Shown piece by piece: positions 1 to 64,000 of a DNA stretch of 64,000 nucleotides; position 1 is the stretch's first letter; every line of letters begins with the position of its first letter. The stretch lies in IMG/VR virus record IMGVR_UViG_3300024978_000001; one strand, given 5' to 3'. Source of the stretch: a virus. The position numbers and the translations under genes are program-made. The notes under the pieces were generated by a model that was given only the letters and a program-made list of their open reading frames with translations, was not told the origin of the DNA and did no database searches.

Positions 1-1312
<1,312 letters not shown>

Positions 1313-2023
1313 TTAACCGCCCCAGTCATTGCCATTGCCGTAAGTCGGCACGCCGCCCTTCTGCGAGACCGAACGGAACGATTGTGGGAAGCGCCATGCG
1401 CTGGCGCCCCTGGTGTTCGCCCGCAGCGCCGCCGAGCGGGCATTCGCGACAAACTGGCGGAATTTGGCGAGGTTGTATTTCGCCCCAACCAAATCGCTAA
1501 AGCTCTTGTTCTTCTGGTTCTGCAGCATGCCGAGGATGCCGGCCTTGATCGCGAGATGCCATTTCTGCAGCACCCAAGCCGGCGCGATGGGGAGGTTGTC
1601 GCGCGTCAGCGGCAGCGAGACCGTCTTCGTGACATAGACGGTGTACTGTTGCGCCTGGTTAGGCGTGTCCTGCAGCAGCACGACAGCGTCGCTGTTCCCC
1701 ATTTGCGTCGGCGCGGTGCCGCTCATGGGAAGTAGCGCACGAACCGGGCTTCCGTTTGCGTTGCAGACGCCGTCGAGGGCGATGATCTGGCCTTCGGTGG
1801 CCGCGATCGGATAGGACAGCGCCTGCTCCCAACCTTGCGGCGTGGTGGGCTGCGACGCCGGCGGTGTTACGTTAATTGTCAGTTCTTCCTTCCAGCACGA
1901 TGTGTCGCGAAAGAACTCGTCCAGCGTCTCGAACAGCGCCGACTTCAACAGCGCTTCCGATACGCCGGTGAGCTCGACCCGGCACTGGTTGAACACCGTG
2001 TTCACGTCATTGGGGTTGAGCAT
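1313..2023 (-). CDS. hypothetical virion-module protein (236 aa)
   Basis: ORF track. Tightly packed between 2026..2433 and 944..1312, downstream of the capsid gene. Confidence 0.6.
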   Translation of the reverse strand: MLNPNDVNTVFNQCRVELTGVSEALLKSALFETLDEFFRDTSCWKEELTINVTPPASQPTTPQGWEQALSYPIAATEGQIIALDGVCNANGSPVRALLPMSGTAPTQMGNSDAVVLLQDTPNQAQQYTVYVTKTVSLPLTRDNLPIAPAWVLQKWHLAIKAGILGMLQNQKNKSFSDLVGAKYNLAKFRQFVANARSAALRANTRGASAWRFPQSFRSVSQKGGVPTYGNGNDWGG

Positions 2024-2025
2024 CT

Positions 2026-2433
2026 TTAGGCCCCCTGCCGCGGCGGCGTGATCATGTTCTTGCCGGTGAGGATGTTGGACATGATGTTGAGGAACGCGAC
2101 CGCGCGTTCGTCCTGCACATCTTCCTGGTCGCGCTCGATCGCGTGCGCCACCATGCCGTGGAGGAACGCTAGACGAAACTGCTGCTCAATCGGCACAACG
2201 GTGCCATCGTTGACGTGGTAGGCCGCCACCGCGCCGCCGCAGCGGTCGTTGAACACGAATAGGTCCGCACGCAGCCGGCGCCCTTCCAGGAGGGCGACGT
2301 TCAACGCCGTGAGCAAACTCGTGTCGTCGTAGCGATACGGCGCAATCTGGTCCTGCAGCAACACGCGCGCGTCCGTGATGTAGTCGCTCACGGTGTCGAG
2401 CGTGGTGTTCGGTGCGGGGGTGATGAAGGCCAT
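2026..2433 (-). CDS. hypothetical virion-module protein (135 aa), in the position of a head-completion or adaptor protein
   Basis: ORF track. First sizeable gene after the capsid terminator. The function is suggested by position only. Confidence 0.55.
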   Translation of the reverse strand: MAFITPAPNTTLDTVSDYITDARVLLQDQIAPYRYDDTSLLTALNVALLEGRRLRADLFVFNDRCGGAVAAYHVNDGTVVPIEQQFRLAFLHGMVAHAIERDQEDVQDERAVAFLNIMSNILTGKNMITPPRQGA

Positions 2434-2531
2434 TAGCGGTCCAGTCCAAGCGCGAGGTAGGTGGCGAACAAAACAACTACGATCCCCAGGACGAACCCGG
2501 TGCCGAGGGAGGTAATAGCGACTGCGAACAT
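2433..2531 (-). CDS. possible 32-aa single-pass membrane peptide
   Basis: ATG at 2531 with GGGAG 8 nt upstream. Translation MFAVAITSLGTGFVLGIVVVLFATYLALGLDR. TAATG overlap with the next gene. Below the ORF-track size cut-off. Confidence 0.3.
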   Translation of the reverse strand: MFAVAITSLGTGFVLGIVVVLFATYLALGLDR

Positions 2532-2544
2532 CGGCGTTGCTCCC

Positions 2545-2578
2545 AAAGAAAAACCCCCGGCACCGTGGATGCCGGGGG
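2545..2578 (-). terminator. rho-independent terminator after the capsid gene
   Basis: Reverse strand reads CCCCCGGCA-TCCACGG-TGCCGGGGG (9-bp stem) followed by TTTTTCTTT, about 23 nt after the capsid stop. Confidence 0.7.
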
Positions 2579-2601
2579 CTTACGACTTTGTATATTCAGA
2601 C

Positions 2602-3624
2602 CTAGCTGTTCGGCGTCACGACGCACTGCACGAGTGCTTTCCCATCAACAACTTGGTAGCCATACACTTGGAGACCGCGAAGGATCTGACCGAATGTCAG
2701 TTCCGACCTTAAGGTCTCCACTTTACTGATTTGTGACGCGAAAGTCAAGCCGTGGGCGTGGCCCGCGAAGATCGGCCACTCGCCGGCAGCGAAGTTGGTG
2801 CTGTCGGTCGAGTTGTTCGGCAGCAGGTTCGAGATGTAGATCGTAAACCGATCCACCATGCCGAGCCGGCCGTTGCGCAGCATCGAGACGGAGTCACCCG
2901 ACAAGTAAGCCTGCCGCAGTTCGGACTGCTTGATCATGCGCCCGGCCCACGCCGGCATGACCACCCAGCGGCCGACCTCCGGGATATTCTGCTCGTCGAG
3001 CACCTGGCCCATACGCATCAGAACATCGAGTAGCTCGATGTCGCCGGCACCGGGGTTCTTGGACACCACCGAGAGCGGTGACGCCTTCGTGCCCAGGTTG
3101 ATGTTGCCGGTGATGGCGCCGGCCGTCGCGCCCTGGTTTACGGCGGCCATCTGGCCGACGATACCGTCGAGCACATCGCTGTCGACCGCGATCTTGAGCT
3201 GCTGCGCAGCGTCGTCGGACCACATCGACAGGACGTTCAGGTCGCTCTGAACCTCCATCACATCGTCAAGGACAAGCGAGAAATACTTGCCGTTGCCGAT
3301 GTAGAGCTCGACCGTGCCACCAGTCGGGCGATCGAGCCCGAGCAGGCCGTCCGACTTGTAGTCGTGGATCGAGATCGTCGGCTTGGTGCGGATCTTGACG
3401 CGGTCGCCCGTGTTCTTGATCTCGCCCTCGTAGTCCGTGTTGCTGATGGCAGCGAGCACGGTCGAGGCATAGAACTTCTCGACGAGTTTGCCCGACCAGA
3501 TCTCCGGGATGAAACCGGTGGCCTGGAGGTTGTTACCCGAGCTACCGGTGGGGTAGATCGCGGGCGAGGACGCGGACGTTGCGCCGGGAAAACCAGAAGA
3601 AGGAATGGACATTGAAGCCCCCAT
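2602..3624 (-). CDS. major capsid protein (start may be the second ATG at 3612)
   Basis: 340-aa ORF directly after the scaffold-like gene. N-terminal FIPEIWS-type motif and overall length are typical of HK97-fold podovirus coat proteins. Followed by a strong terminator. Confidence 0.8.
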   Translation of the reverse strand: MGASMSIPSSGFPGATSASSPAIYPTGSSGNNLQATGFIPEIWSGKLVEKFYASTVLAAISNTDYEGEIKNTGDRVKIRTKPTISIHDYKSDGLLGLDRPTGGTVELYIGNGKYFSLVLDDVMEVQSDLNVLSMWSDDAAQQLKIAVDSDVLDGIVGQMAAVNQGATAGAITGNINLGTKASPLSVVSKNPGAGDIELLDVLMRMGQVLDEQNIPEVGRWVVMPAWAGRMIKQSELRQAYLSGDSVSMLRNGRLGMVDRFTIYISNLLPNNSTDSTNFAAGEWPIFAGHAHGLTFASQISKVETLRSELTFGQILRGLQVYGYQVVDGKALVQCVVTPNS

Positions 3625-3670
3625 GTGTCGGGGGCTTCGCGGGTTTTATGCTGTGCGGAAGAGCCCCCGG

Positions 3671-4708
3671 TTAAGACCGGACGCGCCCCTCGTTGCCTGC
3701 GGCGATCATGTCCGCTTCGAGCCGTGCCCAGTCGTTGTCACGACCAGCCCAGAGCCCGCGTCGGCGATCCGCGTAGTTCTTCGAGATTTGCGCGCGTGTG
3801 TAGATCGGCTTTTCCGCGGGCACATCGGATTGACCCGGTGCCGGCCTTGCCCTGCCAGGAGATGCGAGCGACCCCAGATCCATCGCAGGCTGTCGTGGAG
3901 CTGCCGGGGCCGGTGACGGTGCCGACAAATCCTGCTGACGCTGCGAAGTCGGGATCGTGCTACCCGTGGCCTTCGCTTCCGTGAGGAAGTCTTTGAACAT
4001 CTGCACCACCACAGCGGCGTTCGCGGCTTGGTAGGCTTCGTTCAACATCTGACGCCTAACCTGGCCAGTGTAGATGTTTCGTATAGACAGCCAGTGCGCA
4101 AACTCGGGGCTCCGATTGACGGCAACCCAGTTCGGAATTTTCTCCGCGAGCGCGGTCTGAATTTCGCGCTGAGCCGTTGTAACGACTCGCTTTTTCAGTT
4201 CGCTGTTCTCGTTACGCAGCGCGTCCAATTCAGGCTGAATAGCCTCTCGCGCGGCGCGTTGCGTCAGGTCGATCAGCTCGTGGCCGTAGGTGTCTTCGTC
4301 TTCCGGCGTGATCAACTTTGTGTGAGGTTGAGGATTATTCCGCGAGTCAGTCCGCGGCTGCGACGCATTTCGTGCGAGCAGCGCCTGCGTCTCCTGCAGC
4401 TCGCGTGCAAGCTGCGCGTTGATCTCGGACAGCTCGCCGTTCTGCTGCTGCGACGCTTTCCAACGCCCCTGCATCGACAGGAATTTCTGTTTGTACGAGT
4501 CGGAGTTCTCGTCTTCGGCGGGAGCCGCGTGGTGCGGCGCCGGTTCGGGCGCGGGCGCGGGCGCGGGTTCTGGCGCAGGTTCGGGCGCCGGCTCGGCGTA
4601 GACCTGCTTGTGGAGCGCGTCGGCGTTGTCGCCCTGTTCTCGGATATGCTTGGGGAGGACGACGCTCGGGTCGACCGAGCCGTCTGCGAGATGCTGTAGT
4701 TCTGCCAT
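3671..4708 (-). CDS. scaffolding protein (putative)
   Basis: 345 aa, immediately upstream of the capsid gene. Contains a PAPEPAPEPAPAPAPEPAP linker and long Q/E/L/R-rich helical stretches (ELSEINAQLARELQETQALLARN). Confidence 0.6.
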   Translation of the reverse strand: MAELQHLADGSVDPSVVLPKHIREQGDNADALHKQVYAEPAPEPAPEPAPAPAPEPAPHHAAPAEDENSDSYKQKFLSMQGRWKASQQQNGELSEINAQLARELQETQALLARNASQPRTDSRNNPQPHTKLITPEDEDTYGHELIDLTQRAAREAIQPELDALRNENSELKKRVVTTAQREIQTALAEKIPNWVAVNRSPEFAHWLSIRNIYTGQVRRQMLNEAYQAANAAVVVQMFKDFLTEAKATGSTIPTSQRQQDLSAPSPAPAAPRQPAMDLGSLASPGRARPAPGQSDVPAEKPIYTRAQISKNYADRRRGLWAGRDNDWARLEADMIAAGNEGRVRS

Positions 4709-4731
4709 TGGTTTGGTCTTTCCAGGGGTGG

Positions 4732-4971
4732 TTATGGTTGCTGGGAAGCAGCGAGCGGCTTCGGATTGCGAAGCACGTCGAACAGGACGAGCGTCTGTTT
4801 CGCTCGACCTTGGAGATTGAGGATCGCTTCCGCGGGGGCGTCAGTTACCGCCACGGTAATTTCAGTCGCGTAGACCTCGAACGCGGACAAGAACGCCTGA
4901 TAGCTTTCCGGGTCCGCGTTCCGGAGCACGAAGGCGAAATGCCTAAGATGGTCGACGGCATGTGGCGTCAT
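4732..4971 (-). CDS. hypothetical protein (79 aa)
   Basis: ORF track. ATGA-type overlap with 4968..5174. Contains a palindrome copy at 4845. Confidence 0.5.
   Translation of the reverse strand: MTPHAVDHLRHFAFVLRNADPESYQAFLSAFEVYATEITVAVTDAPAEAILNLQGRAKQTLVLFDVLRNPKPLAASQQP
4845..4859. repeat. TTACCG-N3-CGGTAA palindrome copy
   Basis: TTACCGCCACGGTAA, inside CDS 4732..4971 (sense frame reads T-V-A-V). Confidence 0.95.
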
Positions 4972-5174
4972 TCAGGAAGCCCCGGGAGACCGCTCGGCGG
5001 AGGAGCCGGCTGATCCGAGTCCGCCATCGGGGTCGCCTTGGCGTAAGACTGGATGTTGGGGACGCCGCCGCCAGCGGAGGGGAGGAAGCGTTGCGACGAG
5101 CCCTTGTTCGGCGAGGAGTGCAACGTGCCCTTCTTGTGGACGCCGATCGGCGTCATATGCTTCTTGAACATCAC
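4968..5174 (-). CDS. small basic Gly/Pro/Lys-rich protein (68 aa)
   Basis: ORF track. 4-nt overlaps with both neighbours. Low-complexity sequence (HKKGTLHSSPNKGSS, GGGVPN). Confidence 0.45.
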   Translation of the reverse strand: MMFKKHMTPIGVHKKGTLHSSPNKGSSQRFLPSAGGGVPNIQSYAKATPMADSDQPAPPPSGLPGLPE

Positions 5175-5392
5175 ATCCCCCTGAATGTCGGTCCGAACGG
5201 ACTGGGCTGTCGCGAGCCGGCGGAAGGCTTTGAGCCCTTGCCGTAATCACGGCGGCTTCGCATCGGCTTTGGTGCACCGCCGACGTTGGGCATCGCGGAT
5301 GCGCCTGGCCCGAGCGCAGACGTCTGGTCGGGTTTCGGAGACGCCTTTGGCGCCCCCGGACCCTGCGATGTTCCTTTGATGCGGAACACCAT
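5171..5392 (-). CDS. small basic Gly/Pro/Lys-rich protein (73 aa)
   Basis: ORF track. Overlaps its neighbours by 4 nt and 1 nt. Low complexity (GPGAPKASPKPDQ, GKGSKPSAGS). Confidence 0.45.
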   Translation of the reverse strand: MVFRIKGTSQGPGAPKASPKPDQTSALGPGASAMPNVGGAPKPMRSRRDYGKGSKPSAGSRQPSPFGPTFRGM

Positions 5393-5637
5393 TATCGCGC
5401 GCTCGTGATACCGGCCTTCGCTGGCTCGCTCGCAGCGTAGCCGAACATCTTGCCGGAACCGCCTTTGGCGAACTTGCCGCCATTGCCGGCCGAGTCATGC
5501 TCCGTCACGCCCGGCTTCTGCGAGCCCGCGGCGTCGCTCGGCGCGGTCGTGGTTCGATCGCCATGGCCGAACATCGGGGTGTTGCCGCCTTCGGCGAACT
5601 TGGCGTTCTTCTCGGTCTTCTTGGTGAAGTTGGCCAT
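5392..5637 (-). CDS. small protein with an internal KFA-x-GG-x3-MFG repeat (81 aa)
   Basis: ATG at 5637 with GGAGGG upstream (the ORF is open from 5676). MANFTKKTEKNAKFAEGGNTPMFGH ... GGKFAKGGSGKMFGY. Confidence 0.55.
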   Translation of the reverse strand: MANFTKKTEKNAKFAEGGNTPMFGHGDRTTTAPSDAAGSQKPGVTEHDSAGNGGKFAKGGSGKMFGYAASEPAKAGITSAR

Positions 5638-5709
5638 AACGGCCCTCCGTGAAATAGGGGGATCAAATTGAACCACCCACTCGTGCGTGCAGGGCAGTTG
5701 CGACTTCGT

Positions 5710-6336
5710 TTATTGCTGGACTGCAACCATAAGGTCGCCGTCACGCGCCGGCAGATAGCGCTTCGGTTTGTCGAAGCACGACGCGATCTGGTTGACTGAT
5801 TGCGTAACGCCAGGAACAACAACGCACGCCCCCGGCTTCGCCTGCAGGAACGCCTCCACCGCCTCGTTGACGTGGCACCAGGAACGGATCTGATCGCCGG
5901 AGCCGAAGATCGTGATCTCGTCCTGCGCTGCGCACTTCTCCATAAAGCTGTGGCCGCCATCGCCATAGACGTTCGGCAGGCGGACAACGGCGCAGCCGAA
6001 ATAGCGGGCGTAGTCCTCGCACACGCGCTTGGAGATGGCGTAAGGGTTGACCGGGTAGTTCACCATGGCGCTGGACGCGAACACCACGCGATCGGTGTAC
6101 CGCTCGAAGACCCGCAACGACCCTATGATGTTAGTGCTCGCGTCGCTTCGCGCATCCTTGCAATAGGCGTCGGTTTGCGCCGCGAGGTGATAGACCTGTT
6201 TCGCATCCGGAAGATCGCAGTCGCGAATATCCGTTCCACGCTTCAAGTCGATGCGATGGATGATCTCGCCGCGGCACTCAAGCCGCGCGCACAGATGTTT
6301 GCCGATGAACCCGTCGGCGCCGGTGACCACGATCAC
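5710..6336 (-). CDS. short NAD-dependent epimerase/dehydratase-like (SDR) protein, about 208 aa
   Basis: VIVVTGADGFIGKHL Rossmann motif (GxxGxxG) and YAISK (YxxxK). GTG start at 6336 overlaps the TGA of the upstream gene (GTGA). The longer ORF to 6588 overlaps the methyltransferase and was rejected. Confidence 0.7.
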   Translation of the reverse strand: MIVVTGADGFIGKHLCARLECRGEIIHRIDLKRGTDIRDCDLPDAKQVYHLAAQTDAYCKDARSDASTNIIGSLRVFERYTDRVVFASSAMVNYPVNPYAISKRVCEDYARYFGCAVVRLPNVYGDGGHSFMEKCAAQDEITIFGSGDQIRSWCHVNEAVEAFLQAKPGACVVVPGVTQSVNQIASCFDKPKRYLPARDGDLMVAVQQ

Positions 6337-6911
6337 AGCGGCTTCTCCAGGATCAGCAGGCGTTCGGCCTTGTGGGTTTGATACTCTGTCACTTGCATCT
6401 CCGAGTAGAGCGACAGCAGCACATCGACCATCGGCTTGAGCGTGCCCCCGGGGCACTTGTATGGGCACGACTCCTCGATCGCATAGACGCCGCCGGGGCG
6501 CAGCATCGGCCACAGCAGCCGGCAGAGATGGATCTGGGGGAGGGGGTCGTGCACCGCGTCGTCGCAGATGAAATCGAACTGTGGCCATCTGAACGCATGG
6601 AGCGCGTCGGCAAGGCTGCGTTCATCGTAGGCATCGCACAGCGCGGTATGAATGCGCGGCTGATCGTTGAAGATGAACCGCGCATCATTGTCGACGCCAT
6701 ACACTTCCGCCTCGGGGAGATAATCCCGCCACGCGAACAGGCTGGCGCCGACGACATTGTTGGGGATGTCGCGGAAGCCGCAGATCCCGACTTCCAGCAC
6801 ACTCTTCACGCGGTCGCGATCGAGGTGCTTTTCATAAACGGGGGAGTACCCCCACCCCCACGGGCCGCCTTTATCAGTGCCGTATTTTATAAAAAGATCA
6901 TCCAGCAACAT
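6333..6911 (-). CDS. class I SAM-dependent methyltransferase (putative)
   Basis: ATG at 6911 with GGAGAA upstream. KYGTDKGG N-terminal motif, VLEVGICGF (motif I-like) and VYGVDND (motif II-like). Confidence 0.65.
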   Translation of the reverse strand: MLLDDLFIKYGTDKGGPWGWGYSPVYEKHLDRDRVKSVLEVGICGFRDIPNNVVGASLFAWRDYLPEAEVYGVDNDARFIFNDQPRIHTALCDAYDERSLADALHAFRWPQFDFICDDAVHDPLPQIHLCRLLWPMLRPGGVYAIEESCPYKCPGGTLKPMVDVLLSLYSEMQVTEYQTHKAERLLILEKPL

Positions 6912-7275
6912 TGTGTTTCTCCAGATATCTAATAAGCGCGCCAAGCCTCGGAATGCTTTCCTTCACATTGCCGAGCGCTTGATTGCAGCCGGCGCAGAGA
7001 ATGCCGCGCACGACTTTCGTTTTGTGGCAGTGATCAGTGTGGCAGTTTTTGCCGACGCCCTTGAGCGGGTCGCCGCACGCAGCACACTGATATCCTTGCG
7101 CCGCAAGCATGGCATCTCGCTGCTCTAGCGTAACGCCGTACTTACGCTTGCATCCAGCACGCCTACGGTTGAGCTTTTCTCGCTCATGGTTGGCGTAGTA
7201 ATTGCGCATGCGAGCGGCCTTCGCCCGCTCAGGGTGATCCTTCCGCCATTTTGCGACCCGCTGTGCTGGGGTCAT
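6898..7275 (-). CDS. recombination endonuclease VII-like protein
   Basis: YGVTLEQRDAMLAAQGYQCAACG ... HTDHCH ... RGILCAGCNQALG, the signature of the Endonuclease_7 (T4 gp49-like) family. Confidence 0.8.
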   Translation of the reverse strand: MTPAQRVAKWRKDHPERAKAARMRNYYANHEREKLNRRRAGCKRKYGVTLEQRDAMLAAQGYQCAACGDPLKGVGKNCHTDHCHKTKVVRGILCAGCNQALGNVKESIPRLGALIRYLEKHNVAG

Positions 7276-7931
7276 ACTGAGGCTCTAAAATTGCTGAACA
7301 GGCTGCCGTTGTGGTCAGCCGCGTACCAGTGGAATGGAAGTTTGGTTTTCTGCTCGACGCGGGCCCAGGTGTTGACTTCCCACTCGACGTTCTTGGTGCG
7401 TGCTGTGTGTTGCCTGGCGGCCACCCGACACTCGTAGTCGAGCTGGTCGACCATTTTGCGCGGCACCACGAGCACTGAGCCGCAGAACCGCCAACAGGGG
7501 TACGCGCTCTCGACCGCGAGCGGCCGGGGCCAACAGCCTGGGGCGTAGATCGCATTGTCGTCGAGCCTGCTGACGAAGTCGGAAATTACCGTGGCGGTAA
7601 CGCCGGGGAGGCGAAACACGCCGTAGTCGACCCAACACAGCACGTCCGCGTCAGCGTCTTCGTCGGCGGCCTGCACCAACCATGTCGTCTTCTGATGGTT
7701 GACGCAGTGGTAGGCGAGCGTGTTCTTCGCCGGGTTGTCGCCTTCGGAGACGCGCGGGATGTAGTCGAGACCGCGGACGTATTTCCACATCCAGGTGTCC
7801 TCGACGCGCTGGTAGAACGCCTTCTTGGGCACGGGTACGGCGCCGAGCAACTCGCCTAGCTTGCCATACTCGCCCGGACCGCGAGGGTGGCCGACGATCG
7901 GGATATAACCGGTAACGAGGCGCACCTTCAT
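7272..7931 (-). CDS. hypothetical protein; candidate glycosyltransferase by context only
   Basis: 219-aa ORF, ATGA-coupled to both neighbours within the sugar-modification gene run. No motif I can name with certainty. Confidence 0.5.
   Translation of the reverse strand: MKVRLVTGYIPIVGHPRGPGEYGKLGELLGAVPVPKKAFYQRVEDTWMWKYVRGLDYIPRVSEGDNPAKNTLAYHCVNHQKTTWLVQAADEDADADVLCWVDYGVFRLPGVTATVISDFVSRLDDNAIYAPGCWPRPLAVESAYPCWRFCGSVLVVPRKMVDQLDYECRVAARQHTARTKNVEWEVNTWARVEQKTKLPFHWYAADHNGSLFSNFRASV
7586..7600. repeat. TTACCG-N3-CGGTAA palindrome copy
   Basis: TTACCGTGGCGGTAA, inside CDS 7272..7931 (sense frame reads V-T-A-T-V). Confidence 0.95.
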
Positions 7932-9913
7932 CGGTCCAACTCCAGCATCGCCGCAACATCGCCGGCGCTGACGGTCGCGAGCCAGGCGCTGCAGTCACGC
8001 TCGCCGAACGAAACAACCAGGTCGTCGTTCTGCTGCGCGAGGCCGGCGGCGAACTCGATCTGGACGTCGTGGAAGACGAACGGCAGCGACAAGCGCGGGT
8101 TGATAAGCTCCGCATCGAGCCAGGCGAACCGGTGCTGGTAGACCCGGCGCCCATGCGCTGGGTGCGCGATCGCTTCGTGGACGACCGTCAGATAGCCGCC
8201 CTTGAACGGGATGTAAGGACTGCCGCCGCTGATGTTGTCGACCGCGAACCGGCAGGGGGTCTTCTGCTGCAGCGAACCGCGCTGGATCTTGTCCAGGCGA
8301 TACATAAACGGAAGGCCCTTCGTCGGCCCAAGAACAGGCGCCCAGTTCTTCTCGCATTGGGTCGCGTCGCTGATTGCGCTCCATGACTCGACAAGGACCG
8401 TATTGGCGACCGGGTCGCGGCGGAGAAACCCGTGGACCTGCTGCGGTATACCGCTGGGCGTCGTCTCGCGGGCGCAGGCAATGAACTGCCGCTCGCCCTG
8501 GTGCCAGAAGATCCGCATATCCTCCAGACCGATCACCATCGGAAACGCCGCCGGTGGCCGGTCCCACTGCACCTTGATCGGGTTGCGGCTCGACAGGTTG
8601 GGGCGGAGCTGCAGCAGCCAGTTCTCAGTCTCGATCGGCGCGTCCCAGCATCCTTTGGGCCCGATCATGTAGCGGCCATGCTCGTCGATGCGGTAGTTCA
8701 CCGTGCGGAGGAGCAGCTCAAGGCCGCCGGCCGGCCGGTTCGTCACGCAGGGGTTCATCGCCGCAAACCCGGTGGGGGGCGTGAAGTCAACGACGCGGTC
8801 CCTGTAACTCGGGCAAAATGCTTTCAGCGGGCGCAGATAGAACACCATGTTCGACCGTGCGTTGCCCCGGACCGGCTCTGGGACCTGCGGATCGAGCGCT
8901 AGGCCATTCGTGATGTGGAACGCGCGCTCGCGCGTCCGGGGGTCATAGTAGCCAGCGATCGAATACTCCTCGCGGAAACCCCAGTCGTAGACCCAGTTCT
9001 CGATAAACAGCCGGTCGTTCGGGCGCGGGATCGTGATGCCTTTCTCAGCGAACAGCATCGCGCCCGCGTTGTCCCCCTTCATTCGATAGTGTTTGGCAAG
9101 CGCATGCAGCGGCTCGGCACGGGTAGGGCGCATCTGATACGCCTTGAGCGTCGCGCTGAGGTATTCGTCTTCCTTACCCTGCTGCTCCAGGCAGTTGGCG
9201 AGATTAACCTGGGCCGTCCAGTCCTCTTCGTCCCAGGTCGGCAGCTCTAGCTTCCTGCGATAGCAACGCTCCGCTTCGGCGAACTGTCCGGCGTCGCGGT
9301 AGGTGTTGCCGAGATAGAACCAGGTGCGGCCGTTGTTCGGGTCGGTCTTGAGATCTTCCTCGAACAGGCGGATGTCACGTTCGAACTTCTCGCCGCGATT
9401 GGCGCCGTCCGCGTGGTCGATGAAGTGGACCCCGGTGAGCACGCCACTCGACGGCGCGTTCAGGTATTCATGCGTGACCCCGATATAGCGCGCGGTCGAG
9501 GACACCGCGAGAACACGGAGGTTGTTGTATGAATACGTGCCGGCGAGCTGCGGGATCTCGTAGGCTTCACCAGTGAGCCCGAAGAACGCGGCCGGGTCGC
9601 CGCGCAATTCCATATCCGCGTCGCACAGCAGAAAGTAATCGAACGGCGGCGCGTCCGGATGCTTGGACCAGCTTCGGGCGGCATCGAGCGCTTGGTTGCG
9701 GGCTTGTGAGAAATTCACGAACGCGCCGCGGGCCACAATGCCTTTGACGCCGTTGTCATTACCCCACTTCTCAATGATCTCGACTGTGTCGTCGGTCGAT
9801 CCGGTATCGAGGATGGCAAAGGACGCAATAGCGTCCTTGACACTGTCGAGCATACGCACAAGGCGAGCGCTCTCGTTGCGCACAATCGCGCACAAGCAAA
9901 GACTTTCTGGCAT
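7928..9913 (-). CDS. multidomain family 2 glycosyltransferase with TPR-like middle region and a C-terminal domain of unknown function
   Basis: The N-terminus LCLCAIVRNESARLVRMLDSV...FAILDTGSTDDTVEII and CDADM (DxD) are typical of GT-A/GT2. The middle has TPR-like WFYLGNTYRDAGQFAEAERCYRR. The C-terminal approximately 300 aa carry IGLEDMRIF and KNWAPV motifs. Confidence 0.75.
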   Translation of the reverse strand: MPESLCLCAIVRNESARLVRMLDSVKDAIASFAILDTGSTDDTVEIIEKWGNDNGVKGIVARGAFVNFSQARNQALDAARSWSKHPDAPPFDYFLLCDADMELRGDPAAFFGLTGEAYEIPQLAGTYSYNNLRVLAVSSTARYIGVTHEYLNAPSSGVLTGVHFIDHADGANRGEKFERDIRLFEEDLKTDPNNGRTWFYLGNTYRDAGQFAEAERCYRRKLELPTWDEEDWTAQVNLANCLEQQGKEDEYLSATLKAYQMRPTRAEPLHALAKHYRMKGDNAGAMLFAEKGITIPRPNDRLFIENWVYDWGFREEYSIAGYYDPRTRERAFHITNGLALDPQVPEPVRGNARSNMVFYLRPLKAFCPSYRDRVVDFTPPTGFAAMNPCVTNRPAGGLELLLRTVNYRIDEHGRYMIGPKGCWDAPIETENWLLQLRPNLSSRNPIKVQWDRPPAAFPMVIGLEDMRIFWHQGERQFIACARETTPSGIPQQVHGFLRRDPVANTVLVESWSAISDATQCEKNWAPVLGPTKGLPFMYRLDKIQRGSLQQKTPCRFAVDNISGGSPYIPFKGGYLTVVHEAIAHPAHGRRVYQHRFAWLDAELINPRLSLPFVFHDVQIEFAAGLAQQNDDLVVSFGERDCSAWLATVSAGDVAAMLELDR

Positions 9914-9954
9914 ATGGCTTCCTGGTTAGTTTGCTGGGGCCGAAGCCCCAGCGA

Positions 9955-10581
9955 TTAAACCGGCGGGTACGGAACGTCGTTGAGGCCGCCGGACGAGATC
10001 TTGAGCGCGCCGACACCAGTCGCCCCGCCCGGGTTCCAGACAGCGCCGGCGATAAACGGATCGCTCGCCGGCGGCTTCCAAACAGTTGTGACGGCAGGAC
10101 CAGCGGGGCCGGTCGGACCGGTGCCGATATGCTGGCCATCGGCGAACACCGCCGCGGTGGGCCCAGTCGGACCCGTAGCGCTCGCCGGCCCAGTAGGACC
10201 GCGGGGGCCGACAGACGAACCTGTCGGACCTTGCTGCCCGGTCGGGCCTGTGGCTCCGGCGGCGCCAGTGTTACCAGTCGGTCCTTTCGGCCCTACGCGC
10301 CCGGTGCTTCCAGTCGGGCCGGTGGTCGCGAGCGGGCCGGCGGGGCCGGTCGGGCCGAGGCCCTGTGGCCCTGTCGGTCCAGTCGTGCCGGCGGGGCCGG
10401 TCGCGCCTGTAGCAGTGCCCGTCGGCCCCGTGGGGCCGATGATGTCCTTGTCGTTGATCAGGTCGACAACCGCCTTAAGCACAACCGGAATTGCGCCATC
10501 GTCGTAGGTGTCCTTCGACGCCAGCGACGGGTCGAGCAGTTGTTTGCTGTTGAACGGATAACCGAGCGGTGAGTTCGCCAT
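9955..10581 (-). CDS. collagen-like repeat protein (fibre-like), 208 aa
   Basis: About 110 aa of G-X-Y triplets ([26 protein letters not shown]...) flanked by globular ends. The C-terminal PPASDP...VWN motif is shared with 10594..11100. Confidence 0.8.
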
Positions 10582-10593
10582 TCGCTCCTCCTA

Positions 10594-11100
10594 TTAACCG
10601 GCGGAGACGGTGAGCACGCCCGCGTTATTCCAGACCTGACCGCTAACACGAGGATCAGATGTCGGCGGCACCACAACGATTGCGACGGTACCAGTCGGCC
10701 CAGTCGGACCAGCCGGCCCGGTGAACCCCGCGCCTGTCGGACCAGTGACGCCCGCGCCCGTGGGTCCGGTCGGACCGGTCGAGCCCGGCGACGGACCAGT
10801 CGCGCCGATCGCACCCGCGGGACCAGTCGCTCCGGGACCGGTAGGACCCGTCGCACCTGTTGCGCCTTGTGCGCCGACAGGGCCAGCAGGACCCTGTGCA
10901 CCGATGGCTGAACCTGTCGGACCCGTGACGCCGGCGGCGCCGGTCGGTCCAGTCGCGCCTTGCGACGGGCCGGTCGGGCCAGCAGCGCCGGTCGGGCCGG
11001 TGGGGCCGCCGATGTTGCCAGCGTTCACGGCATCGACAACCTGCTTCAACACGTTGCCGATCATGTTGCGGTCGTAGTTACGGCTGGACAAAATCGCCAT
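10594..11100 (-). CDS. collagen-like repeat protein (fibre-like), 168 aa
   Basis: G-X-Y run ([32 protein letters not shown]...). The C-terminal [17 protein letters not shown] is paralogous to the end of 9955..10581. Confidence 0.8.
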
Positions 11101-11135
11101 CAGCGTGGCTCCCTAAAATGTGCCTCCGTACTGGA

Positions 11136-11160
11136 GGCGAGATAGTTGCGGTTTTCTTAA
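11136..11160. repeat. 25-nt element ggcgagatagttgcggttttcttaa, copy 1 of 2
   Basis: Identical to 20316..20340. In both copies the TAA stop (reverse strand) of the upstream gene lies at the same place in the element. Confidence 0.95.
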
Positions 11161-12026
11161 GCCTCGACGTAGCTGGCTTGACGGCCGAAGCCGACGATCT
11201 TGATCGCGCGTTTGATCGGATAAACGGTCACGATGGAATAAGTGAGCAGTGGGTACGCGGAGACGGCCGTCGCATGCAGTGTGCAGTAAAGGATGCCGTT
11301 GACGCGGGCGACGAAGTTGTCGTGTCGGTGGCCGCAGATGCAGCCGATGACCTTATTTCCGAACGACTCAAGAATGGTGCGGACCGCAGCAGCGTTGCTC
11401 AGCCCCCACGAAAACCCGTCCAATGCGTAATAGACGGGGTAATGGCAGAAGATCACGCAAGGGTACGGTGAAGCCGCGATCGTCGCAGACAGCCATGCGC
11501 GTTGCGTCGGCGGGATGTAGGAGACGTAAGGGCTGACACCTTGCTGGTTTGACGAGATCGAAAGATCGTTAGAGTCGTCGTCGGAAAGATAATTTCCGTC
11601 GAGCACGATGAATGTCACGCCGCCGCGCGTGAACGAGTACCACTTGCTCGGTTGGCCGGTGACCGACATCACCTGCTCCTTGGTGAGCCAAGTCACCTCG
11701 TGGTTGCCGATATTGTGATATTTCGGCACGTTGACCGCGAGCAAATTGTCGATGTCCGCCAGGTCGGTCAACGCCGCGCTGGCGTTCGCGGAGCCGTCAA
11801 TGAAGTCGCCGTTCTGAAACACGAATGCGAGATCGGTGCGCGCATTGAAGATCGCCGTAATGTCGGGGATCTTCTTCGCCGCGTCCTGAAAATACTTGCC
11901 GCCCTGATTGGGGTCCGTCGCCTTGAGCGGGTCATGATGCGTGTCGGTCACCCAGCCGAACGACACCGACACGCCCTTCGGCCCGAACAGCTCACCCGTT
12001 GCCCTGCTAGGGGAGATCAATGCCAT
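11157..12026 (-). CDS. calcineurin-like metallophosphoesterase
   Basis: GWVTDTHHD (DxH), NGDFIDG (GD), GNHE (GNH) and CGHRHD (GHxH), in canonical order. Confidence 0.75.
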   Translation of the reverse strand: MALISPSRATGELFGPKGVSVSFGWVTDTHHDPLKATDPNQGGKYFQDAAKKIPDITAIFNARTDLAFVFQNGDFIDGSANASAALTDLADIDNLLAVNVPKYHNIGNHEVTWLTKEQVMSVTGQPSKWYSFTRGGVTFIVLDGNYLSDDDSNDLSISSNQQGVSPYVSYIPPTQRAWLSATIAASPYPCVIFCHYPVYYALDGFSWGLSNAAAVRTILESFGNKVIGCICGHRHDNFVARVNGILYCTLHATAVSAYPLLTYSIVTVYPIKRAIKIVGFGRQASYVEA

Positions 12027-12030
12027 GGCG

Positions 12031-13017
12031 TCACCCGAAATAGTTATGCAGGTCGGTGGCCTGCTGTGTAGTGAGCGGCGCGGTCACAAGCACGGCTGAC
12101 ACCTTGCCCTGCCACCAGTTCGAAGCGGCAAGTGCGGGGATCGTGCCCACCGTGAACAGCGTCGGTGTGCTGGTGTTCGGCACCACGGCAGCGGTCACCG
12201 CGCCGGCGCTGTCAACGTCTATCGACGTTTGGGTCGCACCGTGGATGCTGCGCAAAACATGCACACCGGATAAATCGACATGGGTGTCGGTAGCGTTCGT
12301 GGCCGCGGCGCCGGTGCCGGTGTAGGAACGGGCGCGGTTGACGCCGCCGACAGGAAGACGGGCGACAGAGCGGCCGTTGACAACGCTGGTGGCAGCGTAC
12401 CCCGCCACATGGCGCGTAGTGGCGTCGGCTGCGGCCACATCCTGCGAACACACCACCCAGATTTCGCAAGGGGTAGCGCCGGCCGGCAGCAGTGACATGA
12501 ACGCGGCATCGGTGCATTTGAGATACTGCTGGGCGCCGTCAAAGGTGATGCACGGTGCGCCATTGAGCCCCGTCGGGTCGTACACCGGCTTAAGATTGGG
12601 GGTCGACTGCGCCAGGTTGGCCCCAGTCACGAGGCCAAGCCACGACGACACCGCGTCGGTGTAAGTCGCATCAGAGAGCGCGGTGATCGTGTCGGAGCGG
12701 TTGGCGTCCCAGTATTCGATCAGGCTGCTGCCGAGCGCCGTCACCGGATTGTAGTTCGACGACGGCCCGGTATAGCCAGGGATAATCACGGTCTTGGCGT
12801 TGCGCGCCGCGAGCCCGGTGAGCCCGGTGAGCGCATAGACGTCTTCCCACGTCCCGGTCGGGCCCGCCGCCTGCTGCAGTGCGTCGATCTGCCCCCACAC
12901 GGGAAACGTGCCAGTCGGCCCGGTGAACGCCGGTAAAATCTGGACGCCTTTGTACGTGCCGGTCGGGCCGAGCGGGCCGTCGAGAACGCGGACAAGTTTC
13001 TGGGTGTTGACGGTCAT
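12031..13017 (-). CDS. fibre or receptor-binding-like protein with degenerate GPTGT repeats and a possible LamG/concanavalin-like lectin domain
   Basis: The N-terminus has GPTGTY, GPTGTF and GPTGTW. The SSWLGLVTGANLAQSTPNLKPVYDPTGLNGAPCITFDGAQQYL pattern resembles LamG-type phage proteins. Confidence 0.5.
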   Translation of the reverse strand: MTVNTQKLVRVLDGPLGPTGTYKGVQILPAFTGPTGTFPVWGQIDALQQAAGPTGTWEDVYALTGLTGLAARNAKTVIIPGYTGPSSNYNPVTALGSSLIEYWDANRSDTITALSDATYTDAVSSWLGLVTGANLAQSTPNLKPVYDPTGLNGAPCITFDGAQQYLKCTDAAFMSLLPAGATPCEIWVVCSQDVAAADATTRHVAGYAATSVVNGRSVARLPVGGVNRARSYTGTGAAATNATDTHVDLSGVHVLRSIHGATQTSIDVDSAGAVTAAVVPNTSTPTLFTVGTIPALAASNWWQGKVSAVLVTAPLTTQQATDLHNYFG

Positions 13018-15329
13018 CAGCCGACGCCCCCGGCGACCGAACCCTTAACGCCCGTCATGTGCGGCGTCAGATGCGTCTGCGGCCCCATCGCCTGTGACGG
13101 CGCCGGCGGCTTCATGCCCGACGATTGCCTGGCCGCCTCCTGCATGCCGCCGTGTTGGCCAGCGTGCATGCCCGGGTCGCTGGAAGCGCCCTGGCCGCCT
13201 CCTGGCGCAGCTTCTGGCGCGATCGCGCCCGGCGTACCGATATGCGCGGGTGGGCCCTCCGGCATATGCGCCCGAGCGGCCAGCACACCAGAAGTGAGCT
13301 CGGTCGAGATACGCTTAACGCCAGCCTCAACGCCTTTGTTAACCGCGGCCACGATCGCTTGTTCGATGTCTCCACCTTGCGCTGCCTGTTGCTGTTGCTG
13401 TTTCTCCATCTTCTCGATCTCGGCGTCGGACGGCACCACCTGGTCGCCCTGAATGCCGATCGTCGAGGACACCGATCGCAGCACCGCGGCGCGACCGCCG
13501 ATGCCCATGATCTTCATGTCGGTCGGGTTGTTCGTTGCCGTCAGGAACTCGATCTGGCGCTGCCGCAGCGTCTCGCGCTGGATCGCCACGCTCACGCCGG
13601 TGACGGAAACTTTTTCCTGACCGGTGAGCATCCCGGTGCGATCGGTCAGCATCAGCAGGTCGAATAACTGCAGCAGGCTTTCCTCGATCACGTCGCGGTC
13701 GATGTTCGCGGACACCGTCTGCAGGATCTTCGAGGCGTTGCCCATCAACATCGCCAGGCCCGAAGCCGTACGCCCGGCGCCGCCGCCAGCTTGGCCGCCG
13801 ACGTATTTCGGGATCGCCGACACGTCGTCCGAGATCGAAGTGAACTCCTGCAGGCACTGGATCAGGGCCTGAGCGTTGTTCGCCGGCATGAAGAAGGAGA
13901 TCGGTTGCTTGGCGTTGTTGTTCACGGGGTCGGTGCGGGTGTGCCACCGCTTCCACGGATACATCTCCTCGCCGTTCTCCTCCGGCGCCAGCATGTCGTC
14001 GTTGATGACGACCTGCGGCCCCGACGAGATCGACAGGTTGTTGATCAGCGCGCGCAGCGTGGCGTTGGCGGCTTCCTGCAGGTCGGCGAGCAGATCGGTC
14101 AGACCATTGCCGACAGGCGTACCCGGCACTTTCTCAAAACTCGTGATGAAATACGGATGTCGCTGACGTGGTGAAGGCGACAGGTGTGCCTTGATGACGT
14201 GCGAGCCGATAACCCAGACCTGAACATGATAGTCACGAAGCTCGTCTTGGACAGCGAGGCCGTAATCTTGAAGTACGCGTCCTTGGACATTGCCGTTGAA
14301 CTCCATCATGGTGATCATCGCTGATCTGTTCCACGCCGGGTTTTCGCGGCTCTCCAACACGCTGCGCTCGGCGTCGGTGGTGTCCCAGTTGTCATAGAGA
14401 CCGCCGCGGCCGTACTCGTCGAGCACCGCGCGAATTTCATCGGAGTTGTAGCCGGGCAGGTCGAGCAGATCGTTGAGCTCGGCGCGCGTCACGCGCAGCT
14501 TCTCGATCACGTTGGCGTTGGCGATGTCGGCGACGCCCGGGGTGAACCAGATGTCAAATGGGCTGACCCGGTTCCACGTCAGCACCGGCGTCTGCTGCAC
14601 GGTGGCGCTGCCGCTCGCCCAGTCCACCTTGGGCATGATCTTGACTACGGGGCCCTTGATGCAGGCGAACGGGAAGATCGGCAGGTCGACGATGAACTCG
14701 GCAAGCGCGTGGTAGAAGCTGCCCTCGCGCAGCATGTCCTGGATCTTGTCCTGAGCATACCGCGCCTGTTGCGCCGCTTTCTTCTTCGCCGCGGTCTCGG
14801 CGCCCTCTAGCAACGCCTCGCGTCGCTGCCATAGCTCCTGCGGCGTCGGCGGCGGTAGCCCGGTTTGCTGAACCTGCTGGCTCTCGGCCTGGATCAGCTT
14901 GTCGATTTCCTGCATGATTTCGGGCGGGATGTCCGGATTGGCCGGCGGGTCGAGCGCCCACGGGATGTCGTCGCCGAGATAGATGTCGCGAAGCAGCGAC
15001 GCGGCCGCGCGGCACTTCTGGGCAATCAGCCGTGCGAACACCTGGCTGCCGCCCCATTTACTGATCTCGGCGAGCTTCGTCGGGTCGTACTGGCCATTGA
15101 ACGTCCGCAACGCCGACAGCATGCGGTTGGACCAGCCGGCGTTGGTGTTGCGGTGATTGCGAAAAATTTCAAACTGCGTGCGGACATAACCAGCCAACTC
15201 AGGATACTGAGGCTGTTGGGTCGCAGTTTGTGCGGCGGCTGCGTCGCTGTCCCGTTGCTGGATCTGTCGTTCCAGTTCCGCGGGAGGGATTACCTGTAGG
15301 ACACCGGCCTGGCCAAGCTGATCTGCCAT
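13017..15329 (-). CDS. portal protein (putative); ATG at 15329, ORF open from TTG at 15398
   Basis: About 770 aa, the next large gene after the large terminase. Gly/Ala/Pro-rich C-terminal tail. ATGA coupling to the downstream gene. Called by size and position. Confidence 0.65.
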   Translation of the reverse strand: MADQLGQAGVLQVIPPAELERQIQQRDSDAAAAQTATQQPQYPELAGYVRTQFEIFRNHRNTNAGWSNRMLSALRTFNGQYDPTKLAEISKWGGSQVFARLIAQKCRAAASLLRDIYLGDDIPWALDPPANPDIPPEIMQEIDKLIQAESQQVQQTGLPPPTPQELWQRREALLEGAETAAKKKAAQQARYAQDKIQDMLREGSFYHALAEFIVDLPIFPFACIKGPVVKIMPKVDWASGSATVQQTPVLTWNRVSPFDIWFTPGVADIANANVIEKLRVTRAELNDLLDLPGYNSDEIRAVLDEYGRGGLYDNWDTTDAERSVLESRENPAWNRSAMITMMEFNGNVQGRVLQDYGLAVQDELRDYHVQVWVIGSHVIKAHLSPSPRQRHPYFITSFEKVPGTPVGNGLTDLLADLQEAANATLRALINNLSISSGPQVVINDDMLAPEENGEEMYPWKRWHTRTDPVNNNAKQPISFFMPANNAQALIQCLQEFTSISDDVSAIPKYVGGQAGGGAGRTASGLAMLMGNASKILQTVSANIDRDVIEESLLQLFDLLMLTDRTGMLTGQEKVSVTGVSVAIQRETLRQRQIEFLTATNNPTDMKIMGIGGRAAVLRSVSSTIGIQGDQVVPSDAEIEKMEKQQQQQAAQGGDIEQAIVAAVNKGVEAGVKRISTELTSGVLAARAHMPEGPPAHIGTPGAIAPEAAPGGGQGASSDPGMHAGQHGGMQEAARQSSGMKPPAPSQAMGPQTHLTPHMTGVKGSVAGGVG

Positions 15330-15433
15330 TGAGAAGTTCCAACCAAGAAATTGGCCGGAACGTCCGACGACCCCCCTAAAGGAAAACTTTATGATCAACC
15401 GACGATGGTCGCGCCAATTCGGGGGGCCAAAAA

Positions 15434-15733
15434 ATGGAAATGCGCGACCAGTCAGCAGTGCAACTTCTTGGGCACACTTTTAGCCTCGGGACGCTGCTGT
15501 CAGTCGTCACCGGCCTTCTTCCGTTCGCGGCGTCGCTGGTCGCATTGATCTGGTACATCATCCAGATCTTCGAGAGCGATACCTGGCGCCGCCGCGTCGA
15601 GCGCAAGCGCCTCAAGCGCATCGCGAAACTGCGCGCCGAGCTGGTCGGTCTGGAGACGTTGATGCTTATGTCCAAGCTGCAGCAGAAACAGCCGGACGCT
15701 TCCGAGCCCGCGGACGCAGCCGCTGAGCGATAA
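15434..15733 (+). CDS. possible small membrane protein encoded opposite to the late block (99 aa)
   Basis: ATG with GGGGGG upstream. Hydrophobic helix LGTLLSVVTGLLPFAASLVALIWYIIQIF followed by a basic coil RRRVERKRLKRIAKLRAEL. G/C-ending codons dominate. Fills the terminase-portal gap and overlaps the terminase 3' end by 68 nt. Confidence 0.4.
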   Translation: MEMRDQSAVQLLGHTFSLGTLLSVVTGLLPFAASLVALIWYIIQIFESDTWRRRVERKRLKRIAKLRAELVGLETLMLMSKLQQKQPDASEPADAAAER

Positions 15734-17129
15734 TCGGCACCTGACCGCCGTGCACCACGAGCGCGACGTATTGCAGGTCGTCGGCGACGTGCGAGAAGCC
15801 TTCCTTGTCGGTCTTGTCGGGCACGGTGCGAAGCGCGCCGGTCTTCAATTTGGTGAAGCGGTAGCCGCCGCTCATGGCGCGGCATAGCCACGGGCAGCCC
15901 GCGGCGCTGATCATTAGGGTCGGGCCACCGTTGGTTTGGCGGCTAAGTAGCGCTTCCACAGCTCGTAGACGCGGCTCAATATCATTTGTCGGGGCAGGGA
16001 AGCACGGGAGTCCCATTCGCTGTAGAGCATCAAAGCAGCTCTCCTCCGAGATCGTGCCCTTGGCGACACCCGATGGGTCCCCGACAACACAGACCTTGAA
16101 GCCAAGATACTTGGCTGAGAATAGCCGAGGCTTGAGCGACTGCTGAACGTGCTTTTCGAGGCCGACGTTCGTCGCAGGGACTTCTTCATGGACGATCAGC
16201 CTCCCAAGGTGGTCCATCTGACAGATCAACGACCACGGGTTACGGCCGAAGTCCTGACCGATCAAGAGCGGGTATCCGGGGATCAACTGCGTTTCGGGGA
16301 CGATGTGGAAGTTGCTCTTGAATGTGTTCTTGAACACCGCGGCGCCGCTCGGGTCGTCGCCATATTCGGCCTTCACATATCGCCGCACCCAGTCGCTCTC
16401 CTCGCCATACATCTCGACGAAGCGCTCGTAATACTTGCGGCCCTGCGCCAGCCGCTTCGGATGCCCCTGCGGCAGCTTGAGGGTCTCCTCGGTCTGCAGC
16501 AGCCAGTCGAGGTTTTCAGCGTCGGGCGCGAGACCGGAGGGCTGCTTGAAGATCTGCACGTCGCCGGGAGTGGCGATGTGCTCCTCCATGAAATTGTGCC
16601 AGGGCGTCATTTCGGTCGGGAAGTTGGTGTCGGCGACCCAGCCATGCCACGACGGTACGCCATCCGATCCGGACGGATACCGCCCAAGGCGGCCCGACAG
16701 CGGCGCGATGACGTCGAGGTTCATCTCAATGCACTCCGACATCCACGCGCCTGTGAGCTGCATCGACAGCAGCCGCGCCTGGTCCTCCGCGTTCTCCAGC
16801 GGGATGAACACCCATTCGCTACGCACGTCGTCGAAGTCGACATAGAACGTGTTGTCGCTCACTTTCCAGTTACCTATGCCCTTGAGCCAGTTCTGGCAAT
16901 CTTTCAGCACGGTGTCCTTAAGTTGCTTCAACGTCTGCCGCACCACGGCGTGGCGGGTGTGGCGCAAGCCGTCGGCGCCGGGGCGTTGCGACACGCTACG
17001 CCGTAACAGCTCGATCACGCAGCCGGTGGTTTTCCCTGAGCCGACGGGTCCTGCGATCAGCCGGCCAAACGCGTCTGAGCGCATGAACCGCGCGACGGTC
17101 GGGGGCGCCCTGTATTTGAGCCCCGCCAT
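15666..17129 (-). CDS. terL: terminase large subunit
   Basis: Walker A motif AGPVGSGKTTGCV near the N-terminus. Size is typical for TerL. ATG at 17129 forms an ATGA overlap with the upstream gene stop (alternative GTG at 17165 in the ORF track). Confidence 0.85.
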   Translation of the reverse strand: MAGLKYRAPPTVARFMRSDAFGRLIAGPVGSGKTTGCVIELLRRSVSQRPGADGLRHTRHAVVRQTLKQLKDTVLKDCQNWLKGIGNWKVSDNTFYVDFDDVRSEWVFIPLENAEDQARLLSMQLTGAWMSECIEMNLDVIAPLSGRLGRYPSGSDGVPSWHGWVADTNFPTEMTPWHNFMEEHIATPGDVQIFKQPSGLAPDAENLDWLLQTEETLKLPQGHPKRLAQGRKYYERFVEMYGEESDWVRRYVKAEYGDDPSGAAVFKNTFKSNFHIVPETQLIPGYPLLIGQDFGRNPWSLICQMDHLGRLIVHEEVPATNVGLEKHVQQSLKPRLFSAKYLGFKVCVVGDPSGVAKGTISEESCFDALQRMGLPCFPAPTNDIEPRLRAVEALLSRQTNGGPTLMISAAGCPWLCRAMSGGYRFTKLKTGALRTVPDKTDKEGFSHVADDLQYVALVVHGGQVPIIAQRLRPRARKRPAVSAAAWT

Positions 17130-18247
17130 CAGGCCGCTTCCTGGAGCTGCGGCCAGCTCACCCACTCCGGCTTGGCGGCTTGGGTTTGCTCGCGCCCCTC
17201 AAGCAGCACTTCCCAGCGCGCGGTGATGCCGTGCTTGGGGTGATCGAACCACAACATCTGCGACGGCCGCGAAAACGGCGCGCGCAACTGCAGCATGGCG
17301 TACTCGTCGAAGCCCTTGAGCGAATTGTTGACGATGGCGGTCGGCAGCCAGAGCGCCTGGTGCCAGTGCCCCATCAGAAGGATGTCGAACTCACGCTCGA
17401 CCTGGCTCTCGGAGCGGTGCGTCTTGATGGCGCCTCGCATAATGGGCCCGATGGCGCCGATGATCCCGTCGCCGCCCTTCGTCCCCAGGCTGTCACCGTG
17501 GGTGAGCATGTATCGCGTACCATACACCTTGAAGTGTGCGTCGGCGCTCTCGGGGATATAGAACTGGACGTTGCGGGATTTCTTGAAGTGCCGGGCCAGC
17601 GCGCAATACACGTTCCACTCATGCGAGGTGAAGACGCGGTCCTTCATCTGCATCTTCTTGGTCGAGCGGCCGTGGTTACCAACGACACACGGAACGAAGA
17701 CACGGCCGAATTGGGTCGCGACCGTTTCAAGCCCCGCGCCAATGAGGTCAATGAGGTCCTCAATCGCCTGTTGCGTAGTCCGATCGTTCGTCTTCGCGAG
17801 CTCCTCATGTATATCTCCGCCAAGCATATCCCCCCCGAGGCAGACGACAATACCAGGGTACTTATGCTTCGCGTTTCCCATATGGCTGAATGCAAGATCG
17901 CACGTCGTCTCGGTAAGACGGCGAACCCGTGTCTTGGCGATGTTGCGGTTGAACTCATTGACGCCCCCGACCTGGGATTTGAACACCCGCTCGCCATAGT
18001 GCCAGTCGCTCCACATCGTGATCGGGCAGCCGCGCTCAGCGCCGGCACGGTAGCGAACGATCCACTCGGGCGGGTCGGGATCGTAGGCTGCGATCTTGTA
18101 GATCTGCTCGCGGATCTCGCGGGCGGTGTCGTCGCTCTTGCGGAGCGCGGCGACTTCTTTGCGGAGCGCGAGCAGCTCGGCGTTGCGCTGGCGAATGATT
18201 TCGTTGGCGTCAGCCAGCTTATCGTCAAGTGTTTTCTTCGCGCTCAT
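17129..18247 (-). CDS. metallophosphoesterase with an N-terminal coiled coil
   Basis: SDWHYG (DxH), LGGDMLGGD (GD), VGNHG (GNH), LTHGD and MGHWH (GHxH). The N-terminus LADANEIIRQRNAELLALRKEVAALRK is coiled-coil-like. Confidence 0.7.
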   Translation of the reverse strand: MSAKKTLDDKLADANEIIRQRNAELLALRKEVAALRKSDDTAREIREQIYKIAAYDPDPPEWIVRYRAGAERGCPITMWSDWHYGERVFKSQVGGVNEFNRNIAKTRVRRLTETTCDLAFSHMGNAKHKYPGIVVCLGGDMLGGDIHEELAKTNDRTTQQAIEDLIDLIGAGLETVATQFGRVFVPCVVGNHGRSTKKMQMKDRVFTSHEWNVYCALARHFKKSRNVQFYIPESADAHFKVYGTRYMLTHGDSLGTKGGDGIIGAIGPIMRGAIKTHRSESQVEREFDILLMGHWHQALWLPTAIVNNSLKGFDEYAMLQLRAPFSRPSQMLWFDHPKHGITARWEVLLEGREQTQAAKPEWVSWPQLQEAA

Positions 18248-18519
18248 ATGTATGGCCCCGCAACAATATCGTGTAACGTTCTCAAAATCTCTTTGCGCTC
18301 ACGCGCCCGTCGGCGCTGTTGCTGCCGCCGGTCCGGCACACGCAGGCGCCTGGCGGCTTCTAACTGTTGCCCCTTCTCGGCCCCTTTCGGTGAGTGTTTG
18401 TAATTCCACGTCACCAACCGGCCCTTCGGCGACTTGCGGTATCGTGCACCAGTTGCCTTACCCTTTTCCGTCAGCCCGTAACGCCGGCGTCTGATCCGAT
18501 CCAGGGCTCGCAGGCGCAT
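18244..18519 (-). CDS. possible small basic protein (91 aa)
   Basis: ATG at 18519 within ORF 18244..18837. Repeated Y-x-x-SPKG motif (RYRKSPKGR, NYKHSPKGA). Overlaps 18458..19165 by 62 nt, so uncertain. Confidence 0.3.
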   Translation of the reverse strand: MRLRALDRIRRRRYGLTEKGKATGARYRKSPKGRLVTWNYKHSPKGAEKGQQLEAARRLRVPDRRQQQRRRARERKEILRTLHDIVAGPYI

Positions 18520-19165
18520 TGCCTTTTGCTGCGATGACAAGATCGCTACCGGCTCCAAGGTCGATAACAATCTGGTATCTCTCTCCTGTGGGGGCAGGCC
18601 CAGAAGGTGGAGTGTCGACACCTGCGATTTTTGCAACGACCTTAAATGCTTCAACAACGTCGCCAAGTTTTTCGGCTGCATTGCCCATGCGGTTGCCGAT
18701 GACCGGCATCTGCTGTTCAAGCGCGGCGAGCGCTTGCATCCGGAGCCGCGCTTCTGTCGAGGCGGCGCCTTGCCAGACTTTGACTTCTTGCTGCAGCGTC
18801 GCCTTGAAGAACTTGTTGTGCTTGCAGAGGTACTCATACTGGGCCTGGGTCAGTTTGTATTTCTGCAGGATCGCCGGCAGCAGCCCGATGTCGTGCGCGA
18901 TCTCCCGCGCGAGCTGCGCCATGGCGACGGTCGTGATGTCCGGAGGACCCACGAGAGCTTTGACGGCCTGGACTTCGTCGTCGGTCAGTTCTTTTGGCGT
19001 TTGCTCGCTGAGATTGGTCCCGGTCGGGGGATGTGCGCCCCCTGTTCGGCCTGCAATATCTGCCCCGCTCGCAGGCTCTGCGTCTTGCACCAGGTCATTT
19101 ACCGTGGCGGTAACAAACCCCGTCTCGATCGTCTCGTCGAGAAACTCGGTAGGATCGGCGCTCAC
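18458..19165 (-). CDS. hypothetical protein; small-terminase candidate by position only
   Basis: 235-aa ORF upstream of the phosphoesterase and TerL. No recognisable motif. Confidence 0.5.
   Translation of the reverse strand: MSADPTEFLDETIETGFVTATVNDLVQDAEPASGADIAGRTGGAHPPTGTNLSEQTPKELTDDEVQAVKALVGPPDITTVAMAQLAREIAHDIGLLPAILQKYKLTQAQYEYLCKHNKFFKATLQQEVKVWQGAASTEARLRMQALAALEQQMPVIGNRMGNAAEKLGDVVEAFKVVAKIAGVDTPPSGPAPTGERYQIVIDLGAGSDLVIAAKGNAPASPGSDQTPALRADGKG
19099..19113. repeat. TTACCG-N3-CGGTAA palindrome copy
   Basis: TTACCGTGGCGGTAA, inside CDS 18458..19165 (V-T-A-T-V). Confidence 0.95.
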
Positions 19166-19734
19166 GCCGCCTCCTGCTGTTCATGTCCTTGAAGGTAGCG
19201 GCCCAGCATGCCGAGCACCTTGTCGCGCTCCGCGGCAGCGAGGGTGTAGCCCTGGCCCCAGATCGTCTTGAGCTCGACCCCGTGGGGTCGAAGTTTTTTG
19301 CGGATATGGCAGATGACCACGTCGATCATCTTCGGGTCGGTCTCGTCCGGCGCCAGCATCCGGGTGGTCTCGATCGCCGCGTGCACCTGCGCCTTGGTGA
19401 TCTGCGGCCGGCGCAGCAGCGCGATGAACACCGCGACCTGCAACCTTGTCAGCCTAAAGACGGCAGCGAGCGCGAGCCCCAGCGTGTGGTCGTCGAGATT
19501 GAGTGCTGACGACCCCGGCTGTTTGCGCGAGCGGCGGAATGTGCCGGGGGGCCAGTCGCTCTGCGGCAGCTCGACCAGCCGGCCATCCTCGATGGCGTAG
19601 CGGAGCACTTCATAGATCTCGTCGCTCGGGGTGTGCGTCGCCCTGGCGATGGCCCTAACTGGCACGCCTTCATCGGCGAGGGAGATCATCGTGTCTTCGA
19701 GCGGCACGACTTTGAGTGGCGGCTGCGGGATCAT
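19162..19734 (-). CDS. DNA-binding regulator with an OmpR/PhoB-type winged-helix C-terminal domain
   Basis: IDVVICHIRKKLRPHGVELKTIWGQGYTL matches the Trans_reg_C pattern. The N-terminus has an HTH-like segment, LADEGVPVRAIARATHTPSDEIYEVLR. ATG at 19734 (ORF open from TTG at 19749). First sizeable gene of the late block. Confidence 0.65.
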   Translation of the reverse strand: MIPQPPLKVVPLEDTMISLADEGVPVRAIARATHTPSDEIYEVLRYAIEDGRLVELPQSDWPPGTFRRSRKQPGSSALNLDDHTLGLALAAVFRLTRLQVAVFIALLRRPQITKAQVHAAIETTRMLAPDETDPKMIDVVICHIRKKLRPHGVELKTIWGQGYTLAAAERDKVLGMLGRYLQGHEQQEAA

Positions 19735-19735
19735 G

Positions 19736-19816
19736 TCAGTGGTTCGCAAAGAACATGACCAGTATGGTGGCGCAGACGATCGTCGTGCAAATCACCCAAG
19801 CAGTAGGAACGCTCAT
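19736..19816 (-). CDS. possible 26-aa hydrophobic leader peptide
   Basis: ATG at 19816. Translation MSVPTAWVICTTIVCATILVMFFANH. Its TGA sits 1 nt before the regulator ATG. Too short to judge. Confidence 0.2.
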   Translation of the reverse strand: MSVPTAWVICTTIVCATILVMFFANH

Positions 19817-19878
19817 CTTGAAACCCCAAAGGTTGATACCTTGCGGGATCGTTGGGGTTTCGTTTTCGAAGCGTCTAG

Positions 19879-19907
19879 AAAAACAAATGCCAGTGGCATT
19901 TGTTTTT
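19879..19907. terminator. bidirectional hairpin terminator or operator
   Basis: aaaaacaaatgcc-agt-ggcatttgttttt: a perfect 13-bp inverted repeat with an A-tract on one side and a T-tract on the other. Contains the GGCATTT motif seen in the control region. Confidence 0.6.
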
Positions 19908-19985
19908 ATAGCCACGCCGGCGCACGTGCTTCTTATACCGGTTTAGGCACAGCCTGCGAGGTCCACCGTAAGGGGGCCGGCAGAT

Positions 19986-20022
19986 ACGCCCAGGGAATAA
20001 CAACCCTGGGCGTTTTTGTTTT
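19986..20022 (+). terminator. hairpin with a T-tract on the plus strand
   Basis: acgcccaggg-aataacaa-ccctgggcgt followed by ttttgtttt. No called plus-strand gene ends here. Confidence 0.45.
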
Positions 20023-20047
20023 GGCGCTTAAGAGCCCCGGGGTGCGG

Positions 20048-20302
20048 TCATGCGACCTGTTCCCGGGGCTCTCGCGCGGCACCCGACTTCGGCGGCGGGG
20101 AAGTGGAAGCGTGCACGGCGTCGATGGCGCGGCAGAGGCGCGTGCTCTGCGCCACAAACTCGATGATGCTCTCGCGGTCGCACCGCAGCCGCAGTCGCCG
20201 GTATGCGGTGTCGAACTCGTCGGCGACGGCATGCAGGTGCATCACAGCCGTGGAGGGGGGCTGGGTCCGCACGATCTCGCGGGCTTCGAGCAGCAGGTTC
20301 AT
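20048..20302 (-). CDS. hypothetical protein (84 aa)
   Basis: ORF track. ATG lies 13 nt downstream of the 25-nt element copy 2. Confidence 0.5.
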   Translation of the reverse strand: MNLLLEAREIVRTQPPSTAVMHLHAVADEFDTAYRRLRLRCDRESIIEFVAQSTRLCRAIDAVHASTSPPPKSGAAREPREQVA

Positions 20303-20315
20303 GCCGCGATCTCAG

Positions 20316-20340
20316 GGCGAGATAGTTGCGGTTTTCTTAA
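20316..20340. repeat. 25-nt element ggcgagatagttgcggttttcttaa, copy 2 of 2
   Basis: Identical to 11136..11160. Includes the TAA stop of the GIY-YIG gene. Confidence 0.95.
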
Positions 20341-20789
20341 TGCGTTCTTCGGTACTCGCGGTCGTATTCATTCTTGCATGGCTTGCAATAATTCGGGCCG
20401 GGTGGCTTCGCGCCGCCACACTTCGGACATTTCAAAATCGGGCCGAGCGACCGCGGCCGCGCTCCTGCGCGTCGTCGCCTCTCGCGCTGGTACTCGTTGA
20501 AACACTTCGCGCAATATGCTCGGCCGACCTTGTAGTCTTTTTCAGCGCCGCACTTCGGGCAACGATCTCGAAGTCGATCGTTGTATTTTGGGTTCTGTTC
20601 CCGGATCAGCTTCCATTCAAGTCGCTCCGCCGTTGCACGGTCTGCGATCTCAGTCGTGTTGACCTTTGCAACTTCTGTGAACCACGCCTTTTGATAGGCG
20701 TGCTCTGCAAGTCGGCGCCCCCAATTCTTGGTGCGGCCGACGTAGAGCAGTTCGCCTGTTTTGCTGAGCAACGCATATACGGTGTACAT
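20337..20789 (-). CDS. GIY-YIG family endonuclease with C-terminal zinc-ribbon repeats
   Basis: MYTVYALLSKTGELLYVGRTKNWGRRLAEH ... NPKYN (GIY-YIG core), then CPKCG...CAKC and CPKCG...CKPC. Confidence 0.8.
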   Translation of the reverse strand: MYTVYALLSKTGELLYVGRTKNWGRRLAEHAYQKAWFTEVAKVNTTEIADRATAERLEWKLIREQNPKYNDRLRDRCPKCGAEKDYKVGRAYCAKCFNEYQRERRRRAGARPRSLGPILKCPKCGGAKPPGPNYCKPCKNEYDREYRRTH

Positions 20790-21005
20790 GCAATGACGAT
20801 ATAGGTTGGTACCTTACGAGATTATTGTTCGGGGTCTTTTCGAAAAATACCCCCTACAAATTTCAGAAGGGGGTCTCGCGAAGCGAGACAACGGGGCCCC
20901 GTCCAAGTACCCCCGGAGGGGCACAAGGGCGAGACCGTCGCAGTCTCTCACGTCTGCCGCGTCGGGGCCTCAAGGTGACACGGTTTCACCTTGAGGCCGC
21001 GGGGA

Positions 21006-21185
21006 TCACTTGTCGATTGTGGCGTTCAACGAGACCTTGACATCGCCAAAGTTTGAGAAGCCGCTCGTTGATGCCAGAAGGCGCGTCTTGCCGGACTTGG
21101 ACTCCTTAGCCGCTTCGCGCGCCGCCTTCGAAGTGTCAATCACCAAGGTGAGAATATCGCCCTTCATTTCGCCTTTGACGTTCAT
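21006..21185 (-). CDS. small hypothetical protein (59 aa)
   Basis: ATG at 21185 with GAGGAG upstream. MNVKGEMKGDILTLVIDTSKAAREAAKESKSGKTRLLAST... The upstream part of the 129-aa ORF looks non-coding. Confidence 0.5.
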   Translation of the reverse strand: MNVKGEMKGDILTLVIDTSKAAREAAKESKSGKTRLLASTSGFSNFGDVKVSLNATIDK

Positions 21186-21395
21186 GGTAACTCTCCTCAG
21201 AGTTGCAACCGCCGGACCATCCGGCCGGTTCGCTTTCGGCGCGTCGGGGCCGTCTCGCGCACGCGTCGCGCGAGCGTAAGCGAGCGGAATGTGTGCGAAG
21301 AACGCGCGCATCACGCGCGAGCGCGCACGTAAGGAGCGCGCAGGATAAGTCCAGGAAGCCTGTTCCTGAGCCCTCACAAGGTTAAACCTTTTCAA

Positions 21396-22128
21396 GGATT
21401 ATATTCATAAAAGGCGTAATGGCAAAATGCCAGTGCCTTAATTTGGTCACACTCTCAGGTGGCCGGGCGCGCGGTTTCGTGATCGTGGAACTTTGAAACA
21501 AAATTTCGGGGCGCTGGCAATTGTTGTGGCATTTAGCCGGCAGGGGAGGTGGGGCAAAATATAACCTAACTTCAATGGGTTAGCTTTTTCTATTGTATCA
21601 TTGTACCTTTTTGGGCGAGATAAACGGCAAAATGGCACTGATTTTTTGGCCTCGCCCTAGGGTCGGCATTGAGGAAAAAATGGTCAGGGAGACCCCCACT
21701 TCTGCTTATTTGGAATTTTTTCAAAATATGACATTATTTCAATGACTTAGTTTTTTTGTGTCTTTTTCAAGGTGGCACTTTCACAATTTCGCCACACTCT
21801 CACCTCCCCGAATTTCGTCCCCTAGGATTATCCCTCTGGCATTTGGGCATTTAGGCATTTCGCCATTTTCCAAAAATTACTTCACGACATTATCACGTCT
21901 CTGTGAGCTGAAAATGAACATCTGTTAATCTTAGTGGCTTTTTTAAGATGCCAAGGTGTTCTGGCATTGTTCCTCAATTCCTGACCATTAAGATACACCC
22001 CAGTTCCATCTTATTCAGTCCTGTGCCGGCACATGGGGCGCCGCGACGCGGCGATTTTGCGCCGCGGCTTCTCCTCGACGAGGAGCGGCTGAGCGGCAGC
22101 GAAACCCACTCTGAGGAGAGCAAGGAAA
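21396..22128. promoter_or_regulatory. AT-rich divergent control region between the leftward and rightward blocks (promoters and/or origin)
   Basis: Visibly AT-rich compared with the rest of the window, with no convincing ORF. At least 12 GGCA(A/T)(A/T)T-type motifs. cacactctca occurs twice (21448, 21793). ttcaatgNNttagNttttt occurs twice (about 21571, about 21739). Confidence 0.6.
21837..21869. repeat. four tandem 8-nt units (N)GGCATTT
   Basis: tggcattt gggcattt aggcattt cgccattt. Confidence 0.9.
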
Positions 22129-22515
22129 ATGACCTCATACACGAAGAAGTTGTACGAAATCGCCCCCTCTGCCACACGCCAGATCCGCCGCAGAGAGCTG
22201 CACGATTACCGTTGGGGCGGCAGCACCAGAAACGTCACCTTGGCCAGTTTCGGAGTGGAAGTTGCAAAGGCTGCGCCCGCCATGGCGGGCGCAGCCTTTG
22301 GTCAACGTCTCACGTCACCTGCGCTCACGGCGTTCTACGTCAAGTCGCAGGGCTATCCGGCGAAGGTCATCCACGCTGCCGACAGTTTCGCTGCGCGGCG
22401 TGAATACGCCGACCACTACAAGGTGCCAGTCACGCATGTGACCGCGGTTATGCGGGGCCAACGCAGCGCAAGCGGAGCCAGCGCAAGTGCGGCTCGCTCG
22501 TTACCGTCGCGGTAA
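22129..22515 (+). CDS. hypothetical early protein (128 aa)
   Basis: First rightward ORF. GAGGAGAG RBS upstream of the ATG. The stop codon is supplied by a palindrome copy. Confidence 0.6.
   Translation: MTSYTKKLYEIAPSATRQIRRRELHDYRWGGSTRNVTLASFGVEVAKAAPAMAGAAFGQRLTSPALTAFYVKSQGYPAKVIHAADSFAARREYADHYKVPVTHVTAVMRGQRSASGASASAARSLPSR
22501..22515. repeat. TTACCG-N3-CGGTAA palindrome copy
   Basis: TTACCGTCGCGGTAA. Read as L-P-S-R-stop at the end of 22129..22515. Lies 17 nt upstream of ATG 22533. Confidence 0.95.
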
Positions 22516-22532
22516 ATCGGGAGGGCACTGAC

Positions 22533-22865
22533 ATGGCACTCTCCGAAAAAGCCGCAAGGTCGAAAGACCGCAGCTTCAAAATTCCTGACCTGCAACATCG
22601 TCACTTCGCGTTCATTGCAGGGTGCATCCGAGAGATACCCACACCGTCGGCGCGGGTTGAAGCGACGGAAGCGTTCGACGGTTACCTCTGCCGCAGCAAC
22701 AGCGCGTTCGACAGCTATCGGTTCAGGGATGCCTGTAATTGCGCTGCCGACAGCATGACGTTGGAAGAGCTCGACCTTGCGATCGCCCACGCCACGTATT
22801 GGCTCGACCACTTGCAGCAGGAACGTCTGGCCCGCGGTATTGCCGAACAGAAAGCGGAGGGCTGA
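22533..22865 (+). CDS. hypothetical early protein (110 aa)
   Basis: ORF track. GGGAGGG upstream. Confidence 0.6.
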   Translation: MALSEKAARSKDRSFKIPDLQHRHFAFIAGCIREIPTPSARVEATEAFDGYLCRSNSAFDSYRFRDACNCAADSMTLEELDLAIAHATYWLDHLQQERLARGIAEQKAEG

Positions 22866-22867
22866 GC

Positions 22868-23140
22868 ATGAGCGAAGAGCAAACCACTTTCACCTTTCAC
22901 AGCGATCCAAGCCATGGCTGGCTTGAGGTTGATTGGACTGACCTCAAGCGGCTCGGGCTCAACCCGACCGATTTCAGCCGCTACAGCTATCGCAACGGCA
23001 ACACGTTCTACCTGGAAGAGGATTGCGACGCGCCGAAGTTCATAGCGGCCTACGAAACCAAGCACGGCCGCAACTCGTTTCGGTTCGAAGAACCATTCGA
23101 GGAAAGCCACTTCATTCGCAATCTGCCGAAGATCTACTAG
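22868..23140 (+). CDS. hypothetical early protein (90 aa)
   Basis: ATG at 22868 (MSEEQTTFTFHSDPSHGW...) within ORF 22739..23140, 3 nt after the previous stop. Confidence 0.6.
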   Translation: MSEEQTTFTFHSDPSHGWLEVDWTDLKRLGLNPTDFSRYSYRNGNTFYLEEDCDAPKFIAAYETKHGRNSFRFEEPFEESHFIRNLPKIY

Positions 23141-23306
23141 GGCGAAACCGGCGCAAGCCGGTCTGACGGTGGTGCCGTTACTGATGAGCCCATTCGTTCC
23201 GTTAACAAATTTCACAAGCATGTGAGTCTGTACGTTTTCATCGCACCGACTCTTAACGCTTCGTTTTCGACCTGCGCTTCGTTGCGCCAATGCTGAGGAG
23301 CAACAC

Positions 23307-23687
23307 ATGCCGAGATACATCGTCGAAGAAATTTCACCGCACAGAGTTGCGTGCCGACGTGTTGTCGATGCCGACAACGAGACCGCTGCCTTGGATGCGT
23401 TCCGCCGCGGTGAAGGTGCCAAGGTGGAAGGCTATCCTGTTATCGGCGAGCGCATCAGCGCCGCCACGCCACGCATCATCGCCGAGACTGACGACACCGT
23501 GTTGGTGCAACTCACACAGCGCGAACTCACGTTGCTGCGGGTGGCGTGTTTGGGCCGGCTCGACCGCATTGTCGCCAAGGCGGACAGCGGCGAGCTGATG
23601 GAGAGCTACCAGGAAACCAAGGAACTGCTCGACGGCAAGCTGAAAATAGCTCGCCGCGATCTGTTCAAGAAAACAGGGGAGGGCTGA
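23307..23687 (+). CDS. hypothetical early protein (126 aa)
   Basis: ORF track. GAGGAGCAACAC precedes the ATG. Follows a 166-nt lower-GC spacer. Confidence 0.6.
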   Translation: MPRYIVEEISPHRVACRRVVDADNETAALDAFRRGEGAKVEGYPVIGERISAATPRIIAETDDTVLVQLTQRELTLLRVACLGRLDRIVAKADSGELMESYQETKELLDGKLKIARRDLFKKTGEG

Positions 23688-23923
23688 TGTTTGCAGTAGG
23701 GCTGAGGACGGATTTGTTCCTGATCGCGACGGACAACGCCACTTGTTACGAGGTTGTGGCGAACCGCTACTGCGACATTCGCTGGCTTTATCGCAAGCAC
23801 AAGCGCGAGCTGCGCGAGGCCCAGGCGGACCGGCCGGGGATGCTGTTTGCAGCGTTCGCTGCCGGCATGTCGTGTGGCGTGCTGCTCACGATCGTCGTCA
23901 CTGGTGGTGTGTACCTTGGCTGA
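23687..23923 (+). CDS. hypothetical protein with a C-terminal hydrophobic helix (78 aa)
   Basis: ATG at 23687 overlaps the previous TGA (TGATG). MFAVGLRTDLFLIATDN ... FAAFAAGMSCGVLLTIVVTGGVYLG. Confidence 0.55.
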   Translation: MFAVGLRTDLFLIATDNATCYEVVANRYCDIRWLYRKHKRELREAQADRPGMLFAAFAAGMSCGVLLTIVVTGGVYLG

Positions 23924-24389
23924 GCTGAGCGAAAGCCTACGGCAGCGGATCAGAGAGCGCCCTGATTTATGGCGAGAGGTTTGCGTGCTCTCGTTAGAAC
24001 TATTGGAGGGCACGAACGAGCACGTCGACGCGGTGCTCGCGTTGTACCGCAACCCGGCATCAACGAAGGCGCAGTTTAGCGCCGCCGCCCACTCCGCCGC
24101 CCACTACGCCGCCCACGCCTACGCCACCGCCCACTCCGCCGCCCACTACGCCGCCCACGCCGCCTACGCCACCGCCCACTCCGCCGCCCACTACGCCGCC
24201 AACGCCGCCGCCCACGCCGCCGCCGCCTACGCCGCCGCCCACGCCGCCGCCAACGCCGCCGCCAACGCAATCGTAGCCGTCAAAGGTGACAAGGTGGAAC
24301 GGTTCATTGCTGAACTCGAATTGTTGGTGAGGTTCGCGCCCCAACAAACGCACGACCGAGAAGAAGGAGACCAACCAGAGAATGATTAG
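23916..24389 (+). CDS. Ala/His/Tyr tandem-repeat protein (start uncertain: TTG 23916 or GTG 23904/23907)
   Basis: The frame of ORF 23754..24389 reads AHSAAHYAAHAYAT / AHSAAHYAAHAAYAT / AHSAAHYAANAAAHAAAAYAAAHAAANAAANA, flanked by ordinary sequence. Confidence 0.5.
   Translation: MAELSESLRQRIRERPDLWREVCVLSLELLEGTNEHVDAVLALYRNPASTKAQFSAAAHSAAHYAAHAYATAHSAAHYAAHAAYATAHSAAHYAANAAAHAAAAYAAAHAAANAAANAIVAVKGDKVERFIAELELLVRFAPQQTHDREEGDQPEND
24087..24269. repeat. 42/45-bp tandem repeat encoding AHSAAHYAAHA(A)YAT
   Basis: Unit 1 is 24087-24128, unit 2 is 24129-24173, and unit 3 from 24174 degenerates towards about 24269. Confidence 0.85.
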
Positions 24390-24762
24390 CGTTATGAAGC
24401 CGAAACTATCGACGTGCTGGTATTGCGAGCGCCCGCAGAGCGCCGCTGCATGGCGCAACTCCCGTGCCGTATGTGCCGCCTGTGACAGGCTGATGGCGCA
24501 CGGTGTGATTTGCATCGGCGTTAGTTCGCCCGTGGCGGGCGACACGGTGGTCGACAAGTCTTACCGCGACGGTAATTGGTGCGTGCTGAGCTTCGCCGAG
24601 TACGCGCGCCGCATCGGTGCCGAACCGCCGCAGGAACGGCACGCCTATATCGAAGCCGCAAGGTGGCAACGTGCAGGCTTGCCGAAGTTCGGCAAGCACG
24701 GCGCGAGCCATCTCAACACGCCCATCGAAGACGACTGGAACGATGCCAAAGACGTCGCTTGA
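24382..24762 (+). CDS. hypothetical Cys-rich protein (126 aa)
   Basis: ORF track. CWYC...CAAC pairs near the N-terminus. Contains a palindrome copy (S-Y-R-D-G-N-W). Confidence 0.55.
   Translation: MISVMKPKLSTCWYCERPQSAAAWRNSRAVCAACDRLMAHGVICIGVSSPVAGDTVVDKSYRDGNWCVLSFAEYARRIGAEPPQERHAYIEAARWQRAGLPKFGKHGASHLNTPIEDDWNDAKDVA
24561..24575. repeat. TTACCG-N3-CGGTAA palindrome copy
   Basis: TTACCGCGACGGTAA, inside CDS 24382..24762 (Y-R-D-G-N). Confidence 0.95.
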
Positions 24763-24958
24763 ACGGTTGACCCAGAGTGTGGTGTTCCAGCGCAGATATG
24801 CGCAGGCTGCGCTCGCTGGCATTGAGTTCAGATGCACGAGCGGCCCTGTCGACTCATGGCATTGGACGCACCATGACCTTAAGACCTGGATCGGCCCTTA
24901 TTTCAAGAAAGGCAGAGCTGTGAATGCGGCGCTGAACTGGTTGGAGAAAAATTCATGA
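24743..24958 (+). CDS. hypothetical protein (71 aa)
   Basis: Internal ATG of ORF 24617..24958 (MPKTSLERLTQ...). 20-nt overlap with the previous gene. Confidence 0.5.
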   Translation: MPKTSLERLTQSVVFQRRYAQAALAGIEFRCTSGPVDSWHWTHHDLKTWIGPYFKKGRAVNAALNWLEKNS

Positions 24959-25218
24959 GCTACGGCCCCAAGAAATACGCTGTGCGCCGCGCCGCCGCCG
25001 CACGTCGCATCGTCACCGTCGCCTTGCTCGCCGGCATGGAAGTGGAGAAGCACCGCACCGTTTCCCGATATTGGAAAGGCGACTCGCATAGCGTCTACTC
25101 TACGAACATCGACGGCGTGCAGATTTACCGCTTGTCCAAGGCGTCACTCGCGAGGGTTTACCTCGAAGCGAAATTCAGCGGGCTCGAAGCGAAAGCGAAC
25201 GGAGCGGCAGTGCAGTGA
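24955..25218 (+). CDS. hypothetical protein (87 aa)
   Basis: ORF track. ATGA overlap with the previous gene. Confidence 0.55.
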   Translation: MSYGPKKYAVRRAAAARRIVTVALLAGMEVEKHRTVSRYWKGDSHSVYSTNIDGVQIYRLSKASLARVYLEAKFSGLEAKANGAAVQ

Positions 25219-25541
25219 GCGAGCAAGACAAACTCCAGGCCCAGATCGCCCTGTTGCTTCCCGTGCAGCAGCAAACGATCGCAATGGCGCAGCTCGCCGG
25301 CTGTAGCTTCGAGCCGAAGATGACCGAACGTCATATCGGCTATGTGAGCGGAAACTATAGTTCCAACTGGGTCATGACAACATTGTACGTAGCGACACTC
25401 CCGGACGGCACGGTCTTTGGGCTGTTCGAAGATCTCTACGGTGCTGCCGTCGCTTGCCTCGACCACCTGAACGGTCACAACGAGCCGATCAAACTCGATC
25501 CTGACCTGTTTCGTCTGCTTCCCGAGAACGAACAACCCTAA
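25215..25541 (+). CDS. hypothetical protein (108 aa)
   Basis: ORF track. GTGA overlap with the previous gene. Confidence 0.6.
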   Translation: MSEQDKLQAQIALLLPVQQQTIAMAQLAGCSFEPKMTERHIGYVSGNYSSNWVMTTLYVATLPDGTVFGLFEDLYGAAVACLDHLNGHNEPIKLDPDLFRLLPENEQP

Positions 25542-25627
25542 CCCCATGGGGCGCCGCGACGCGCCGCGAATGCCGCCGCGAAATTTCGCGCCCGGTCCGA
25601 GATTGCAACGAACTGAGGAGGTTTTTC

Positions 25628-26356
25628 ATGCTCCAAGACGTAGCCACTGCCGTGGTAGCGCCCATGAACCAGAGCGCACCACAGTCCAACAAACGAAGCC
25701 TGAGCCAGATGCTTGCCGATGCGACCACGTTGGGCGAGCAGGCGGGGAAGGGTAAGGATACCCAAATCAAGTTCCTGCTGTCGTGCCTCGAAGGTGGCTA
25801 TCACGGCGCTGTCGATCTTGTGCCGAACAAGCACGGCACCGAGGTGGACGACGCGACCAAGCTGGCCGAAGCCTACGTGAAGGCGCAAGGTACAGCGACT
25901 GTGTTCGACCACAAGTCGGCCAATCAGCGGAAGCTGATCAGCACCTTGCGCACCAGCATCAAGCTGGGCGCATGGCCGAAGGGGGGTGCCGGCGAGCCGT
26001 TGCAGACGGTGGACCAGCTCATTGCGCACCGCCAGAAGCTGCGCAAGGACCCCACGATCGACAAGAAGAAGCTCGACGACGCCGCCAACACGTTCCTGCG
26101 GTACGCCAGGGCGCAGCTCAAGCGCGACACGCTGATCGAAGGCGACGAGCTGTATAGCTTCTGCTTCAAGCCCACACGCGACCCGGCGACGGCAGAGGAG
26201 CGCGTTGAGCAGTTGCGCAACAGTGTGAAGCAACTAATCGACGGCAACAAGCAGGGTGTGCAGGACAACTCGCCGAAGGTGCGGGATGCGATGCAGGCGC
26301 TCACTGACCGCTTGGTGGAGATCGCCAAGGCGAAGGGAGCACAGGCACAACCATGA
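25628..26356 (+). CDS. hypothetical protein (242 aa)
   Basis: ORF track. GAGGAGG 7 nt upstream of the ATG. Confidence 0.65.
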   Translation: MLQDVATAVVAPMNQSAPQSNKRSLSQMLADATTLGEQAGKGKDTQIKFLLSCLEGGYHGAVDLVPNKHGTEVDDATKLAEAYVKAQGTATVFDHKSANQRKLISTLRTSIKLGAWPKGGAGEPLQTVDQLIAHRQKLRKDPTIDKKKLDDAANTFLRYARAQLKRDTLIEGDELYSFCFKPTRDPATAEERVEQLRNSVKQLIDGNKQGVQDNSPKVRDAMQALTDRLVEIAKAKGAQAQP

Positions 26357-26670
26357 AACGCGAGCTTATTCATATCGACCCGAGTGGTCTCGGCAATCTG
26401 CGGTGTGACAACCCCCGCTGCGGTCACGTTCTGAGCGGTCAAACATGGGGTGCGCATCTGATCGGATATCCATGCCCCAAGTGCGATAGCAATATGCTCA
26501 CGCGTCGTGATTATGAGGGTGTTGAGCGCGTGCGCGCACGTATTCGTTGGCTCAACAGATGGTTCGGTTGGCTTGGCAGTAAGAACCTTGCGACGGACCC
26601 GAGAGCGAAACGCGTCTCGATCCACCATCACAACGGCGAGATCACCTTCAAGCAATTACCGCCAAGGTAA
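26353..26670 (+). CDS. zinc-ribbon-like hypothetical protein (105 aa)
   Basis: CDNPRCG ... CPKCD cysteine pairs. ATGA overlap with the previous gene. The stop codon lies in a one-mismatch palindrome copy. Confidence 0.6.
   Translation: MKRELIHIDPSGLGNLRCDNPRCGHVLSGQTWGAHLIGYPCPKCDSNMLTRRDYEGVERVRARIRWLNRWFGWLGSKNLATDPRAKRVSIHHHNGEITFKQLPPR
26656..26670. repeat. palindrome copy with one mismatch
   Basis: TTACCGCCAAGGTAA, read as L-P-P-R-stop at the end of 26353..26670. Confidence 0.7.
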
Positions 26671-26711
26671 CAAGTTTGCGACGCTCGCGTCCCGTCCCGT
26701 GAGCGGCGCAG

Positions 26712-26755
26712 GGCGGCACACTGGCCTCCTCAGCGGTGTGCCGCCCCTTTTACTC
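26712..26755 (+). terminator. rho-independent terminator
   Basis: ggcggcacac-(14-nt loop)-gtgtgccgcc followed by ccttttactctt, 42 nt after the stop of 26353..26670. Confidence 0.7.
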
Positions 26756-26849
26756 TTCGCTGAGACTGACGTTTCGACACTGCGCAGCTAACCCCTGCGC
26801 AGCACGAAGCGCCAACGCTTCTGAGCTTCACTGAGAAGAAGGAGACCAA

Positions 26850-27995
26850 ATGAACATCAACCAAGCATTCGTTCAAACCAAGCGGCTTCACGAGAGTGGC
26901 CAAGCCGTGTTGCTCGTGTCCGGCTCCGGCATGGGCAAGAGCCAGGGGACTGCATCCTATGCGAAGTCGTGGGTCGAAGAGGGCAAAGCGAGCGGCATCA
27001 AGCGCGGCTACTCCATCACCTTTCTCGCCACGCATACGCCGCCTGATGTTGTCGGGTATAAATTCAAGGGCGAGCGGGACATCATTGTGGACGTCGATGC
27101 CGACGGCAAGCCTGTCACAAAGAAAGTTACTGTGGATGACGCTTCTTGCCCGCTGTGGTATATTTCCACGGAAGGTAAGCCAGCCTTCTGCTACGACGAG
27201 TTCATGATCGTGTTCGACGAGTTCGGCCAGGCCGAGCTTGACGTGAAGCGCAGTGCTGCCGAGATCGCGCTGTCGGGTGGTACACCGCCGTGGTACGCGC
27301 CGAACCACCGTTGCATCATGCTCACCAACGAAGGCGCGCGCTACGGCGTCTCCAAGACGTTCGATTTCATCATCGCACGTCAGTCCCGCATCGAGATCAA
27401 GCCGGACATCGAGGCCGCGCTGCTGCACATGGACAAGCCGTATCTGCACCGCGGCCGGCAGTGGCAGGTGATGGGCGTGACCAAGGCATGGGCGGCGGCG
27501 AACCCGACTGCGCTGTTCGAGAACGAGCCTGAGCAGCAAGGGCCGTGGTGCAACCCGCGCCAGCTCTATGCCTGCGACCGCTATCTGCAACTCACGTTTG
27601 CGGCGACCGGCAAACAGGATGTGGACCCGGAAGCGTTGGAAGTGCTGGCGGGCACCATCGGCATGCCGGCCACAACGTCGCTGGTTTCGCATCTGCAGTT
27701 CAGGCTGCAACTGCCGAGCTATGACTCGGTCGTTGCCGATCCGACCGGCACCGAGGTTCCGAGCAAGGCGGACCTGCAGATGCTGATGGCCTACGAGCTG
27801 TCGAGCTACGTCAAGCCGCAAGACCTGGGCTCTGTCGTCACCTACATGGAGCGACTGCCCAAGGACATGGCGATCACTTTCGTGTCGTCGCTTCTACGGC
27901 GTGATTACGCGCAGATGATCAACGTGCCTGCGATGCAGGCGTGGATTTCACGCAATGCGGCGCTGGTGAGCGTGATCAGCTCGCTCGCGCACTAA
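26850..27995 (+). CDS. AAA-type (MoxR-like) ATPase
   Basis: Walker A LLVSGSGMGKSQG and Walker B MIVFDEFGQAE. AAGGAGACC RBS. Pairs functionally with the VWA protein at 29520..30839. Confidence 0.75.
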   Translation: MNINQAFVQTKRLHESGQAVLLVSGSGMGKSQGTASYAKSWVEEGKASGIKRGYSITFLATHTPPDVVGYKFKGERDIIVDVDADGKPVTKKVTVDDASCPLWYISTEGKPAFCYDEFMIVFDEFGQAELDVKRSAAEIALSGGTPPWYAPNHRCIMLTNEGARYGVSKTFDFIIARQSRIEIKPDIEAALLHMDKPYLHRGRQWQVMGVTKAWAAANPTALFENEPEQQGPWCNPRQLYACDRYLQLTFAATGKQDVDPEALEVLAGTIGMPATTSLVSHLQFRLQLPSYDSVVADPTGTEVPSKADLQMLMAYELSSYVKPQDLGSVVTYMERLPKDMAITFVSSLLRRDYAQMINVPAMQAWISRNAALVSVISSLAH

Positions 27996-28066
27996 GACCT
28001 GGGCGTTGCCTCAATGGGACGCCACGACGCTGCCCGGTTGTACGCTTTGACGCTGGCCGGGCAGCG

Positions 28067-28081
28067 TTACCGCCACGGTAA
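28067..28081. repeat. TTACCG-N3-CGGTAA palindrome copy
   Basis: TTACCGCCACGGTAA. Intergenic, runs into the AAAGGAG RBS, 15 nt upstream of ATG 28097. Confidence 0.95.
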
Positions 28082-28096
28082 AAAGGAGACCCGCCT

Positions 28097-28267
28097 ATGC
28101 AGATTAAGTTTCATATTTGCCCGACCTGCGGTGCGGCGGTGGACCAGCCCTGCCGAACTTCTAGCGGGCGTAAGAAGAAATATTGTGGGCGCGACGTAGT
28201 TCATGACACGCGACCGTTTTCTATTATCGCAACGCCTCATAGCCCAACTACCGAAGTTCAACGATGA
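28097..28267 (+). CDS. possible 56-aa zinc-ribbon protein
   Basis: AAAGGAG RBS. MQIKFHICPTCGAAVDQPCRTSSGRKKKYCG... ATGA overlap with 28264..28770. Below the ORF-track size cut-off. Confidence 0.45.
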   Translation: MQIKFHICPTCGAAVDQPCRTSSGRKKKYCGRDVVHDTRPFSIIATPHSPTTEVQR

Positions 28268-28770
28268 CGCTCCCACCAGACAGACTACGCGCAGTGCTGC
28301 GGTACCGGTACAGGTTTATTTCCCTCTGGCCGGATGAACTGCGCGCTCGCCATCCTAAGAAGCACAAAGAGCACGCCGCCGAATGGAACGTCACCGCCGA
28401 ACCTTCGATCATGGACCACATCATCGACTGGAAACTGCGTTACTCAAATGAGGAGGACAAACAATTGATCAGGCAATTTACCATTGAACTGCGCGTGAAC
28501 TATGCCGACGCTGACAAGAACGAAGTGATGCGCAAGGCGTGCGCAGCAGCAGCACGCCATGTGTTCGCTACTGCGAACCTGTTGGCGGACGGTGTGAAGC
28601 CCGACATTGCGATCTTTTCCGACGACTGGTTCGCCGGCAAGGAAGAGATTTCGCTGATGCAGGATGTGATCCAGCAGGGCCTCGACGAAACGAGCAGCAC
28701 CGCCCAGGACGGCGAGGTAGGCGTCAGCAGCGAGCTGATGCAAGCTGTGATGGGCGGGGACAGCCAGTAA
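28264..28770 (+). CDS. hypothetical protein (168 aa)
   Basis: ORF track. Confidence 0.6.
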   Translation: MTLPPDRLRAVLRYRYRFISLWPDELRARHPKKHKEHAAEWNVTAEPSIMDHIIDWKLRYSNEEDKQLIRQFTIELRVNYADADKNEVMRKACAAAARHVFATANLLADGVKPDIAIFSDDWFAGKEEISLMQDVIQQGLDETSSTAQDGEVGVSSELMQAVMGGDSQ

Positions 28771-29018
28771 TGGCGTTGCTAGGAAGCGCTCCCGGCCGCC
28801 CCGTTTCTCCCGCTGCCGACGTTGAGCAAGCCCCGCCACCCGACAACCCGCGCTTCCGCAGTTTTGCGGAGCGCTACATCATCGAGCGCTGCCGGGAGTG
28901 GAAGGAGGGCGAGATTGATGAAAGCGCCTGGAAGGCAACACTCGAAGCCAAGTCAATCTACAACAAGATTCGGGAAGTCAGTCGAGGCGTCCGAGAATAC
29001 ATGAGCGCAGAAAGGTGA
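28770..29018 (+). CDS. hypothetical protein (82 aa)
   Basis: ATG at 28770 in a TAATG overlap. The frame of ORF 28539..29018 reads MALLGSAPGRPVSPAAD... Confidence 0.55.
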   Translation: MALLGSAPGRPVSPAADVEQAPPPDNPRFRSFAERYIIERCREWKEGEIDESAWKATLEAKSIYNKIREVSRGVREYMSAER

Positions 29019-29025
29019 TCAACGC

Positions 29026-29367
29026 ATGCCTGACCAGAGCAATCAACAGACATGGTCGCCTACTACTCCGCGCCGATATGTCCGGCTCGATGTCTTGGGA
29101 CAGCCGTGTCCGGCTCCGGAGTTGGTTCGATGCGTGGGAGAACTACCTCCGCATTTCTCGTGGGCAGATAGCTTCGCGCGTCCCCTCTACAGAGCTGCTC
29201 TCCGCGAGATGTTTGATGCGGCGCTCCGACGCGCCAAAGACCGACACAACCGCGCGATTACTCGCGCAGAAATCGGCCGAGCGTTGATCCAAACCGATAA
29301 CTGGTTTTTACGGTGGGAACACATCTTGGAACATGAAGCCAAACAACATGACATCTATGAGCCCTGA
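29026..29367 (+). CDS. hypothetical protein (113 aa)
   Basis: ORF track. Shares a short AALRRA(K/E)(D/E)R motif with the next ORF. Confidence 0.55.
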   Translation: MPDQSNQQTWSPTTPRRYVRLDVLGQPCPAPELVRCVGELPPHFSWADSFARPLYRAALREMFDAALRRAKDRHNRAITRAEIGRALIQTDNWFLRWEHILEHEAKQHDIYEP

Positions 29368-29539
29368 GCAGCTACGCGAGCGAATGGTTGCGGCGCTCCG
29401 ACGCGCCGAAGAGCGCCGCTATCAGGTTTGGACGCCGCAGTGCCGTTACCGAGTAGCTCACAAAGTATGGAGTTGGCGGCTCGAATACTCAATTCTCTTA
29501 AAGAAGGAGGCCAAAAAGCATGGCATTAGCTACTACTGA
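29333..29539 (+). CDS. hypothetical protein (start uncertain)
   Basis: ORF track. Overlaps both neighbours. MSPEQLRERMVAALRRAEERRYQ... Confidence 0.45.
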   Translation: MKPNNMTSMSPEQLRERMVAALRRAEERRYQVWTPQCRYRVAHKVWSWRLEYSILLKKEAKKHGISYY

Positions 29540-30839
29540 CCCGATCAGCTTGGTCGAGGAGATCAAGCAAGAAGACATCAATGACGTTGGGCTGACAGCG
29601 CAGCAGCAGAACCAGTGGCAGGAGACCATGTCATTGATGGCATGGACCGCGCCAGGGTTCAGGCACCTGTTCTACAAGCTGTTGGTCAACCACCGAGGCA
29701 ACCATGCGTGCATCCCGACGCGGGCTATCCCCGTCGCGGCGACAGACGGGAGAAATATTCTTATCAACCCGGACACGTTCTTCAAATACGACCTGCGCCA
29801 GCGCGTGTTCATCATCGGACACGAAGTGATGCACAACGTCTACAAGGACGTTGATTTCCTCTATCGCTGCCGCAAGGCCGGCACTGTGCCGATGGATGAC
29901 GGCACGACGCTGCCTTTTGACGAGAAGTCCATGCAGCACGCGATGGACTACCGCATCAACGCACTGTTGCGGGACAGCAAGATCGGCGTCGCGCCGAAGG
30001 ACTGCCTGTTGAACGACGAGATCGCCAAGGCCAACGAAGGCATCATCGACGTCTATAAGAAGGTCTATGAGGACTACGAGAGCAACGGCAATCTGGGAGG
30101 GCAGGGCTTCGACCTCGTGCTGAACCCTGGTAGCTCCACTGGCCAGTCACCGCAGCAGGCGCAGCAAAACTCCCAGCAGTGGGCGGTCGAGAGCAAGGCG
30201 GCGCAGACGCTTGAGGAGATGCGCAGCAAGGGCAAGATGGCCGGCGCGCTCAAGCGCATGTTCGAGCAAGTGCTCAATCCGCAGATACCGTGGACCGAAA
30301 AAATCCGCGGCATCTTCAACCGCAAGGTGGGAAACGGCAGCTACGACTGGCGCAAGGCCGACCGGCGCTTCATCGTCCGCGACCTGTATATGCCCGGCCG
30401 CTCCGGTAACGGCGCAGGGCACGTCGTGGTGTGGGGCGATACGTCGGGCAGCATATCCACCAAAGAGCTCTGCCACTACATGGCCGAGCTAACCTCCATC
30501 GTTGAGGAGTGCCAGCCGGCAAGGTTGACCGTCCTGTGGTGCGATGCCGACATTCACCGCGTCGACGAGCTGTCCGACCCGGCCGATATGGCGAAGCTGC
30601 AGTATGACGCGGCGAAGGACGGCGTTGGCGGCGGTGGCGGCACGTCATGTCACCCGGTGTTCGAGTGGATCGGCAAGAACTGCCACACCCGGCCCGATGC
30701 GCTGGTGTGCTTCACCGACGGCTATGTGGACTTCCCCGATGCGCCGCCGCCCGTTGAAGTGGTGATCTGGGCCAGCACCGCCCGCAAGCCGGAGGATTAC
30801 CCTTATGGCGATGCGGTGGAGATCAACACGCGTGGTTGA
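29520..30839 (+). CDS. VWA-domain protein with an N-terminal zincin-like metallopeptidase domain (DUF2201-type architecture)
   Basis: HExxH in FIIGHEVMHNVY. MIDAS-like DxSxS in VVWGDTSGSIS. Confidence 0.75.
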   Translation: MALATTDPISLVEEIKQEDINDVGLTAQQQNQWQETMSLMAWTAPGFRHLFYKLLVNHRGNHACIPTRAIPVAATDGRNILINPDTFFKYDLRQRVFIIGHEVMHNVYKDVDFLYRCRKAGTVPMDDGTTLPFDEKSMQHAMDYRINALLRDSKIGVAPKDCLLNDEIAKANEGIIDVYKKVYEDYESNGNLGGQGFDLVLNPGSSTGQSPQQAQQNSQQWAVESKAAQTLEEMRSKGKMAGALKRMFEQVLNPQIPWTEKIRGIFNRKVGNGSYDWRKADRRFIVRDLYMPGRSGNGAGHVVVWGDTSGSISTKELCHYMAELTSIVEECQPARLTVLWCDADIHRVDELSDPADMAKLQYDAAKDGVGGGGGTSCHPVFEWIGKNCHTRPDALVCFTDGYVDFPDAPPPVEVVIWASTARKPEDYPYGDAVEINTRG

Positions 30840-31080
30840 GCGCACCGACGATGAATGGATAGCGCTGGCGGCGCTCGCCGGCGCGGAAATTACATACTAC
30901 GACTACGGGCACCCCGAGCGCGCTGGCGCGCGAATGTATTGGACCGCGGTGTGTCCGCAAGCGCCCTGGGGCCGCGTCTACAGTTACACGCGCGCCGGCT
31001 GTGCAAGGGAATGGTTGAAGTACGCCGACTTGCCGCCCGGTCCGTTTCCTTACCGCGACGGTAAAAATCCCACCGCTTAA
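30805..31080 (+). CDS. hypothetical protein (start uncertain)
   Basis: ORF track. The C-terminus P-Y-R-D-G-K is encoded by a palindrome copy. Confidence 0.45.
   Translation: MAMRWRSTRVVERTDDEWIALAALAGAEITYYDYGHPERAGARMYWTAVCPQAPWGRVYSYTRAGCAREWLKYADLPPGPFPYRDGKNPTA
31050..31064. repeat. TTACCG-N3-CGGTAA palindrome copy
   Basis: TTACCGCGACGGTAA, near the 3' end of 30805..31080. Confidence 0.95.
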
Positions 31081-31128
31081 AACCAAAGCGTCAAAACTCT
31101 TTTTAAAACCAAAGCGTCAAAACTCTTT
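31077..31128. repeat. perfect tandem duplication of a 26-bp unit
   Basis: ttaaaaccaaagcgtcaaaactcttt twice (31077-31102 and 31103-31128). Lies in the spacer before ATG 31156 (GAGGAGG RBS). Confidence 0.95.
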
Positions 31129-31155
31129 CACCACCAACGAGAGGAGGCTCAACTC

Positions 31156-31842
31156 ATGGGCAGACGACGGCAACGCGCAAGCATTGGCGATACCTATGTC
31201 GCGCAGGCGTGCGCTAAATTAAACGGAGCGTGTTTGAAAGAGGCTAACTTGTTTCTGCCGCGCTTCACTGCGGAGCAGATCACCCCCATGCTGTTCCGCG
31301 ACGAAGATGTTGCGAAGTTGAAGGCGGTGCGCGGCCTCACTGCATATGCGACAAATGCGGCCTCTTATAACAGCGGCGAAGGGATGTCGCTGTTATTGAA
31401 CTTCGGCAATGCAATGCCAGCCCCCAATTTACACCGCCTGCATTGGCAGGAAGATCGCGCAGGCGAGTTGCGTAGCGCGCTCAAAGCGGCAGAAGCGCTG
31501 GTCACGAAGTGGGGCGCGGTGAAGTGGATGCTGCGCTGGTTCAACCGCAACGCCACGATCGGGGCGGTGCGCGCCAACTGGCCATGCGTGATGCAGCTCT
31601 GTCCGGATAGCCCTGCGGTGCGCGATGCCGCCGGTGTGCCAACTCGATATACGAACCCGCAAGGTTTAGGCCCTTTGCTGCCGGTCGTTCGCGCCACGGC
31701 TTCAACGGTGGCGACCATGGCGATGCTCCCCGAGAGCGCGGAGGAGCGCCCCTACAACACAGTACGGCTCGCGTTCGCTGCACGTAAGGTTGAAGTCGAA
31801 GGCGTTAAACTACAGCGCGAAGAGCTATCCCTGCATCTTTGA
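31156..31842 (+). CDS. hypothetical protein (228 aa)
   Basis: ORF track. Immediately precedes the DNA polymerase. Confidence 0.6.
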   Translation: MGRRRQRASIGDTYVAQACAKLNGACLKEANLFLPRFTAEQITPMLFRDEDVAKLKAVRGLTAYATNAASYNSGEGMSLLLNFGNAMPAPNLHRLHWQEDRAGELRSALKAAEALVTKWGAVKWMLRWFNRNATIGAVRANWPCVMQLCPDSPAVRDAAGVPTRYTNPQGLGPLLPVVRATASTVATMAMLPESAEERPYNTVRLAFAARKVEVEGVKLQREELSLHL

Positions 31843-31848
31843 GGCCCC

Positions 31849-33858
31849 ATGCCGCATCATCTTCTGTTCCTCGATAACGAAGCCTATTACGACGACGACT
31901 TCTCACTGCGGAAGATGACGCCGGCTGAATACATCCTGAGCCCTCAATTCGAGGAGCATATGTGGGCCGTTAAAGCCGACAACGGCCCACACGAGATCAT
32001 CGACGGACCTGACTTCCCCAAGTGGCTGTCGCAGTTCGACCCGCGCGAGACCACAACGGTCACCTACAACGCGCTGTATGACAACTCCATCCTTGCGTGG
32101 CGGCACGGGTTCGTGCCGGCCACCATGATCGACGCGATGGCGATGGTGCGAGCGCTGGACGGGCACCTGCTCACCTATTTCAGTCTCGCCGCTGTGTCTG
32201 AGCACCTGGGGCTGGACGCCAAGGGCGACTGCATTCACAAGGTGAAAGGCTTGAGACGTTCTCAGATATTGGCTGACCCCGCGCTTTGGCGCGAGTTCAG
32301 CCAATATGCGTTGCGCGACAACATCAACTGCGAACAGATTTTCCTGCACTATTACCCCAGATTGCCGCGCTCGGAGCGCCGTCTGATGGACATGGTGCTG
32401 CGTTGCTGCGTCGAGCCACGGTTTGTCTGCGACACAGTGATGCTCAATCAGCATATTCAGGACGTGCAGGCTGAGAAAGCCGCGCTGGTTGCCGCCGTGG
32501 GCAACGTGGACAAGAAAGACATCATGTCCACGGTCAAGTTCAAGGCGGCTCTGGAGGCGCTGGGCGTCGACGTCGAGTACAAGGATAGCCCGACCGCCAA
32601 AGACGAGTTCGGACTGCCGAAGAAGATCCCCGCATTCTCCAAGACCGACGAGTTCATGGAGAAACTTTGTAATGACCCCGATCCTGCTGTGGCCGCATTG
32701 GCCACAGCCCGTATCGGGTTGAAGAGTACGCTGGAAGAAACGCGTTCACAACGCCTATGGCAGGTAGGGCAGTTGCCCTGGGATACACTGCCAGACGGCA
32801 CCCCGCGCCTATATTCGGGCGGCACGATGCCAGTCCCTCTCCGCTTTGGAGGTGCCCATACGCACCGACTAAGCGGAGATTGGAAAATGAACATGCAGAA
32901 CATGCCGACAGTGCGCGGCAGCAAAGGTAAGAGCAAGCTCAGGCTGTCGCTCAAAGCCCCGCCCGGCCATACGGTGGTCACCTGCGACCTGGGGCAGATC
33001 GAGGCGCGACTGGTTGCGTGGATATGCGGCGCAATCGGTTTGACCGAGGAGTTCGCGCGCTACGACGCCGGCGATAAGAGCTATGACCCCTATAACCGGC
33101 TCGGCAGCGCGATCTTCGGACGGCCGGTCAACCGCAAGCTAGTCGGCACGCCCGACGAGATTATGGGCTTCATCGGCAAGACCGGCATTCTCGGGCTCGG
33201 CTACGGCTGCGGCAAAGAAAATTTCGACCGGATGATCATCCGCTCGGCACGCTCCATGAAGATGGATATTTCCTCGATCTACAACCGCGCCATCGGCGAC
33301 AAGGGCGTCGACACCTATCGCTCGCGCTACCCGCAAATCCCCGCGGCGTGGCGCAAGCTGAGTTCGTACATCGAGAGCTATTGGTTCACGAAGGCCGGCA
33401 ACAACTACTTCGTCGAGTTCGGCCCGGTGACGATCTCATACGGCAAGGTGCTAGGCCCGAACGGTCTGGCGATGGAGTACGCCGACCCGGATCGCAAATG
33501 GGTACCGGACGCGAACGGCGCCGGCGGGCGCTACGAGTATTCTTACCGCTACGGTAAAATGCGCCACCGCATCTACGGCGCAAAGCTGCTCGAAAACATC
33601 GTGCAGTTCTTAGCTCGCATCATCGTGATGAACGCAGCTCTTCGCATACGAGATCGCGGCAAATACACACAACACCCATACGCGTTCCGCTTTGTGCTGC
33701 AGGCGCATGACGAGCTTGTTTTCATCATCCCCGACGAAATACTGGACGAAGCGAAAACCGTCATTCATTCGGAAATGATCAGACGCCCGTCGTGGGCACC
33801 GGACTTGCCGCTTGTTGCTGAGATCGGCACCGGGGCGTCCTATGGAGAAGCAAAGTGA
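31849..33858 (+). CDS. family A DNA polymerase (T7-like, with N-terminal exonuclease region)
   Basis: DLGQIEARLVAW (motif A), FIGKTGILGLGYGCG (motif B-like) and LQAHDELVF (motif C). Confidence 0.9.
   Translation: MPHHLLFLDNEAYYDDDFSLRKMTPAEYILSPQFEEHMWAVKADNGPHEIIDGPDFPKWLSQFDPRETTTVTYNALYDNSILAWRHGFVPATMIDAMAMVRALDGHLLTYFSLAAVSEHLGLDAKGDCIHKVKGLRRSQILADPALWREFSQYALRDNINCEQIFLHYYPRLPRSERRLMDMVLRCCVEPRFVCDTVMLNQHIQDVQAEKAALVAAVGNVDKKDIMSTVKFKAALEALGVDVEYKDSPTAKDEFGLPKKIPAFSKTDEFMEKLCNDPDPAVAALATARIGLKSTLEETRSQRLWQVGQLPWDTLPDGTPRLYSGGTMPVPLRFGGAHTHRLSGDWKMNMQNMPTVRGSKGKSKLRLSLKAPPGHTVVTCDLGQIEARLVAWICGAIGLTEEFARYDAGDKSYDPYNRLGSAIFGRPVNRKLVGTPDEIMGFIGKTGILGLGYGCGKENFDRMIIRSARSMKMDISSIYNRAIGDKGVDTYRSRYPQIPAAWRKLSSYIESYWFTKAGNNYFVEFGPVTISYGKVLGPNGLAMEYADPDRKWVPDANGAGGRYEYSYRYGKMRHRIYGAKLLENIVQFLARIIVMNAALRIRDRGKYTQHPYAFRFVLQAHDELVFIIPDEILDEAKTVIHSEMIRRPSWAPDLPLVAEIGTGASYGEAK
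33543..33557. repeat. TTACCG-N3-CGGTAA palindrome copy
   Basis: TTACCGCTACGGTAA, inside the DNA polymerase gene (Y-R-Y-G-K). Confidence 0.95.
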
Positions 33859-34199
33859 TTTCTGAAATGGAGTACGCTGAGTTCGTGGACTCGCTGTTCG
33901 CGAAGAACCACATCGGTGTCGAAGGTAGCGTACATGCGGCGCTCGGCATCGGAGGTGAAGCCGGTGAAGTTGTCGACATGATCAAGAAGCACTGGACCTA
34001 CAACAAGCCGCTGGACCGCGCTGGCCTGGTCGAGGAGATCGGGGACCTGATGTTCTACGTGCAGGCGCTTTGCAACCTACATGGGCTGACACTGGGCGAC
34101 GCCATGGAAGCGAACGTGGAAAAACTGACTAGGCGATATCCGAAAGGCTATTCGGACGCTGCTGCTTTGGCTCGTGCAGACAAGAACGGAAGCAAATAA
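33855..34199 (+). CDS. mazG: MazG-like nucleoside triphosphate pyrophosphohydrolase
   Basis: GIGGEAGEVVDMIKK ... VEEIGDLMFYV ... ANVEKLTRRYP (all-alpha NTP-PPase signature). GTGA overlap with the polymerase stop. Confidence 0.8.
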   Translation: MISEMEYAEFVDSLFAKNHIGVEGSVHAALGIGGEAGEVVDMIKKHWTYNKPLDRAGLVEEIGDLMFYVQALCNLHGLTLGDAMEANVEKLTRRYPKGYSDAAALARADKNGSK

Positions 34200-34639
34200 T
34201 GATTGAGACTCTTGGAGTGACGAAGCGTATTTACCTCGCCGGCCCGATGCAGGGCATCCCGCATTTCAATTTCCCTCGTTTCAATGCAGTCGCTGCTGCG
34301 CTCCGCGCTAATGGGCACACGGTGTTCAACCCGGCCGAGAAGGACAATGAGCGGCACGGCAAGGATATCAGCGCGGACAACGCCAGCGGATCGGTTGCTG
34401 ACGCCAAGTCCAACCACGGTTTTTGCCTCCGCACCGCTCTCTCCGCCGACCTCAAGTTCATCTGCGAGGTAGCGAACGTGGTCGTGCTGCTGCCGGGCTG
34501 GGAGAAGAGCCAGGGCGCGCAGGCTGAATGGCGCACCGCGCTCGCGCTTAAGAGCGAGGGCATGGAAGTTATCTACCTCACCGAGGAGTTGACGCAGCTC
34601 ATGGAGCGGGCTGCGCAGATCATCGCGGAGGCTGCGTGA
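34199..34639 (+). CDS. DUF4406 / nucleoside 2-deoxyribosyltransferase-like protein
   Basis: RIYLAGPMQGIPHFNFPRFNAVAAALRANGHTVFNP ... WEKSQGAQAE, a pattern typical of the DUF4406 family. TAATG overlap with the previous gene. Confidence 0.6.
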   Translation: MIETLGVTKRIYLAGPMQGIPHFNFPRFNAVAAALRANGHTVFNPAEKDNERHGKDISADNASGSVADAKSNHGFCLRTALSADLKFICEVANVVVLLPGWEKSQGAQAEWRTALALKSEGMEVIYLTEELTQLMERAAQIIAEAA

Positions 34640-35181
34640 TGCCCGCGATAGTAGCGCCTGCCTACGCTGATCCTGACTTCAAATATAACGATAAGACAGC
34701 GTCTTATGAACGCGTGCATGCGCCCGCGCAAAAAGAAGCCGCGCCGCCGTCGCCGCCCGCCACCAAGCCATCGAACCCCAAGGACGCGCTCGGCATCAAG
34801 AAGGCATCGCTCTCATGCGTGCCGGCTCCTGTGCTGTTCGAGGTTGGCATCGGCATGCAGGAAGGCGCCTGCAAGTACGGCAGGCACAACTATCGGGCGA
34901 TCGGTGTGCGCGGCTCGGTCTATTACGACGCCGCAATGCGCCACCTTATGAGCTGGTGGGAAGGTGAAGACGTCGACCCCGATAGCGGGCTCAACCACAT
35001 CACCAAGGCGATCACGTCGCTTATCGTTCTGCGCGACGCCATGATCCAAAACAAGTTCAACGACGACAGGCCGCCGAAGAGCAACCCTCTATGGCTCACT
35101 TCGCTGAACGCCAAGGCTGAGGCGTTGAACGAGAAGTACCCCGACCCCGTCGGGCCGTACACGAACTTCAACACGCCGTAG
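34636..35181 (+). CDS. DUF5664 / dATP-dGTP diphosphohydrolase-like (MazZ-type) protein
   Basis: LSCVPAPVLFEVGIGMQEGACKYGRHNYR ... YYDAAMRHLMSWWEGEDVDPDSGLNHITKAI matches my recollection of that family's K-Y-G...N-(W/Y)-R...R-H...G-E-D-x-D-x-x-S-G pattern. Confidence 0.55.
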   Translation: MMPAIVAPAYADPDFKYNDKTASYERVHAPAQKEAAPPSPPATKPSNPKDALGIKKASLSCVPAPVLFEVGIGMQEGACKYGRHNYRAIGVRGSVYYDAAMRHLMSWWEGEDVDPDSGLNHITKAITSLIVLRDAMIQNKFNDDRPPKSNPLWLTSLNAKAEALNEKYPDPVGPYTNFNTP

Positions 35182-35191
35182 AGCGGGGGCG

Positions 35192-35206
35192 TTACTGTGG
35201 CGGTAA
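35192..35206. repeat. palindrome copy with one mismatch
   Basis: TTACTGTGGCGGTAA, 14 nt upstream of ATG 35221. Confidence 0.7.
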
Positions 35207-35220
35207 CAAACATAACACAA

Positions 35221-35646
35221 ATGATGCAGGATTTCGACCAGCACGCGTTTGCGCGGCAGTTAGCCCCGACCACCGTCGAGCTTTCGGTGTCGGAAATGAT
35301 CGAACTGGCGAAGGCTGGTGTCGCGATCGAGTTGGCCGGCAAGGTTCAAGTCGATCGCGCTTATAGATCGCCGATTCCCCTTCCAACCGCTCGCGACCGC
35401 GACATCAGCGAGGGCATTCGCGAGCGATATTTACAATCGCAGCGGTCGAAGAAGGTTGATGATTTTATATATGGTTCGTCCCCAATTCAGGTGCCGGACC
35501 TGTGCGCGTTCCAGCACGGCGACAAGGTGTACGTGTTTGCTTATAGCGGCAACTCCCCACCGGAAGTGATCGAAGACGACGCGGCGATCTACCCCAGCGA
35601 CGCATTGCTCGCGCGCATACATTTGATGATGCAGCATGGGAAATAA
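35221..35646 (+). CDS. hypothetical protein (141 aa)
   Basis: First ATG of ORF 35197..35646 (MMQDFDQHAF...). Confidence 0.55.
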   Translation: MMQDFDQHAFARQLAPTTVELSVSEMIELAKAGVAIELAGKVQVDRAYRSPIPLPTARDRDISEGIRERYLQSQRSKKVDDFIYGSSPIQVPDLCAFQHGDKVYVFAYSGNSPPEVIEDDAAIYPSDALLARIHLMMQHGK

Positions 35647-35851
35647 GGAAGAAGATTACGCGCGGCTCGCCCGTGAACAGGCCGCAGGGCAGCAGGCCCT
35701 AGCCCGCCTCGCGTTGGCTCGTGAGTTCGACCCGAACTACGTGCCCGCGTTCGATGAATATGCCGGACCTCGGGTTTCCCCCGAAGAACGCCGGCGGCGC
35801 GACGAGTATCGCAAACGTCAAAACCAGTGGAAGAAACTCTATGAAGGTTGA
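35636..35851 (+). CDS. hypothetical protein (71 aa)
   Basis: ORF track. Confidence 0.5.
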   Translation: MGNKEEDYARLAREQAAGQQALARLALAREFDPNYVPAFDEYAGPRVSPEERRRRDEYRKRQNQWKKLYEG

Positions 35852-36539
35852 AGGTATCGCAGCGCCACCGAAAGAGTGGTCGTGGAGCTACTCCAAGCTC
35901 AAGAACTACAAGACGTGCCCGAAGCGGCACTACGAAGTTGATGTCCTCAAAAACTTCAACGATGGCGACGGCAACGAGCAACTGCTGCTTGGCAACGAAG
36001 CGCACGACGCGCTGGCGAAAGCGTGTGCCGGCAAGCAAGGGCTGCCCGAGAAGTTCACGCACTATCAGGTGTGGGTAGACCGCGTCCGCGCCGGCCCCGG
36101 CAAACTGTTGGTGGAGCAGAAATATGCAATTACTCGTGATTTCAGACCTACGACTTATTTTGCTCGCGATGTGTGGTATCGGGGCATTGGGGATATTGTT
36201 CGGCTTGATGGCCCTGTGGCTCTTGTTCTGGACTGGAAGACGGGGAAAATTTTAGAGGACAGCGTTCAGCTCATGCTGATGGCGCAGTGCCTGTTCTCGC
36301 ACTTCCCCGAGTTGAAGCGCGTGCGCAGCGAGTTCGTCTGGCTCAAGGAAGGGTGCACCAGCCCCGAAGTGTTCACGCGGGAGGAAGTGGCCGAGCAGTG
36401 GCGCGATCTGCTGCCGCAGGTGAACGAGTTGGAAACCGCCAGCAAAACGCTGACGTATCCACCGAAGCCAGGCGGGCTGTGCAAGAAATACTGCCCGGTG
36501 CAGAGCTGTCCGTTTCATGGAAAAGGGGGCAGAGGATGA
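35841..36539 (+). CDS. PD-(D/E)XK nuclease, Cas4/RecB-like, with Cys cluster
   Basis: GIGDIVRLDGPVALVLDWKTGK (D...D-x-K). N-terminal Cys in YKTCPKRH and C-terminal CKKYCPVQSC. ATG at 35841 inside ORF 35721..36539. Confidence 0.7.
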   Translation: MKVEGIAAPPKEWSWSYSKLKNYKTCPKRHYEVDVLKNFNDGDGNEQLLLGNEAHDALAKACAGKQGLPEKFTHYQVWVDRVRAGPGKLLVEQKYAITRDFRPTTYFARDVWYRGIGDIVRLDGPVALVLDWKTGKILEDSVQLMLMAQCLFSHFPELKRVRSEFVWLKEGCTSPEVFTREEVAEQWRDLLPQVNELETASKTLTYPPKPGGLCKKYCPVQSCPFHGKGGRG

Positions 36540-36739
36540 AGTGCAACTGCCCTTTCTGCGCGGAGCATGGGTCGTGGGAGCCCACCCCATCGTGGCATCC
36601 GCGGCGTTGGCTTGGCTACGACATGCGCCGACGGGTCCTACATTATGAGGGCGATTATGATTGGCGGCACTCTTGGGGGTACGGAAAATCCCAGAAGGTA
36701 GCGCGCGACGAGCTTCGCAGGTTGTACGCGGAAGGGTAA
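36536..36739 (+). CDS. small WHPRRW-motif protein (67 aa)
   Basis: ATGA overlap with the previous gene. MKCNCPFCAEHGSWEPTPSWHPRRWLGYDMRRRV... A paralogue of the next gene. Confidence 0.55.
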   Translation: MKCNCPFCAEHGSWEPTPSWHPRRWLGYDMRRRVLHYEGDYDWRHSWGYGKSQKVARDELRRLYAEG

Positions 36740-36743
36740 GGGG

Positions 36744-36992
36744 ATGAAGTTCGATCAAGAGATCGTTTTTGAATGGGACTGCGATCAGCCAGCAGCAGTT
36801 CGCGGCTATGGGGCGTGGGCTCCTATCCCGCGCTGGCACCCACGGCGCTGGTGGTCGAAGTACGAGATGCGGCGTCGGGTGCGGGATTATATTCGTGGCG
36901 GCTGCGACTGGTATCAATACGGCCGCGCCCAAGACATCGCCCGCTATGAACTACACCGGCTCTATGGGGGGCCGCCCCGACGCGGCGAGTGA
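36744..36992 (+). CDS. small WHPRRW-motif protein (82 aa)
   Basis: PRWHPRRWWSKYEMRRRVRDY...ARYELHRLY aligns with PSWHPRRWLGYDMRRRVLHY...ARDELRRLY of 36536..36739. Confidence 0.55.
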   Translation: MKFDQEIVFEWDCDQPAAVRGYGAWAPIPRWHPRRWWSKYEMRRRVRDYIRGGCDWYQYGRAQDIARYELHRLYGGPPRRGE

Positions 36993-37021
36993 GACGGGGA
37001 GCATTTACATAGGAGAGATAT

Positions 37022-37336
37022 GTGACCCTCGAAGAAAAATTGCGCGCACTGGCCGCAAAAGGTGAGTTGGTGCATTTATCTATTGCTTTTATCGGTAACG
37101 AATTTCGCGCTGCATTTTGTTCAGCATCGGCCAAAGGCAGTTACGGTTTCGGCGCTGCGAACGACCCCGTCACTGCCGTCGAGATGGTGCTTAAGGCGAA
37201 CCCAATTCGGCTCAGGTGCACGCCGCCAGGATCTCAGCGCGCGCCCGAACCCGAAAACGAAATTACCGCTGCGGTAAACGACGAAGCAAAACCCGAGCGC
37301 GACGGCGCGCTCAACAGTGAGTGGACCACACCATGA
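37022..37336 (+). CDS. hypothetical protein (104 aa, GTG start)
   Basis: ORF track. Contains a palindrome copy (I-T-A-A-V). Confidence 0.5.
   Translation: MTLEEKLRALAAKGELVHLSIAFIGNEFRAAFCSASAKGSYGFGAANDPVTAVEMVLKANPIRLRCTPPGSQRAPEPENEITAAVNDEAKPERDGALNSEWTTP
37263..37277. repeat. TTACCG-N3-CGGTAA palindrome copy
   Basis: TTACCGCTGCGGTAA, inside CDS 37022..37336. Confidence 0.95.
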
Positions 37337-37692
37337 GCACGCCACTACCCCATTTTGAAATATCACGAGAACTATTCGGCGCGCTCGATTTTAAGGAAGT
37401 CATGGCTACAATCGAGGCGCTCCAAGAATGCGGCCAGCTCCACCTGCCGTACCCGCTGCAAACTGTCCGATTCAATATGGAGGACTATGCGGTGGCCCCT
37501 GGGTGGGGGCAAGACACCGATCGCAAAGCAGCGTGGTGGAAGCGGAACGGCGCCAGCGACGGCGAGGTCACGGAGTTGATCGGGGACAAAAGCGAGCGGA
37601 TGGGCCGGCACTATACCCGGCACGTCGAAAGCGAGGTCTCCATTGCCAGGGCGTTTGAGAGGGTCAATGGGAAACGAGCGACGAAGATTTAA
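37321..37692 (+). CDS. hypothetical protein whose C-terminal 55-60 aa resemble the C-terminus of a tyrosine recombinase
   Basis: DRKAAWWKRNGASDGEVTELIGDKSERMGRHYTRHVESEVSIARAF resembles the L-R-K-x...A-G-A-T-x-x-E-I-x-x-I-x-G-H-K-S-x-x-x-x-x-x-Y-T tail of integrases. The rest of the catalytic domain is absent. Confidence 0.4.
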   Translation: MDHTMSTPLPHFEISRELFGALDFKEVMATIEALQECGQLHLPYPLQTVRFNMEDYAVAPGWGQDTDRKAAWWKRNGASDGEVTELIGDKSERMGRHYTRHVESEVSIARAFERVNGKRATKI

Positions 37693-37909
37693 GAGGATGG
37701 TCGAGGGGCGCGGCGGCTGGTGCGAGTGGGTGCATCCGAAGCCTGACGGATACCTGATGAAATGCTGCGACTGCGGTCTCGTTCACGAACTGCAATTTAA
37801 GACGTTCGTGGAGACGAAGCAGAAGCGCGGGGGTTTTCAGGCTGTGGAATTGCCGTGGCCTATCAGGGCAATGTTCCGCGCGAGGCGGCAGCGAAGGACG
37901 AAAGCGTGA
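37667..37909 (+). CDS. small CC-x-CGLVH-motif protein (80 aa)
   Basis: ATG at 37667. WCEWVHPKPDGYLMKCCDCGLVHELQF is paralogous to 46487..46723. Confidence 0.55.
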   Translation: MGNERRRFKRMVEGRGGWCEWVHPKPDGYLMKCCDCGLVHELQFKTFVETKQKRGGFQAVELPWPIRAMFRARRQRRTKA

Positions 37910-37977
37910 ACGGAAACCGCACAGATTTGTCTAACACAACGGTTCAAGTGTCTAACGTTTGCAAGTCGAGGGGAGAA

Positions 37978-38664
37978 ATGGTAGCGAAATCAACAAGGGG
38001 CCACGTGGCGGAGTGGTTACGCAACGGTCTGCAAAACCCTAGCGATAAAACCTACACCGTTGAAAATACAGATAAATTTGCGCTACTAGCGGCCTCCGGG
38101 TTGTCTAACGACCCGCCCGAAAAACCCCTAAACCCACCTCGTTTGTCTAACGTCTTTGGCGTCAAGCAATACCGCCGTCGGGGGCGCGGCTACGCATATA
38201 TCCGCGGCACTAGCATCGCGCTCGTTCGCGGCTTTGTCGGGGACGATGATGCGTTTACTGCCGCGGTAAAGCGCGCGGCAATGGAGCATGAGTATAGAAC
38301 AAAGGCGTCTCTCGACGGCTGGCGCGAGGACGCTGCAGTTGCGCTTCACAAAGGTACATCGCGGCGCGCTGCTTCCCGTGGTCGTTCTTACACACTGTCC
38401 GTTGAGTGGATAAAATCACTCTTCATAGCGGCAGGGGACCGATGCCAGATCACCGGAATGTTGTTCGATTACACCCCGGCGAAAAACGAGCTGTGGCGTC
38501 GTCGCCCCTACGCCCCCTCATTAGACCGCAAAGACAACACCGTTGGCTATGACCCAACCAACGTTCGTGCGGTCTGCGTTTGCGTAAACATCGCCATCAA
38601 CGAGTGGGGGTTAGATAATTTCGCCAAGATGTGCCGCGCCTTTGTTGAAAGGAACGCGACATGA
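37978..38664 (+). CDS. chimeric-looking protein: integrase-arm-like middle segment and HNH/His-Me-like C-terminal domain (start uncertain; ORF open from 37855)
   Basis: GAGGGGAG precedes ATG 37978. VKQYRRRGRGYAYIRGTSIALVRGFVGDDDAFTAAVKRA resembles integrase N-terminal arm regions. PSLDRKDNTVGYDPTNVRAVCVCVNIAINEWG resembles HNH-type endonuclease cores. Codons are visibly more A/T-ending than in neighbouring genes. Confidence 0.45.
   Translation: MVAKSTRGHVAEWLRNGLQNPSDKTYTVENTDKFALLAASGLSNDPPEKPLNPPRLSNVFGVKQYRRRGRGYAYIRGTSIALVRGFVGDDDAFTAAVKRAAMEHEYRTKASLDGWREDAAVALHKGTSRRAASRGRSYTLSVEWIKSLFIAAGDRCQITGMLFDYTPAKNELWRRRPYAPSLDRKDNTVGYDPTNVRAVCVCVNIAINEWGLDNFAKMCRAFVERNAT
38255..38269. repeat. 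palindrome copy with one mismatch
   Basis: TTACTGCCGCGGTAA, inside 37978..38664 (F-T-A-A-V). Confidence 0.7.
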
Positions 38665-38748
38665 TCCCCCACTACCCACGCAAGTTGGCCCGAGAGGTAA
38701 AGCGACACGCAAGAAAAGCGCAACTAAGTTCGCTGCTCTCTGCGCCCT

Positions 38749-39126
38749 ATGGCGACCCCCGAAGGCAAAATCAAAGCAAAGGTCAAATCGCGCTTACAAC
38801 GCGAGTTCGGCGACGCGCACTGGCGGTTCATGCCGGTGCAGCATGGCTTTGGCTCGGTAGCGCTCGACTTTCTCATTTGTATTTCAGGACGGTTCGTAGC
38901 GATCGAGACCAAGGCCGATCCGTCAAAGAAACTTTCGCCATTACAGCAGACGACGGCAGCGGCTATCAGCTCAGCGGGCGGTTGGGTGTTCGTTGTTTCC
39001 GATGACGCAAGCCTCGACGAGGCGATTGCAAAAATAAAACTAGCGTTGGAGTTTGATAATGACTGGCACCAGCGTGCCCAAAGTTACCGCGGCGGTAACG
39101 CGCCGCCCGACCAAGACGAGGCGTAA
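38749..39126 (+). CDS. VRR-NUC domain nuclease
   Basis: GFGSVALDFLICISGRFVAIETKADPSKKLSPLQQ (D...E-x-K core followed by S-x-x-Q). Confidence 0.7.
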   Translation: MATPEGKIKAKVKSRLQREFGDAHWRFMPVQHGFGSVALDFLICISGRFVAIETKADPSKKLSPLQQTTAAAISSAGGWVFVVSDDASLDEAIAKIKLALEFDNDWHQRAQSYRGGNAPPDQDEA

Positions 39127-39265
39127 CAACACCTGCGCGCCGTCTTCAAAGACCAAGCGCCTGTCGCGCCAGCTCGCCGGCATCATGGCGCACCTGCAAC
39201 AGCACCCCAACGACCAGCTCTCTCAGGCGCGCGTGGCGAAGATCACCGCGATGTTGAAGGAGTGA
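39059..39265 (+). CDS. possible small basic protein (68 aa)
   Basis: ATG at 39059 in ORF 39053..39265. Overlaps the VRR-NUC 3' end by 68 nt, so uncertain. Confidence 0.35.
   Translation: MTGTSVPKVTAAVTRRPTKTRRNNTCAPSSKTKRLSRQLAGIMAHLQQHPNDQLSQARVAKITAMLKE
39084..39098. repeat. TTACCG-N3-CGGTAA palindrome copy
   Basis: TTACCGCGGCGGTAA. Reads Y-R-G-G-N in the VRR-NUC frame and V-T-A-A-V in the overlapping ORF frame. Confidence 0.95.
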
Positions 39266-39268
39266 TGG

Positions 39269-39514
39269 ATGATCGTCGAAGACTATAACTGGTGGGCCGA
39301 CGAGCCGCGCGAGAAGTGGACGCACTGCAGACGCGGCCACCCCTACAACGAGAGAAACACCCAATACAAAAACTCTAAGAAGGCTGACGGCGTCGTCTAT
39401 CGAGTTCGCGCCTGCCGCCGCTGCAAAGCCCTTGCTGATGCGCGTTATCGAGCGCGCCAGCGCCGAGGTCATGTGCAGAGCAGCGTTCAGAACACACTGG
39501 AGGCGCGGGTCTGA
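39269..39514 (+). CDS. small zinc-binding His-Me-finger-like protein (81 aa)
   Basis: CRRGHPYNERNTQYKNSKKADGVVYRVRACRRC, a C-x-x-G-H...N...R-x-C-x-x-C pattern seen in homing-endonuclease-associated zinc loops. Confidence 0.5.
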   Translation: MIVEDYNWWADEPREKWTHCRRGHPYNERNTQYKNSKKADGVVYRVRACRRCKALADARYRARQRRGHVQSSVQNTLEARV

Positions 39515-41052
39515 TGCGCTGTGTCATATCACGTGCCAACAAGGCTCTGCTCGTGCCGAACGACGGCCGCGCTGCGAACCTGTTTCCCGCCGCGCCGGTT
39601 CTCGACAAGTACCGCGTGGTCCCGCACGACATCCACAGCGTCGTGCTCCTGCGCTCGCTCAGCTACGAAGTGCCGAACCCGGCGCTCTGCTACTACGACT
39701 GGAAAGGTGGCAAGCCGTTCGCCGTGCAGCGCGCCACGGTCGATCTGCTGACGACCAATCCGCGCGCCTACGTGCTCAACTCGATGGGCACCGGCAAGAC
39801 GAAGGCGGCGCTCTGGGCGTGGGATTACATGCTCGCGCAGAAGCTGGCGGGCAAGGCGCTGGTGCTCACTACACTGTCGAACCTGCACACCACCTGGGCC
39901 GCGGAGGCGTTCGCTACGGTGCCGGGTCGCAAAGCTGTTGTTTTGTACGGCACCAAGCAAAAGCGGCTCCAGTTACTCAACGAAGACGCCGATCTCTACA
40001 TCATCAATCACGATGGCTTGAAAACCATCCAAGCGGCATTGTCGCTTCGCACCGACATCGACACGCTGATCCTCGACGAGCTCGCCGTCTACCGCAACAA
40101 CTCAGAGCGATCCAAGGCGATGCGCAAATTCTCGCAACGCTTCAAGATCGTGTGGGGGCTGACCGGCGCTCCGATGCCGCAGGCCCCGACCGACGTGTGG
40201 GCGCAAGCCCAGATCGTCACCCCACACACCGTGCCGAAGTATTTCCGGCAGGCCCAAGAACTGCTGATGAACAAGGTGAACAATTTCAAATGGACGCCGA
40301 AGCAAGACGCGATCCAGACCGCGTTCCGGATGCTGCAGCCGAGCGTGCGCTACTCCATCGACGCCGTGGTGGAGCTGCCCGAGGTTGTCCACCGCACGCT
40401 GGATACGCCGCTGACCAAAGAACAGAAGGTCGCCTATGACGCGCTCTCGAAAGCATTCCAAGCGGATGTCCAAGGCGAGAAGATTACGGCGGTCAACGCT
40501 GCGGTTGCGATGGGGAAGCTACTACAAGTCTCCGGAGGTTGGGTCTACGCGGGTAGTAAGAGCGTCGCGCTCGATAATAGCCCCCGGGTTGATACTCTCG
40601 TGGACCTTGTGAACGCGAACGAACGAAAGGCGCTGATCTTTGTCCCGTACCTGCACGCGATCGAAGGGCTCTCGCCGCTACTGGAGAAAGCGGGCATTGA
40701 GCATGCAGTTGTCCATGGCGGTGTCTCTTCGTCGGCACGATCCGACATCTTACGAGCGTTTCAACACACTGACAAATACAAGGCACTTCTCGCTCACCCT
40801 GCGTGCCTTGCGCATGGGCTTACGCTTACGGCAGCCGATCTGATCGTCTGGTACATGCCGATCACGAGCCTGGATATTTACGACCAGGCCAACGCGCGCA
40901 TCTCTCGCATCGGCCAGAAACATCGGCAGCAAGTGATCCATCTTTGCTCCACTCCCGTAGAGAAAAAAATCTATTCGCTCCTGCGCAGCAAGGCCAACGT
41001 GCAGGCGCAACTTCTAGCAATGTTGGCCAACGCAACCCAGGAGGCAGCATGA
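39514..41052 (+). CDS. SNF2-family helicase/ATPase
   Basis: LNSMGTGKTKAAL (motif I) and TLILDELAVYRN (motif II). The C-terminal helicase domain has ...GLTLTAADLIVWY...QANARISRIGQ. Confidence 0.85.
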   Translation: MRCVISRANKALLVPNDGRAANLFPAAPVLDKYRVVPHDIHSVVLLRSLSYEVPNPALCYYDWKGGKPFAVQRATVDLLTTNPRAYVLNSMGTGKTKAALWAWDYMLAQKLAGKALVLTTLSNLHTTWAAEAFATVPGRKAVVLYGTKQKRLQLLNEDADLYIINHDGLKTIQAALSLRTDIDTLILDELAVYRNNSERSKAMRKFSQRFKIVWGLTGAPMPQAPTDVWAQAQIVTPHTVPKYFRQAQELLMNKVNNFKWTPKQDAIQTAFRMLQPSVRYSIDAVVELPEVVHRTLDTPLTKEQKVAYDALSKAFQADVQGEKITAVNAAVAMGKLLQVSGGWVYAGSKSVALDNSPRVDTLVDLVNANERKALIFVPYLHAIEGLSPLLEKAGIEHAVVHGGVSSSARSDILRAFQHTDKYKALLAHPACLAHGLTLTAADLIVWYMPITSLDIYDQANARISRIGQKHRQQVIHLCSTPVEKKIYSLLRSKANVQAQLLAMLANATQEAA

Positions 41053-41333
41053 AAACCGCCGCCAAGAAAGCGATCCCCCAGGCGCCCCGACGCGCCGCGA
41101 AGGTCAAGAACGTTCGTAACGAAAGGACCACACCGATGAAGAAGTTTCCGTTGAAGGCCCGCGTCCCGTTGAAGATCGGCGACAAGGTACGCACCGACAT
41201 CAACGGCGGCGTGCATGTTGTCGAACATGACCGCAATGGTCTGTTCATCCGCTGCGCCTATGGCCGGCACTACTTGCTCGACCACGGCTACCGTGACGGT
41301 AACGCGGTCGTCGGGGTGTCAGCCGATGCTTGA
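41050..41333 (+). CDS. hypothetical basic protein (94 aa)
   Basis: ATGA overlap with the helicase stop. MKTAAKKAIPQAPRRAAKVKN... Confidence 0.5.
41288..41302. repeat. palindrome copy with one mismatch
   Basis: CTACCGTGACGGTAA, inside 41050..41333 (Y-R-D-G-N). Confidence 0.7.
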
Positions 41334-41748
41334 CACCACCGACGCTTCCAAAGAAGCCACCAAGAAGTTCGAGAAGCGTACAGCACAGTACGTGGCTGTG
41401 CGCGACAAGATCAAAGAGATCAGCGAACGGCACGCCGAAGAGCTCAAGCCGCTCGTCGATCTGCAGAACGATCTCACCGCGTGGTTCACGGAAGAGTTAT
41501 CGCGGGTCGGCGCACAGAGCGTGAAGACCGGAGAAGGAACTGTTTACCAGTCCACTCGCTACAGTGCGTCCCTTTCGGACCCCAAGGCTTTCATGGACTA
41601 CGTCATCGGCAACAGCGCGTTCGACCTGCTCGACCGCAAGGCGAACTCGACCGCGGTGCGCGACTTCGTTGAGCAGCACAAGTCTGAACCGCCCGGCTGC
41701 CGGCTGAGCGCTGTTCGCACCATCGGCGTGCGCCGCGCCGCGAAGTAA
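41326..41748 (+). CDS. hypothetical protein (140 aa)
   Basis: ATG at 41326 inside ORF 41215..41748. N-terminal helical region. Confidence 0.55.
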   Translation: MLDTTDASKEATKKFEKRTAQYVAVRDKIKEISERHAEELKPLVDLQNDLTAWFTEELSRVGAQSVKTGEGTVYQSTRYSASLSDPKAFMDYVIGNSAFDLLDRKANSTAVRDFVEQHKSEPPGCRLSAVRTIGVRRAAK

Positions 41749-41763
41749 TTACCGCGACGGTAA
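41749..41763. repeat. TTACCG-N3-CGGTAA palindrome copy
   Basis: TTACCGCGACGGTAA. Intergenic, 16 nt upstream of ATG 41780. Confidence 0.95.
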
Positions 41764-41779
41764 ATCAACAGGAAAACCG

Positions 41780-42037
41780 ATGAACACACTCGACACGGAA
41801 GAAGGCCAGAAGAAGTTCACCGAACGAATGCTCGACCTCGTCAAGGAGTTTGGCGGCGACTGCGCGGCGTGGATTGTCTCGGATAGGGACGCGCAACCGA
41901 TGGCTTTCGGTGCCGCCGGCACAGACACGACGGGGACACGCGAGCTGCTCTGCCGCGCCATCAGCATCAGCTACGCCTATGACCGTGGGGTGGTTGGCGG
42001 CGCCGAGATCATCAGTGACGCCCGCAAGGTGAACTAA
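41780..42037 (+). CDS. hypothetical protein (85 aa)
   Basis: ORF track. Confidence 0.55.
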   Translation: MNTLDTEEGQKKFTERMLDLVKEFGGDCAAWIVSDRDAQPMAFGAAGTDTTGTRELLCRAISISYAYDRGVVGGAEIISDARKVN

Positions 42038-42078
42038 ACCCCAACAACCACAAAGTTTAAGAACGTAACGGAGTAATT

Positions 42079-43251
42079 ATGACCAGCACTTCCCTCATGA
42101 ACGTCGACGCGTTCAACAACCAGCTCCCCGACGCAGCCTTCGCGTCGCTCAACCCCGAGAGCGAAAGCCTTGCCGACGGCATCGGCCAGAGCTACGGCAT
42201 CATCGGCTACAAAGGCAAAGTGTGGACGCTGCGCTACCGCGGAGAGAACTACACCTTCACCCGCCCTGACGACGGTTCGCCGTCTGCGTTCCTCGATTGC
42301 ATCGTGCTGCGCTCGGCCTCGTACCGCTCGAAGTCGTTCTACAAGGACGGCTACCAGGAAGGCGTCAGCGGATTGCGGCCGACCTGCGCCTCGCTCAACG
42401 GCGTGACGCCCGATGCCGACGCTCCGGAGCCGCAGGCATCGGCTTGCTCGCTGTGCCCGCGCAACGAGTTCAAACAGAACGCCAACGGCCGCAAGGGCAA
42501 GGACTGCAGCGACTACAAGCGTCTTGCTGTTCTCATTCTGCCGTCGCAGTCGGCGCCGCTGTTTGGGGGCTCGGCCCTCATGGAGCCGGTGTTCCTGCGC
42601 GTCCCTGCAGCGTCCCTCAACGATCTGGCGACGCTGGGCGAAGCCATGAGCAAGAAGGGCTTCCACTACGCCACCTACATCACCCGCATCGGGTTCGATG
42701 TGGAGAAGCCGCATCCGCAGATGACGTTCCGTGCGGTGCAGAAGCTGTCGGCACAGGAAGCGCCGCTCGTGATCGAGATGCGGGAGGACCCGCAAGCGTA
42801 TCGCATCACGGGCGAGAACGAAGTGGGAAAGTCGCAGCCTGCGAGCGCGAATACACAGCTCAGTGCGCCGCAGACGCAGCAAGCCTCCTCGCAGGTGAGT
42901 TCAACCCCGTCAAACGCTTCTTCGACGACGACTACGACTACCTCGGCCCCATCGACTACGACCTCGACGACTTCCTCGCCCGATACTTCCAGCGGAGCGG
43001 CCGATGAAGTAGCGAAGCTCAAGGCTATGCTCGCCGCTGCGGAAGCCAAGAACAAAGCGGCTGCTACGGCCCATGAGCCGGCGAACGAGCCGATCAACAC
43101 TGGCTTTGGCGGGGTGGTCGGGCTCGGCACGAGCCAGCCTGCGATCGAAGTATCTGCGGGCTCGATCTCCGACAATGCCGCCGACACCGGCCCGGCTGAC
43201 GAAAGCGATGTTGACCTCGACGCCAGAGTAGCGGGGTTGCTTCAACGCTGA
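42079..43251 (+). CDS. putative ssDNA-binding protein (function by architecture only)
   Basis: 390 aa. Cys cluster CASLNG...CSLCPRNEF...GKDCSDYKR. Ser/Thr-rich linker (SSTTTTTTSAPSTTTSTTSS). Acidic C-terminal tail ADESDVDLDARVAGLL. Located between the helicase and primase genes. Confidence 0.45.
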   Translation: MTSTSLMNVDAFNNQLPDAAFASLNPESESLADGIGQSYGIIGYKGKVWTLRYRGENYTFTRPDDGSPSAFLDCIVLRSASYRSKSFYKDGYQEGVSGLRPTCASLNGVTPDADAPEPQASACSLCPRNEFKQNANGRKGKDCSDYKRLAVLILPSQSAPLFGGSALMEPVFLRVPAASLNDLATLGEAMSKKGFHYATYITRIGFDVEKPHPQMTFRAVQKLSAQEAPLVIEMREDPQAYRITGENEVGKSQPASANTQLSAPQTQQASSQVSSTPSNASSTTTTTTSAPSTTTSTTSSPDTSSGAADEVAKLKAMLAAAEAKNKAAATAHEPANEPINTGFGGVVGLGTSQPAIEVSAGSISDNAADTGPADESDVDLDARVAGLLQR

Positions 43252-43285
43252 ACCGAAGCGATAGCGCAGGGGAAGTGTTGGGTAC

Positions 43286-46200
43286 TTGAATGTGAGCGAC
43301 GCACGGAAGTTTTTGGGGGGCGTATTGGCCTGGCCGGAGGACGAGCAGTCCCCCGGCTGGGTCAACGTGCACGTCAACTCCAAGAACGATGACCCGAGCG
43401 ACACTAGCAATAAGAACAACGGCGGCAAGCCGTGGGTTGTCGGCTGGCCGTTTAAGGCCATTGACGATGCGCTGAGCCGCATCAACTGGTGCGAGAGCAC
43501 CGGCAAGTTTTACAACGCCTGGGTCTGCATGTCGCAACAGAGCGCGTGCACCAAGAGCCAGAAGACCGGCAAGCCCAAGGCGGTGCGTAGCGCGCAGACC
43601 GCCACCTATCTCAAGGCGATCTGGGTCGACGTCGACGTCAAGGCGGGAAGCCCGAAGCACTACGCAACCCAGGTCGACGCGTGGGCGGCGATCATGGCGT
43701 TCCACAAGAAGGTCGGTCTGCCGGACCCCTCCATGGTCGTGGACTCCGGGGGCGGTCTGCACATCTACTGGACCAGCAAAGATCATTTGTCGCTCGACGA
43801 GTGGAAGCCCTACGCTGTCGGCCTCAAGGCGCTGCTCATTCAAGAAGGTGTGAAGTGCGATGCCGGGCTGACCACCGACGCGGTGCGTATCCTGCGGGTC
43901 CCTGACACGCTGAACCACAAGTACACGCCAGCGCGCCCGGTGAAGCTGCTCCATGCCGGCGACGAGTACGACTTCCCTAAAGATCTAGCCGTGCTGCTTA
44001 CGGTTACCGCCGCGGTAACGCCGGCTGAGAAACCGGCGATCGTAATCGAGCCTGGGCACGAGCACTTGATCGGTGACCATCCTGACCCGGCTTTCGCCGC
44101 GCTCAAGCCCGACAACGCGCTGCAGGCGGGCTGCGGGCCATCAGGCCCGTTGCTGATCGACCCGACGCCGATCTTCGCAGAGAAAGGTTGCAAGTGGTTG
44201 CGCGAGGCGCTGCGCACCGGCGGGGCCGGCTTCGACCAGCCGCAGTGGAATTTGTCAGTGCTGTGCACCGTCTTCATGGAGAAGGGCAATGCGTTCGCGC
44301 ATGAAATCTCAAAGGGTCACGCGGAATACGGCTCGGGGGACGACACGCAGGCGCTCTACGATCGCAAGGTGGCGGACCGAGCAGACCGCGGAGTTGGGTA
44401 CCCAAGCTGCGCCACTATTGCTGGCGCTGGCAGCGCGCATTGCGCGACGTGCGACCATTTCAAGAAAGGGAAGTCACCGCTCAACATACGCGCTCTAAAG
44501 CCAGCGCCCACGAACGCGGTTACTGCGGCGGTAAACGGCAAGACGCTGCTGCTTCCCAACAGGTACTTCGTCGGCGACGACAACAAGATCTACTTCATGG
44601 ACCACCGCCTGGTGAAAGGCGAATACGTCGACGATCCGAAACAGCTCTTTCACAACATCATCGACGACGCGTATTCCACCAAGAACCCCGAGGCGCTGCA
44701 CCTGCATATCTCAACCGACAAGGGGAATTGGGACTGGATCACAATCGAGAAAGTGGACTTCGCCGGTCCCGGCTACGAGAAGAAGCTCGCTCAAGCGGGG
44801 TTGGACTATTGCGGCGAGAACAAGACAAAGTTGGAGGCGTTTTTTATGAGTTTCCTTGCACGTATGAAAGAAGCTGCTGAGCAGCAGGCCACCGTCAAAT
44901 TCGGCTGGTACCGGCCGAAGGGACCGATCGAGGGGTTCGCCTATGCCGGCCACATCTTCAAGACCGACGGATCGAGCACGCCGGCGAGCTACCCCGATGC
45001 AAACCTGCGCAGAAACTACCAGCCTCGTGGCAGCGTAGAGAACTGGCATACGACCGCTTCGTACATCTTCCGCCAGCGTCGGTCCGACTTCGATACCATC
45101 ATCGCAACCGCATTCGCCGCGCCGCTGATGGAGCTGACCGGACAGTCTGGTGTGATCGTCGCCTCGATGGGCGACCCGGGCTCGGGGAAGAGCTACGCGA
45201 TGGAGGTCGCCGCGGCGGTGTGGGGTAACCACAAACAGACCGTCGAGCGCGAGGGCACGACCGACAAGTCGTTGATCCACAAGCTGGGCTCGCTCGGGCA
45301 TCTGCCGGCGTATTGGGACGAAATCAGCGACCCTGTCCCGCAGGCGAGGTTTTTCGGCGTCGCGCAGCAAATCTCGGGGGGTGGCGAGGGCGGCAGGTTG
45401 ACCCAGAACATCAAGCAACAGAACCGCGGCGAGTGGAGCACCGTCCTCAACATCAACGGCAACAAGAGCTGGCGCGATTATGTGGTTTCAAAGCAGAAAG
45501 AGCACGGTGCCGGCTTGCGCCGCGTGCTCGAATACTGGGTGCCGAAGGATGTGCCGAACCCGCAAGGTCAGGTCCCGCCCAGCGAAGCCGATACCGCCCG
45601 CGCGCTGCTGCTTCACAATTATGGCGTCGTCGGCGAGCAGTACGCGCGGTACCTCGCGACGCACATGAGCCAAGTCTACCAGATGCTCAAGGCCAACACC
45701 GAATACTTCGAGGCCAAGCTGCAGCCCGACAAGCGAGAGAGCATGTGGCTGGCCGGGTGCGCAGTGCTGCTCACCGGCGCCGAGATCGCCACCAAGCTGG
45801 ACACGCCGGTGGAGTTCAACATCGGGCGGCTGGCCGACTTCTTGATCAACGTGTTCTTGAGCAACCGGCGCTACAGCAGCACCGCGCACACGAGCCCAAC
45901 GGATAATGCGGAAGACTACCTCGCGCAGTACCTCAAGGACCGCTCAGATGAAACGATCTGGACAATGGGCACATTCAAGGGCAGGGGGCGGCCGGGGCAG
46001 CAAGGGCAAGTAGAGTGGCGTCGCTTGCAGCCGAATGCCAGTGTGCGCAACGGCATTTCAGTGCGGTGGGATGGTCAGTCGATGACATTGAGTTTCTCGA
46101 AGACCAACTTCGTGGATTGGTGCGCCGGCAAGCCGGATAAGCGCGACCCCAACGTCATCGTTCGGGCGCTGGAAGGGATCTACAAGCTGCGCGGCGACCG

Positions 46201-46378
46201 CCGCATGCTCTGCGCCGGCACACCGTTCAAGATGCCGAGGGAGTGGGTGTACGTTATCGACGTCTCGCCGTACCCCACGCTGCGCGAGATCATGGACGCG
46301 TTCGTGGAGCAAACTCAGCTAAACGCGGATCTTGGCACTCCGACAGGGGTTGCGGGAGTGACGGGGACGGGGCCGTAG
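43286..46378 (+). CDS. bifunctional primase-polymerase / SF3-type helicase
   Basis: IWVDVDVK and VVDSGGGLHIYWTS (prim-pol signatures) in the N-terminal part. Walker A ASMGDPGSGKSYA in the central part. TTG/GTG start. Confidence 0.85.
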   Translation: MNVSDARKFLGGVLAWPEDEQSPGWVNVHVNSKNDDPSDTSNKNNGGKPWVVGWPFKAIDDALSRINWCESTGKFYNAWVCMSQQSACTKSQKTGKPKAVRSAQTATYLKAIWVDVDVKAGSPKHYATQVDAWAAIMAFHKKVGLPDPSMVVDSGGGLHIYWTSKDHLSLDEWKPYAVGLKALLIQEGVKCDAGLTTDAVRILRVPDTLNHKYTPARPVKLLHAGDEYDFPKDLAVLLTVTAAVTPAEKPAIVIEPGHEHLIGDHPDPAFAALKPDNALQAGCGPSGPLLIDPTPIFAEKGCKWLREALRTGGAGFDQPQWNLSVLCTVFMEKGNAFAHEISKGHAEYGSGDDTQALYDRKVADRADRGVGYPSCATIAGAGSAHCATCDHFKKGKSPLNIRALKPAPTNAVTAAVNGKTLLLPNRYFVGDDNKIYFMDHRLVKGEYVDDPKQLFHNIIDDAYSTKNPEALHLHISTDKGNWDWITIEKVDFAGPGYEKKLAQAGLDYCGENKTKLEAFFMSFLARMKEAAEQQATVKFGWYRPKGPIEGFAYAGHIFKTDGSSTPASYPDANLRRNYQPRGSVENWHTTASYIFRQRRSDFDTIIATAFAAPLMELTGQSGVIVASMGDPGSGKSYAMEVAAAVWGNHKQTVEREGTTDKSLIHKLGSLGHLPAYWDEISDPVPQARFFGVAQQISGGGEGGRLTQNIKQQNRGEWSTVLNINGNKSWRDYVVSKQKEHGAGLRRVLEYWVPKDVPNPQGQVPPSEADTARALLLHNYGVVGEQYARYLATHMSQVYQMLKANTEYFEAKLQPDKRESMWLAGCAVLLTGAEIATKLDTPVEFNIGRLADFLINVFLSNRRYSSTAHTSPTDNAEDYLAQYLKDRSDETIWTMGTFKGRGRPGQQGQVEWRRLQPNASVRNGISVRWDGQSMTLSFSKTNFVDWCAGKPDKRDPNVIVRALEGIYKLRGDRRMLCAGTPFKMPREWVYVIDVSPYPTLREIMDAFVEQTQLNADLGTPTGVAGVTGTGP
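44004..44018. repeat. TTACCG-N3-CGGTAA palindrome copy
   Basis: TTACCGCCGCGGTAA, inside the primase gene (V-T-A-A-V). Confidence 0.95.
44520..44534. repeat. palindrome copy with one mismatch
   Basis: TTACTGCGGCGGTAA, inside the primase gene (V-T-A-A-V). Confidence 0.7.
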
Positions 46379-46478
46379 TCACGGCCTCCGCGGGCGCTGC
46401 TAAGTGGGCGGTGCGCAGCGTGTCAATCGACACGCTGGCCAGGGCGTAAATCAACAGAAGGGGGGCGATGAATTTCAT
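46290..46478 (-). CDS. possible small secreted or membrane protein
   Basis: ATG at 46478 with GAGGGA upstream. MKFIAPLLLIYALASVSID (signal-peptide-like). Its 3' end overlaps the convergent primase gene by 89 nt, so uncertain. Confidence 0.3.
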   Translation of the reverse strand: MKFIAPLLLIYALASVSIDTLRTAHLAAPAEAVTTAPSPSLPQPLSECQDPRLAEFAPRTRP

Positions 46479-46486
46479 GGCGTCCC

Positions 46487-46723
46487 TCAATCGTCGCTAT
46501 CTTTTGTGAACTTGAATTTGCGCCGGGAGGCTGACGTCTTCCGGCGGTCGACTTTGAGTCGGAATTGAATGGTCGTGTTGGGGAGCTTTTCCCGTGTGCG
46601 GCGGTCGCGAACAACAAAATCGAACACATGCACAAGGCCGCAAGAACAGCACTGGTTTGTGAACCCGCGCTTCGTCGGCTCGATCCATTCACCTTCGTAG
46701 ATTTGCTCGTAGCCATCAGACAT
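46487..46723 (-). CDS. small CC-x-CGLVH-motif protein (78 aa)
   Basis: ATG at 46723. EGEWIEPTKRGFTNQCCSCGLVHVFDF. A paralogue of 37667..37909. Confidence 0.55.
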   Translation of the reverse strand: MSDGYEQIYEGEWIEPTKRGFTNQCCSCGLVHVFDFVVRDRRTREKLPNTTIQFRLKVDRRKTSASRRKFKFTKDSDD

Positions 46724-46733
46724 CGCCGCCCCC

Positions 46734-46748
46734 TTACCGCCACGGTAA
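46734..46748. repeat. TTACCG-N3-CGGTAA palindrome copy
   Basis: TTACCGCCACGGTAA. Intergenic, 10 nt upstream of the reverse-strand ATG 46723. Confidence 0.95.
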
Positions 46749-47012
46749 TTACGAGCGCGGCTTGATCGCCGGCAGCGACTTGCCGCGGGCCTTGGGGGCC
46801 GCCATGCAGCCGGTGCCCTGACCTGGGCCACTCTTGCCGTATTTCTGGTCTTCGTCCGCGGTGTCGCCTACGACATCGGCGCTCTGGCGCTTGCCTTCGT
46901 CAGGATCGCGAAACTCGACAGGCTCCTTAAGAAAGTCACGGGTTCTACCGAGAGCGGGGCCGCCCTTGGCGCTGTCTGAAATGTCTTGGGGCTTGCTTCC
47001 CTTGGCGTACAT
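46749..47012 (-). CDS. small Gly/Lys/Asp-rich protein (87 aa)
   Basis: ORF track. Low complexity (AKGGPALGRTRD, GKSGPGQGTG). Confidence 0.45.
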   Translation of the reverse strand: MYAKGSKPQDISDSAKGGPALGRTRDFLKEPVEFRDPDEGKRQSADVVGDTADEDQKYGKSGPGQGTGCMAAPKARGKSLPAIKPRS

Positions 47013-47142
47013 TGGGCTTCTCCGCTTGCTTCTGTCCTGGAAACTTCCCGCCGTTCGCGTGCCACAACTCGACTTGCGCCTTGTTGAAGTGGCGTCCGGA
47101 CGGGCTCACATAATCGTTGGTTCCGACCTTCTGAAATGGCAT
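46945..47142 (-). CDS. small basic protein (65 aa)
   Basis: ORF track. 68-nt overlap with 46749..47012 leaves the true end or start uncertain. Confidence 0.4.
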   Translation of the reverse strand: MPFQKVGTNDYVSPSGRHFNKAQVELWHANGGKFPGQKQAEKPNVRQGKQAPRHFRQRQGRPRSR

Positions 47143-47168
47143 GTTTCCCTCGACTGGTTGTGGTTTTC

Positions 47169-50100
47169 CTATCGGGTCGCCTTGGTGTAAAGGCCCTCCA
47201 GTGGGCCGCGGCCGGACCTATTGCGCTGCCGCAGCGACTGCATGTTGTATCGCGACGTCTTCGCCGAGTAGGCGACCGACCGCCGGCTCGGGTTCTTGAT
47301 GTCGAGCATCTGATCGCGGAGGCCGCCAGCGACGCTGTGCCCGCTGTCCACGGTGTTGGCGTAGGTGTTGTACGGCGAGAATAGGTTGCGCGCAGCAAAC
47401 TCGCCGGCCTCGACCGCCGCCTGCCCGCCAGCACGCACGTTGCCTTTTGCCGCTTGGGCTACGAGCCCACGTTCAACGATCGGCTTGCCGCGATAGTCCC
47501 GATTGTCCTTTGCCTGCAGCACTGCGGTGAGCAGCGGCGAGGGCGTGACCAGGCTCTTGAGCGGCGCCGTGATGTCTTCCTTGCCCCGCAGCGCATCGAC
47601 GATATGCGCCGGCACCGAGATCGGGCCGCGGCGCTGCTGTGAGGCGCCCTTGTTGCCGGTGATGTATTTCGCCGCGGCGTCCAGCGCCGGGTAAATGACC
47701 AGCCCGAGCAGCCCCATTGCGAAGAGGTGCCCGAGCGCGTCGATCTTGGCCGCGCCGTTCCCCTTGACCAAGTCGCGGATGGTGTTGCCGTAGGAGTTCA
47801 TGATGCCCCAGTGGTAGCGGCCGAACACCGTGGCAGCGGGCTCAAGAAGGAGCTGAGCGACGACCCGGGCGCCTGCTCCGGTGCCGAGCACCGTGGACGG
47901 CACGCGGTAATTCGGGATGTGGCGCTCGGCGTGGATGATGGCCTGGTCGATGTCCATGCCTTCGTTCATGCGCTCCATGATGGCCTGGGTCAGGAACATA
48001 TCGTTGCCCGCCCACATGACGCGGCTGGATGCCTTGTAAACCGCCCGCACGAGGTCGCTGGGGCCGACGCCAAACTTCCGGGCGATTGGGTCCCACCTTG
48101 CCGGCTGCTTCCTCACGGCCTCGCCAAAGCCGCGGGCGAGGTTGTTCACGGCGTCCTGCGTGAGCACGCCGCTGTAGATCGTGCTGCCGCCGTTCTGCCG
48201 GATGGCTTTCTGGAAGTCGTCCTGCGTGACGACTGACTTGATCGCCTTGAGGCTGGTGTCGGCGAGCGACAGGTACGACTTCGGGACCGCCCAACGCTGG
48301 CCGCGGCCAACGAACCAGTGGCCACCGACGTTGGCAAGGTGCGCCACCGGCAGCCAGAAGATGGTCTTGGTGATCGCCTGGCTGATGCGGCGAATATACG
48401 CCACCGCGCCTTCGTTGATGCCGGGCTGCGCCATGTCATCGAGCGCGTAGGCGAGCTGCGGGTCGAAATGCCAGGCGCCATTCTTCCCGCTAAAATTGGC
48501 AAGTTTGGTCGGCAAGTAACCGTCGGGGATTTTGGCGCCCGGCGGTGCAGCGTACTTCAAGAACTCGGGGTCCTCTTTGAAGCCCTCGACGAATTTGTTG
48601 TAGCGCAGGATGCGACCCAGGTCGTAGTTCGCCATCGCCGCCGACAGCGCCGCGTTGTGGTAATACTTCGCCTTCTCGCCGGGGCCGAACAGCGCGTGGT
48701 CCTCGATCTCCGAGGTCAGCGCCTTCTTCATGGTGAAGGTCTTGCCCCCCACCGTGTACTGCTTGCCCGGCGCGTACTCGAAGTTCTCGTCCGTCACCTT
48801 GATCGGCTTGCGGTTGTGCCACACGGTGAAACCGTCGTCGTTCGCCGCGATCAGGAAGCGGTTACCCTTGGGGTCCTCCATCGCATAGAACTTCCGCTCC
48901 AGCATGGTGTTGACCGGGCGGACAGGCAGACCCTGACGGCCGGACACGATTGGGTCGTCGCGCTCGTCATCCACAAACATATTGCGGTCGGCCTTCTCGC
49001 CGGCCGGGATACGCATCGCGTGGTCGCCCTCGACCTTCTCGCCGAGCATTGCGACAAGGTGCTTTGGCAGCACGGTCTTGGCGGCTTCGTACAGCGCGTC
49101 GTTCTCGTTGAAGAGCGGCTCCAGGTATTTGTTGTAGAGCGCCTGCTCCTTCGGATCGAGGTTGCCGATGGTGCCGGCCTCGCGCGCATCGTAGAGCCGG
49201 CGCAGCGTCGCCGGGTTGTTCAACTCCTTCGGCAGCGACTTCGACCAGTGCTGCAGGTCGATCAGTTGCTGCTCATTGCCCTTGATGACCTTCACCGCCT
49301 CGGTGGACAGCGAGCGAGCGTATTGCTCCGCCGCGGATTTGGCGGGGCGGGCGATATGGCTCTCCAGCTTGGCGTGCTTGAAGTAGTCGCCGGCTTTGAC
49401 CTTGGCTTTGAACTTCTGGATGTCGGCGATGATCTTGTCGAGATTGAGCGCACCGGCTTCATCATCCATGAACAGCCGTCCCAAGCTCTTCGTCGTCGGG
49501 TCGCGCGCCTCTTTCGTCATCTTGACGATGTCGGCGCTGTCCAGGCGCGAGCCAGGGCGCGGCGCCGACGCCCCTTCAAGGAGCCGCTTGATGTATTCCG
49601 GATCGAGCGTCTTCGGGTCGATCTTGCGCACCGCGGAGGCTTTGGGGTTCTCCGGCGTGGAGCCTTCTCCGAGCGCCACCCCGGTCTTGCTGCTGCCGAC
49701 CATGCCGCCCTTGTTGGTGCTGCGCTTCTGCACCAGGGCTGCGGCGAGCGCGGCCCGGTCGCTCGGGTTGTTCGTGTCCAGGTGTTTGGTCGCCGCGCGC
49801 TCCTCCGCGATGCTTTCGGGCGTGGCGGGCTCTGGGCGCACCATGCTCTCGGCTTCTTCGTGCGGCACGTCGAACTCGCCTTTGGAGGCGTTCGCGCGGT
49901 CGATCGCGTCGATGATGTCGTCTTCAACGCTGTTATGCGTGGCGCGCTCGGCCTCGGCCCCCGCGATTGCCTCGTCGCCTGAACGCTTGGACAAACCAAT
50001 ATCGCTCTCGATGCGGCCGGTGGCGCGCGCCTCTGCGACACCTTCGCCGCCGCTGCGCAACAGCTTCTCCTGCGCGCGGAAGGCTTCGACCGCCTTGTCG

Positions 50101-52352
50101 CTGGGGTTCTTCGCGCGTAGCAGCTTGCGCGCCTCGCGCTCCATCACGGTGGGGGCGTGGTTATCGGCAGAAGGGCGATAGGGCTTGGCGGCGCCCTTCA
50201 TGGTGAAGTCCGCCGCCTTCGCGCGCTCAAGGAAGTCCTTGGCGCGTGCGACCGTGGCGGCTTTGTCTTCACCCTCCGCCGGGCTGGTCGCCTCGAAGGC
50301 GTCGTCGAGCGCCTTGATGTTCTTGCTCTTACCCGCGGCGCTGGCCTTGTCCTTGGCGCTGACGGTAAGACCTTCGACCTTCGGCGCCTCCGTGCGGATG
50401 CGGTCCGGGCGGGCGGGTACAGCGGCGGTGCCGTTGATGTATTTGCTGGCCTCACCCAGGCGCTTGGACGGCTCCATCGCCATGAAGTGCTCGATCGCCT
50501 CGTCAGGTATGCCGTTCGCCTTCATCTTGTTTACCGCGGCGGTAACGACCTTCGGCAACGGCTTCTCGCCTTCGGTCGGGCCGGCGCTCTCGGTCGCTGC
50601 CTCGTCGAATGGCTTGGTCTTCTTGCCGGGCTTGGCGAGCCAGTCTTTCAGCTCGTCGGCGGTGGCCTCCTTTATGGAGAGCACGCGGTCCGGGCCCGAG
50701 CCGTCGTTGAAGGCGCGGTGATAATGCTCCAGCGCGTCCACCGGGTCCTTGGCGTAGGCCATGACCTTGTGCTCGTCGAACTTGCCAGTTGCCGGGTCCT
50801 TCTGGTCGATGACGAAATGCCGGTCGCCGGTGCCCAGCACACCCACGTCGACGCGGTCGCCGTCGGCGCCTTTGGTGCCTAGGAACTCGCCGTAATCGTA
50901 GGGGAAGTTCTCCACGCGCCACTTCGGCGGCGTGCTCTTGGTGTCTTCGCGGACGCCACCTTTGGGGGTTTCGATGCTGACATCGCGGCCGAACAGCCGG
51001 CCCGGATGGCCCTTGGCGTAGTTGCCGGCTTCGGCCTGCGCGGGCGTCGGCTGCGCGACATGCTCGCGGGCGTCGGCTACCTTCTGTGCGTCGGGGTGAA
51101 CCGCCTCGGGCTGCGCAGGGGCGAGCCCAACGTCGGCATCAGACAGCGTCGGTGCCTCGGGGGAGGGCGGCGTTTCAGGGGCTGCTTCGGGCGCAGGCTT
51201 TTTGAGCCCGAGTGTCGGCTTTGCCGCGTTCGGGTTTGGCGGCGTAGGCGGCGCAGTGTCCGAAATTTGTACAGGATTTTCTGACACAGGCGCGGCTTCG
51301 GAAGGCGCCTGCTGCGGAAACCCCGTCTGGATCGGCGCCTCTTTCAACGATGCGTCGATGTCCACTTTCGGATTGCCGAGATCCTGGTTGCCGGCGTTCC
51401 GGAACGCGTTGAGCGCAGCAGCAACATCGGGCGAGTAATCGCCCTGCGTCAGCATGTCGGTCGCCTCGGACGCGGGCTTGGCACCCTTCGCGAGATTTCT
51501 TCCGGCGTCGCCGACCGTGGGCCGCGACTGCGGGTTGCCGATGGTATCGCCCTTGACGTCGGGTGCGGGTTTCTCGGATGCAACGCCGCGGGCGACGTTG
51601 GGCGGCGGGCTGCTCGCCGCCTCGTCCTGCGCCGCTTCGGCATCGGGGCTGGCGCTGGCGTTGGGGCGCCCGGGGATGCGCTTGGCGAGCTTCGCCCCCA
51701 TGCGCTGGCCTGGGCCCGTGAACTTTTCGCCGAGCCTGTTGGTACCGGGGAGCACCGCGCCGGCTGCGGCGGCAGTGAGGACCTTGCTCGGGCTCACCTT
51801 GCCTTCGGTCGCGTATTCTTGGCCTGCTTCAAGTCCGCCTTGCAGCGCCGCGCTGGCGCCGCGCACCAGTTTGCCCGCGCCCGCGGCGGGCCCCATACCC
51901 GCCATGTTGGTGGCGAGCTCAGTGGCGAACGTCTCATAGGGGTGGGCGTTGCGGTTGGCGGCAACCTGCTCGCTGTCGTCGATACCGATCGCATCAAGCC
52001 CGGCCTGCTGCGCCTTCGAAGTCGCGTAACTGGAAACAAGCGCTCCGGCTAAACCGCCGGCAATCGTACCGATCGGGCCGAATGCCGACCCGAGCTCGGC
52101 GCCGGTCGCAGCACCAAAATAACCAGCAGCCGCCGGGGCGGCCGTGTGCGCCACGGTGCGCGCGGTGCGCGCGGGGAAACCCTCGGGGGCAGGACGTGAC
52201 CCAACGCCTACCTCGTCGTCCGAGAGTAGCCCCACGTCTTCGTCGGACATGAAGGATTGTTCACCTTGCGGGGGCGCGGCGCCGTTACCGTCAATGCCGA
52301 CCTGGCTATCGTCGAGCAGACCGACATCCGAGTCGGAGAGCATATCTTCCAT
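47169..52352 (-). CDS. giant (1727 aa) virion-associated or internal protein with an inorganic-pyrophosphatase-like domain
   Basis: FPYDYGEFLGTKGADGDRVDVGVLG...KFDEHKVMAY aligns with the family I PPase core (Y-x-x-N-Y-G...D-G-D-P-x-D-V-x-V). Acidic repeated DVGLL motifs at the N-terminus. Lies last in the run of tail and internal-protein genes. Confidence 0.8.
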   Translation of the reverse strand: MEDMLSDSDVGLLDDSQVGIDGNGAAPPQGEQSFMSDEDVGLLSDDEVGVGSRPAPEGFPARTARTVAHTAAPAAAGYFGAATGAELGSAFGPIGTIAGGLAGALVSSYATSKAQQAGLDAIGIDDSEQVAANRNAHPYETFATELATNMAGMGPAAGAGKLVRGASAALQGGLEAGQEYATEGKVSPSKVLTAAAAGAVLPGTNRLGEKFTGPGQRMGAKLAKRIPGRPNASASPDAEAAQDEAASSPPPNVARGVASEKPAPDVKGDTIGNPQSRPTVGDAGRNLAKGAKPASEATDMLTQGDYSPDVAAALNAFRNAGNQDLGNPKVDIDASLKEAPIQTGFPQQAPSEAAPVSENPVQISDTAPPTPPNPNAAKPTLGLKKPAPEAAPETPPSPEAPTLSDADVGLAPAQPEAVHPDAQKVADAREHVAQPTPAQAEAGNYAKGHPGRLFGRDVSIETPKGGVREDTKSTPPKWRVENFPYDYGEFLGTKGADGDRVDVGVLGTGDRHFVIDQKDPATGKFDEHKVMAYAKDPVDALEHYHRAFNDGSGPDRVLSIKEATADELKDWLAKPGKKTKPFDEAATESAGPTEGEKPLPKVVTAAVNKMKANGIPDEAIEHFMAMEPSKRLGEASKYINGTAAVPARPDRIRTEAPKVEGLTVSAKDKASAAGKSKNIKALDDAFEATSPAEGEDKAATVARAKDFLERAKAADFTMKGAAKPYRPSADNHAPTVMEREARKLLRAKNPSDKAVEAFRAQEKLLRSGGEGVAEARATGRIESDIGLSKRSGDEAIAGAEAERATHNSVEDDIIDAIDRANASKGEFDVPHEEAESMVRPEPATPESIAEERAATKHLDTNNPSDRAALAAALVQKRSTNKGGMVGSSKTGVALGEGSTPENPKASAVRKIDPKTLDPEYIKRLLEGASAPRPGSRLDSADIVKMTKEARDPTTKSLGRLFMDDEAGALNLDKIIADIQKFKAKVKAGDYFKHAKLESHIARPAKSAAEQYARSLSTEAVKVIKGNEQQLIDLQHWSKSLPKELNNPATLRRLYDAREAGTIGNLDPKEQALYNKYLEPLFNENDALYEAAKTVLPKHLVAMLGEKVEGDHAMRIPAGEKADRNMFVDDERDDPIVSGRQGLPVRPVNTMLERKFYAMEDPKGNRFLIAANDDGFTVWHNRKPIKVTDENFEYAPGKQYTVGGKTFTMKKALTSEIEDHALFGPGEKAKYYHNAALSAAMANYDLGRILRYNKFVEGFKEDPEFLKYAAPPGAKIPDGYLPTKLANFSGKNGAWHFDPQLAYALDDMAQPGINEGAVAYIRRISQAITKTIFWLPVAHLANVGGHWFVGRGQRWAVPKSYLSLADTSLKAIKSVVTQDDFQKAIRQNGGSTIYSGVLTQDAVNNLARGFGEAVRKQPARWDPIARKFGVGPSDLVRAVYKASSRVMWAGNDMFLTQAIMERMNEGMDIDQAIIHAERHIPNYRVPSTVLGTGAGARVVAQLLLEPAATVFGRYHWGIMNSYGNTIRDLVKGNGAAKIDALGHLFAMGLLGLVIYPALDAAAKYITGNKGASQQRRGPISVPAHIVDALRGKEDITAPLKSLVTPSPLLTAVLQAKDNRDYRGKPIVERGLVAQAAKGNVRAGGQAAVEAGEFAARNLFSPYNTYANTVDSGHSVAGGLRDQMLDIKNPSRRSVAYSAKTSRYNMQSLRQRNRSGRGPLEGLYTKATR
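50531..50545. repeat. TTACCG-N3-CGGTAA palindrome copy
   Basis: TTACCGCGGCGGTAA, inside the giant gene (V-T-A-A-V). Confidence 0.95.
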
Positions 52353-52357
52353 CGCGG

Positions 52358-53917
52358 CTACTCCGCCCGCTGCCAGCCATTACCCATCCATTTGAACGGG
52401 CCTTTCGGCGTCTGATAGACCTGACCAACTACACGTTCGTTGGCCGGCGGGACCTGATGTCCTCCCTGTGCCGGTGCGTTCTGCGTCGGTTGCGCGCCCG
52501 TGCCGCCGGGCTGCGGGATTTGGCCCCCCGGGCCAGCTATCCCTGTGGTGAACTTGTCTACCTGCCCGACGATCGCGTCCTGCTGCTCGCTCGGCAGATT
52601 GGCGAAGTTGGGGTCGAGCAATTTGGCGCGCAGCATGCGCCCCATCTCGCGCATGCGACCGTCCCGGGTCTGCTGCATCATCTTGGTCAGGGCGAGGTTC
52701 GTTTGCCCCTGCAGGCGCTTGGTCTCCGCCTCCGACCGGATTTGCGCGGACTTAACTCGGGCGCCGGCACTGGTCTCTGCGCTCTTAACCCTCGCCCCGG
52801 CCGCTTCCCTTGCGACGCCCAGGCGCGCGCGCTCCTGTCCCTCGGCGATCTGGCGCTTGTTATCCAGCTCGTCGCCGCGGGTGGTTTCGCTGGCCAGATA
52901 TTGGTTGCGCGCAGCGTTCTGCGACACGGACGGAAAGAGCGACATCGCGCGCCCTCTCACGTCGGCATCATCGACCCCGCGCGTCGATGACGAAACTCCG
53001 CGCCCCACCAGCGTGAAGCCATCCGGGTTCTTGCCGTTGAGGCGGTTATTCCAATCGGTGTAGTCGTTGTCGCCGCCCGACAGATCCACAAAGTCGCGCT
53101 TCATGTTCTGCTTGGTGATCTCGTCCGGCTCAAACTTGGTCGTGTCGCCGACAGGCGCCGACAGATCCACCAGCGAGCTGCTCGGCTTGCCTTCCTTCGT
53201 GGTGCCCACGATCTTCTGCAACGTGCCGCTGATGCCGCCGTTCGACATGACGTGGTCCCACTGGCCGGCGCCGCCGATGTCGAGGTATTTGTCGAACTGC
53301 TCGGGCGTGAGGGTGTAATTCTCCGTCTGGTTCGAGCCCGGGGCTTTTACCGTCGCGGTAACGCCGTTGCCCCCCGGGTCGGCAGTAAACGTCGCTTGCG
53401 AGCCGTCGAGGATGTTCTGCGAAGCCTGGCTCGCCGCGTTCGCCGCGGCCTGGAGGTCGCCGGCCTTGCCGTCGACGCCGTTCAGCGCCGCCTTCGCGAA
53501 CGCCTGTTTGCGGTCGTATGCGGAGCGGTTGTACTGGATCATCGCCCAGCCGGCCGCGGGGCCACCCATCTCGGTGGCCTGATGCACGGCAAGGACGTTG
53601 GCCTCGTCGTCGCTGATGTTCGGATGCTGCGCCTTGACGTTCTGCGCGGCGCGCTCGGCCTCGGCCGGGTCGGCGCTGTCCGCCCCCATCAGATAATGCA
53701 GGATGCGCTTCGCGCCGCCGGCGACAGCACTGGCCCCGCTACGCGCCGCGTTGATCGGCAGCATGCCATTATCTTGCGCATACCACGGACGGTCGCCGCC
53801 TAGCGTCGCAGGCTGCTCTTGCTCTGGCTCCGGAATAGCGGGCTGCCCACTCTCCGGCGCGGCGCTCTGTTCCTGCTCCTGGTCGTCGGGGATCGCGCCC
53901 TCAAAATCGTCGGCCAT
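52358..53917 (-). CDS. hypothetical internal virion or tail-associated protein (519 aa)
   Basis: ORF track. TAATG coupling to the upstream gene. Acidic N-terminus MADDFEGAIPDDQEQEQ. Confidence 0.7.
   Translation of the reverse strand: MADDFEGAIPDDQEQEQSAAPESGQPAIPEPEQEQPATLGGDRPWYAQDNGMLPINAARSGASAVAGGAKRILHYLMGADSADPAEAERAAQNVKAQHPNISDDEANVLAVHQATEMGGPAAGWAMIQYNRSAYDRKQAFAKAALNGVDGKAGDLQAAANAASQASQNILDGSQATFTADPGGNGVTATVKAPGSNQTENYTLTPEQFDKYLDIGGAGQWDHVMSNGGISGTLQKIVGTTKEGKPSSSLVDLSAPVGDTTKFEPDEITKQNMKRDFVDLSGGDNDYTDWNNRLNGKNPDGFTLVGRGVSSSTRGVDDADVRGRAMSLFPSVSQNAARNQYLASETTRGDELDNKRQIAEGQERARLGVAREAAGARVKSAETSAGARVKSAQIRSEAETKRLQGQTNLALTKMMQQTRDGRMREMGRMLRAKLLDPNFANLPSEQQDAIVGQVDKFTTGIAGPGGQIPQPGGTGAQPTQNAPAQGGHQVPPANERVVGQVYQTPKGPFKWMGNGWQRAE
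53347..53361. repeat. TTACCG-N3-CGGTAA palindrome copy
   Basis: TTACCGTCGCGGTAA, inside 52358..53917 (V-T-A-T-V). Confidence 0.95.
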
Positions 53918-54363
53918 TACGGCGCCTCCTCTTGCTCGTCAGGGATCGCGCCCTTCGTAGCGACGTCGCCAATGCCCAAGCTCTGGCTCATTGGGTTGTA
54001 GCCGTTGACAAACTCTCGGACGCGGTCGACCACGTCGTCGAACTTGGTCCTGCTTGTGTCGCCCGTGGTCGGTGCGCCCGTGTCGCCGCGGCGGTCTTCG
54101 ATGTTGTCGGACTGCCGCATGCCTTCGTACGGCGTGAACTTCGCCGTCTCTTCATCTTGGCCCTTACCCTGCGTGAGCCCGTATTTCTGCCGGCCATAGT
54201 CCAGCGCGCTTTTCACTGTGTTGAGCGCGGCGTTCACTGCGTCGGCATGAGGGGGCGCGGCCGGCGCGGTGTTCTCACCGCCGTCAGGGATCGCGCCGGC
54301 GCCTGCGTCGGTGATGGCCCCGCCGTCGTTTGCGCTGCTCAGATCAATGAGACTTCCCGCCAT
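53917..54363 (-). CDS. hypothetical virion-module protein (148 aa)
   Basis: ORF track. Contains MRQSDNIEDRRG, reminiscent of the N-terminal motif of YpfJ-type proteins. Ends in GAIPDEQEEAP. Confidence 0.65.
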   Translation of the reverse strand: MAGSLIDLSSANDGGAITDAGAGAIPDGGENTAPAAPPHADAVNAALNTVKSALDYGRQKYGLTQGKGQDEETAKFTPYEGMRQSDNIEDRRGDTGAPTTGDTSRTKFDDVVDRVREFVNGYNPMSQSLGIGDVATKGAIPDEQEEAP

Positions 54364-54366
54364 ACG

Positions 54367-55542
54367 CTATACCTCCGGTATTGCTTGCTGCGTGGGAGCA
54401 GCTTGCTGCATGGGAGCGGCTTGCAGGCCCACTGGGGATTGCGCCTGACTTTGGTTGCGCACCGCGCGCGACTTGGCGATCAGGTTGTGGAAGAACTCCA
54501 TGCCCTTCCAGCTCGCCACGTCCTGGGGGATGACGAACTCGCCGGCGTTCAAATGCGCGGGGACGTCGTCGGTCGCGGCGCCGCCGGATGGTGAGGTTTC
54601 GGGGTCCACATAGCCGCCTTCCGCAAAATAGCCGGAGTAATCGCCCATGCTCCCGTTGGCGTAGTCGTTGACGTGGTCCATGCCCCAGGCCGTACCGCCG
54701 CCGGAGTTCAAGTCGCCGCCACCACCGCCACCGCCACCGCCGCGGTAACCGCCACCTCCGCCACCGCCCCCGCCGTCGCTTTCCGACGAGTTCATGGACG
54801 AGCCGTAGCTTTGGGTTTGGTTCGAGACCGGCGACAGTTTCAAACTCATTGCGGTCTGCAGGTATTTGTTCGGCAACTGCTGCAAGTTCGCGCCGGTGTT
54901 CGCGTTCGCCAGGATCGCATTGCTGGCGCCGGCGTTCGCCTGGGTCGCAGTGTTCTCTGCGTTCGAGATCGCGGCCGGCAGGAGCGAGCCCGCCTGTACG
55001 GCCTCGGCGCGCAACTGCTGCCCGGTGTTGATGTCGGCCATGCGCTGCTGGTTCATGGCCCCGGCAACGTTCGCTGCGTTCTGTACGGCAGCGGCTTTGT
55101 CCAACGCCGCGTAGCGGCCGGACGACGGGTCGATCCCATAGCCGAGCAAATTCTGTTCGCTGTTCTTGATTGCCTGGTCGCCCGCCTGCGCCTGCGTCGC
55201 GCCGGCCATAGCCATGTCAGCCTTCATTCTCGATGGAGATGCATAACTGTTCGCATCGGCGATCAGTTGTGCGTTCTCCGGAGCAAAAAGGTTGTTGTAT
55301 TGGTCGGCCATACCGCCGGCGAAGCCGGTCATCTTCTGGCTCGTGGCGAGGAAATTGTTGACTGCGTCGTTCGTGATCGCAGACGTCTGCGAGTACGTGC
55401 TGCTCGCCCAGTCGTGCATCTGGGAGGCGAGCGACTGCGCGTACTGCGCCACCTGGTCGAGAATGTCGTTTTCCGGAGTGCGGACGACGGTAGGCGTCGA
55501 CGACGAACTGCTCGAACTAAAACCGGAACTGGATGAAGCCAT
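54367..55542 (-). CDS. hypothetical virion-module protein with a poly-Gly tract (391 aa)
   Basis: ORF track. Ser-rich N-terminus, Q/A/N-rich helical core, GGGGGGGGGYRGGGGGGGGG. Confidence 0.7.
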   Translation of the reverse strand: MASSSSGFSSSSSSSTPTVVRTPENDILDQVAQYAQSLASQMHDWASSTYSQTSAITNDAVNNFLATSQKMTGFAGGMADQYNNLFAPENAQLIADANSYASPSRMKADMAMAGATQAQAGDQAIKNSEQNLLGYGIDPSSGRYAALDKAAAVQNAANVAGAMNQQRMADINTGQQLRAEAVQAGSLLPAAISNAENTATQANAGASNAILANANTGANLQQLPNKYLQTAMSLKLSPVSNQTQSYGSSMNSSESDGGGGGGGGGYRGGGGGGGGGDLNSGGGTAWGMDHVNDYANGSMGDYSGYFAEGGYVDPETSPSGGAATDDVPAHLNAGEFVIPQDVASWKGMEFFHNLIAKSRAVRNQSQAQSPVGLQAAPMQQAAPTQQAIPEV

Positions 55543-55610
55543 TAGGGTGTTCCCCGAGTAAGTCCTTCCGGGCCTACGGGGCGACCCCTAAAGCGGGCGT
55601 TAATCGCAAA

Positions 55611-56231
55611 TCAGACCACAGAGACCGACTTGTTCTGCGGGTCGACGAGGAACGTCACCGTCGTGCCGTAGCTCGCCTGAAACGCAAAATCGGCGAGAAG
55701 ATTTATCCCTGCCGGAGCGATAGACGGCACCGAAAAGCCAGGGGAAAATGTTTGGCCCCCGGCGGTCTTGCCGGGGCTGACGCCGGATGCGAGCGCCAGA
55801 CGTACCGGTTGGATGGGGAGGCCCGCGAACGGGCCGAGCGTGATTTTCGCCTGGAATTTGCTCGCGAACTCGCCGCCCAGTCGCAACACAACCCCAGCGA
55901 CCAGGGAAGGTGCAGGAAAACTACTTAGCGTTTTTGTCGTGTATGCGCCATACCCGGAGAAATTCAAGCCGGCGCCGGTTGTGACACCGGTCGACATGAT
56001 CCTATCGGTGATCGAAAAGGGGGCGGAGCGCAGGTTTCCGGACGGCGCGAACCCCTCATTCAGGGTGAACCCTGGAGTGCCGCCAGCCACACCCGGAAAC
56101 TCGATCGACATACGCGCCGGCGCTGCTCCCGGGTCTCCATTGCCGCTGCCACCGCCCTCGAAAATCAATGCGAGCGATGCCCAGCTCACGCCGACGATCG
56201 TCTCGAAAAAGTCTTCGCTGTACGCCGTCAT
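55611..56231 (-). CDS. hypothetical tail-module protein (about 206 aa)
   Basis: ATG at 56231 forms an ATGA overlap with the upstream stop (ORF open from 56252). Confidence 0.6.
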   Translation of the reverse strand: MTAYSEDFFETIVGVSWASLALIFEGGGSGNGDPGAAPARMSIEFPGVAGGTPGFTLNEGFAPSGNLRSAPFSITDRIMSTGVTTGAGLNFSGYGAYTTKTLSSFPAPSLVAGVVLRLGGEFASKFQAKITLGPFAGLPIQPVRLALASGVSPGKTAGGQTFSPGFSVPSIAPAGINLLADFAFQASYGTTVTFLVDPQNKSVSVV

Positions 56232-56608
56232 CTCTTCCGCCGCCAATTCCACTTCTGGCCCGTGGCGCGGTGCTGCATCGTCAGGCTATTGATCCGCTCC
56301 ACATCGACATACTGCGATTTATCGGTTGGGTTTGTGACCCGTACCTTCTCCACAACGCGGTTGACCTCGACCCAATCTGATCTTTTGTCTTCTTGCGTGA
56401 TGAAGTTATTCGTGACGCCGGTATCGGTGTTGTTCTGTTTGGTCTTATCCAATAGCTGCATGAGCGCGAGCCGCATCGCATTAACTAACGCGATGGCGGA
56501 AGTCAGATCGCTGGCCGGCCCTGGTATGCCGGGTGTGTTGAACGGCTGCGGGGTGCCGGGCGTAGATGGGGGCGGGATGTGGCAGACAGGACCGACAACA
56601 TTAGACAT
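56228..56608 (-). CDS. hypothetical tail-module protein (126 aa)
   Basis: ORF track. 8-nt overlap with the 910-aa gene. Confidence 0.55.
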   Translation of the reverse strand: MSNVVGPVCHIPPPSTPGTPQPFNTPGIPGPASDLTSAIALVNAMRLALMQLLDKTKQNNTDTGVTNNFITQEDKRSDWVEVNRVVEKVRVTNPTDKSQYVDVERINSLTMQHRATGQKWNWRRKR

Positions 56609-59333
56609 TAGCCATCCCCTTCACTGTCGTGCCGACTTCAAAACTTGAGATGTGCAGCCGCGTGATTATGCGGAACTGCCAGGTCTCGTGCTTGAAGCCG
56701 CTGGTGATGCGCAGCAGCTCCTTCGTCTTGCGCAGCTCGCGCGCCGTAACCAGTTGGCCCCCGGAGTAGACCAGGATGAACCCCCAACGGTCGTTGGGTA
56801 GCCCATTGATCCAGAACGGATCAGTGATCGGGTTCTCCGCACGCGTTGCGTTCAACGCTGGCGTGTTCGGCGGTACCTCAAATGTGAAGCGCATAACCTC
56901 GAAGTTCTTTCGAGTGCGTTGTTTGTATTTCTTCGACGTCCAGTCGACGACGGACAGCGCCGGCGCTGCGTCAGTGAAATCCAGATAGTAGAGCCCGTTT
57001 CGCGCGATGAAGGTGGCGACAGCACTCCACGGGTCAACCGCAACCATCGCAAGCGGGGCTGACAACGGGTTGCTCAAAAGCTGAAAGCCGAGTCGATGCC
57101 GGCCGGGTTGCGGCCAAATGGTGAAACTCTCGGCATCGGATGCGTTCATTTCAACGGTGAAGCCGCGGACGCCTTGGCCGCCTTCGTTCCCGTTGGGCCC
57201 GACTTGGTAAGCGAAGTAGCACGAGTTCAAGAGTACAGCGACGAGTGAGCTCTGTGGCGTGAGCTGCTGCCACTTCTCCCGCGTGATCCACGTCTCGGTG
57301 ACGTTCTTGACCTGGCCGTACTGCGTGACCAAGATCAGGCCATTCTTCGAGGCGTAATAGACGCCATCATTGTTGCCGACGATGCTCTTGCGCGAATGGC
57401 ATGGCTCGCTGTTCTGGATTTTCATTGCGGTCATCGCGCCCGGGAAAACGCCAGTCGTGACGTATGGCGCGCCGGACGTCGCGGCGACCAAGGAGTTGCC
57501 GGTGACGCCAAGACCGACGATCGGATATTCCGTCGTCTGCACGTAGGACGGGGGCCACGCGTGCGGGCGGTACGGCTCGCAGAACCAGATCTCGTTGGCG
57601 CGCCAGCCGGCGAGAACGCCATTCGGCATCACAACAAGCCCCTGCAGATCCTCCGGCGGCGGCGTCCACAACTGGCTCTGCAACTGATTATTGTTCACAA
57701 CCACGTCGTCGCTGATGACGTCGAGATATTCCGCAGTCGTAACCGGCAAGTCGTCGCCGTCTGTACCGGTGACCTGGTAGTAAGTCGTGCCGCCGCTCAG
57801 CGCCGTGATCGTGCGATAAAGCCGCAGCTTGGTGATGTTGCGGGTGACGCCGATCTGATCCGCCGGCGGTTGGAATAGACTGATCGTCCATGTGGCGTTA
57901 GACCAGCCAGTCGCCGTCGTAGGCGGTGAGGGGGCGCTCTCCTCACCGTACTCAGTGATGTAGGTGTAAACGTATGTCCGTGCTTCGAGCACGCTCGATG
58001 TCGTTAGATCGCCCCACATCTGCAGGCTGGCGACACCAACGCTGAGGTTGGTGAGAACGTTCGGCGGTCCGTTCGCGTAAGTATTGTTTGATGTCACGCC
58101 CGCGGTACCGCTGTCGGCGGTGTGAATATCGAACGCCGTATCGCATGCGAAGCCGATCCAATACTGCACGTTCATCAAGAGCCCGGTCGGGTTCACGAAC
58201 TCGCTCGTGATCGCTTGGCCGGAGGTTGTCGTAAACTGAACTGCCGCCCCGACATTCAGTAGATCGCGCGGCGTCCCGTTGTCGTCGCTGTAAAGCACAG
58301 CGACCAGATTGCCGGTCTGGCCAGACACAGCAGCCATAACGGAGATGTCATTGAGCATCATGGCGCCGTCGGGCGTGACCGGCATGAGGTATATCTTATT
58401 CGCCCCCGGGGCTACCGTCGTTGGCGCGTTCGACGTCGGTACACCGAGCTGTGCGGAGCTGCCGCCCCCGCTGACTTCGACCCCGGGGGTGCACCCGGGG
58501 GGCGGCACGCCGAGCAGCCAGGCCGGCTCCCCCGCCTGAATGCGGGTACGCGTGTTGTACGTCGGCGCGGCCGAGGCACTGGCGATATAGAACCGCGCGT
58601 ATTGGTCGTCGACCAGCGGCGACCGCACCACGTCGGTGTTCGGCTCGACGAACTCCATGAAGGTGCTCGCCCCGGTGATGTCGGTCGCGATCTCGACGTT
58701 CTCGCCGCCCAGCAGGGTGGTCGTAGCTGCGCCGTTGAAGCCCCAGCTCAGACGCCCGCCGGCGTTCGCGCCCACCGCCGTGTTGTTGTAAGCGGCGCCG
58801 ACATCCGGCGCGTACACCGTGATTGCCGGCGGCGTGGTGTCGATCTGCAGGATATTCTTGGTCTGCGGCGACGTCTGGTCGATCGCCGGGTTGGCGGTCG
58901 TGCCGACGCCGTACAGGGTGCCCTTGTTGGCGCCGGTGCCGTTGTCGTAAGTCAGCGCGGCGAAAAGATTGGTGGCCGTAGCGGCAGCGGAGCCACCAAT
59001 CTTTACCTGATAAGCTGCGGTTACCGTGGCGGTAAACGTATAGGTCTCCTCGCCGACGGTAACCGTATCGCCTTCATTCGGGCTCGCGTCGAAACGCAGA
59101 AAGGCGTTCGCCGCCGCGCTGCTTTCGTCCGGCACCCGGTAGATGTAGCCGGGGTTGCTGAGCGTAGTGTTGCGCAGCAACTTCGGGATACGCCAGCCTT
59201 CGAGGCCGCCCGAGAATAGATAGCCGTTAGTGGAAGTCGCAGCCTGCCCGTCGGGCAGCAAGTAGGGGTCCCAGGCGGGCAGGGCCCCCCCGAATTTGTC
59301 TACCCGAAAGCTATCGTCTCTCTGCTCGGCCAT
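56601..59333 (-). CDS. large tail protein (910 aa), function by size and position
   Basis: The largest structural ORF after the giant gene, beta-rich. Lies upstream of the internal-protein run, as tail tubular or nozzle proteins do in podoviruses. Confidence 0.7.
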   Translation of the reverse strand: MAEQRDDSFRVDKFGGALPAWDPYLLPDGQAATSTNGYLFSGGLEGWRIPKLLRNTTLSNPGYIYRVPDESSAAANAFLRFDASPNEGDTVTVGEETYTFTATVTAAYQVKIGGSAAATATNLFAALTYDNGTGANKGTLYGVGTTANPAIDQTSPQTKNILQIDTTPPAITVYAPDVGAAYNNTAVGANAGGRLSWGFNGAATTTLLGGENVEIATDITGASTFMEFVEPNTDVVRSPLVDDQYARFYIASASAAPTYNTRTRIQAGEPAWLLGVPPPGCTPGVEVSGGGSSAQLGVPTSNAPTTVAPGANKIYLMPVTPDGAMMLNDISVMAAVSGQTGNLVAVLYSDDNGTPRDLLNVGAAVQFTTTSGQAITSEFVNPTGLLMNVQYWIGFACDTAFDIHTADSGTAGVTSNNTYANGPPNVLTNLSVGVASLQMWGDLTTSSVLEARTYVYTYITEYGEESAPSPPTTATGWSNATWTISLFQPPADQIGVTRNITKLRLYRTITALSGGTTYYQVTGTDGDDLPVTTAEYLDVISDDVVVNNNQLQSQLWTPPPEDLQGLVVMPNGVLAGWRANEIWFCEPYRPHAWPPSYVQTTEYPIVGLGVTGNSLVAATSGAPYVTTGVFPGAMTAMKIQNSEPCHSRKSIVGNNDGVYYASKNGLILVTQYGQVKNVTETWITREKWQQLTPQSSLVAVLLNSCYFAYQVGPNGNEGGQGVRGFTVEMNASDAESFTIWPQPGRHRLGFQLLSNPLSAPLAMVAVDPWSAVATFIARNGLYYLDFTDAAPALSVVDWTSKKYKQRTRKNFEVMRFTFEVPPNTPALNATRAENPITDPFWINGLPNDRWGFILVYSGGQLVTARELRKTKELLRITSGFKHETWQFRIITRLHISSFEVGTTVKGMANV
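59021..59035. repeat. TTACCG-N3-CGGTAA palindrome copy
   Basis: TTACCGTGGCGGTAA, inside 56601..59333 (T-A-T-V-T). Confidence 0.95.
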
Positions 59334-59353
59334 TTATCGCTCGCTTCGCAACT

Positions 59354-59857
59354 CTACTGAGGCATAACCACTTTGTGTTTGCCTTCGGTATCGAGCCGTC
59401 CGGAGCCGGCGACGAAGCCTGTCGGAGACAGCGACGTCGGGTCTGGCACTGCTGCCCCAGGACGGTGGACAGGCGTATTGCTGCCATCCCACGGCTCCCT
59501 CGCGGGCGGGGGCGGCCGGCTGGCGAGCTCGGCCTCATGGCGCTCGCGCGCCCTCTTGCCGGCGTTCTGCTCGGCTTCAAGCGCTGCGCGCTGACGATCT
59601 GTCATCGGCGGCGGCTTGTAGGCGTTCTTCTTTGCTTCGGCTTGCGCGGCGTGGTCGCGCATCCGCTGCATGAGATGCTCGCGGCCTTGCGCCATGACCG
59701 AGACGAGGCTCTCGTCTTCCCGAGACTCTTCGCGCGCTGCTTCCGCTGGCGCCGCGTTCGCCGGGGGTTCGAGTCGGTCCAGCACTTTGCTAAACCGCTC
59801 GTCGATGTCAGCCGCGCTCTGCGGGCTCGCTTCCGCTTGGTTGTCGTTCGGTTGCAT
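59354..59857 (-). CDS. hypothetical protein (167 aa)
   Basis: ATG at 59857 with AGGAGAAG upstream (ORF open from GTG at 59911). Charged and helical. Confidence 0.5.
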   Translation of the reverse strand: MQPNDNQAEASPQSAADIDERFSKVLDRLEPPANAAPAEAAREESREDESLVSVMAQGREHLMQRMRDHAAQAEAKKNAYKPPPMTDRQRAALEAEQNAGKRARERHEAELASRPPPPAREPWDGSNTPVHRPGAAVPDPTSLSPTGFVAGSGRLDTEGKHKVVMPQ

Positions 59858-59968
59858 TGACTTCTCCTGAGTACGCTTTCTGTTGGCCACCTGAACCTCC
59901 GCGTATGGCACCGTGGTCGGCCCGTTCGGACCGTCCTTGTGTGAATGGTAGGGATGAAGGGCGGCGGC

Positions 59969-60142
59969 TCACTTCTTGGGCCCGTGGTAGTTCTTCTGGC
60001 CTGGGGCCGCGCCTTTGGAACGCGCGATTTCGCCGATCACAGCTTTCGGCACACCTTGCGACGCAAGCTGCGCGGCGCGGCCGCCGTGCCCTAGCTTGTT
60101 GCTCTTGCCGTGAAAACTTCCCGACTTCTTCGTGTTACCCAT
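59969..60142 (-). CDS. possible 57-aa basic Gly/Lys-rich protein
   Basis: ATG at 60142 with AAGGA 9 nt upstream. MGNTKKSGSFHGKSNKLGHGGRAAQLASQGVPKAVIGEIARSKGAAPGQKNYHGPKK. Below the ORF-track cut-off. Confidence 0.4.
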   Translation of the reverse strand: MGNTKKSGSFHGKSNKLGHGGRAAQLASQGVPKAVIGEIARSKGAAPGQKNYHGPKK

Positions 60143-60146
60143 ACGA

Positions 60147-60566
60147 TCAGTCCTTTCGGTTGATGATGGCGTGGGCGATGCCGACGCCGCCCGACGTAAT
60201 GAATATCCCGCCGATAATCAGGCCGCCCCAATCGGTGAGCAGCGCATATTTCAACGGCGGTGTCGTGCCCCACCCCAGACACAGGTCCCAGACGATCACC
60301 TTGTTGAGGTAGAAGATGAATGGGAATGCAAAGCCAACCACGACGAACGACAGCACCCATGACGACGCAACAGCCTGCATCCAGCCTACTTTGGCCTGGT
60401 TGCTTGCCACCTCCGCTTGGACTGCGGCGACTGCAACGTCGCGGGTCGTGCCCCAGCGCGCCTGGTACATCGACACCTTGCTATCGTACACCTTGCCGAC
60501 CACGAACTGCGCGAGCGCAGTGAAGCCAGGGATCAGATGCAGGAGCGAGAGAAGGGCCGCGATCAT
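60147..60566 (-). CDS. multi-pass membrane protein, holin candidate
   Basis: Three or four hydrophobic helices (IAALLSLLHLIPGFTALAQFVV; SSWVLSFVVVGFAFPFIFYL; WGGLIIGGIFITSGGVGIAHAII). Lies in the lysis cassette. Confidence 0.55.
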   Translation of the reverse strand: MIAALLSLLHLIPGFTALAQFVVGKVYDSKVSMYQARWGTTRDVAVAAVQAEVASNQAKVGWMQAVASSWVLSFVVVGFAFPFIFYLNKVIVWDLCLGWGTTPPLKYALLTDWGGLIIGGIFITSGGVGIAHAIINRKD

Positions 60567-60802
60567 TTAGGCCCTCGTTGCCAGTCTTCACGCCGGCGCC
60601 GCAAGAGCTCGGCGACGAACCCGTTCACGAGGATGTAGCACTGCAGCAGACGGTGGTCGCTGATGAATGCGGTCATGTCGACCTGTTGCGCGGCGGTGTA
60701 GAACGCGAAGAACACAAACTGCATGCGCGCCCACAGGATCGTTTCGCTCGAACGAAACGACGCGTGAAACCTCGCCCACCAACCTCGAACTGTCTGTTTC
60801 AT
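60563..60802 (-). CDS. small membrane protein (79 aa), lysis-cassette component
   Basis: ATG at 60802 forms an ATGA overlap with the endolysin stop. Hydrophobic ILWARMQFVFFAFYTAAQQV. Confidence 0.45.
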   Translation of the reverse strand: MKQTVRGWWARFHASFRSSETILWARMQFVFFAFYTAAQQVDMTAFISDHRLLQCYILVNGFVAELLRRRREDWQRGPK

Positions 60803-61593
60803 ATGTGCACCACTTTGTTCGCCGCAGCGGCGGCGCGCTCGTGGAGCAGCTCGTAAACCACTCCAGCAGCAACGACAGCGCCGCACGCGGCGGCGATGCC
60901 CCACCACGGAGCGCCGGCGGCGTAGCCCGCAGTGCCGACAGCGACAACGCCGCCCACTGCCGGGGCGCTGGCGGACTTCGCTGCGTGCGTAGCTTTCGGC
61001 AGTCCGGGAATAACATTGGGCGGCGGCGGCACAGCAGTCGGCTTCCGCGTACCTCCGGCGGCAAGCTGTTTGCTGTAACTACGAAGATCTTCCACACGCT
61101 TTTGCCAGCCGCGGCCGAACTCCTTCCACGCCTCGCCATTCCGGATCGACCGCATGAACTTGAGCCGCTCGGCGCAGGTTTCGTCGATCAGCCACCAGGG
61201 GTCGACCTTCCCGACCGCCTTGACGAGCGCTGCGTCCATCTTGTTACCGCCTGGCGTGTTAAGCAGGCGGCGCCACACCAGGACGGGGCGCGCAACCCCG
61301 GAGTTGACCCCGTAATCGAGCCCGACCACATCGACCCCAGACGGCAAATCGTCGAAGTAGAGCGGCAACGCGTACTTGAGACGGTAGATCTGCTCGGCTT
61401 CGTCCAGCGTCATAGCCCGCACGATCGGCGCCCACGCCGCCATCGACGTCATCTTCTCATGGCGAAACTCGGCGAGGTCGTAGCAAGTGATGCCGTACTT
61501 CGTCGGTCCGCCGGTGTCCTTCTTGTTCCACCCATAACCGCCTTCGTAGTCGTGGATCAGGCGGTCAATGAAAGCCGTGTAGTTGGCGTACAT
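60799..61593 (-). CDS. endolysin, glycoside hydrolase family 108-like with a peptidoglycan-binding region and a hydrophobic C-terminal segment
   Basis: YEGGYGWNKKDTGGPTKYGIT matches the GH108 E-G-G-x...D-x-G-G-x-T-x-x-G-I signature. The C-terminus is VGGVVAVGTAGYAAGAPWWGIAAACGAVVAAGVVY. Confidence 0.8.
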   Translation of the reverse strand: MYANYTAFIDRLIHDYEGGYGWNKKDTGGPTKYGITCYDLAEFRHEKMTSMAAWAPIVRAMTLDEAEQIYRLKYALPLYFDDLPSGVDVVGLDYGVNSGVARPVLVWRRLLNTPGGNKMDAALVKAVGKVDPWWLIDETCAERLKFMRSIRNGEAWKEFGRGWQKRVEDLRSYSKQLAAGGTRKPTAVPPPPNVIPGLPKATHAAKSASAPAVGGVVAVGTAGYAAGAPWWGIAAACGAVVAAGVVYELLHERAAAAANKVVHI

Positions 61594-61603
61594 TGGCGCC
61601 TCC

Positions 61604-61936
61604 TTAAGCGTGCGGCGCCTCCGGCGCGGGTGCGGCCGGCGCGGGCACTGGCGTTACCGTGGCGGTAACGGACGGGACCTGGACCTGAGCGGGCGGCGCT
61701 GGGGTTGGAGCGGGCGGAGGAACGGGAACGATCTTCGAGAAGACATCCGCCACCGCGGCTTTAACGTCGGCCTTGGCCTTGGCCTCGACGTTCGCCATCG
61801 CCGACCGAAATTCGGCTGAGGTACCGGAAACCCAGTCCTTGATCTTCTGGCTGAACAGAACTCCGGCGACGAGAGACGCCGTACAAAGAACAGCGGTGCT
61901 GGTAGCGTAGCTGATAGCGGTGGTGAGGAACGGCAT
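61604..61936 (-). CDS. N-terminally anchored membrane protein with a Pro/Ala-rich tail (110 aa); holin, spanin or antiholin candidate
   Basis: MPFLTTAISYATSTAVLCTASLVAGVLF, then a helical segment, then PVPPPAPTPAPPAQVQVP. Confidence 0.55.
   Translation of the reverse strand: MPFLTTAISYATSTAVLCTASLVAGVLFSQKIKDWVSGTSAEFRSAMANVEAKAKADVKAAVADVFSKIVPVPPPAPTPAPPAQVQVPSVTATVTPVPAPAAPAPEAPHA
61654..61668. repeat. TTACCG-N3-CGGTAA palindrome copy
   Basis: TTACCGTGGCGGTAA, inside 61604..61936 (V-T-A-T-V). Confidence 0.95.
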
Positions 61937-61951
61937 GGCGCGACATCCAGG

Positions 61952-62251
61952 TTATGGCGGAATAACGGTGAAGTTGATCGTGTCGATCACGATTTCACCG
62001 AGCGTGTCCGTTACCTGAACCTGTACGCTAAAGGCTTCGTTTATCGAGCCGCCGCTCACCCAGAAGAAAAGGTCGTCTGCAGTGACGGAGGCTTGATCGA
62101 CAGTCACATCTGCGGGAGCGGGCGCGACCACGGTTGCGCTAAAGCCGGTCGACTGGTTGAGCGTGCGGCCGTCGTCAAGCCAGTCGCGGTACTCGACTTT
62201 GTACCGCGTCTTGTTGCCAGCCGTGTGTTGTTTGCGCGCAAGCAGCATCAT
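61952..62251 (-). CDS. hypothetical protein (99 aa)
   Basis: ORF track. Beta-rich. Confidence 0.55.
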   Translation of the reverse strand: MMLLARKQHTAGNKTRYKVEYRDWLDDGRTLNQSTGFSATVVAPAPADVTVDQASVTADDLFFWVSGGSINEAFSVQVQVTDTLGEIVIDTINFTVIPP

Positions 62252-62346
62252 TTCCTCGCTGGACGTATAATGGCGTTGTTCACCGGCGGCCGAACGATGG
62301 TGCGATCAACTGCTGGGCGATGAATGGTGTTGTTCATGGGCCGCTC

Positions 62347-63081
62347 TCAATTCATCACTGCGGTCACAGTAGTCGCGCTCGACGGGGCTAACGCGATCAC
62401 CGCCGCGTCTACAATGAGGCCGGCGTTGGCGACGACGGCACCAGAATAATCCAACGCAACAGCCTGGGAGCTAAGAGCAGATCCGTATGCGTTCGCCGAA
62501 ACGATCTCGAACGCCACGGACACTCCGCCTATGTTTGCGATAGCGAGGAGCGAAGTAAACCCGGTCGGAGTACGCCCTGATGTCATCGTGTTTTGCCGGG
62601 CGCCACCGAACGCCAAAGCTAGTGGTATCTGCTGCGTACTTATCGTTGCCGACGGCGCCGCGTTCCCTGACACGGCTTGGGACCCAGGAAGGGATGCGTC
62701 CGTATCCCAAGGTGAGGCTGGGTTATACAAACTCTTGAGCGCCACCACGCCCAAGCACGCGTCGTCAATGGTGACGTTCGCTGTAACCGTAATGGTGGTC
62801 GCCCCGGCGGTCGGCTTCAACGCCCACCATACTTCAAGAGCGTTACGCCGTGAGTCGTTTCCCTGCCACGGGAGCGCCTTTCGCTTGGCCCACGTCAGCC
62901 CCGCCGTGTCCGAAACACTCGACACCGAGATGCCGCTTGGCGCGCCCGCGTTCGATTGTTCGGCATAGAAACAGACAACGAGCACCTCGTTTGCGCCAGC
63001 CGTGGTTATCGACACCGCTCCATTGGTCGCCGTGCTAAACTTGCCGCTCGCTTGCGTGTCGATATAGTCCAAAGTCGCCAT
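62347..63081 (-). CDS. hypothetical fibre-associated protein (244 aa)
   Basis: ORF track. Immediately downstream of the collagen-like fibre gene. Confidence 0.6.
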   Translation of the reverse strand: MATLDYIDTQASGKFSTATNGAVSITTAGANEVLVVCFYAEQSNAGAPSGISVSSVSDTAGLTWAKRKALPWQGNDSRRNALEVWWALKPTAGATTITVTANVTIDDACLGVVALKSLYNPASPWDTDASLPGSQAVSGNAAPSATISTQQIPLALAFGGARQNTMTSGRTPTGFTSLLAIANIGGVSVAFEIVSANAYGSALSSQAVALDYSGAVVANAGLIVDAAVIALAPSSATTVTAVMN

Positions 63082-63090
63082 CGACGATCC

Positions 63091-64000
<910 letters not shown>

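Follow-up and report, generated by a model that had tools for sequence, protein, structure and literature searches.

Why would a phage place a pyrophosphatase-like domain inside a giant protein made late in infection, and does the protein really carry such a domain? To answer this question, we analysed a stretch of 64,000 nucleotides (hereafter, the window; IMG/VR record IMGVR_UViG_3300024978_000001). The original prediction, made from the sequence alone, had described one of its genes as encoding a 1727-aa giant late protein with a pyrophosphatase (PPase)-like domain and had likened it to the ejected internal or polyvalent proteins of podoviruses. The ORF list and translation confirmed the gene as a 1727-aa ORF running from ATG to stop; it lies on the minus strand, a detail that the original prediction had left unstated. 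All of the quoted strings, including the acidic DVGL motifs, were present in the translation. The features of the locus are listed in Table 1.

The gene at the end of the late operon

The first 507 bases of the window recur at positions 63494-64000; therefore, the genome is a circle of 63,493 bp, and the window represents a complete 63.5-kb phage genome. The phage is probably a podovirus. It encodes its own family-A polymerase and primase-helicase, and no tRNAs were found in the genome. According to the PHROG matches, the late operon on the minus strand runs in the order of terminase, portal, capsid, fibres, and internal or structural proteins, followed by the 1727-aa gene. The gene was thus the last of its run, as had been predicted, and it lies at the end of the late strand, directly before the convergent replication block. 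Its GC3 was 0.84, which was close to the values of the neighbouring genes. The ATG lies 5 nt after the TAG stop codon of the upstream gene (52358-52360), and the nearness of this stop suggested that the two genes are tightly (translationally) coupled. No terminator-like or promoter-like site was found downstream of the gene.

The late genes occur in the same order on the contig of a relative (P0013). The nearest cultured relatives are the Rhizobium phages RHph_TM27A/TM29, and a megablast search of the 40-60 kb part of the window against 50,697 phage records returned no match. The gene is therefore encoded among late and virion genes, as is usual for polyvalent proteins, and its synteny is kept in relatives. 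These results, together with the fold of the C-terminal module described below, agreed with the predicted likeness to polyvalent or ejected proteins.

Table 1. Features of the 1727-aa gene and its surroundings in the window.
Feature	Position	Strand	Basis or remark
Whole gene, giant late protein	47169..52352	-	Stop codon 47169-47171
GGAG, Shine-Dalgarno-like	52361..52364	-	8 nt upstream of ATG; direct sequence reading
Late genes upstream of the 1727-aa gene, same run	52358..59333	-	PHROG matches
910-aa protein	56601-59333	-	PHROG 'internal virion protein'
126-aa and 213-aa proteins, between the 910-aa and 391-aa genes	within 52358..59333	-	
391-aa protein	54367-55542	-	PHROG 'virion structural protein'
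148-aa and 519-aa proteins, after the 391-aa gene	within 52358..59333	-	
Tandem pair of acidic-hydrophobic motifs, aa 6-19 and 36-49	52206..52337	-	SDxDVGLLxDxxVG
Gly/Ala-rich glycine-zipper-like hydrophobic segment, aa 73-112	52017..52136	-	Conservation, hydropathy
Conserved region N2, aa 131-330	51363..51962	-	Family alignment
Pro/Ala/Glu-rich linker, aa 331-431	51060..51362	-	Poorly conserved
Third DVGL motif, SDADVGLAPAQ, aa 404-414	51111-51143	-	Inside linker
InPase domain, aa 438-572	50637..51041	-	PF18823; family-I-type inorganic pyrophosphatase OB fold
D497-G-D499-R-V-D502	50847..50864	-	Matches metal-binding D65-x-D67-x-x-D70 of E. coli PPase
Helical middle region, aa 583-985	49398..50606	-	AF2 model helical, mixed confidence
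C-terminal ~740-aa module, aa 986-1727	47172..49397	-	Helical with one beta-rich insert
Sole strongly hydrophobic helix of the protein, aa 1535-1561	47670..47750	-	Kyte-Doolittle 19-mer maximum 1.81

A pyrophosphatase-type domain of family I

The domain matched the Pfam family PF18823 (InPase) with an E-value of 9.3e-28 and 97.2 bits, compared with a curated cut-off of 26.8 bits, and the match covered profile positions 2-134 of 135. No match to the canonical PPase model of Pfam was obtained for the window protein. Using hhalign, aa 483-505 were aligned with residues 51-75 of E. coli PPase (E 1e-5); FPYDYGEFLGTKGADGDRVDVGVLG is located at aa 483-507 and KFDEHKVMAY at aa 524-533. The AlphaFold2 (AF2) model had a pLDDT above 90 across the domain, and in a Foldseek search against the PDB, ranks 1-32 were all family I PPases, with probabilities of 0.63-1.00 and TM values of 0.27-0.45 normalised to the target. 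The top structural matches included E. coli Ppa and M. tuberculosis Rv3628, in which the OB-fold core and the Y-x-x-x-Y-G and D-x-D-x-x-D motifs were aligned with the window domain. In contrast to these cellular enzymes, with which it shares ~20% identity, the window InPase has no hairpin between strands 1 and 2, and it forms part of a 1727-aa protein instead of a free hexamer. M. tuberculosis PPase has ~9 more residues between the strand-1 Glu and the DYG motif than the window domain, which is consistent with the hairpin-less polyvalent clade, and the model likewise indicated an OB-fold PPase core without the beta-hairpin. By sequence comparison, the resemblance to PPases is far above chance; taken with the structural model, it indicates that the protein carries a genuine inorganic-pyrophosphatase-type (family-I) domain with predicted enzyme activity.

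The putative catalytic residues were then compared. hhalign placed D497/D499/D502 onto D65/D67/D70 and Y487 onto Y55 of the E. coli enzyme. In the family alignment, D497 and D502 were invariant and D499 was nearly so, and D516 was invariant in the 22-member family. Across 26 InPase domains of different architectures, the invariant residues were E461, R468, Y487, D497, D502, Q517, D526, E527, and K529. The equivalents of D97, D102, and K104 were assigned by eye from conservation, not from a scored alignment or 3D superposition. As judged from the alignments, the acidic and lysine positions matching PPase catalytic residues are intact and invariant. In addition, the InPase clade has an invariant AQxEAGNYxKG extension of its own. 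Thus, structure prediction gave a PPase fold for the segment, as the original prediction required, and the metal-binding-type Asp residues were retained.

Iyer, Burroughs, Anand, de Souza & Aravind described the InPase domain in polyvalent proteins of phages and gave it its name in 2017 (PMC5512222); they reported it as confined to phage-type polyvalent proteins and not found in those of conjugative elements. A literature search on the biochemistry of phage InPase domains returned the 2017 paper of Iyer et al. alone. We found the domain in 389 of 50,697 phage records, the portal proteins of Pbunavirus among them, so the original view of a PPase-fold cargo as unusual could not be upheld. The portal protein gp19 of Pa193 matched the window InPase over residues 641-763 (E 2e-12 with a single sequence and 8e-40 with a profile). 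This Pbunavirus portal (Pa193/E217 gp19, PDB 9b41) places the same clade in a virion protein; it differs in that its InPase is a C-terminal portal appendage, unresolved in the map, whereas the window InPase is internal to a giant protein other than the portal.

A conserved scaffold around a variable block

The two N-terminal motifs of the protein read SDSDVGLLDDSQVG (aa 6-19) and SDEDVGLLSDDEVG (aa 36-49), and relatives have two to four counterparts of these motifs in the corresponding position, for instance VPAFDDIPSFDDLPD or FDPDAYL. A role of these acidic motifs as a signal for capsid targeting or docking is no more than a guess. Mimicry of the SSB C-terminal tip was considered for the N-terminal FDDIPxF repeats of the relatives; it was set aside in view of the internal location of the motifs and the divergence of the copies in the window protein. 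In the glycine-zipper-like segment, G88, G92, G95, G99, and G103 were nearly invariant in the family alignment, hydropathy was positive across aa 81-120, and weak matches were obtained to the zippers of PdsO and of a phage tail-associated lysin PHROG. A local profile of N2 matched most long relatives, and N2 is common to relatives without InPase. The linker showed a column conservation of 0.26-0.39 and a low occupancy.

When the protein was searched against Pfam, PHROGs, NCBIfam, and the PDB, both at full length and as N-terminal, middle, and C-terminal segments, the only matches were InPase and trivial glycine-zipper ones. Consistent with the original prediction, no RNA polymerase, lysozyme, peptidase, or second enzymatic domain was detected in the Pfam, PHROGs, and NCBIfam searches, and a zincin-like metallopeptidase was likewise absent from them. 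Such a processing metallopeptidase is frequent in polyvalent proteins (~36% of members), but it is not obligatory. The middle region had no Pfam, PHROG, or PDB match; its conserved motifs include RIExDIGxSxRSGDEAIAxAEA and FDVPHEEAE in the family consensus. The N-terminal and middle regions are therefore best described as conserved and uncharacterised, and the protein contains one enzymatic domain (InPase) together with a C-terminal module that is of polyvalent type by its predicted fold.

This C-terminal module, which in relatives is always located at the C-terminus, belongs to a family of at least 1155 representative sequence clusters at E<=1e-3, and its AF2 model had a pLDDT of 74.5 and a pTM of 0.76. 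Foldseek found no credible counterpart of the model among PDB structures (best E 0.07, TM below 0.2); thus, kinship with T7- or P22-type ejection proteins or with any solved fold was rejected. A PDB sequence search with the whole protein also gave nothing similar to T7 gp14/15/16-type or P22-type ejection proteins. When BFVD was searched with Foldseek, 41 matches at E<=1e-3 were obtained to C-terminal segments of polyvalent proteins, among them proteins named after LPD38. The TM values ranged from 0.37 to 0.72, with the best match at E 2e-26 and TM 0.72, and the cargo of these partners includes Zeta-toxin, ART-PolyVal, RelA/SpoT, methylase, or helicase domains. These results suggested that the module shares its predicted fold with the C-terminal module found in many polyvalent proteins of phages. 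The sequence around the PPase core had originally been called unrecognisable, which does not hold for the C-terminal ~740 aa.

At the sequence level, the HMMs of LPD38 (PF18857) and tail-700/PLxRFG (NF032893) gave no match to the window protein at E<=1, whereas NF032893 does match the TM29 protein (1e-95) and P0037 (1e-229). A regular-expression search showed that the PLxRFG motif is absent from the window protein and present in P0036, P0037, P0048, and P0049. Sequence-level membership of LPD38 or PLxRFG was not supported by these HMM and motif searches, and the link to this class rests on predicted-structure similarity because the sequence models do not match. One of 30 relatives of the module gave a sub-threshold LPD38 match (E 0.0027). 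The hhalign comparison with the PLxRFG alignment reached a probability of only 4-5% (E 0.009), over a stretch of NY...F(G/K)(R/K)Y(H/G)xG followed by a hydrophobic helix, and weak collinear hmmsearch matches were found at the same place in six PLxRFG proteins. The strongly hydrophobic helix of the window protein sits in a long helix of the model, within this weakly aligned stretch. A shared superfamily of the C-terminal module and PLxRFG/LPD38 would fit these data, which are not proof of it. A tblastn search with the C-terminal 743 aa against the phage records returned nothing at E<=1, suggesting that no cultured phage carries the module.

We then compared the architecture of the relatives. 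There were ~19 full-length metagenomic relatives with 34-94% identity, and three further proteins (P0020-22) share the N-terminus and InPase with the window protein and have a highly divergent C-terminus. InPase was present in only 18 of the 148 best relatives; the others have a different module in the InPase slot or lack the whole block, and for this reason InPase looks like a swappable cargo. One alternative slot module matched a PHROG built from another giant phage protein. No Pfam family was found for the alternative modules, and a PDB search of one of them found none. Relatives of the C-terminal module or scaffold also occur in Bradyrhizobium and Phenylobacterium genome assemblies; the Bradyrhizobium homologues keep N2 and lack aa ~330-935. 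The conserved scaffold consists of the acidic repeats, the glycine-zipper, N2, and the ~740-aa helical C-terminal module, and the cargo block between its ends consists of InPase with flanking linkers, followed by the helical middle region.

Among cultured phages, the lineage nearest to the window is that of RHph_TM29, whose portal is 57% identical to the window's. Its protein EVB31_083 (2328 aa, annotated as hypothetical, with equivalents in TM27A/TM27B/TM3_14A) is the positional equivalent of the window protein, as it follows homologues of the 910-aa and 391-aa proteins. The homologue of the 910-aa protein is EVB31_088; a 963-aa lysozyme/TPR protein of TM29 was rejected for this place. The two InPase domains are 41% identical, and both proteins have long disordered or helical N-terminal and middle parts. 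Outside InPase, BLAST detected no significant similarity between them, and EVB31_083 ends in the NF032893 'tail-700' PLxRFG domain, whereas the C-terminus of the window protein belongs to another sequence family.

Putative packaging and ejection, and the possible role of the domain

We lean, by a modest degree, towards the reading that the gene encodes a phage-type polyvalent protein that is packaged and ejected and whose InPase hydrolyses pyrophosphate (PPi) in the host. The multi-module protein would be made late in infection and packed into the capsid, which it would leave by way of the short tail at infection. The glycine-zipper and the C-terminal module may act in packaging, in envelope crossing, or in both, so that InPase would reach the host cytoplasm. 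Hydrolysis of PPi there is the most speculative step; the removal of PPi would pull the first nucleotidyl-transfer reactions forward, namely early transcription by the host RNAP and then replication by the phage's own polymerase and primase-helicase. A role of PPi removal in early nucleotidyl transfer was proposed for the InPase clade by Iyer et al. (PMC5512222). The window protein shares with the PF18823 domains of polyvalent proteins a strong HMM match, the hairpin-less PPase OB fold, and the acidic site, as well as the embedding in a very large late protein beside virion genes.

Packaging has possible precedents by analogy, namely the InPase-fused Pa193 portal, which is a virion protein, and phi24B gp47. 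The latter is a podophage polyvalent protein of 2811 aa with LPD38; proteomics showed it to be abundant in virions, and it was proposed as an ejection protein. Like the window protein, gp47 (LPD5, LPD1, LPD38, MuF-C peptidase) is a very large late protein from a phage with a short tail, and the window C-terminal fold is predicted to resemble its LPD38/PLxRFG class. However, gp47 has no sequence-level match to the window protein, carries other cargo, includes a metallopeptidase, and lacks InPase. No relevant paper was found in a literature search for virion proteomics of phage proteins with a pyrophosphatase domain. Compared with the polyvalent proteins of Iyer et al., the window protein has a C-terminal module that is missed by current LPD/PLxRFG models; its single recognisable enzymatic domain and the absence of a zincin processing peptidase count against the preferred reading. 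Moreover, the Pbunavirus InPase sits on a portal that is not ejected, and therefore the role of the clade need not involve injection. Bacteria have an abundant, essential PPase, so the gain from a few extra delivered molecules is doubtful.

The substrate and the site of action could each be different. Delivered in the same way, InPase might target another phosphoanhydride instead of free PPi, such as a nucleotide-derived alarm or immune signal, (p)ppGpp, short polyphosphate, or NTPs, and serve as a counter-defence or host-takeover effector. This idea was raised by Iyer et al. from gene contexts with NUDIX, GNAT, and TmrB (PMC5512222), and the missing hairpin together with the clade's own extension indicates a substrate pocket that differs from that of canonical PPases. 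The use of the slot or scaffold by other putative effector cargo and the PPase already present in cells point in the same direction. We consider this alternative unlikely, given that the full set of family I PPi- and metal-binding positions appears conserved, the window protein has no defence-related partner domain, and the literature search on InPase members returned only the 2017 prediction. That the protein stays in the particle, at the internal core, capsid interior, or portal, with InPase either taking part in assembly or in the packaging of DNA or having a structural or ion-binding role, seems to us quite improbable. The Pbunavirus portal C-terminus is indeed the same domain inside the capsid, invisible in the cryo-EM map, and proteins with InPase are labelled in PHROG and GenBank as, among others, minor head, internal head, and virion structural protein. 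However, packaging turns ATP into ADP, and a source of PPi inside capsids is not known. The strict invariance of the catalytic-type residues favours an enzyme, the glycine-zipper and the place after the internal-virion genes suit the ejection proteins of short-tailed phages, and phi24B gp47 was interpreted as ejected.

We give very little weight to the view that the protein is not packaged and works late in the cell that makes it, as a cytoplasmic or membrane protein with a part in, for instance, the timing of lysis, the remodelling of the envelope, or nucleotide economy. Although we only infer that the window protein is packaged, and the end of an operon before a convergent replication block is a frequent site of accessory genes, the position inside the virion module is conserved in three related genomes, the fold is related to the C-terminal module of polyvalent proteins, and ejected proteins typically have such a size and beads-on-a-string build. 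A joint reading would go further than the preferred one of packaging, ejection, and PPi hydrolysis. In it, the ~740-aa C-terminal module and the glycine-zipper region would form an undescribed delivery scaffold of uncultivated phages, with a fixed internal slot for effector cassettes, of which InPase would be one of at least four. The InPase cassette would serve counter-defence by destroying a phosphoanhydride-containing signal at entry, and it would not be a housekeeping PPi scavenger. Taken as a whole, this reading is rather doubtful.

A PPase domain has been known since 2017 as a typical component of polyvalent proteins, which phages are predicted to inject along with their DNA, and the window protein adds a member to this class. 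Virion-associated pyrophosphatase domains were predicted at that time, and hundreds of phages carry them, including therapeutic PB1-like phages of Pseudomonas; the window locus itself adds little to the concept of polyvalent proteins. It does offer a natural comparison of one scaffold with InPase, with other modules, or without the cargo block, and its C-terminal module represents a large unannotated family that has been overlooked by current domain libraries. Together with this comparison, the cultured phage RHph_TM29, which carries InPase at the same genomic position, would make the questions of injection and substrate experimentally approachable.

The InPase domain of the giant protein

The giant gene, whose GC3 (0.84) was similar to that of the genes around it, comprised 1727 codons; its ATG lay 5 nt beyond the point where the preceding 519-aa gene stops and 8 nt beyond a GGAG. 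All strings quoted in the original prediction were found in the translation of this ORF, and the minus strand was its sole omission. The Pfam search yielded a single match, PF18823 (InPase, the polyvalent-protein clade of family I inorganic pyrophosphatase, PPase), with an E-value of 9.3e-28 and a score of 97 bits (threshold, 26.8); the canonical Pfam PPase family gave no match in the protein. In a 22-member family alignment, E461, R468, W478, Y487, D497, D502, D516, Q517, D526, E527 and K529 were invariant, among others, and D499 was nearly invariant. The same invariant positions, D516 excepted, held across 26 InPase domains from quite different host proteins. By hhalign (E 1e-5), F483-P-Y-D-Y487-G...D497-G-D499-R-V-D502 was aligned on Y51-P-C-N-Y55-G...D65-G-D67-P-V-D70 of E. 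coli Ppa, the numbering of which agrees with published active-site numbering. From inspection, we infer that E461, R468, D516, D526/E527, K529 and Y544 would be the equivalents of E20, K29, D97, D102, K104 and Y141, respectively.

The AlphaFold2 (AF2) model of aa 425-985 had a pLDDT above 90 across the InPase domain, and in a Foldseek search of the PDB the 32 top-ranked matches were family I pyrophosphatases, with probabilities of up to 1.00 and target-normalised TM-scores of 0.27-0.45. In the structural alignment with the M. tuberculosis PPase, the stretch from strand 1 to DYG was about nine residues shorter in the window domain, which agreed with the missing hairpin that defines the polyvalent-protein clade (PMC5512222). 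The original prediction of a PPase-like domain was right: beyond the PF18823 match, the model and Foldseek recovered the PPase fold and the alignments kept the Asp residues, so that neither the fold nor these residues had been lost. Judged by its alignments and model, the domain is real and looks catalytically competent. At its N-edge, A442 and N444 of the AQAEAGNYAKG segment were invariant in 26/26 InPase sequences compared; AF2 did not place this segment (pLDDT 36-51).

Genome and gene order

Bases 1-507 of the window were identical to 63494-64000, indicating a complete circular or terminally redundant genome of 63,493 bp. A collagen-like (Gly-X-Y) fibre gene crosses this junction. The gene order on the minus strand confirmed the earlier placement of the giant gene, which closes the run of tail and internal-protein genes as its last large member. 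The plus strand encoded, convergently, a DUF927 primase-helicase, a SNF2 helicase, a family-A DNA polymerase and exonucleases; no tRNA genes were found in the window. A 661-aa protein (7928-9913, minus strand) matched a PHROG beta-1,4-glycosyltransferase (E 2e-31), which was unexpected between portal and capsid genes.

Features of the window and of the giant protein, with minus-strand genes in order of transcription
Feature	Window position	Strand	Residues (aa)	Remark
Large terminase	15666-17165	-		
Portal	13017-15398	-		
Major capsid protein	2602-3624	-		
Collagen-like tail-fibre genes (two, separate)	9955-10581 and 63091-63939	-		many PHROG tail-fibre matches
Lysin-like gene	60799-61593	-		
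910-aa protein	56601-59333	-		matches PHROG 'internal virion protein'
391-aa 'virion structural protein'	54367-55542	-		
148-aa and 519-aa proteins	between 391-aa gene and giant gene	-		
Giant gene	47169..52352	-		final gene of run
SDxDVGLLxDxxVG motifs (two)	52206-52337 for aa 6-49		6-19 and 36-49	
Glycine-zipper-like segment			73-112	Gly/Ala-rich, nearly invariant glycines
Conserved region N2			131-330	
Pro/Ala/Glu linker			331-431	poorly conserved, ahead of InPase
Third DVGL motif			404-414	
InPase (PF18823)			438-572	
AQAEAGNYAKG segment	51012-51041		438-447	
FPYDYGEFLGTKGADGDRVDVGVLG			483-507	
KFDEHKVMAY			524-533	
Helical middle region			583-985	after InPase, AF2 model

No nucleotide-level relatives were found among 50,697 phage records. 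By portal, the nearest cultured phages were the Rhizobium phages RHph_TM27A, TM27B, TM29 and TM3_14A (57% identity), and more distant relatives were HMO-2011, CRP and Pelagibacter phages, which are podophages. In RHph_TM29, EVB31_075 (L001:15556-18465, 'putative integrase protein') resembled the window DUF927 primase-helicase (43286-46378) in size and position, and GenBank may have misannotated it as an 'integrase'. On a related contig, a MazG/dUTPase_2-like, PPi-generating NTP pyrophosphohydrolase (L002:23267-23623) adjoins the SNF2 helicase.

Modules around the InPase domain

A word-indexed search returned about 19 full-length relatives (1615-1858 aa), all metagenomic, in which PF18823 was essentially the sole Pfam match; family conservation extended over the entire protein length. 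Three proteins of 1930-2029 aa (P0020-22) had the N-terminus and InPase in common with the window protein, and their C-terminal module was highly divergent yet homologous (hhalign probability 100%, 16% identity). The N-terminal acidic-hydrophobic motifs occurred in 2-4 tandem copies, with the family-specific variants SDxDVGLL, VPAFDDIPSFDDLPD and FDPDAYL. Across relatives P0007-P0021 the kind of motif was conserved and its sequence was not, many carrying two copies of VPAFDDIPSFDDLPD or three of FDPDAYL. The form FDDIPxF resembles DFDDDIPF, the C-terminal tip of SSB, but in the relatives, unlike in SSB, it is not C-terminal. The glycine-zipper-like segment was weakly similar to glycine-zipper regions of PdsO and of a tail-associated lysin PHROG.

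In the AF2 model (pLDDT 74.5, pTM 0.76), the C-terminal ~740 aa formed a single domain, helical for the most part and interrupted by a beta-rich insert. This module matched no PDB fold (best E 0.07, TM < 0.2) and nothing in Pfam, PHROG, NCBIfam or by tblastn of phages. An exhaustive HMMER search with its profile recovered 1155 representative clusters at E<=1e-3 (917 at <=1e-30); in the best 150 of these 1155, the module was C-terminal or nearly so, in proteins of 760-1950 aa, partial sequences aside. Foldseek against BFVD gave 41 matches at E<=1e-3, nearly all C-terminal chunks of large phage proteins named 'large polyvalent protein associated domain-containing', 'LPD38' or for the cargo they carry (Zeta toxin, ART-PolyVal, RelA/SpoT, methylase, helicase, LT_GEWL); the top-ranking one, A0A6J5LI71_2, had an E-value of 2e-26 and a TM-score of 0.72 at full-length coverage. 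The syntenic giant of RHph_TM29 ends instead in the NCBIfam NF032893 'tail-700' PLxRFG domain (E 4e-95), a model without a match in the window protein. When window-type and PLxRFG C-terminal alignments were compared by hhalign, the probability was only 4-5% (E 0.009); the paired stretch, AERxIPNYR...FGRYHxG against D..fNY...QFKKYGxGM, each with a hydrophobic helix, had collinear sub-threshold matches in six PLxRFG proteins. LPD38 gave a sub-threshold match in 1/30 relatives of the module. Membership in the LPD38 or PLxRFG families as now defined was rejected on these results, and the sequence-level link to them is weak. Nevertheless, the module probably functions like a polyvalent-protein C-terminal module and is probably distantly related to one.

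When the 148 top-scoring relatives of the C-terminal module were searched with local profiles, only 18 had InPase. In 74 of the 148, some partial, nothing profile-recognised preceded the module; 15 had the architecture N1-N2-C and 12 had N1-N2-M1-M2-C without InPase, where N1, N2, M1, M2 and C are successive profile regions of the window protein. The full N1-N2-InPase-M-C order was also present, and three proteins carried InPase at the extreme N-terminus. In InPase-less relatives, the slot between N2 and M1 was filled by other conserved modules of ~120 aa, none of them in Pfam; the carriers were P0066, P0074, P0082, P0079, P0081, P0085, P0087 and P0060. The slot module DPNLPGVTIDRTKQVPYL...VHEIxER was absent from Pfam, PDB and PHROGs, and that of P0060 aligned (E 2e-20) with an inner stretch of PHROG 938, whose 2185-position profile represents a different giant phage protein. 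Homologues from Bradyrhizobium altum, B. mercantei and B. oropedii, with 51-53% identity over full C-terminal matches, had N1/N2 fused straight to the C-terminal module and lacked aa ~330-935. A Phenylobacterium MAG likewise encoded a scaffold homologue without InPase and the middle block; the bacterial-assembly homologues were ~52% identical. Such homologues occur in bacterial assemblies, one of them on a 1.28-Mb scaffold, which hints at an integrated prophage and at alphaproteobacteria as the hosts of this group of phages. RHph_TM29 shared with the window InPase and homologous upstream proteins (those of 910 aa and 391 aa in the window), and differed in its PLxRFG C-terminus. Given the InPase-less scaffolds and the TM29 InPase on another C-terminus, scaffold and cargo recombine independently, which is a hallmark of polyvalent proteins. 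These comparisons were clear evidence of an exchangeable cargo slot with InPase as one of its occupants.

Distribution and proposed role of InPase

By tblastn, InPase was present in 389 phage records, 289 of them from Pseudomonas phages, and other carriers were annotated as DarB-like antirestriction, minor or internal head, tail protein, methylase and helicase, among others. Since the domain class is widespread and already described (Iyer et al. 2017), the suggestion that it is an unusual cargo was not supported. Iyer et al. (PMC5512222), in a section titled 'The InPase domain', proposed PPi removal favouring early replication and transcription, or hydrolysis of a nucleotide-like substrate; a full-text search for 'InPase' and 'phage' returned this paper alone. 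The top PDB sequence match fell on residues 641-763 of gp19, the Pseudomonas phage Pa193 portal (9b41); gp19 is the sole InPase member with a deposited structure, and the domain forms its C-terminus. Residues 529-765 are without density in 9b41, and therefore no experimental structure of any phage InPase exists.

The domain identities, intact catalytic-type residues, late-operon position, conserved synteny and modular exchange are established, and how the protein reaches the host is inferred. The window protein would be packaged in the head and then ejected through the short tail, because its gene follows internal-virion genes, its beads-on-a-string build includes disordered linkers, its glycine-zipper segment could insert into a membrane, and phi24B gp47 sets a precedent. 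The latter is an LPD38-bearing protein of 2811 aa that proteomics shows in abundance in podovirus virions; it is invisible in the map, and an ejection role has been proposed for it. The original reading as an ejected or polyvalent-type protein was reasonable, and the genomic context and predicted fold support it. At the level of a guess, the acidic N-terminal repeats might be a capsid-targeting or docking signal, and the C-terminal module might serve encapsidation and/or as an envelope conduit.

The most speculative step, and the one we favour, is that InPase would hydrolyse PPi at the entry site and thereby draw early transcription and replication forward. It is favoured because the PPi-type site appears complete, and because the phage supplies replication enzymes of its own, whereas none of its ORFs is long enough to encode a single-subunit RNA polymerase. 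A serious rival is an altered substrate in place of PPi, since the clade is without the hairpin and has an extra invariant AQxEAGNYxKG segment, unplaced by AF2. A role without injection is kept alive by the Pbunavirus InPase, which is fused to the portal, a non-ejected virion protein. The window protein joins a known class, as InPase polyvalent proteins were described in 2017 (PMC5512222). What is new is modest: the C-terminal module defines a large family that lacks annotation and a solved fold, InPase is seen in an exchangeable cargo slot, and a cultured relative would allow the hypothesis to be tested.
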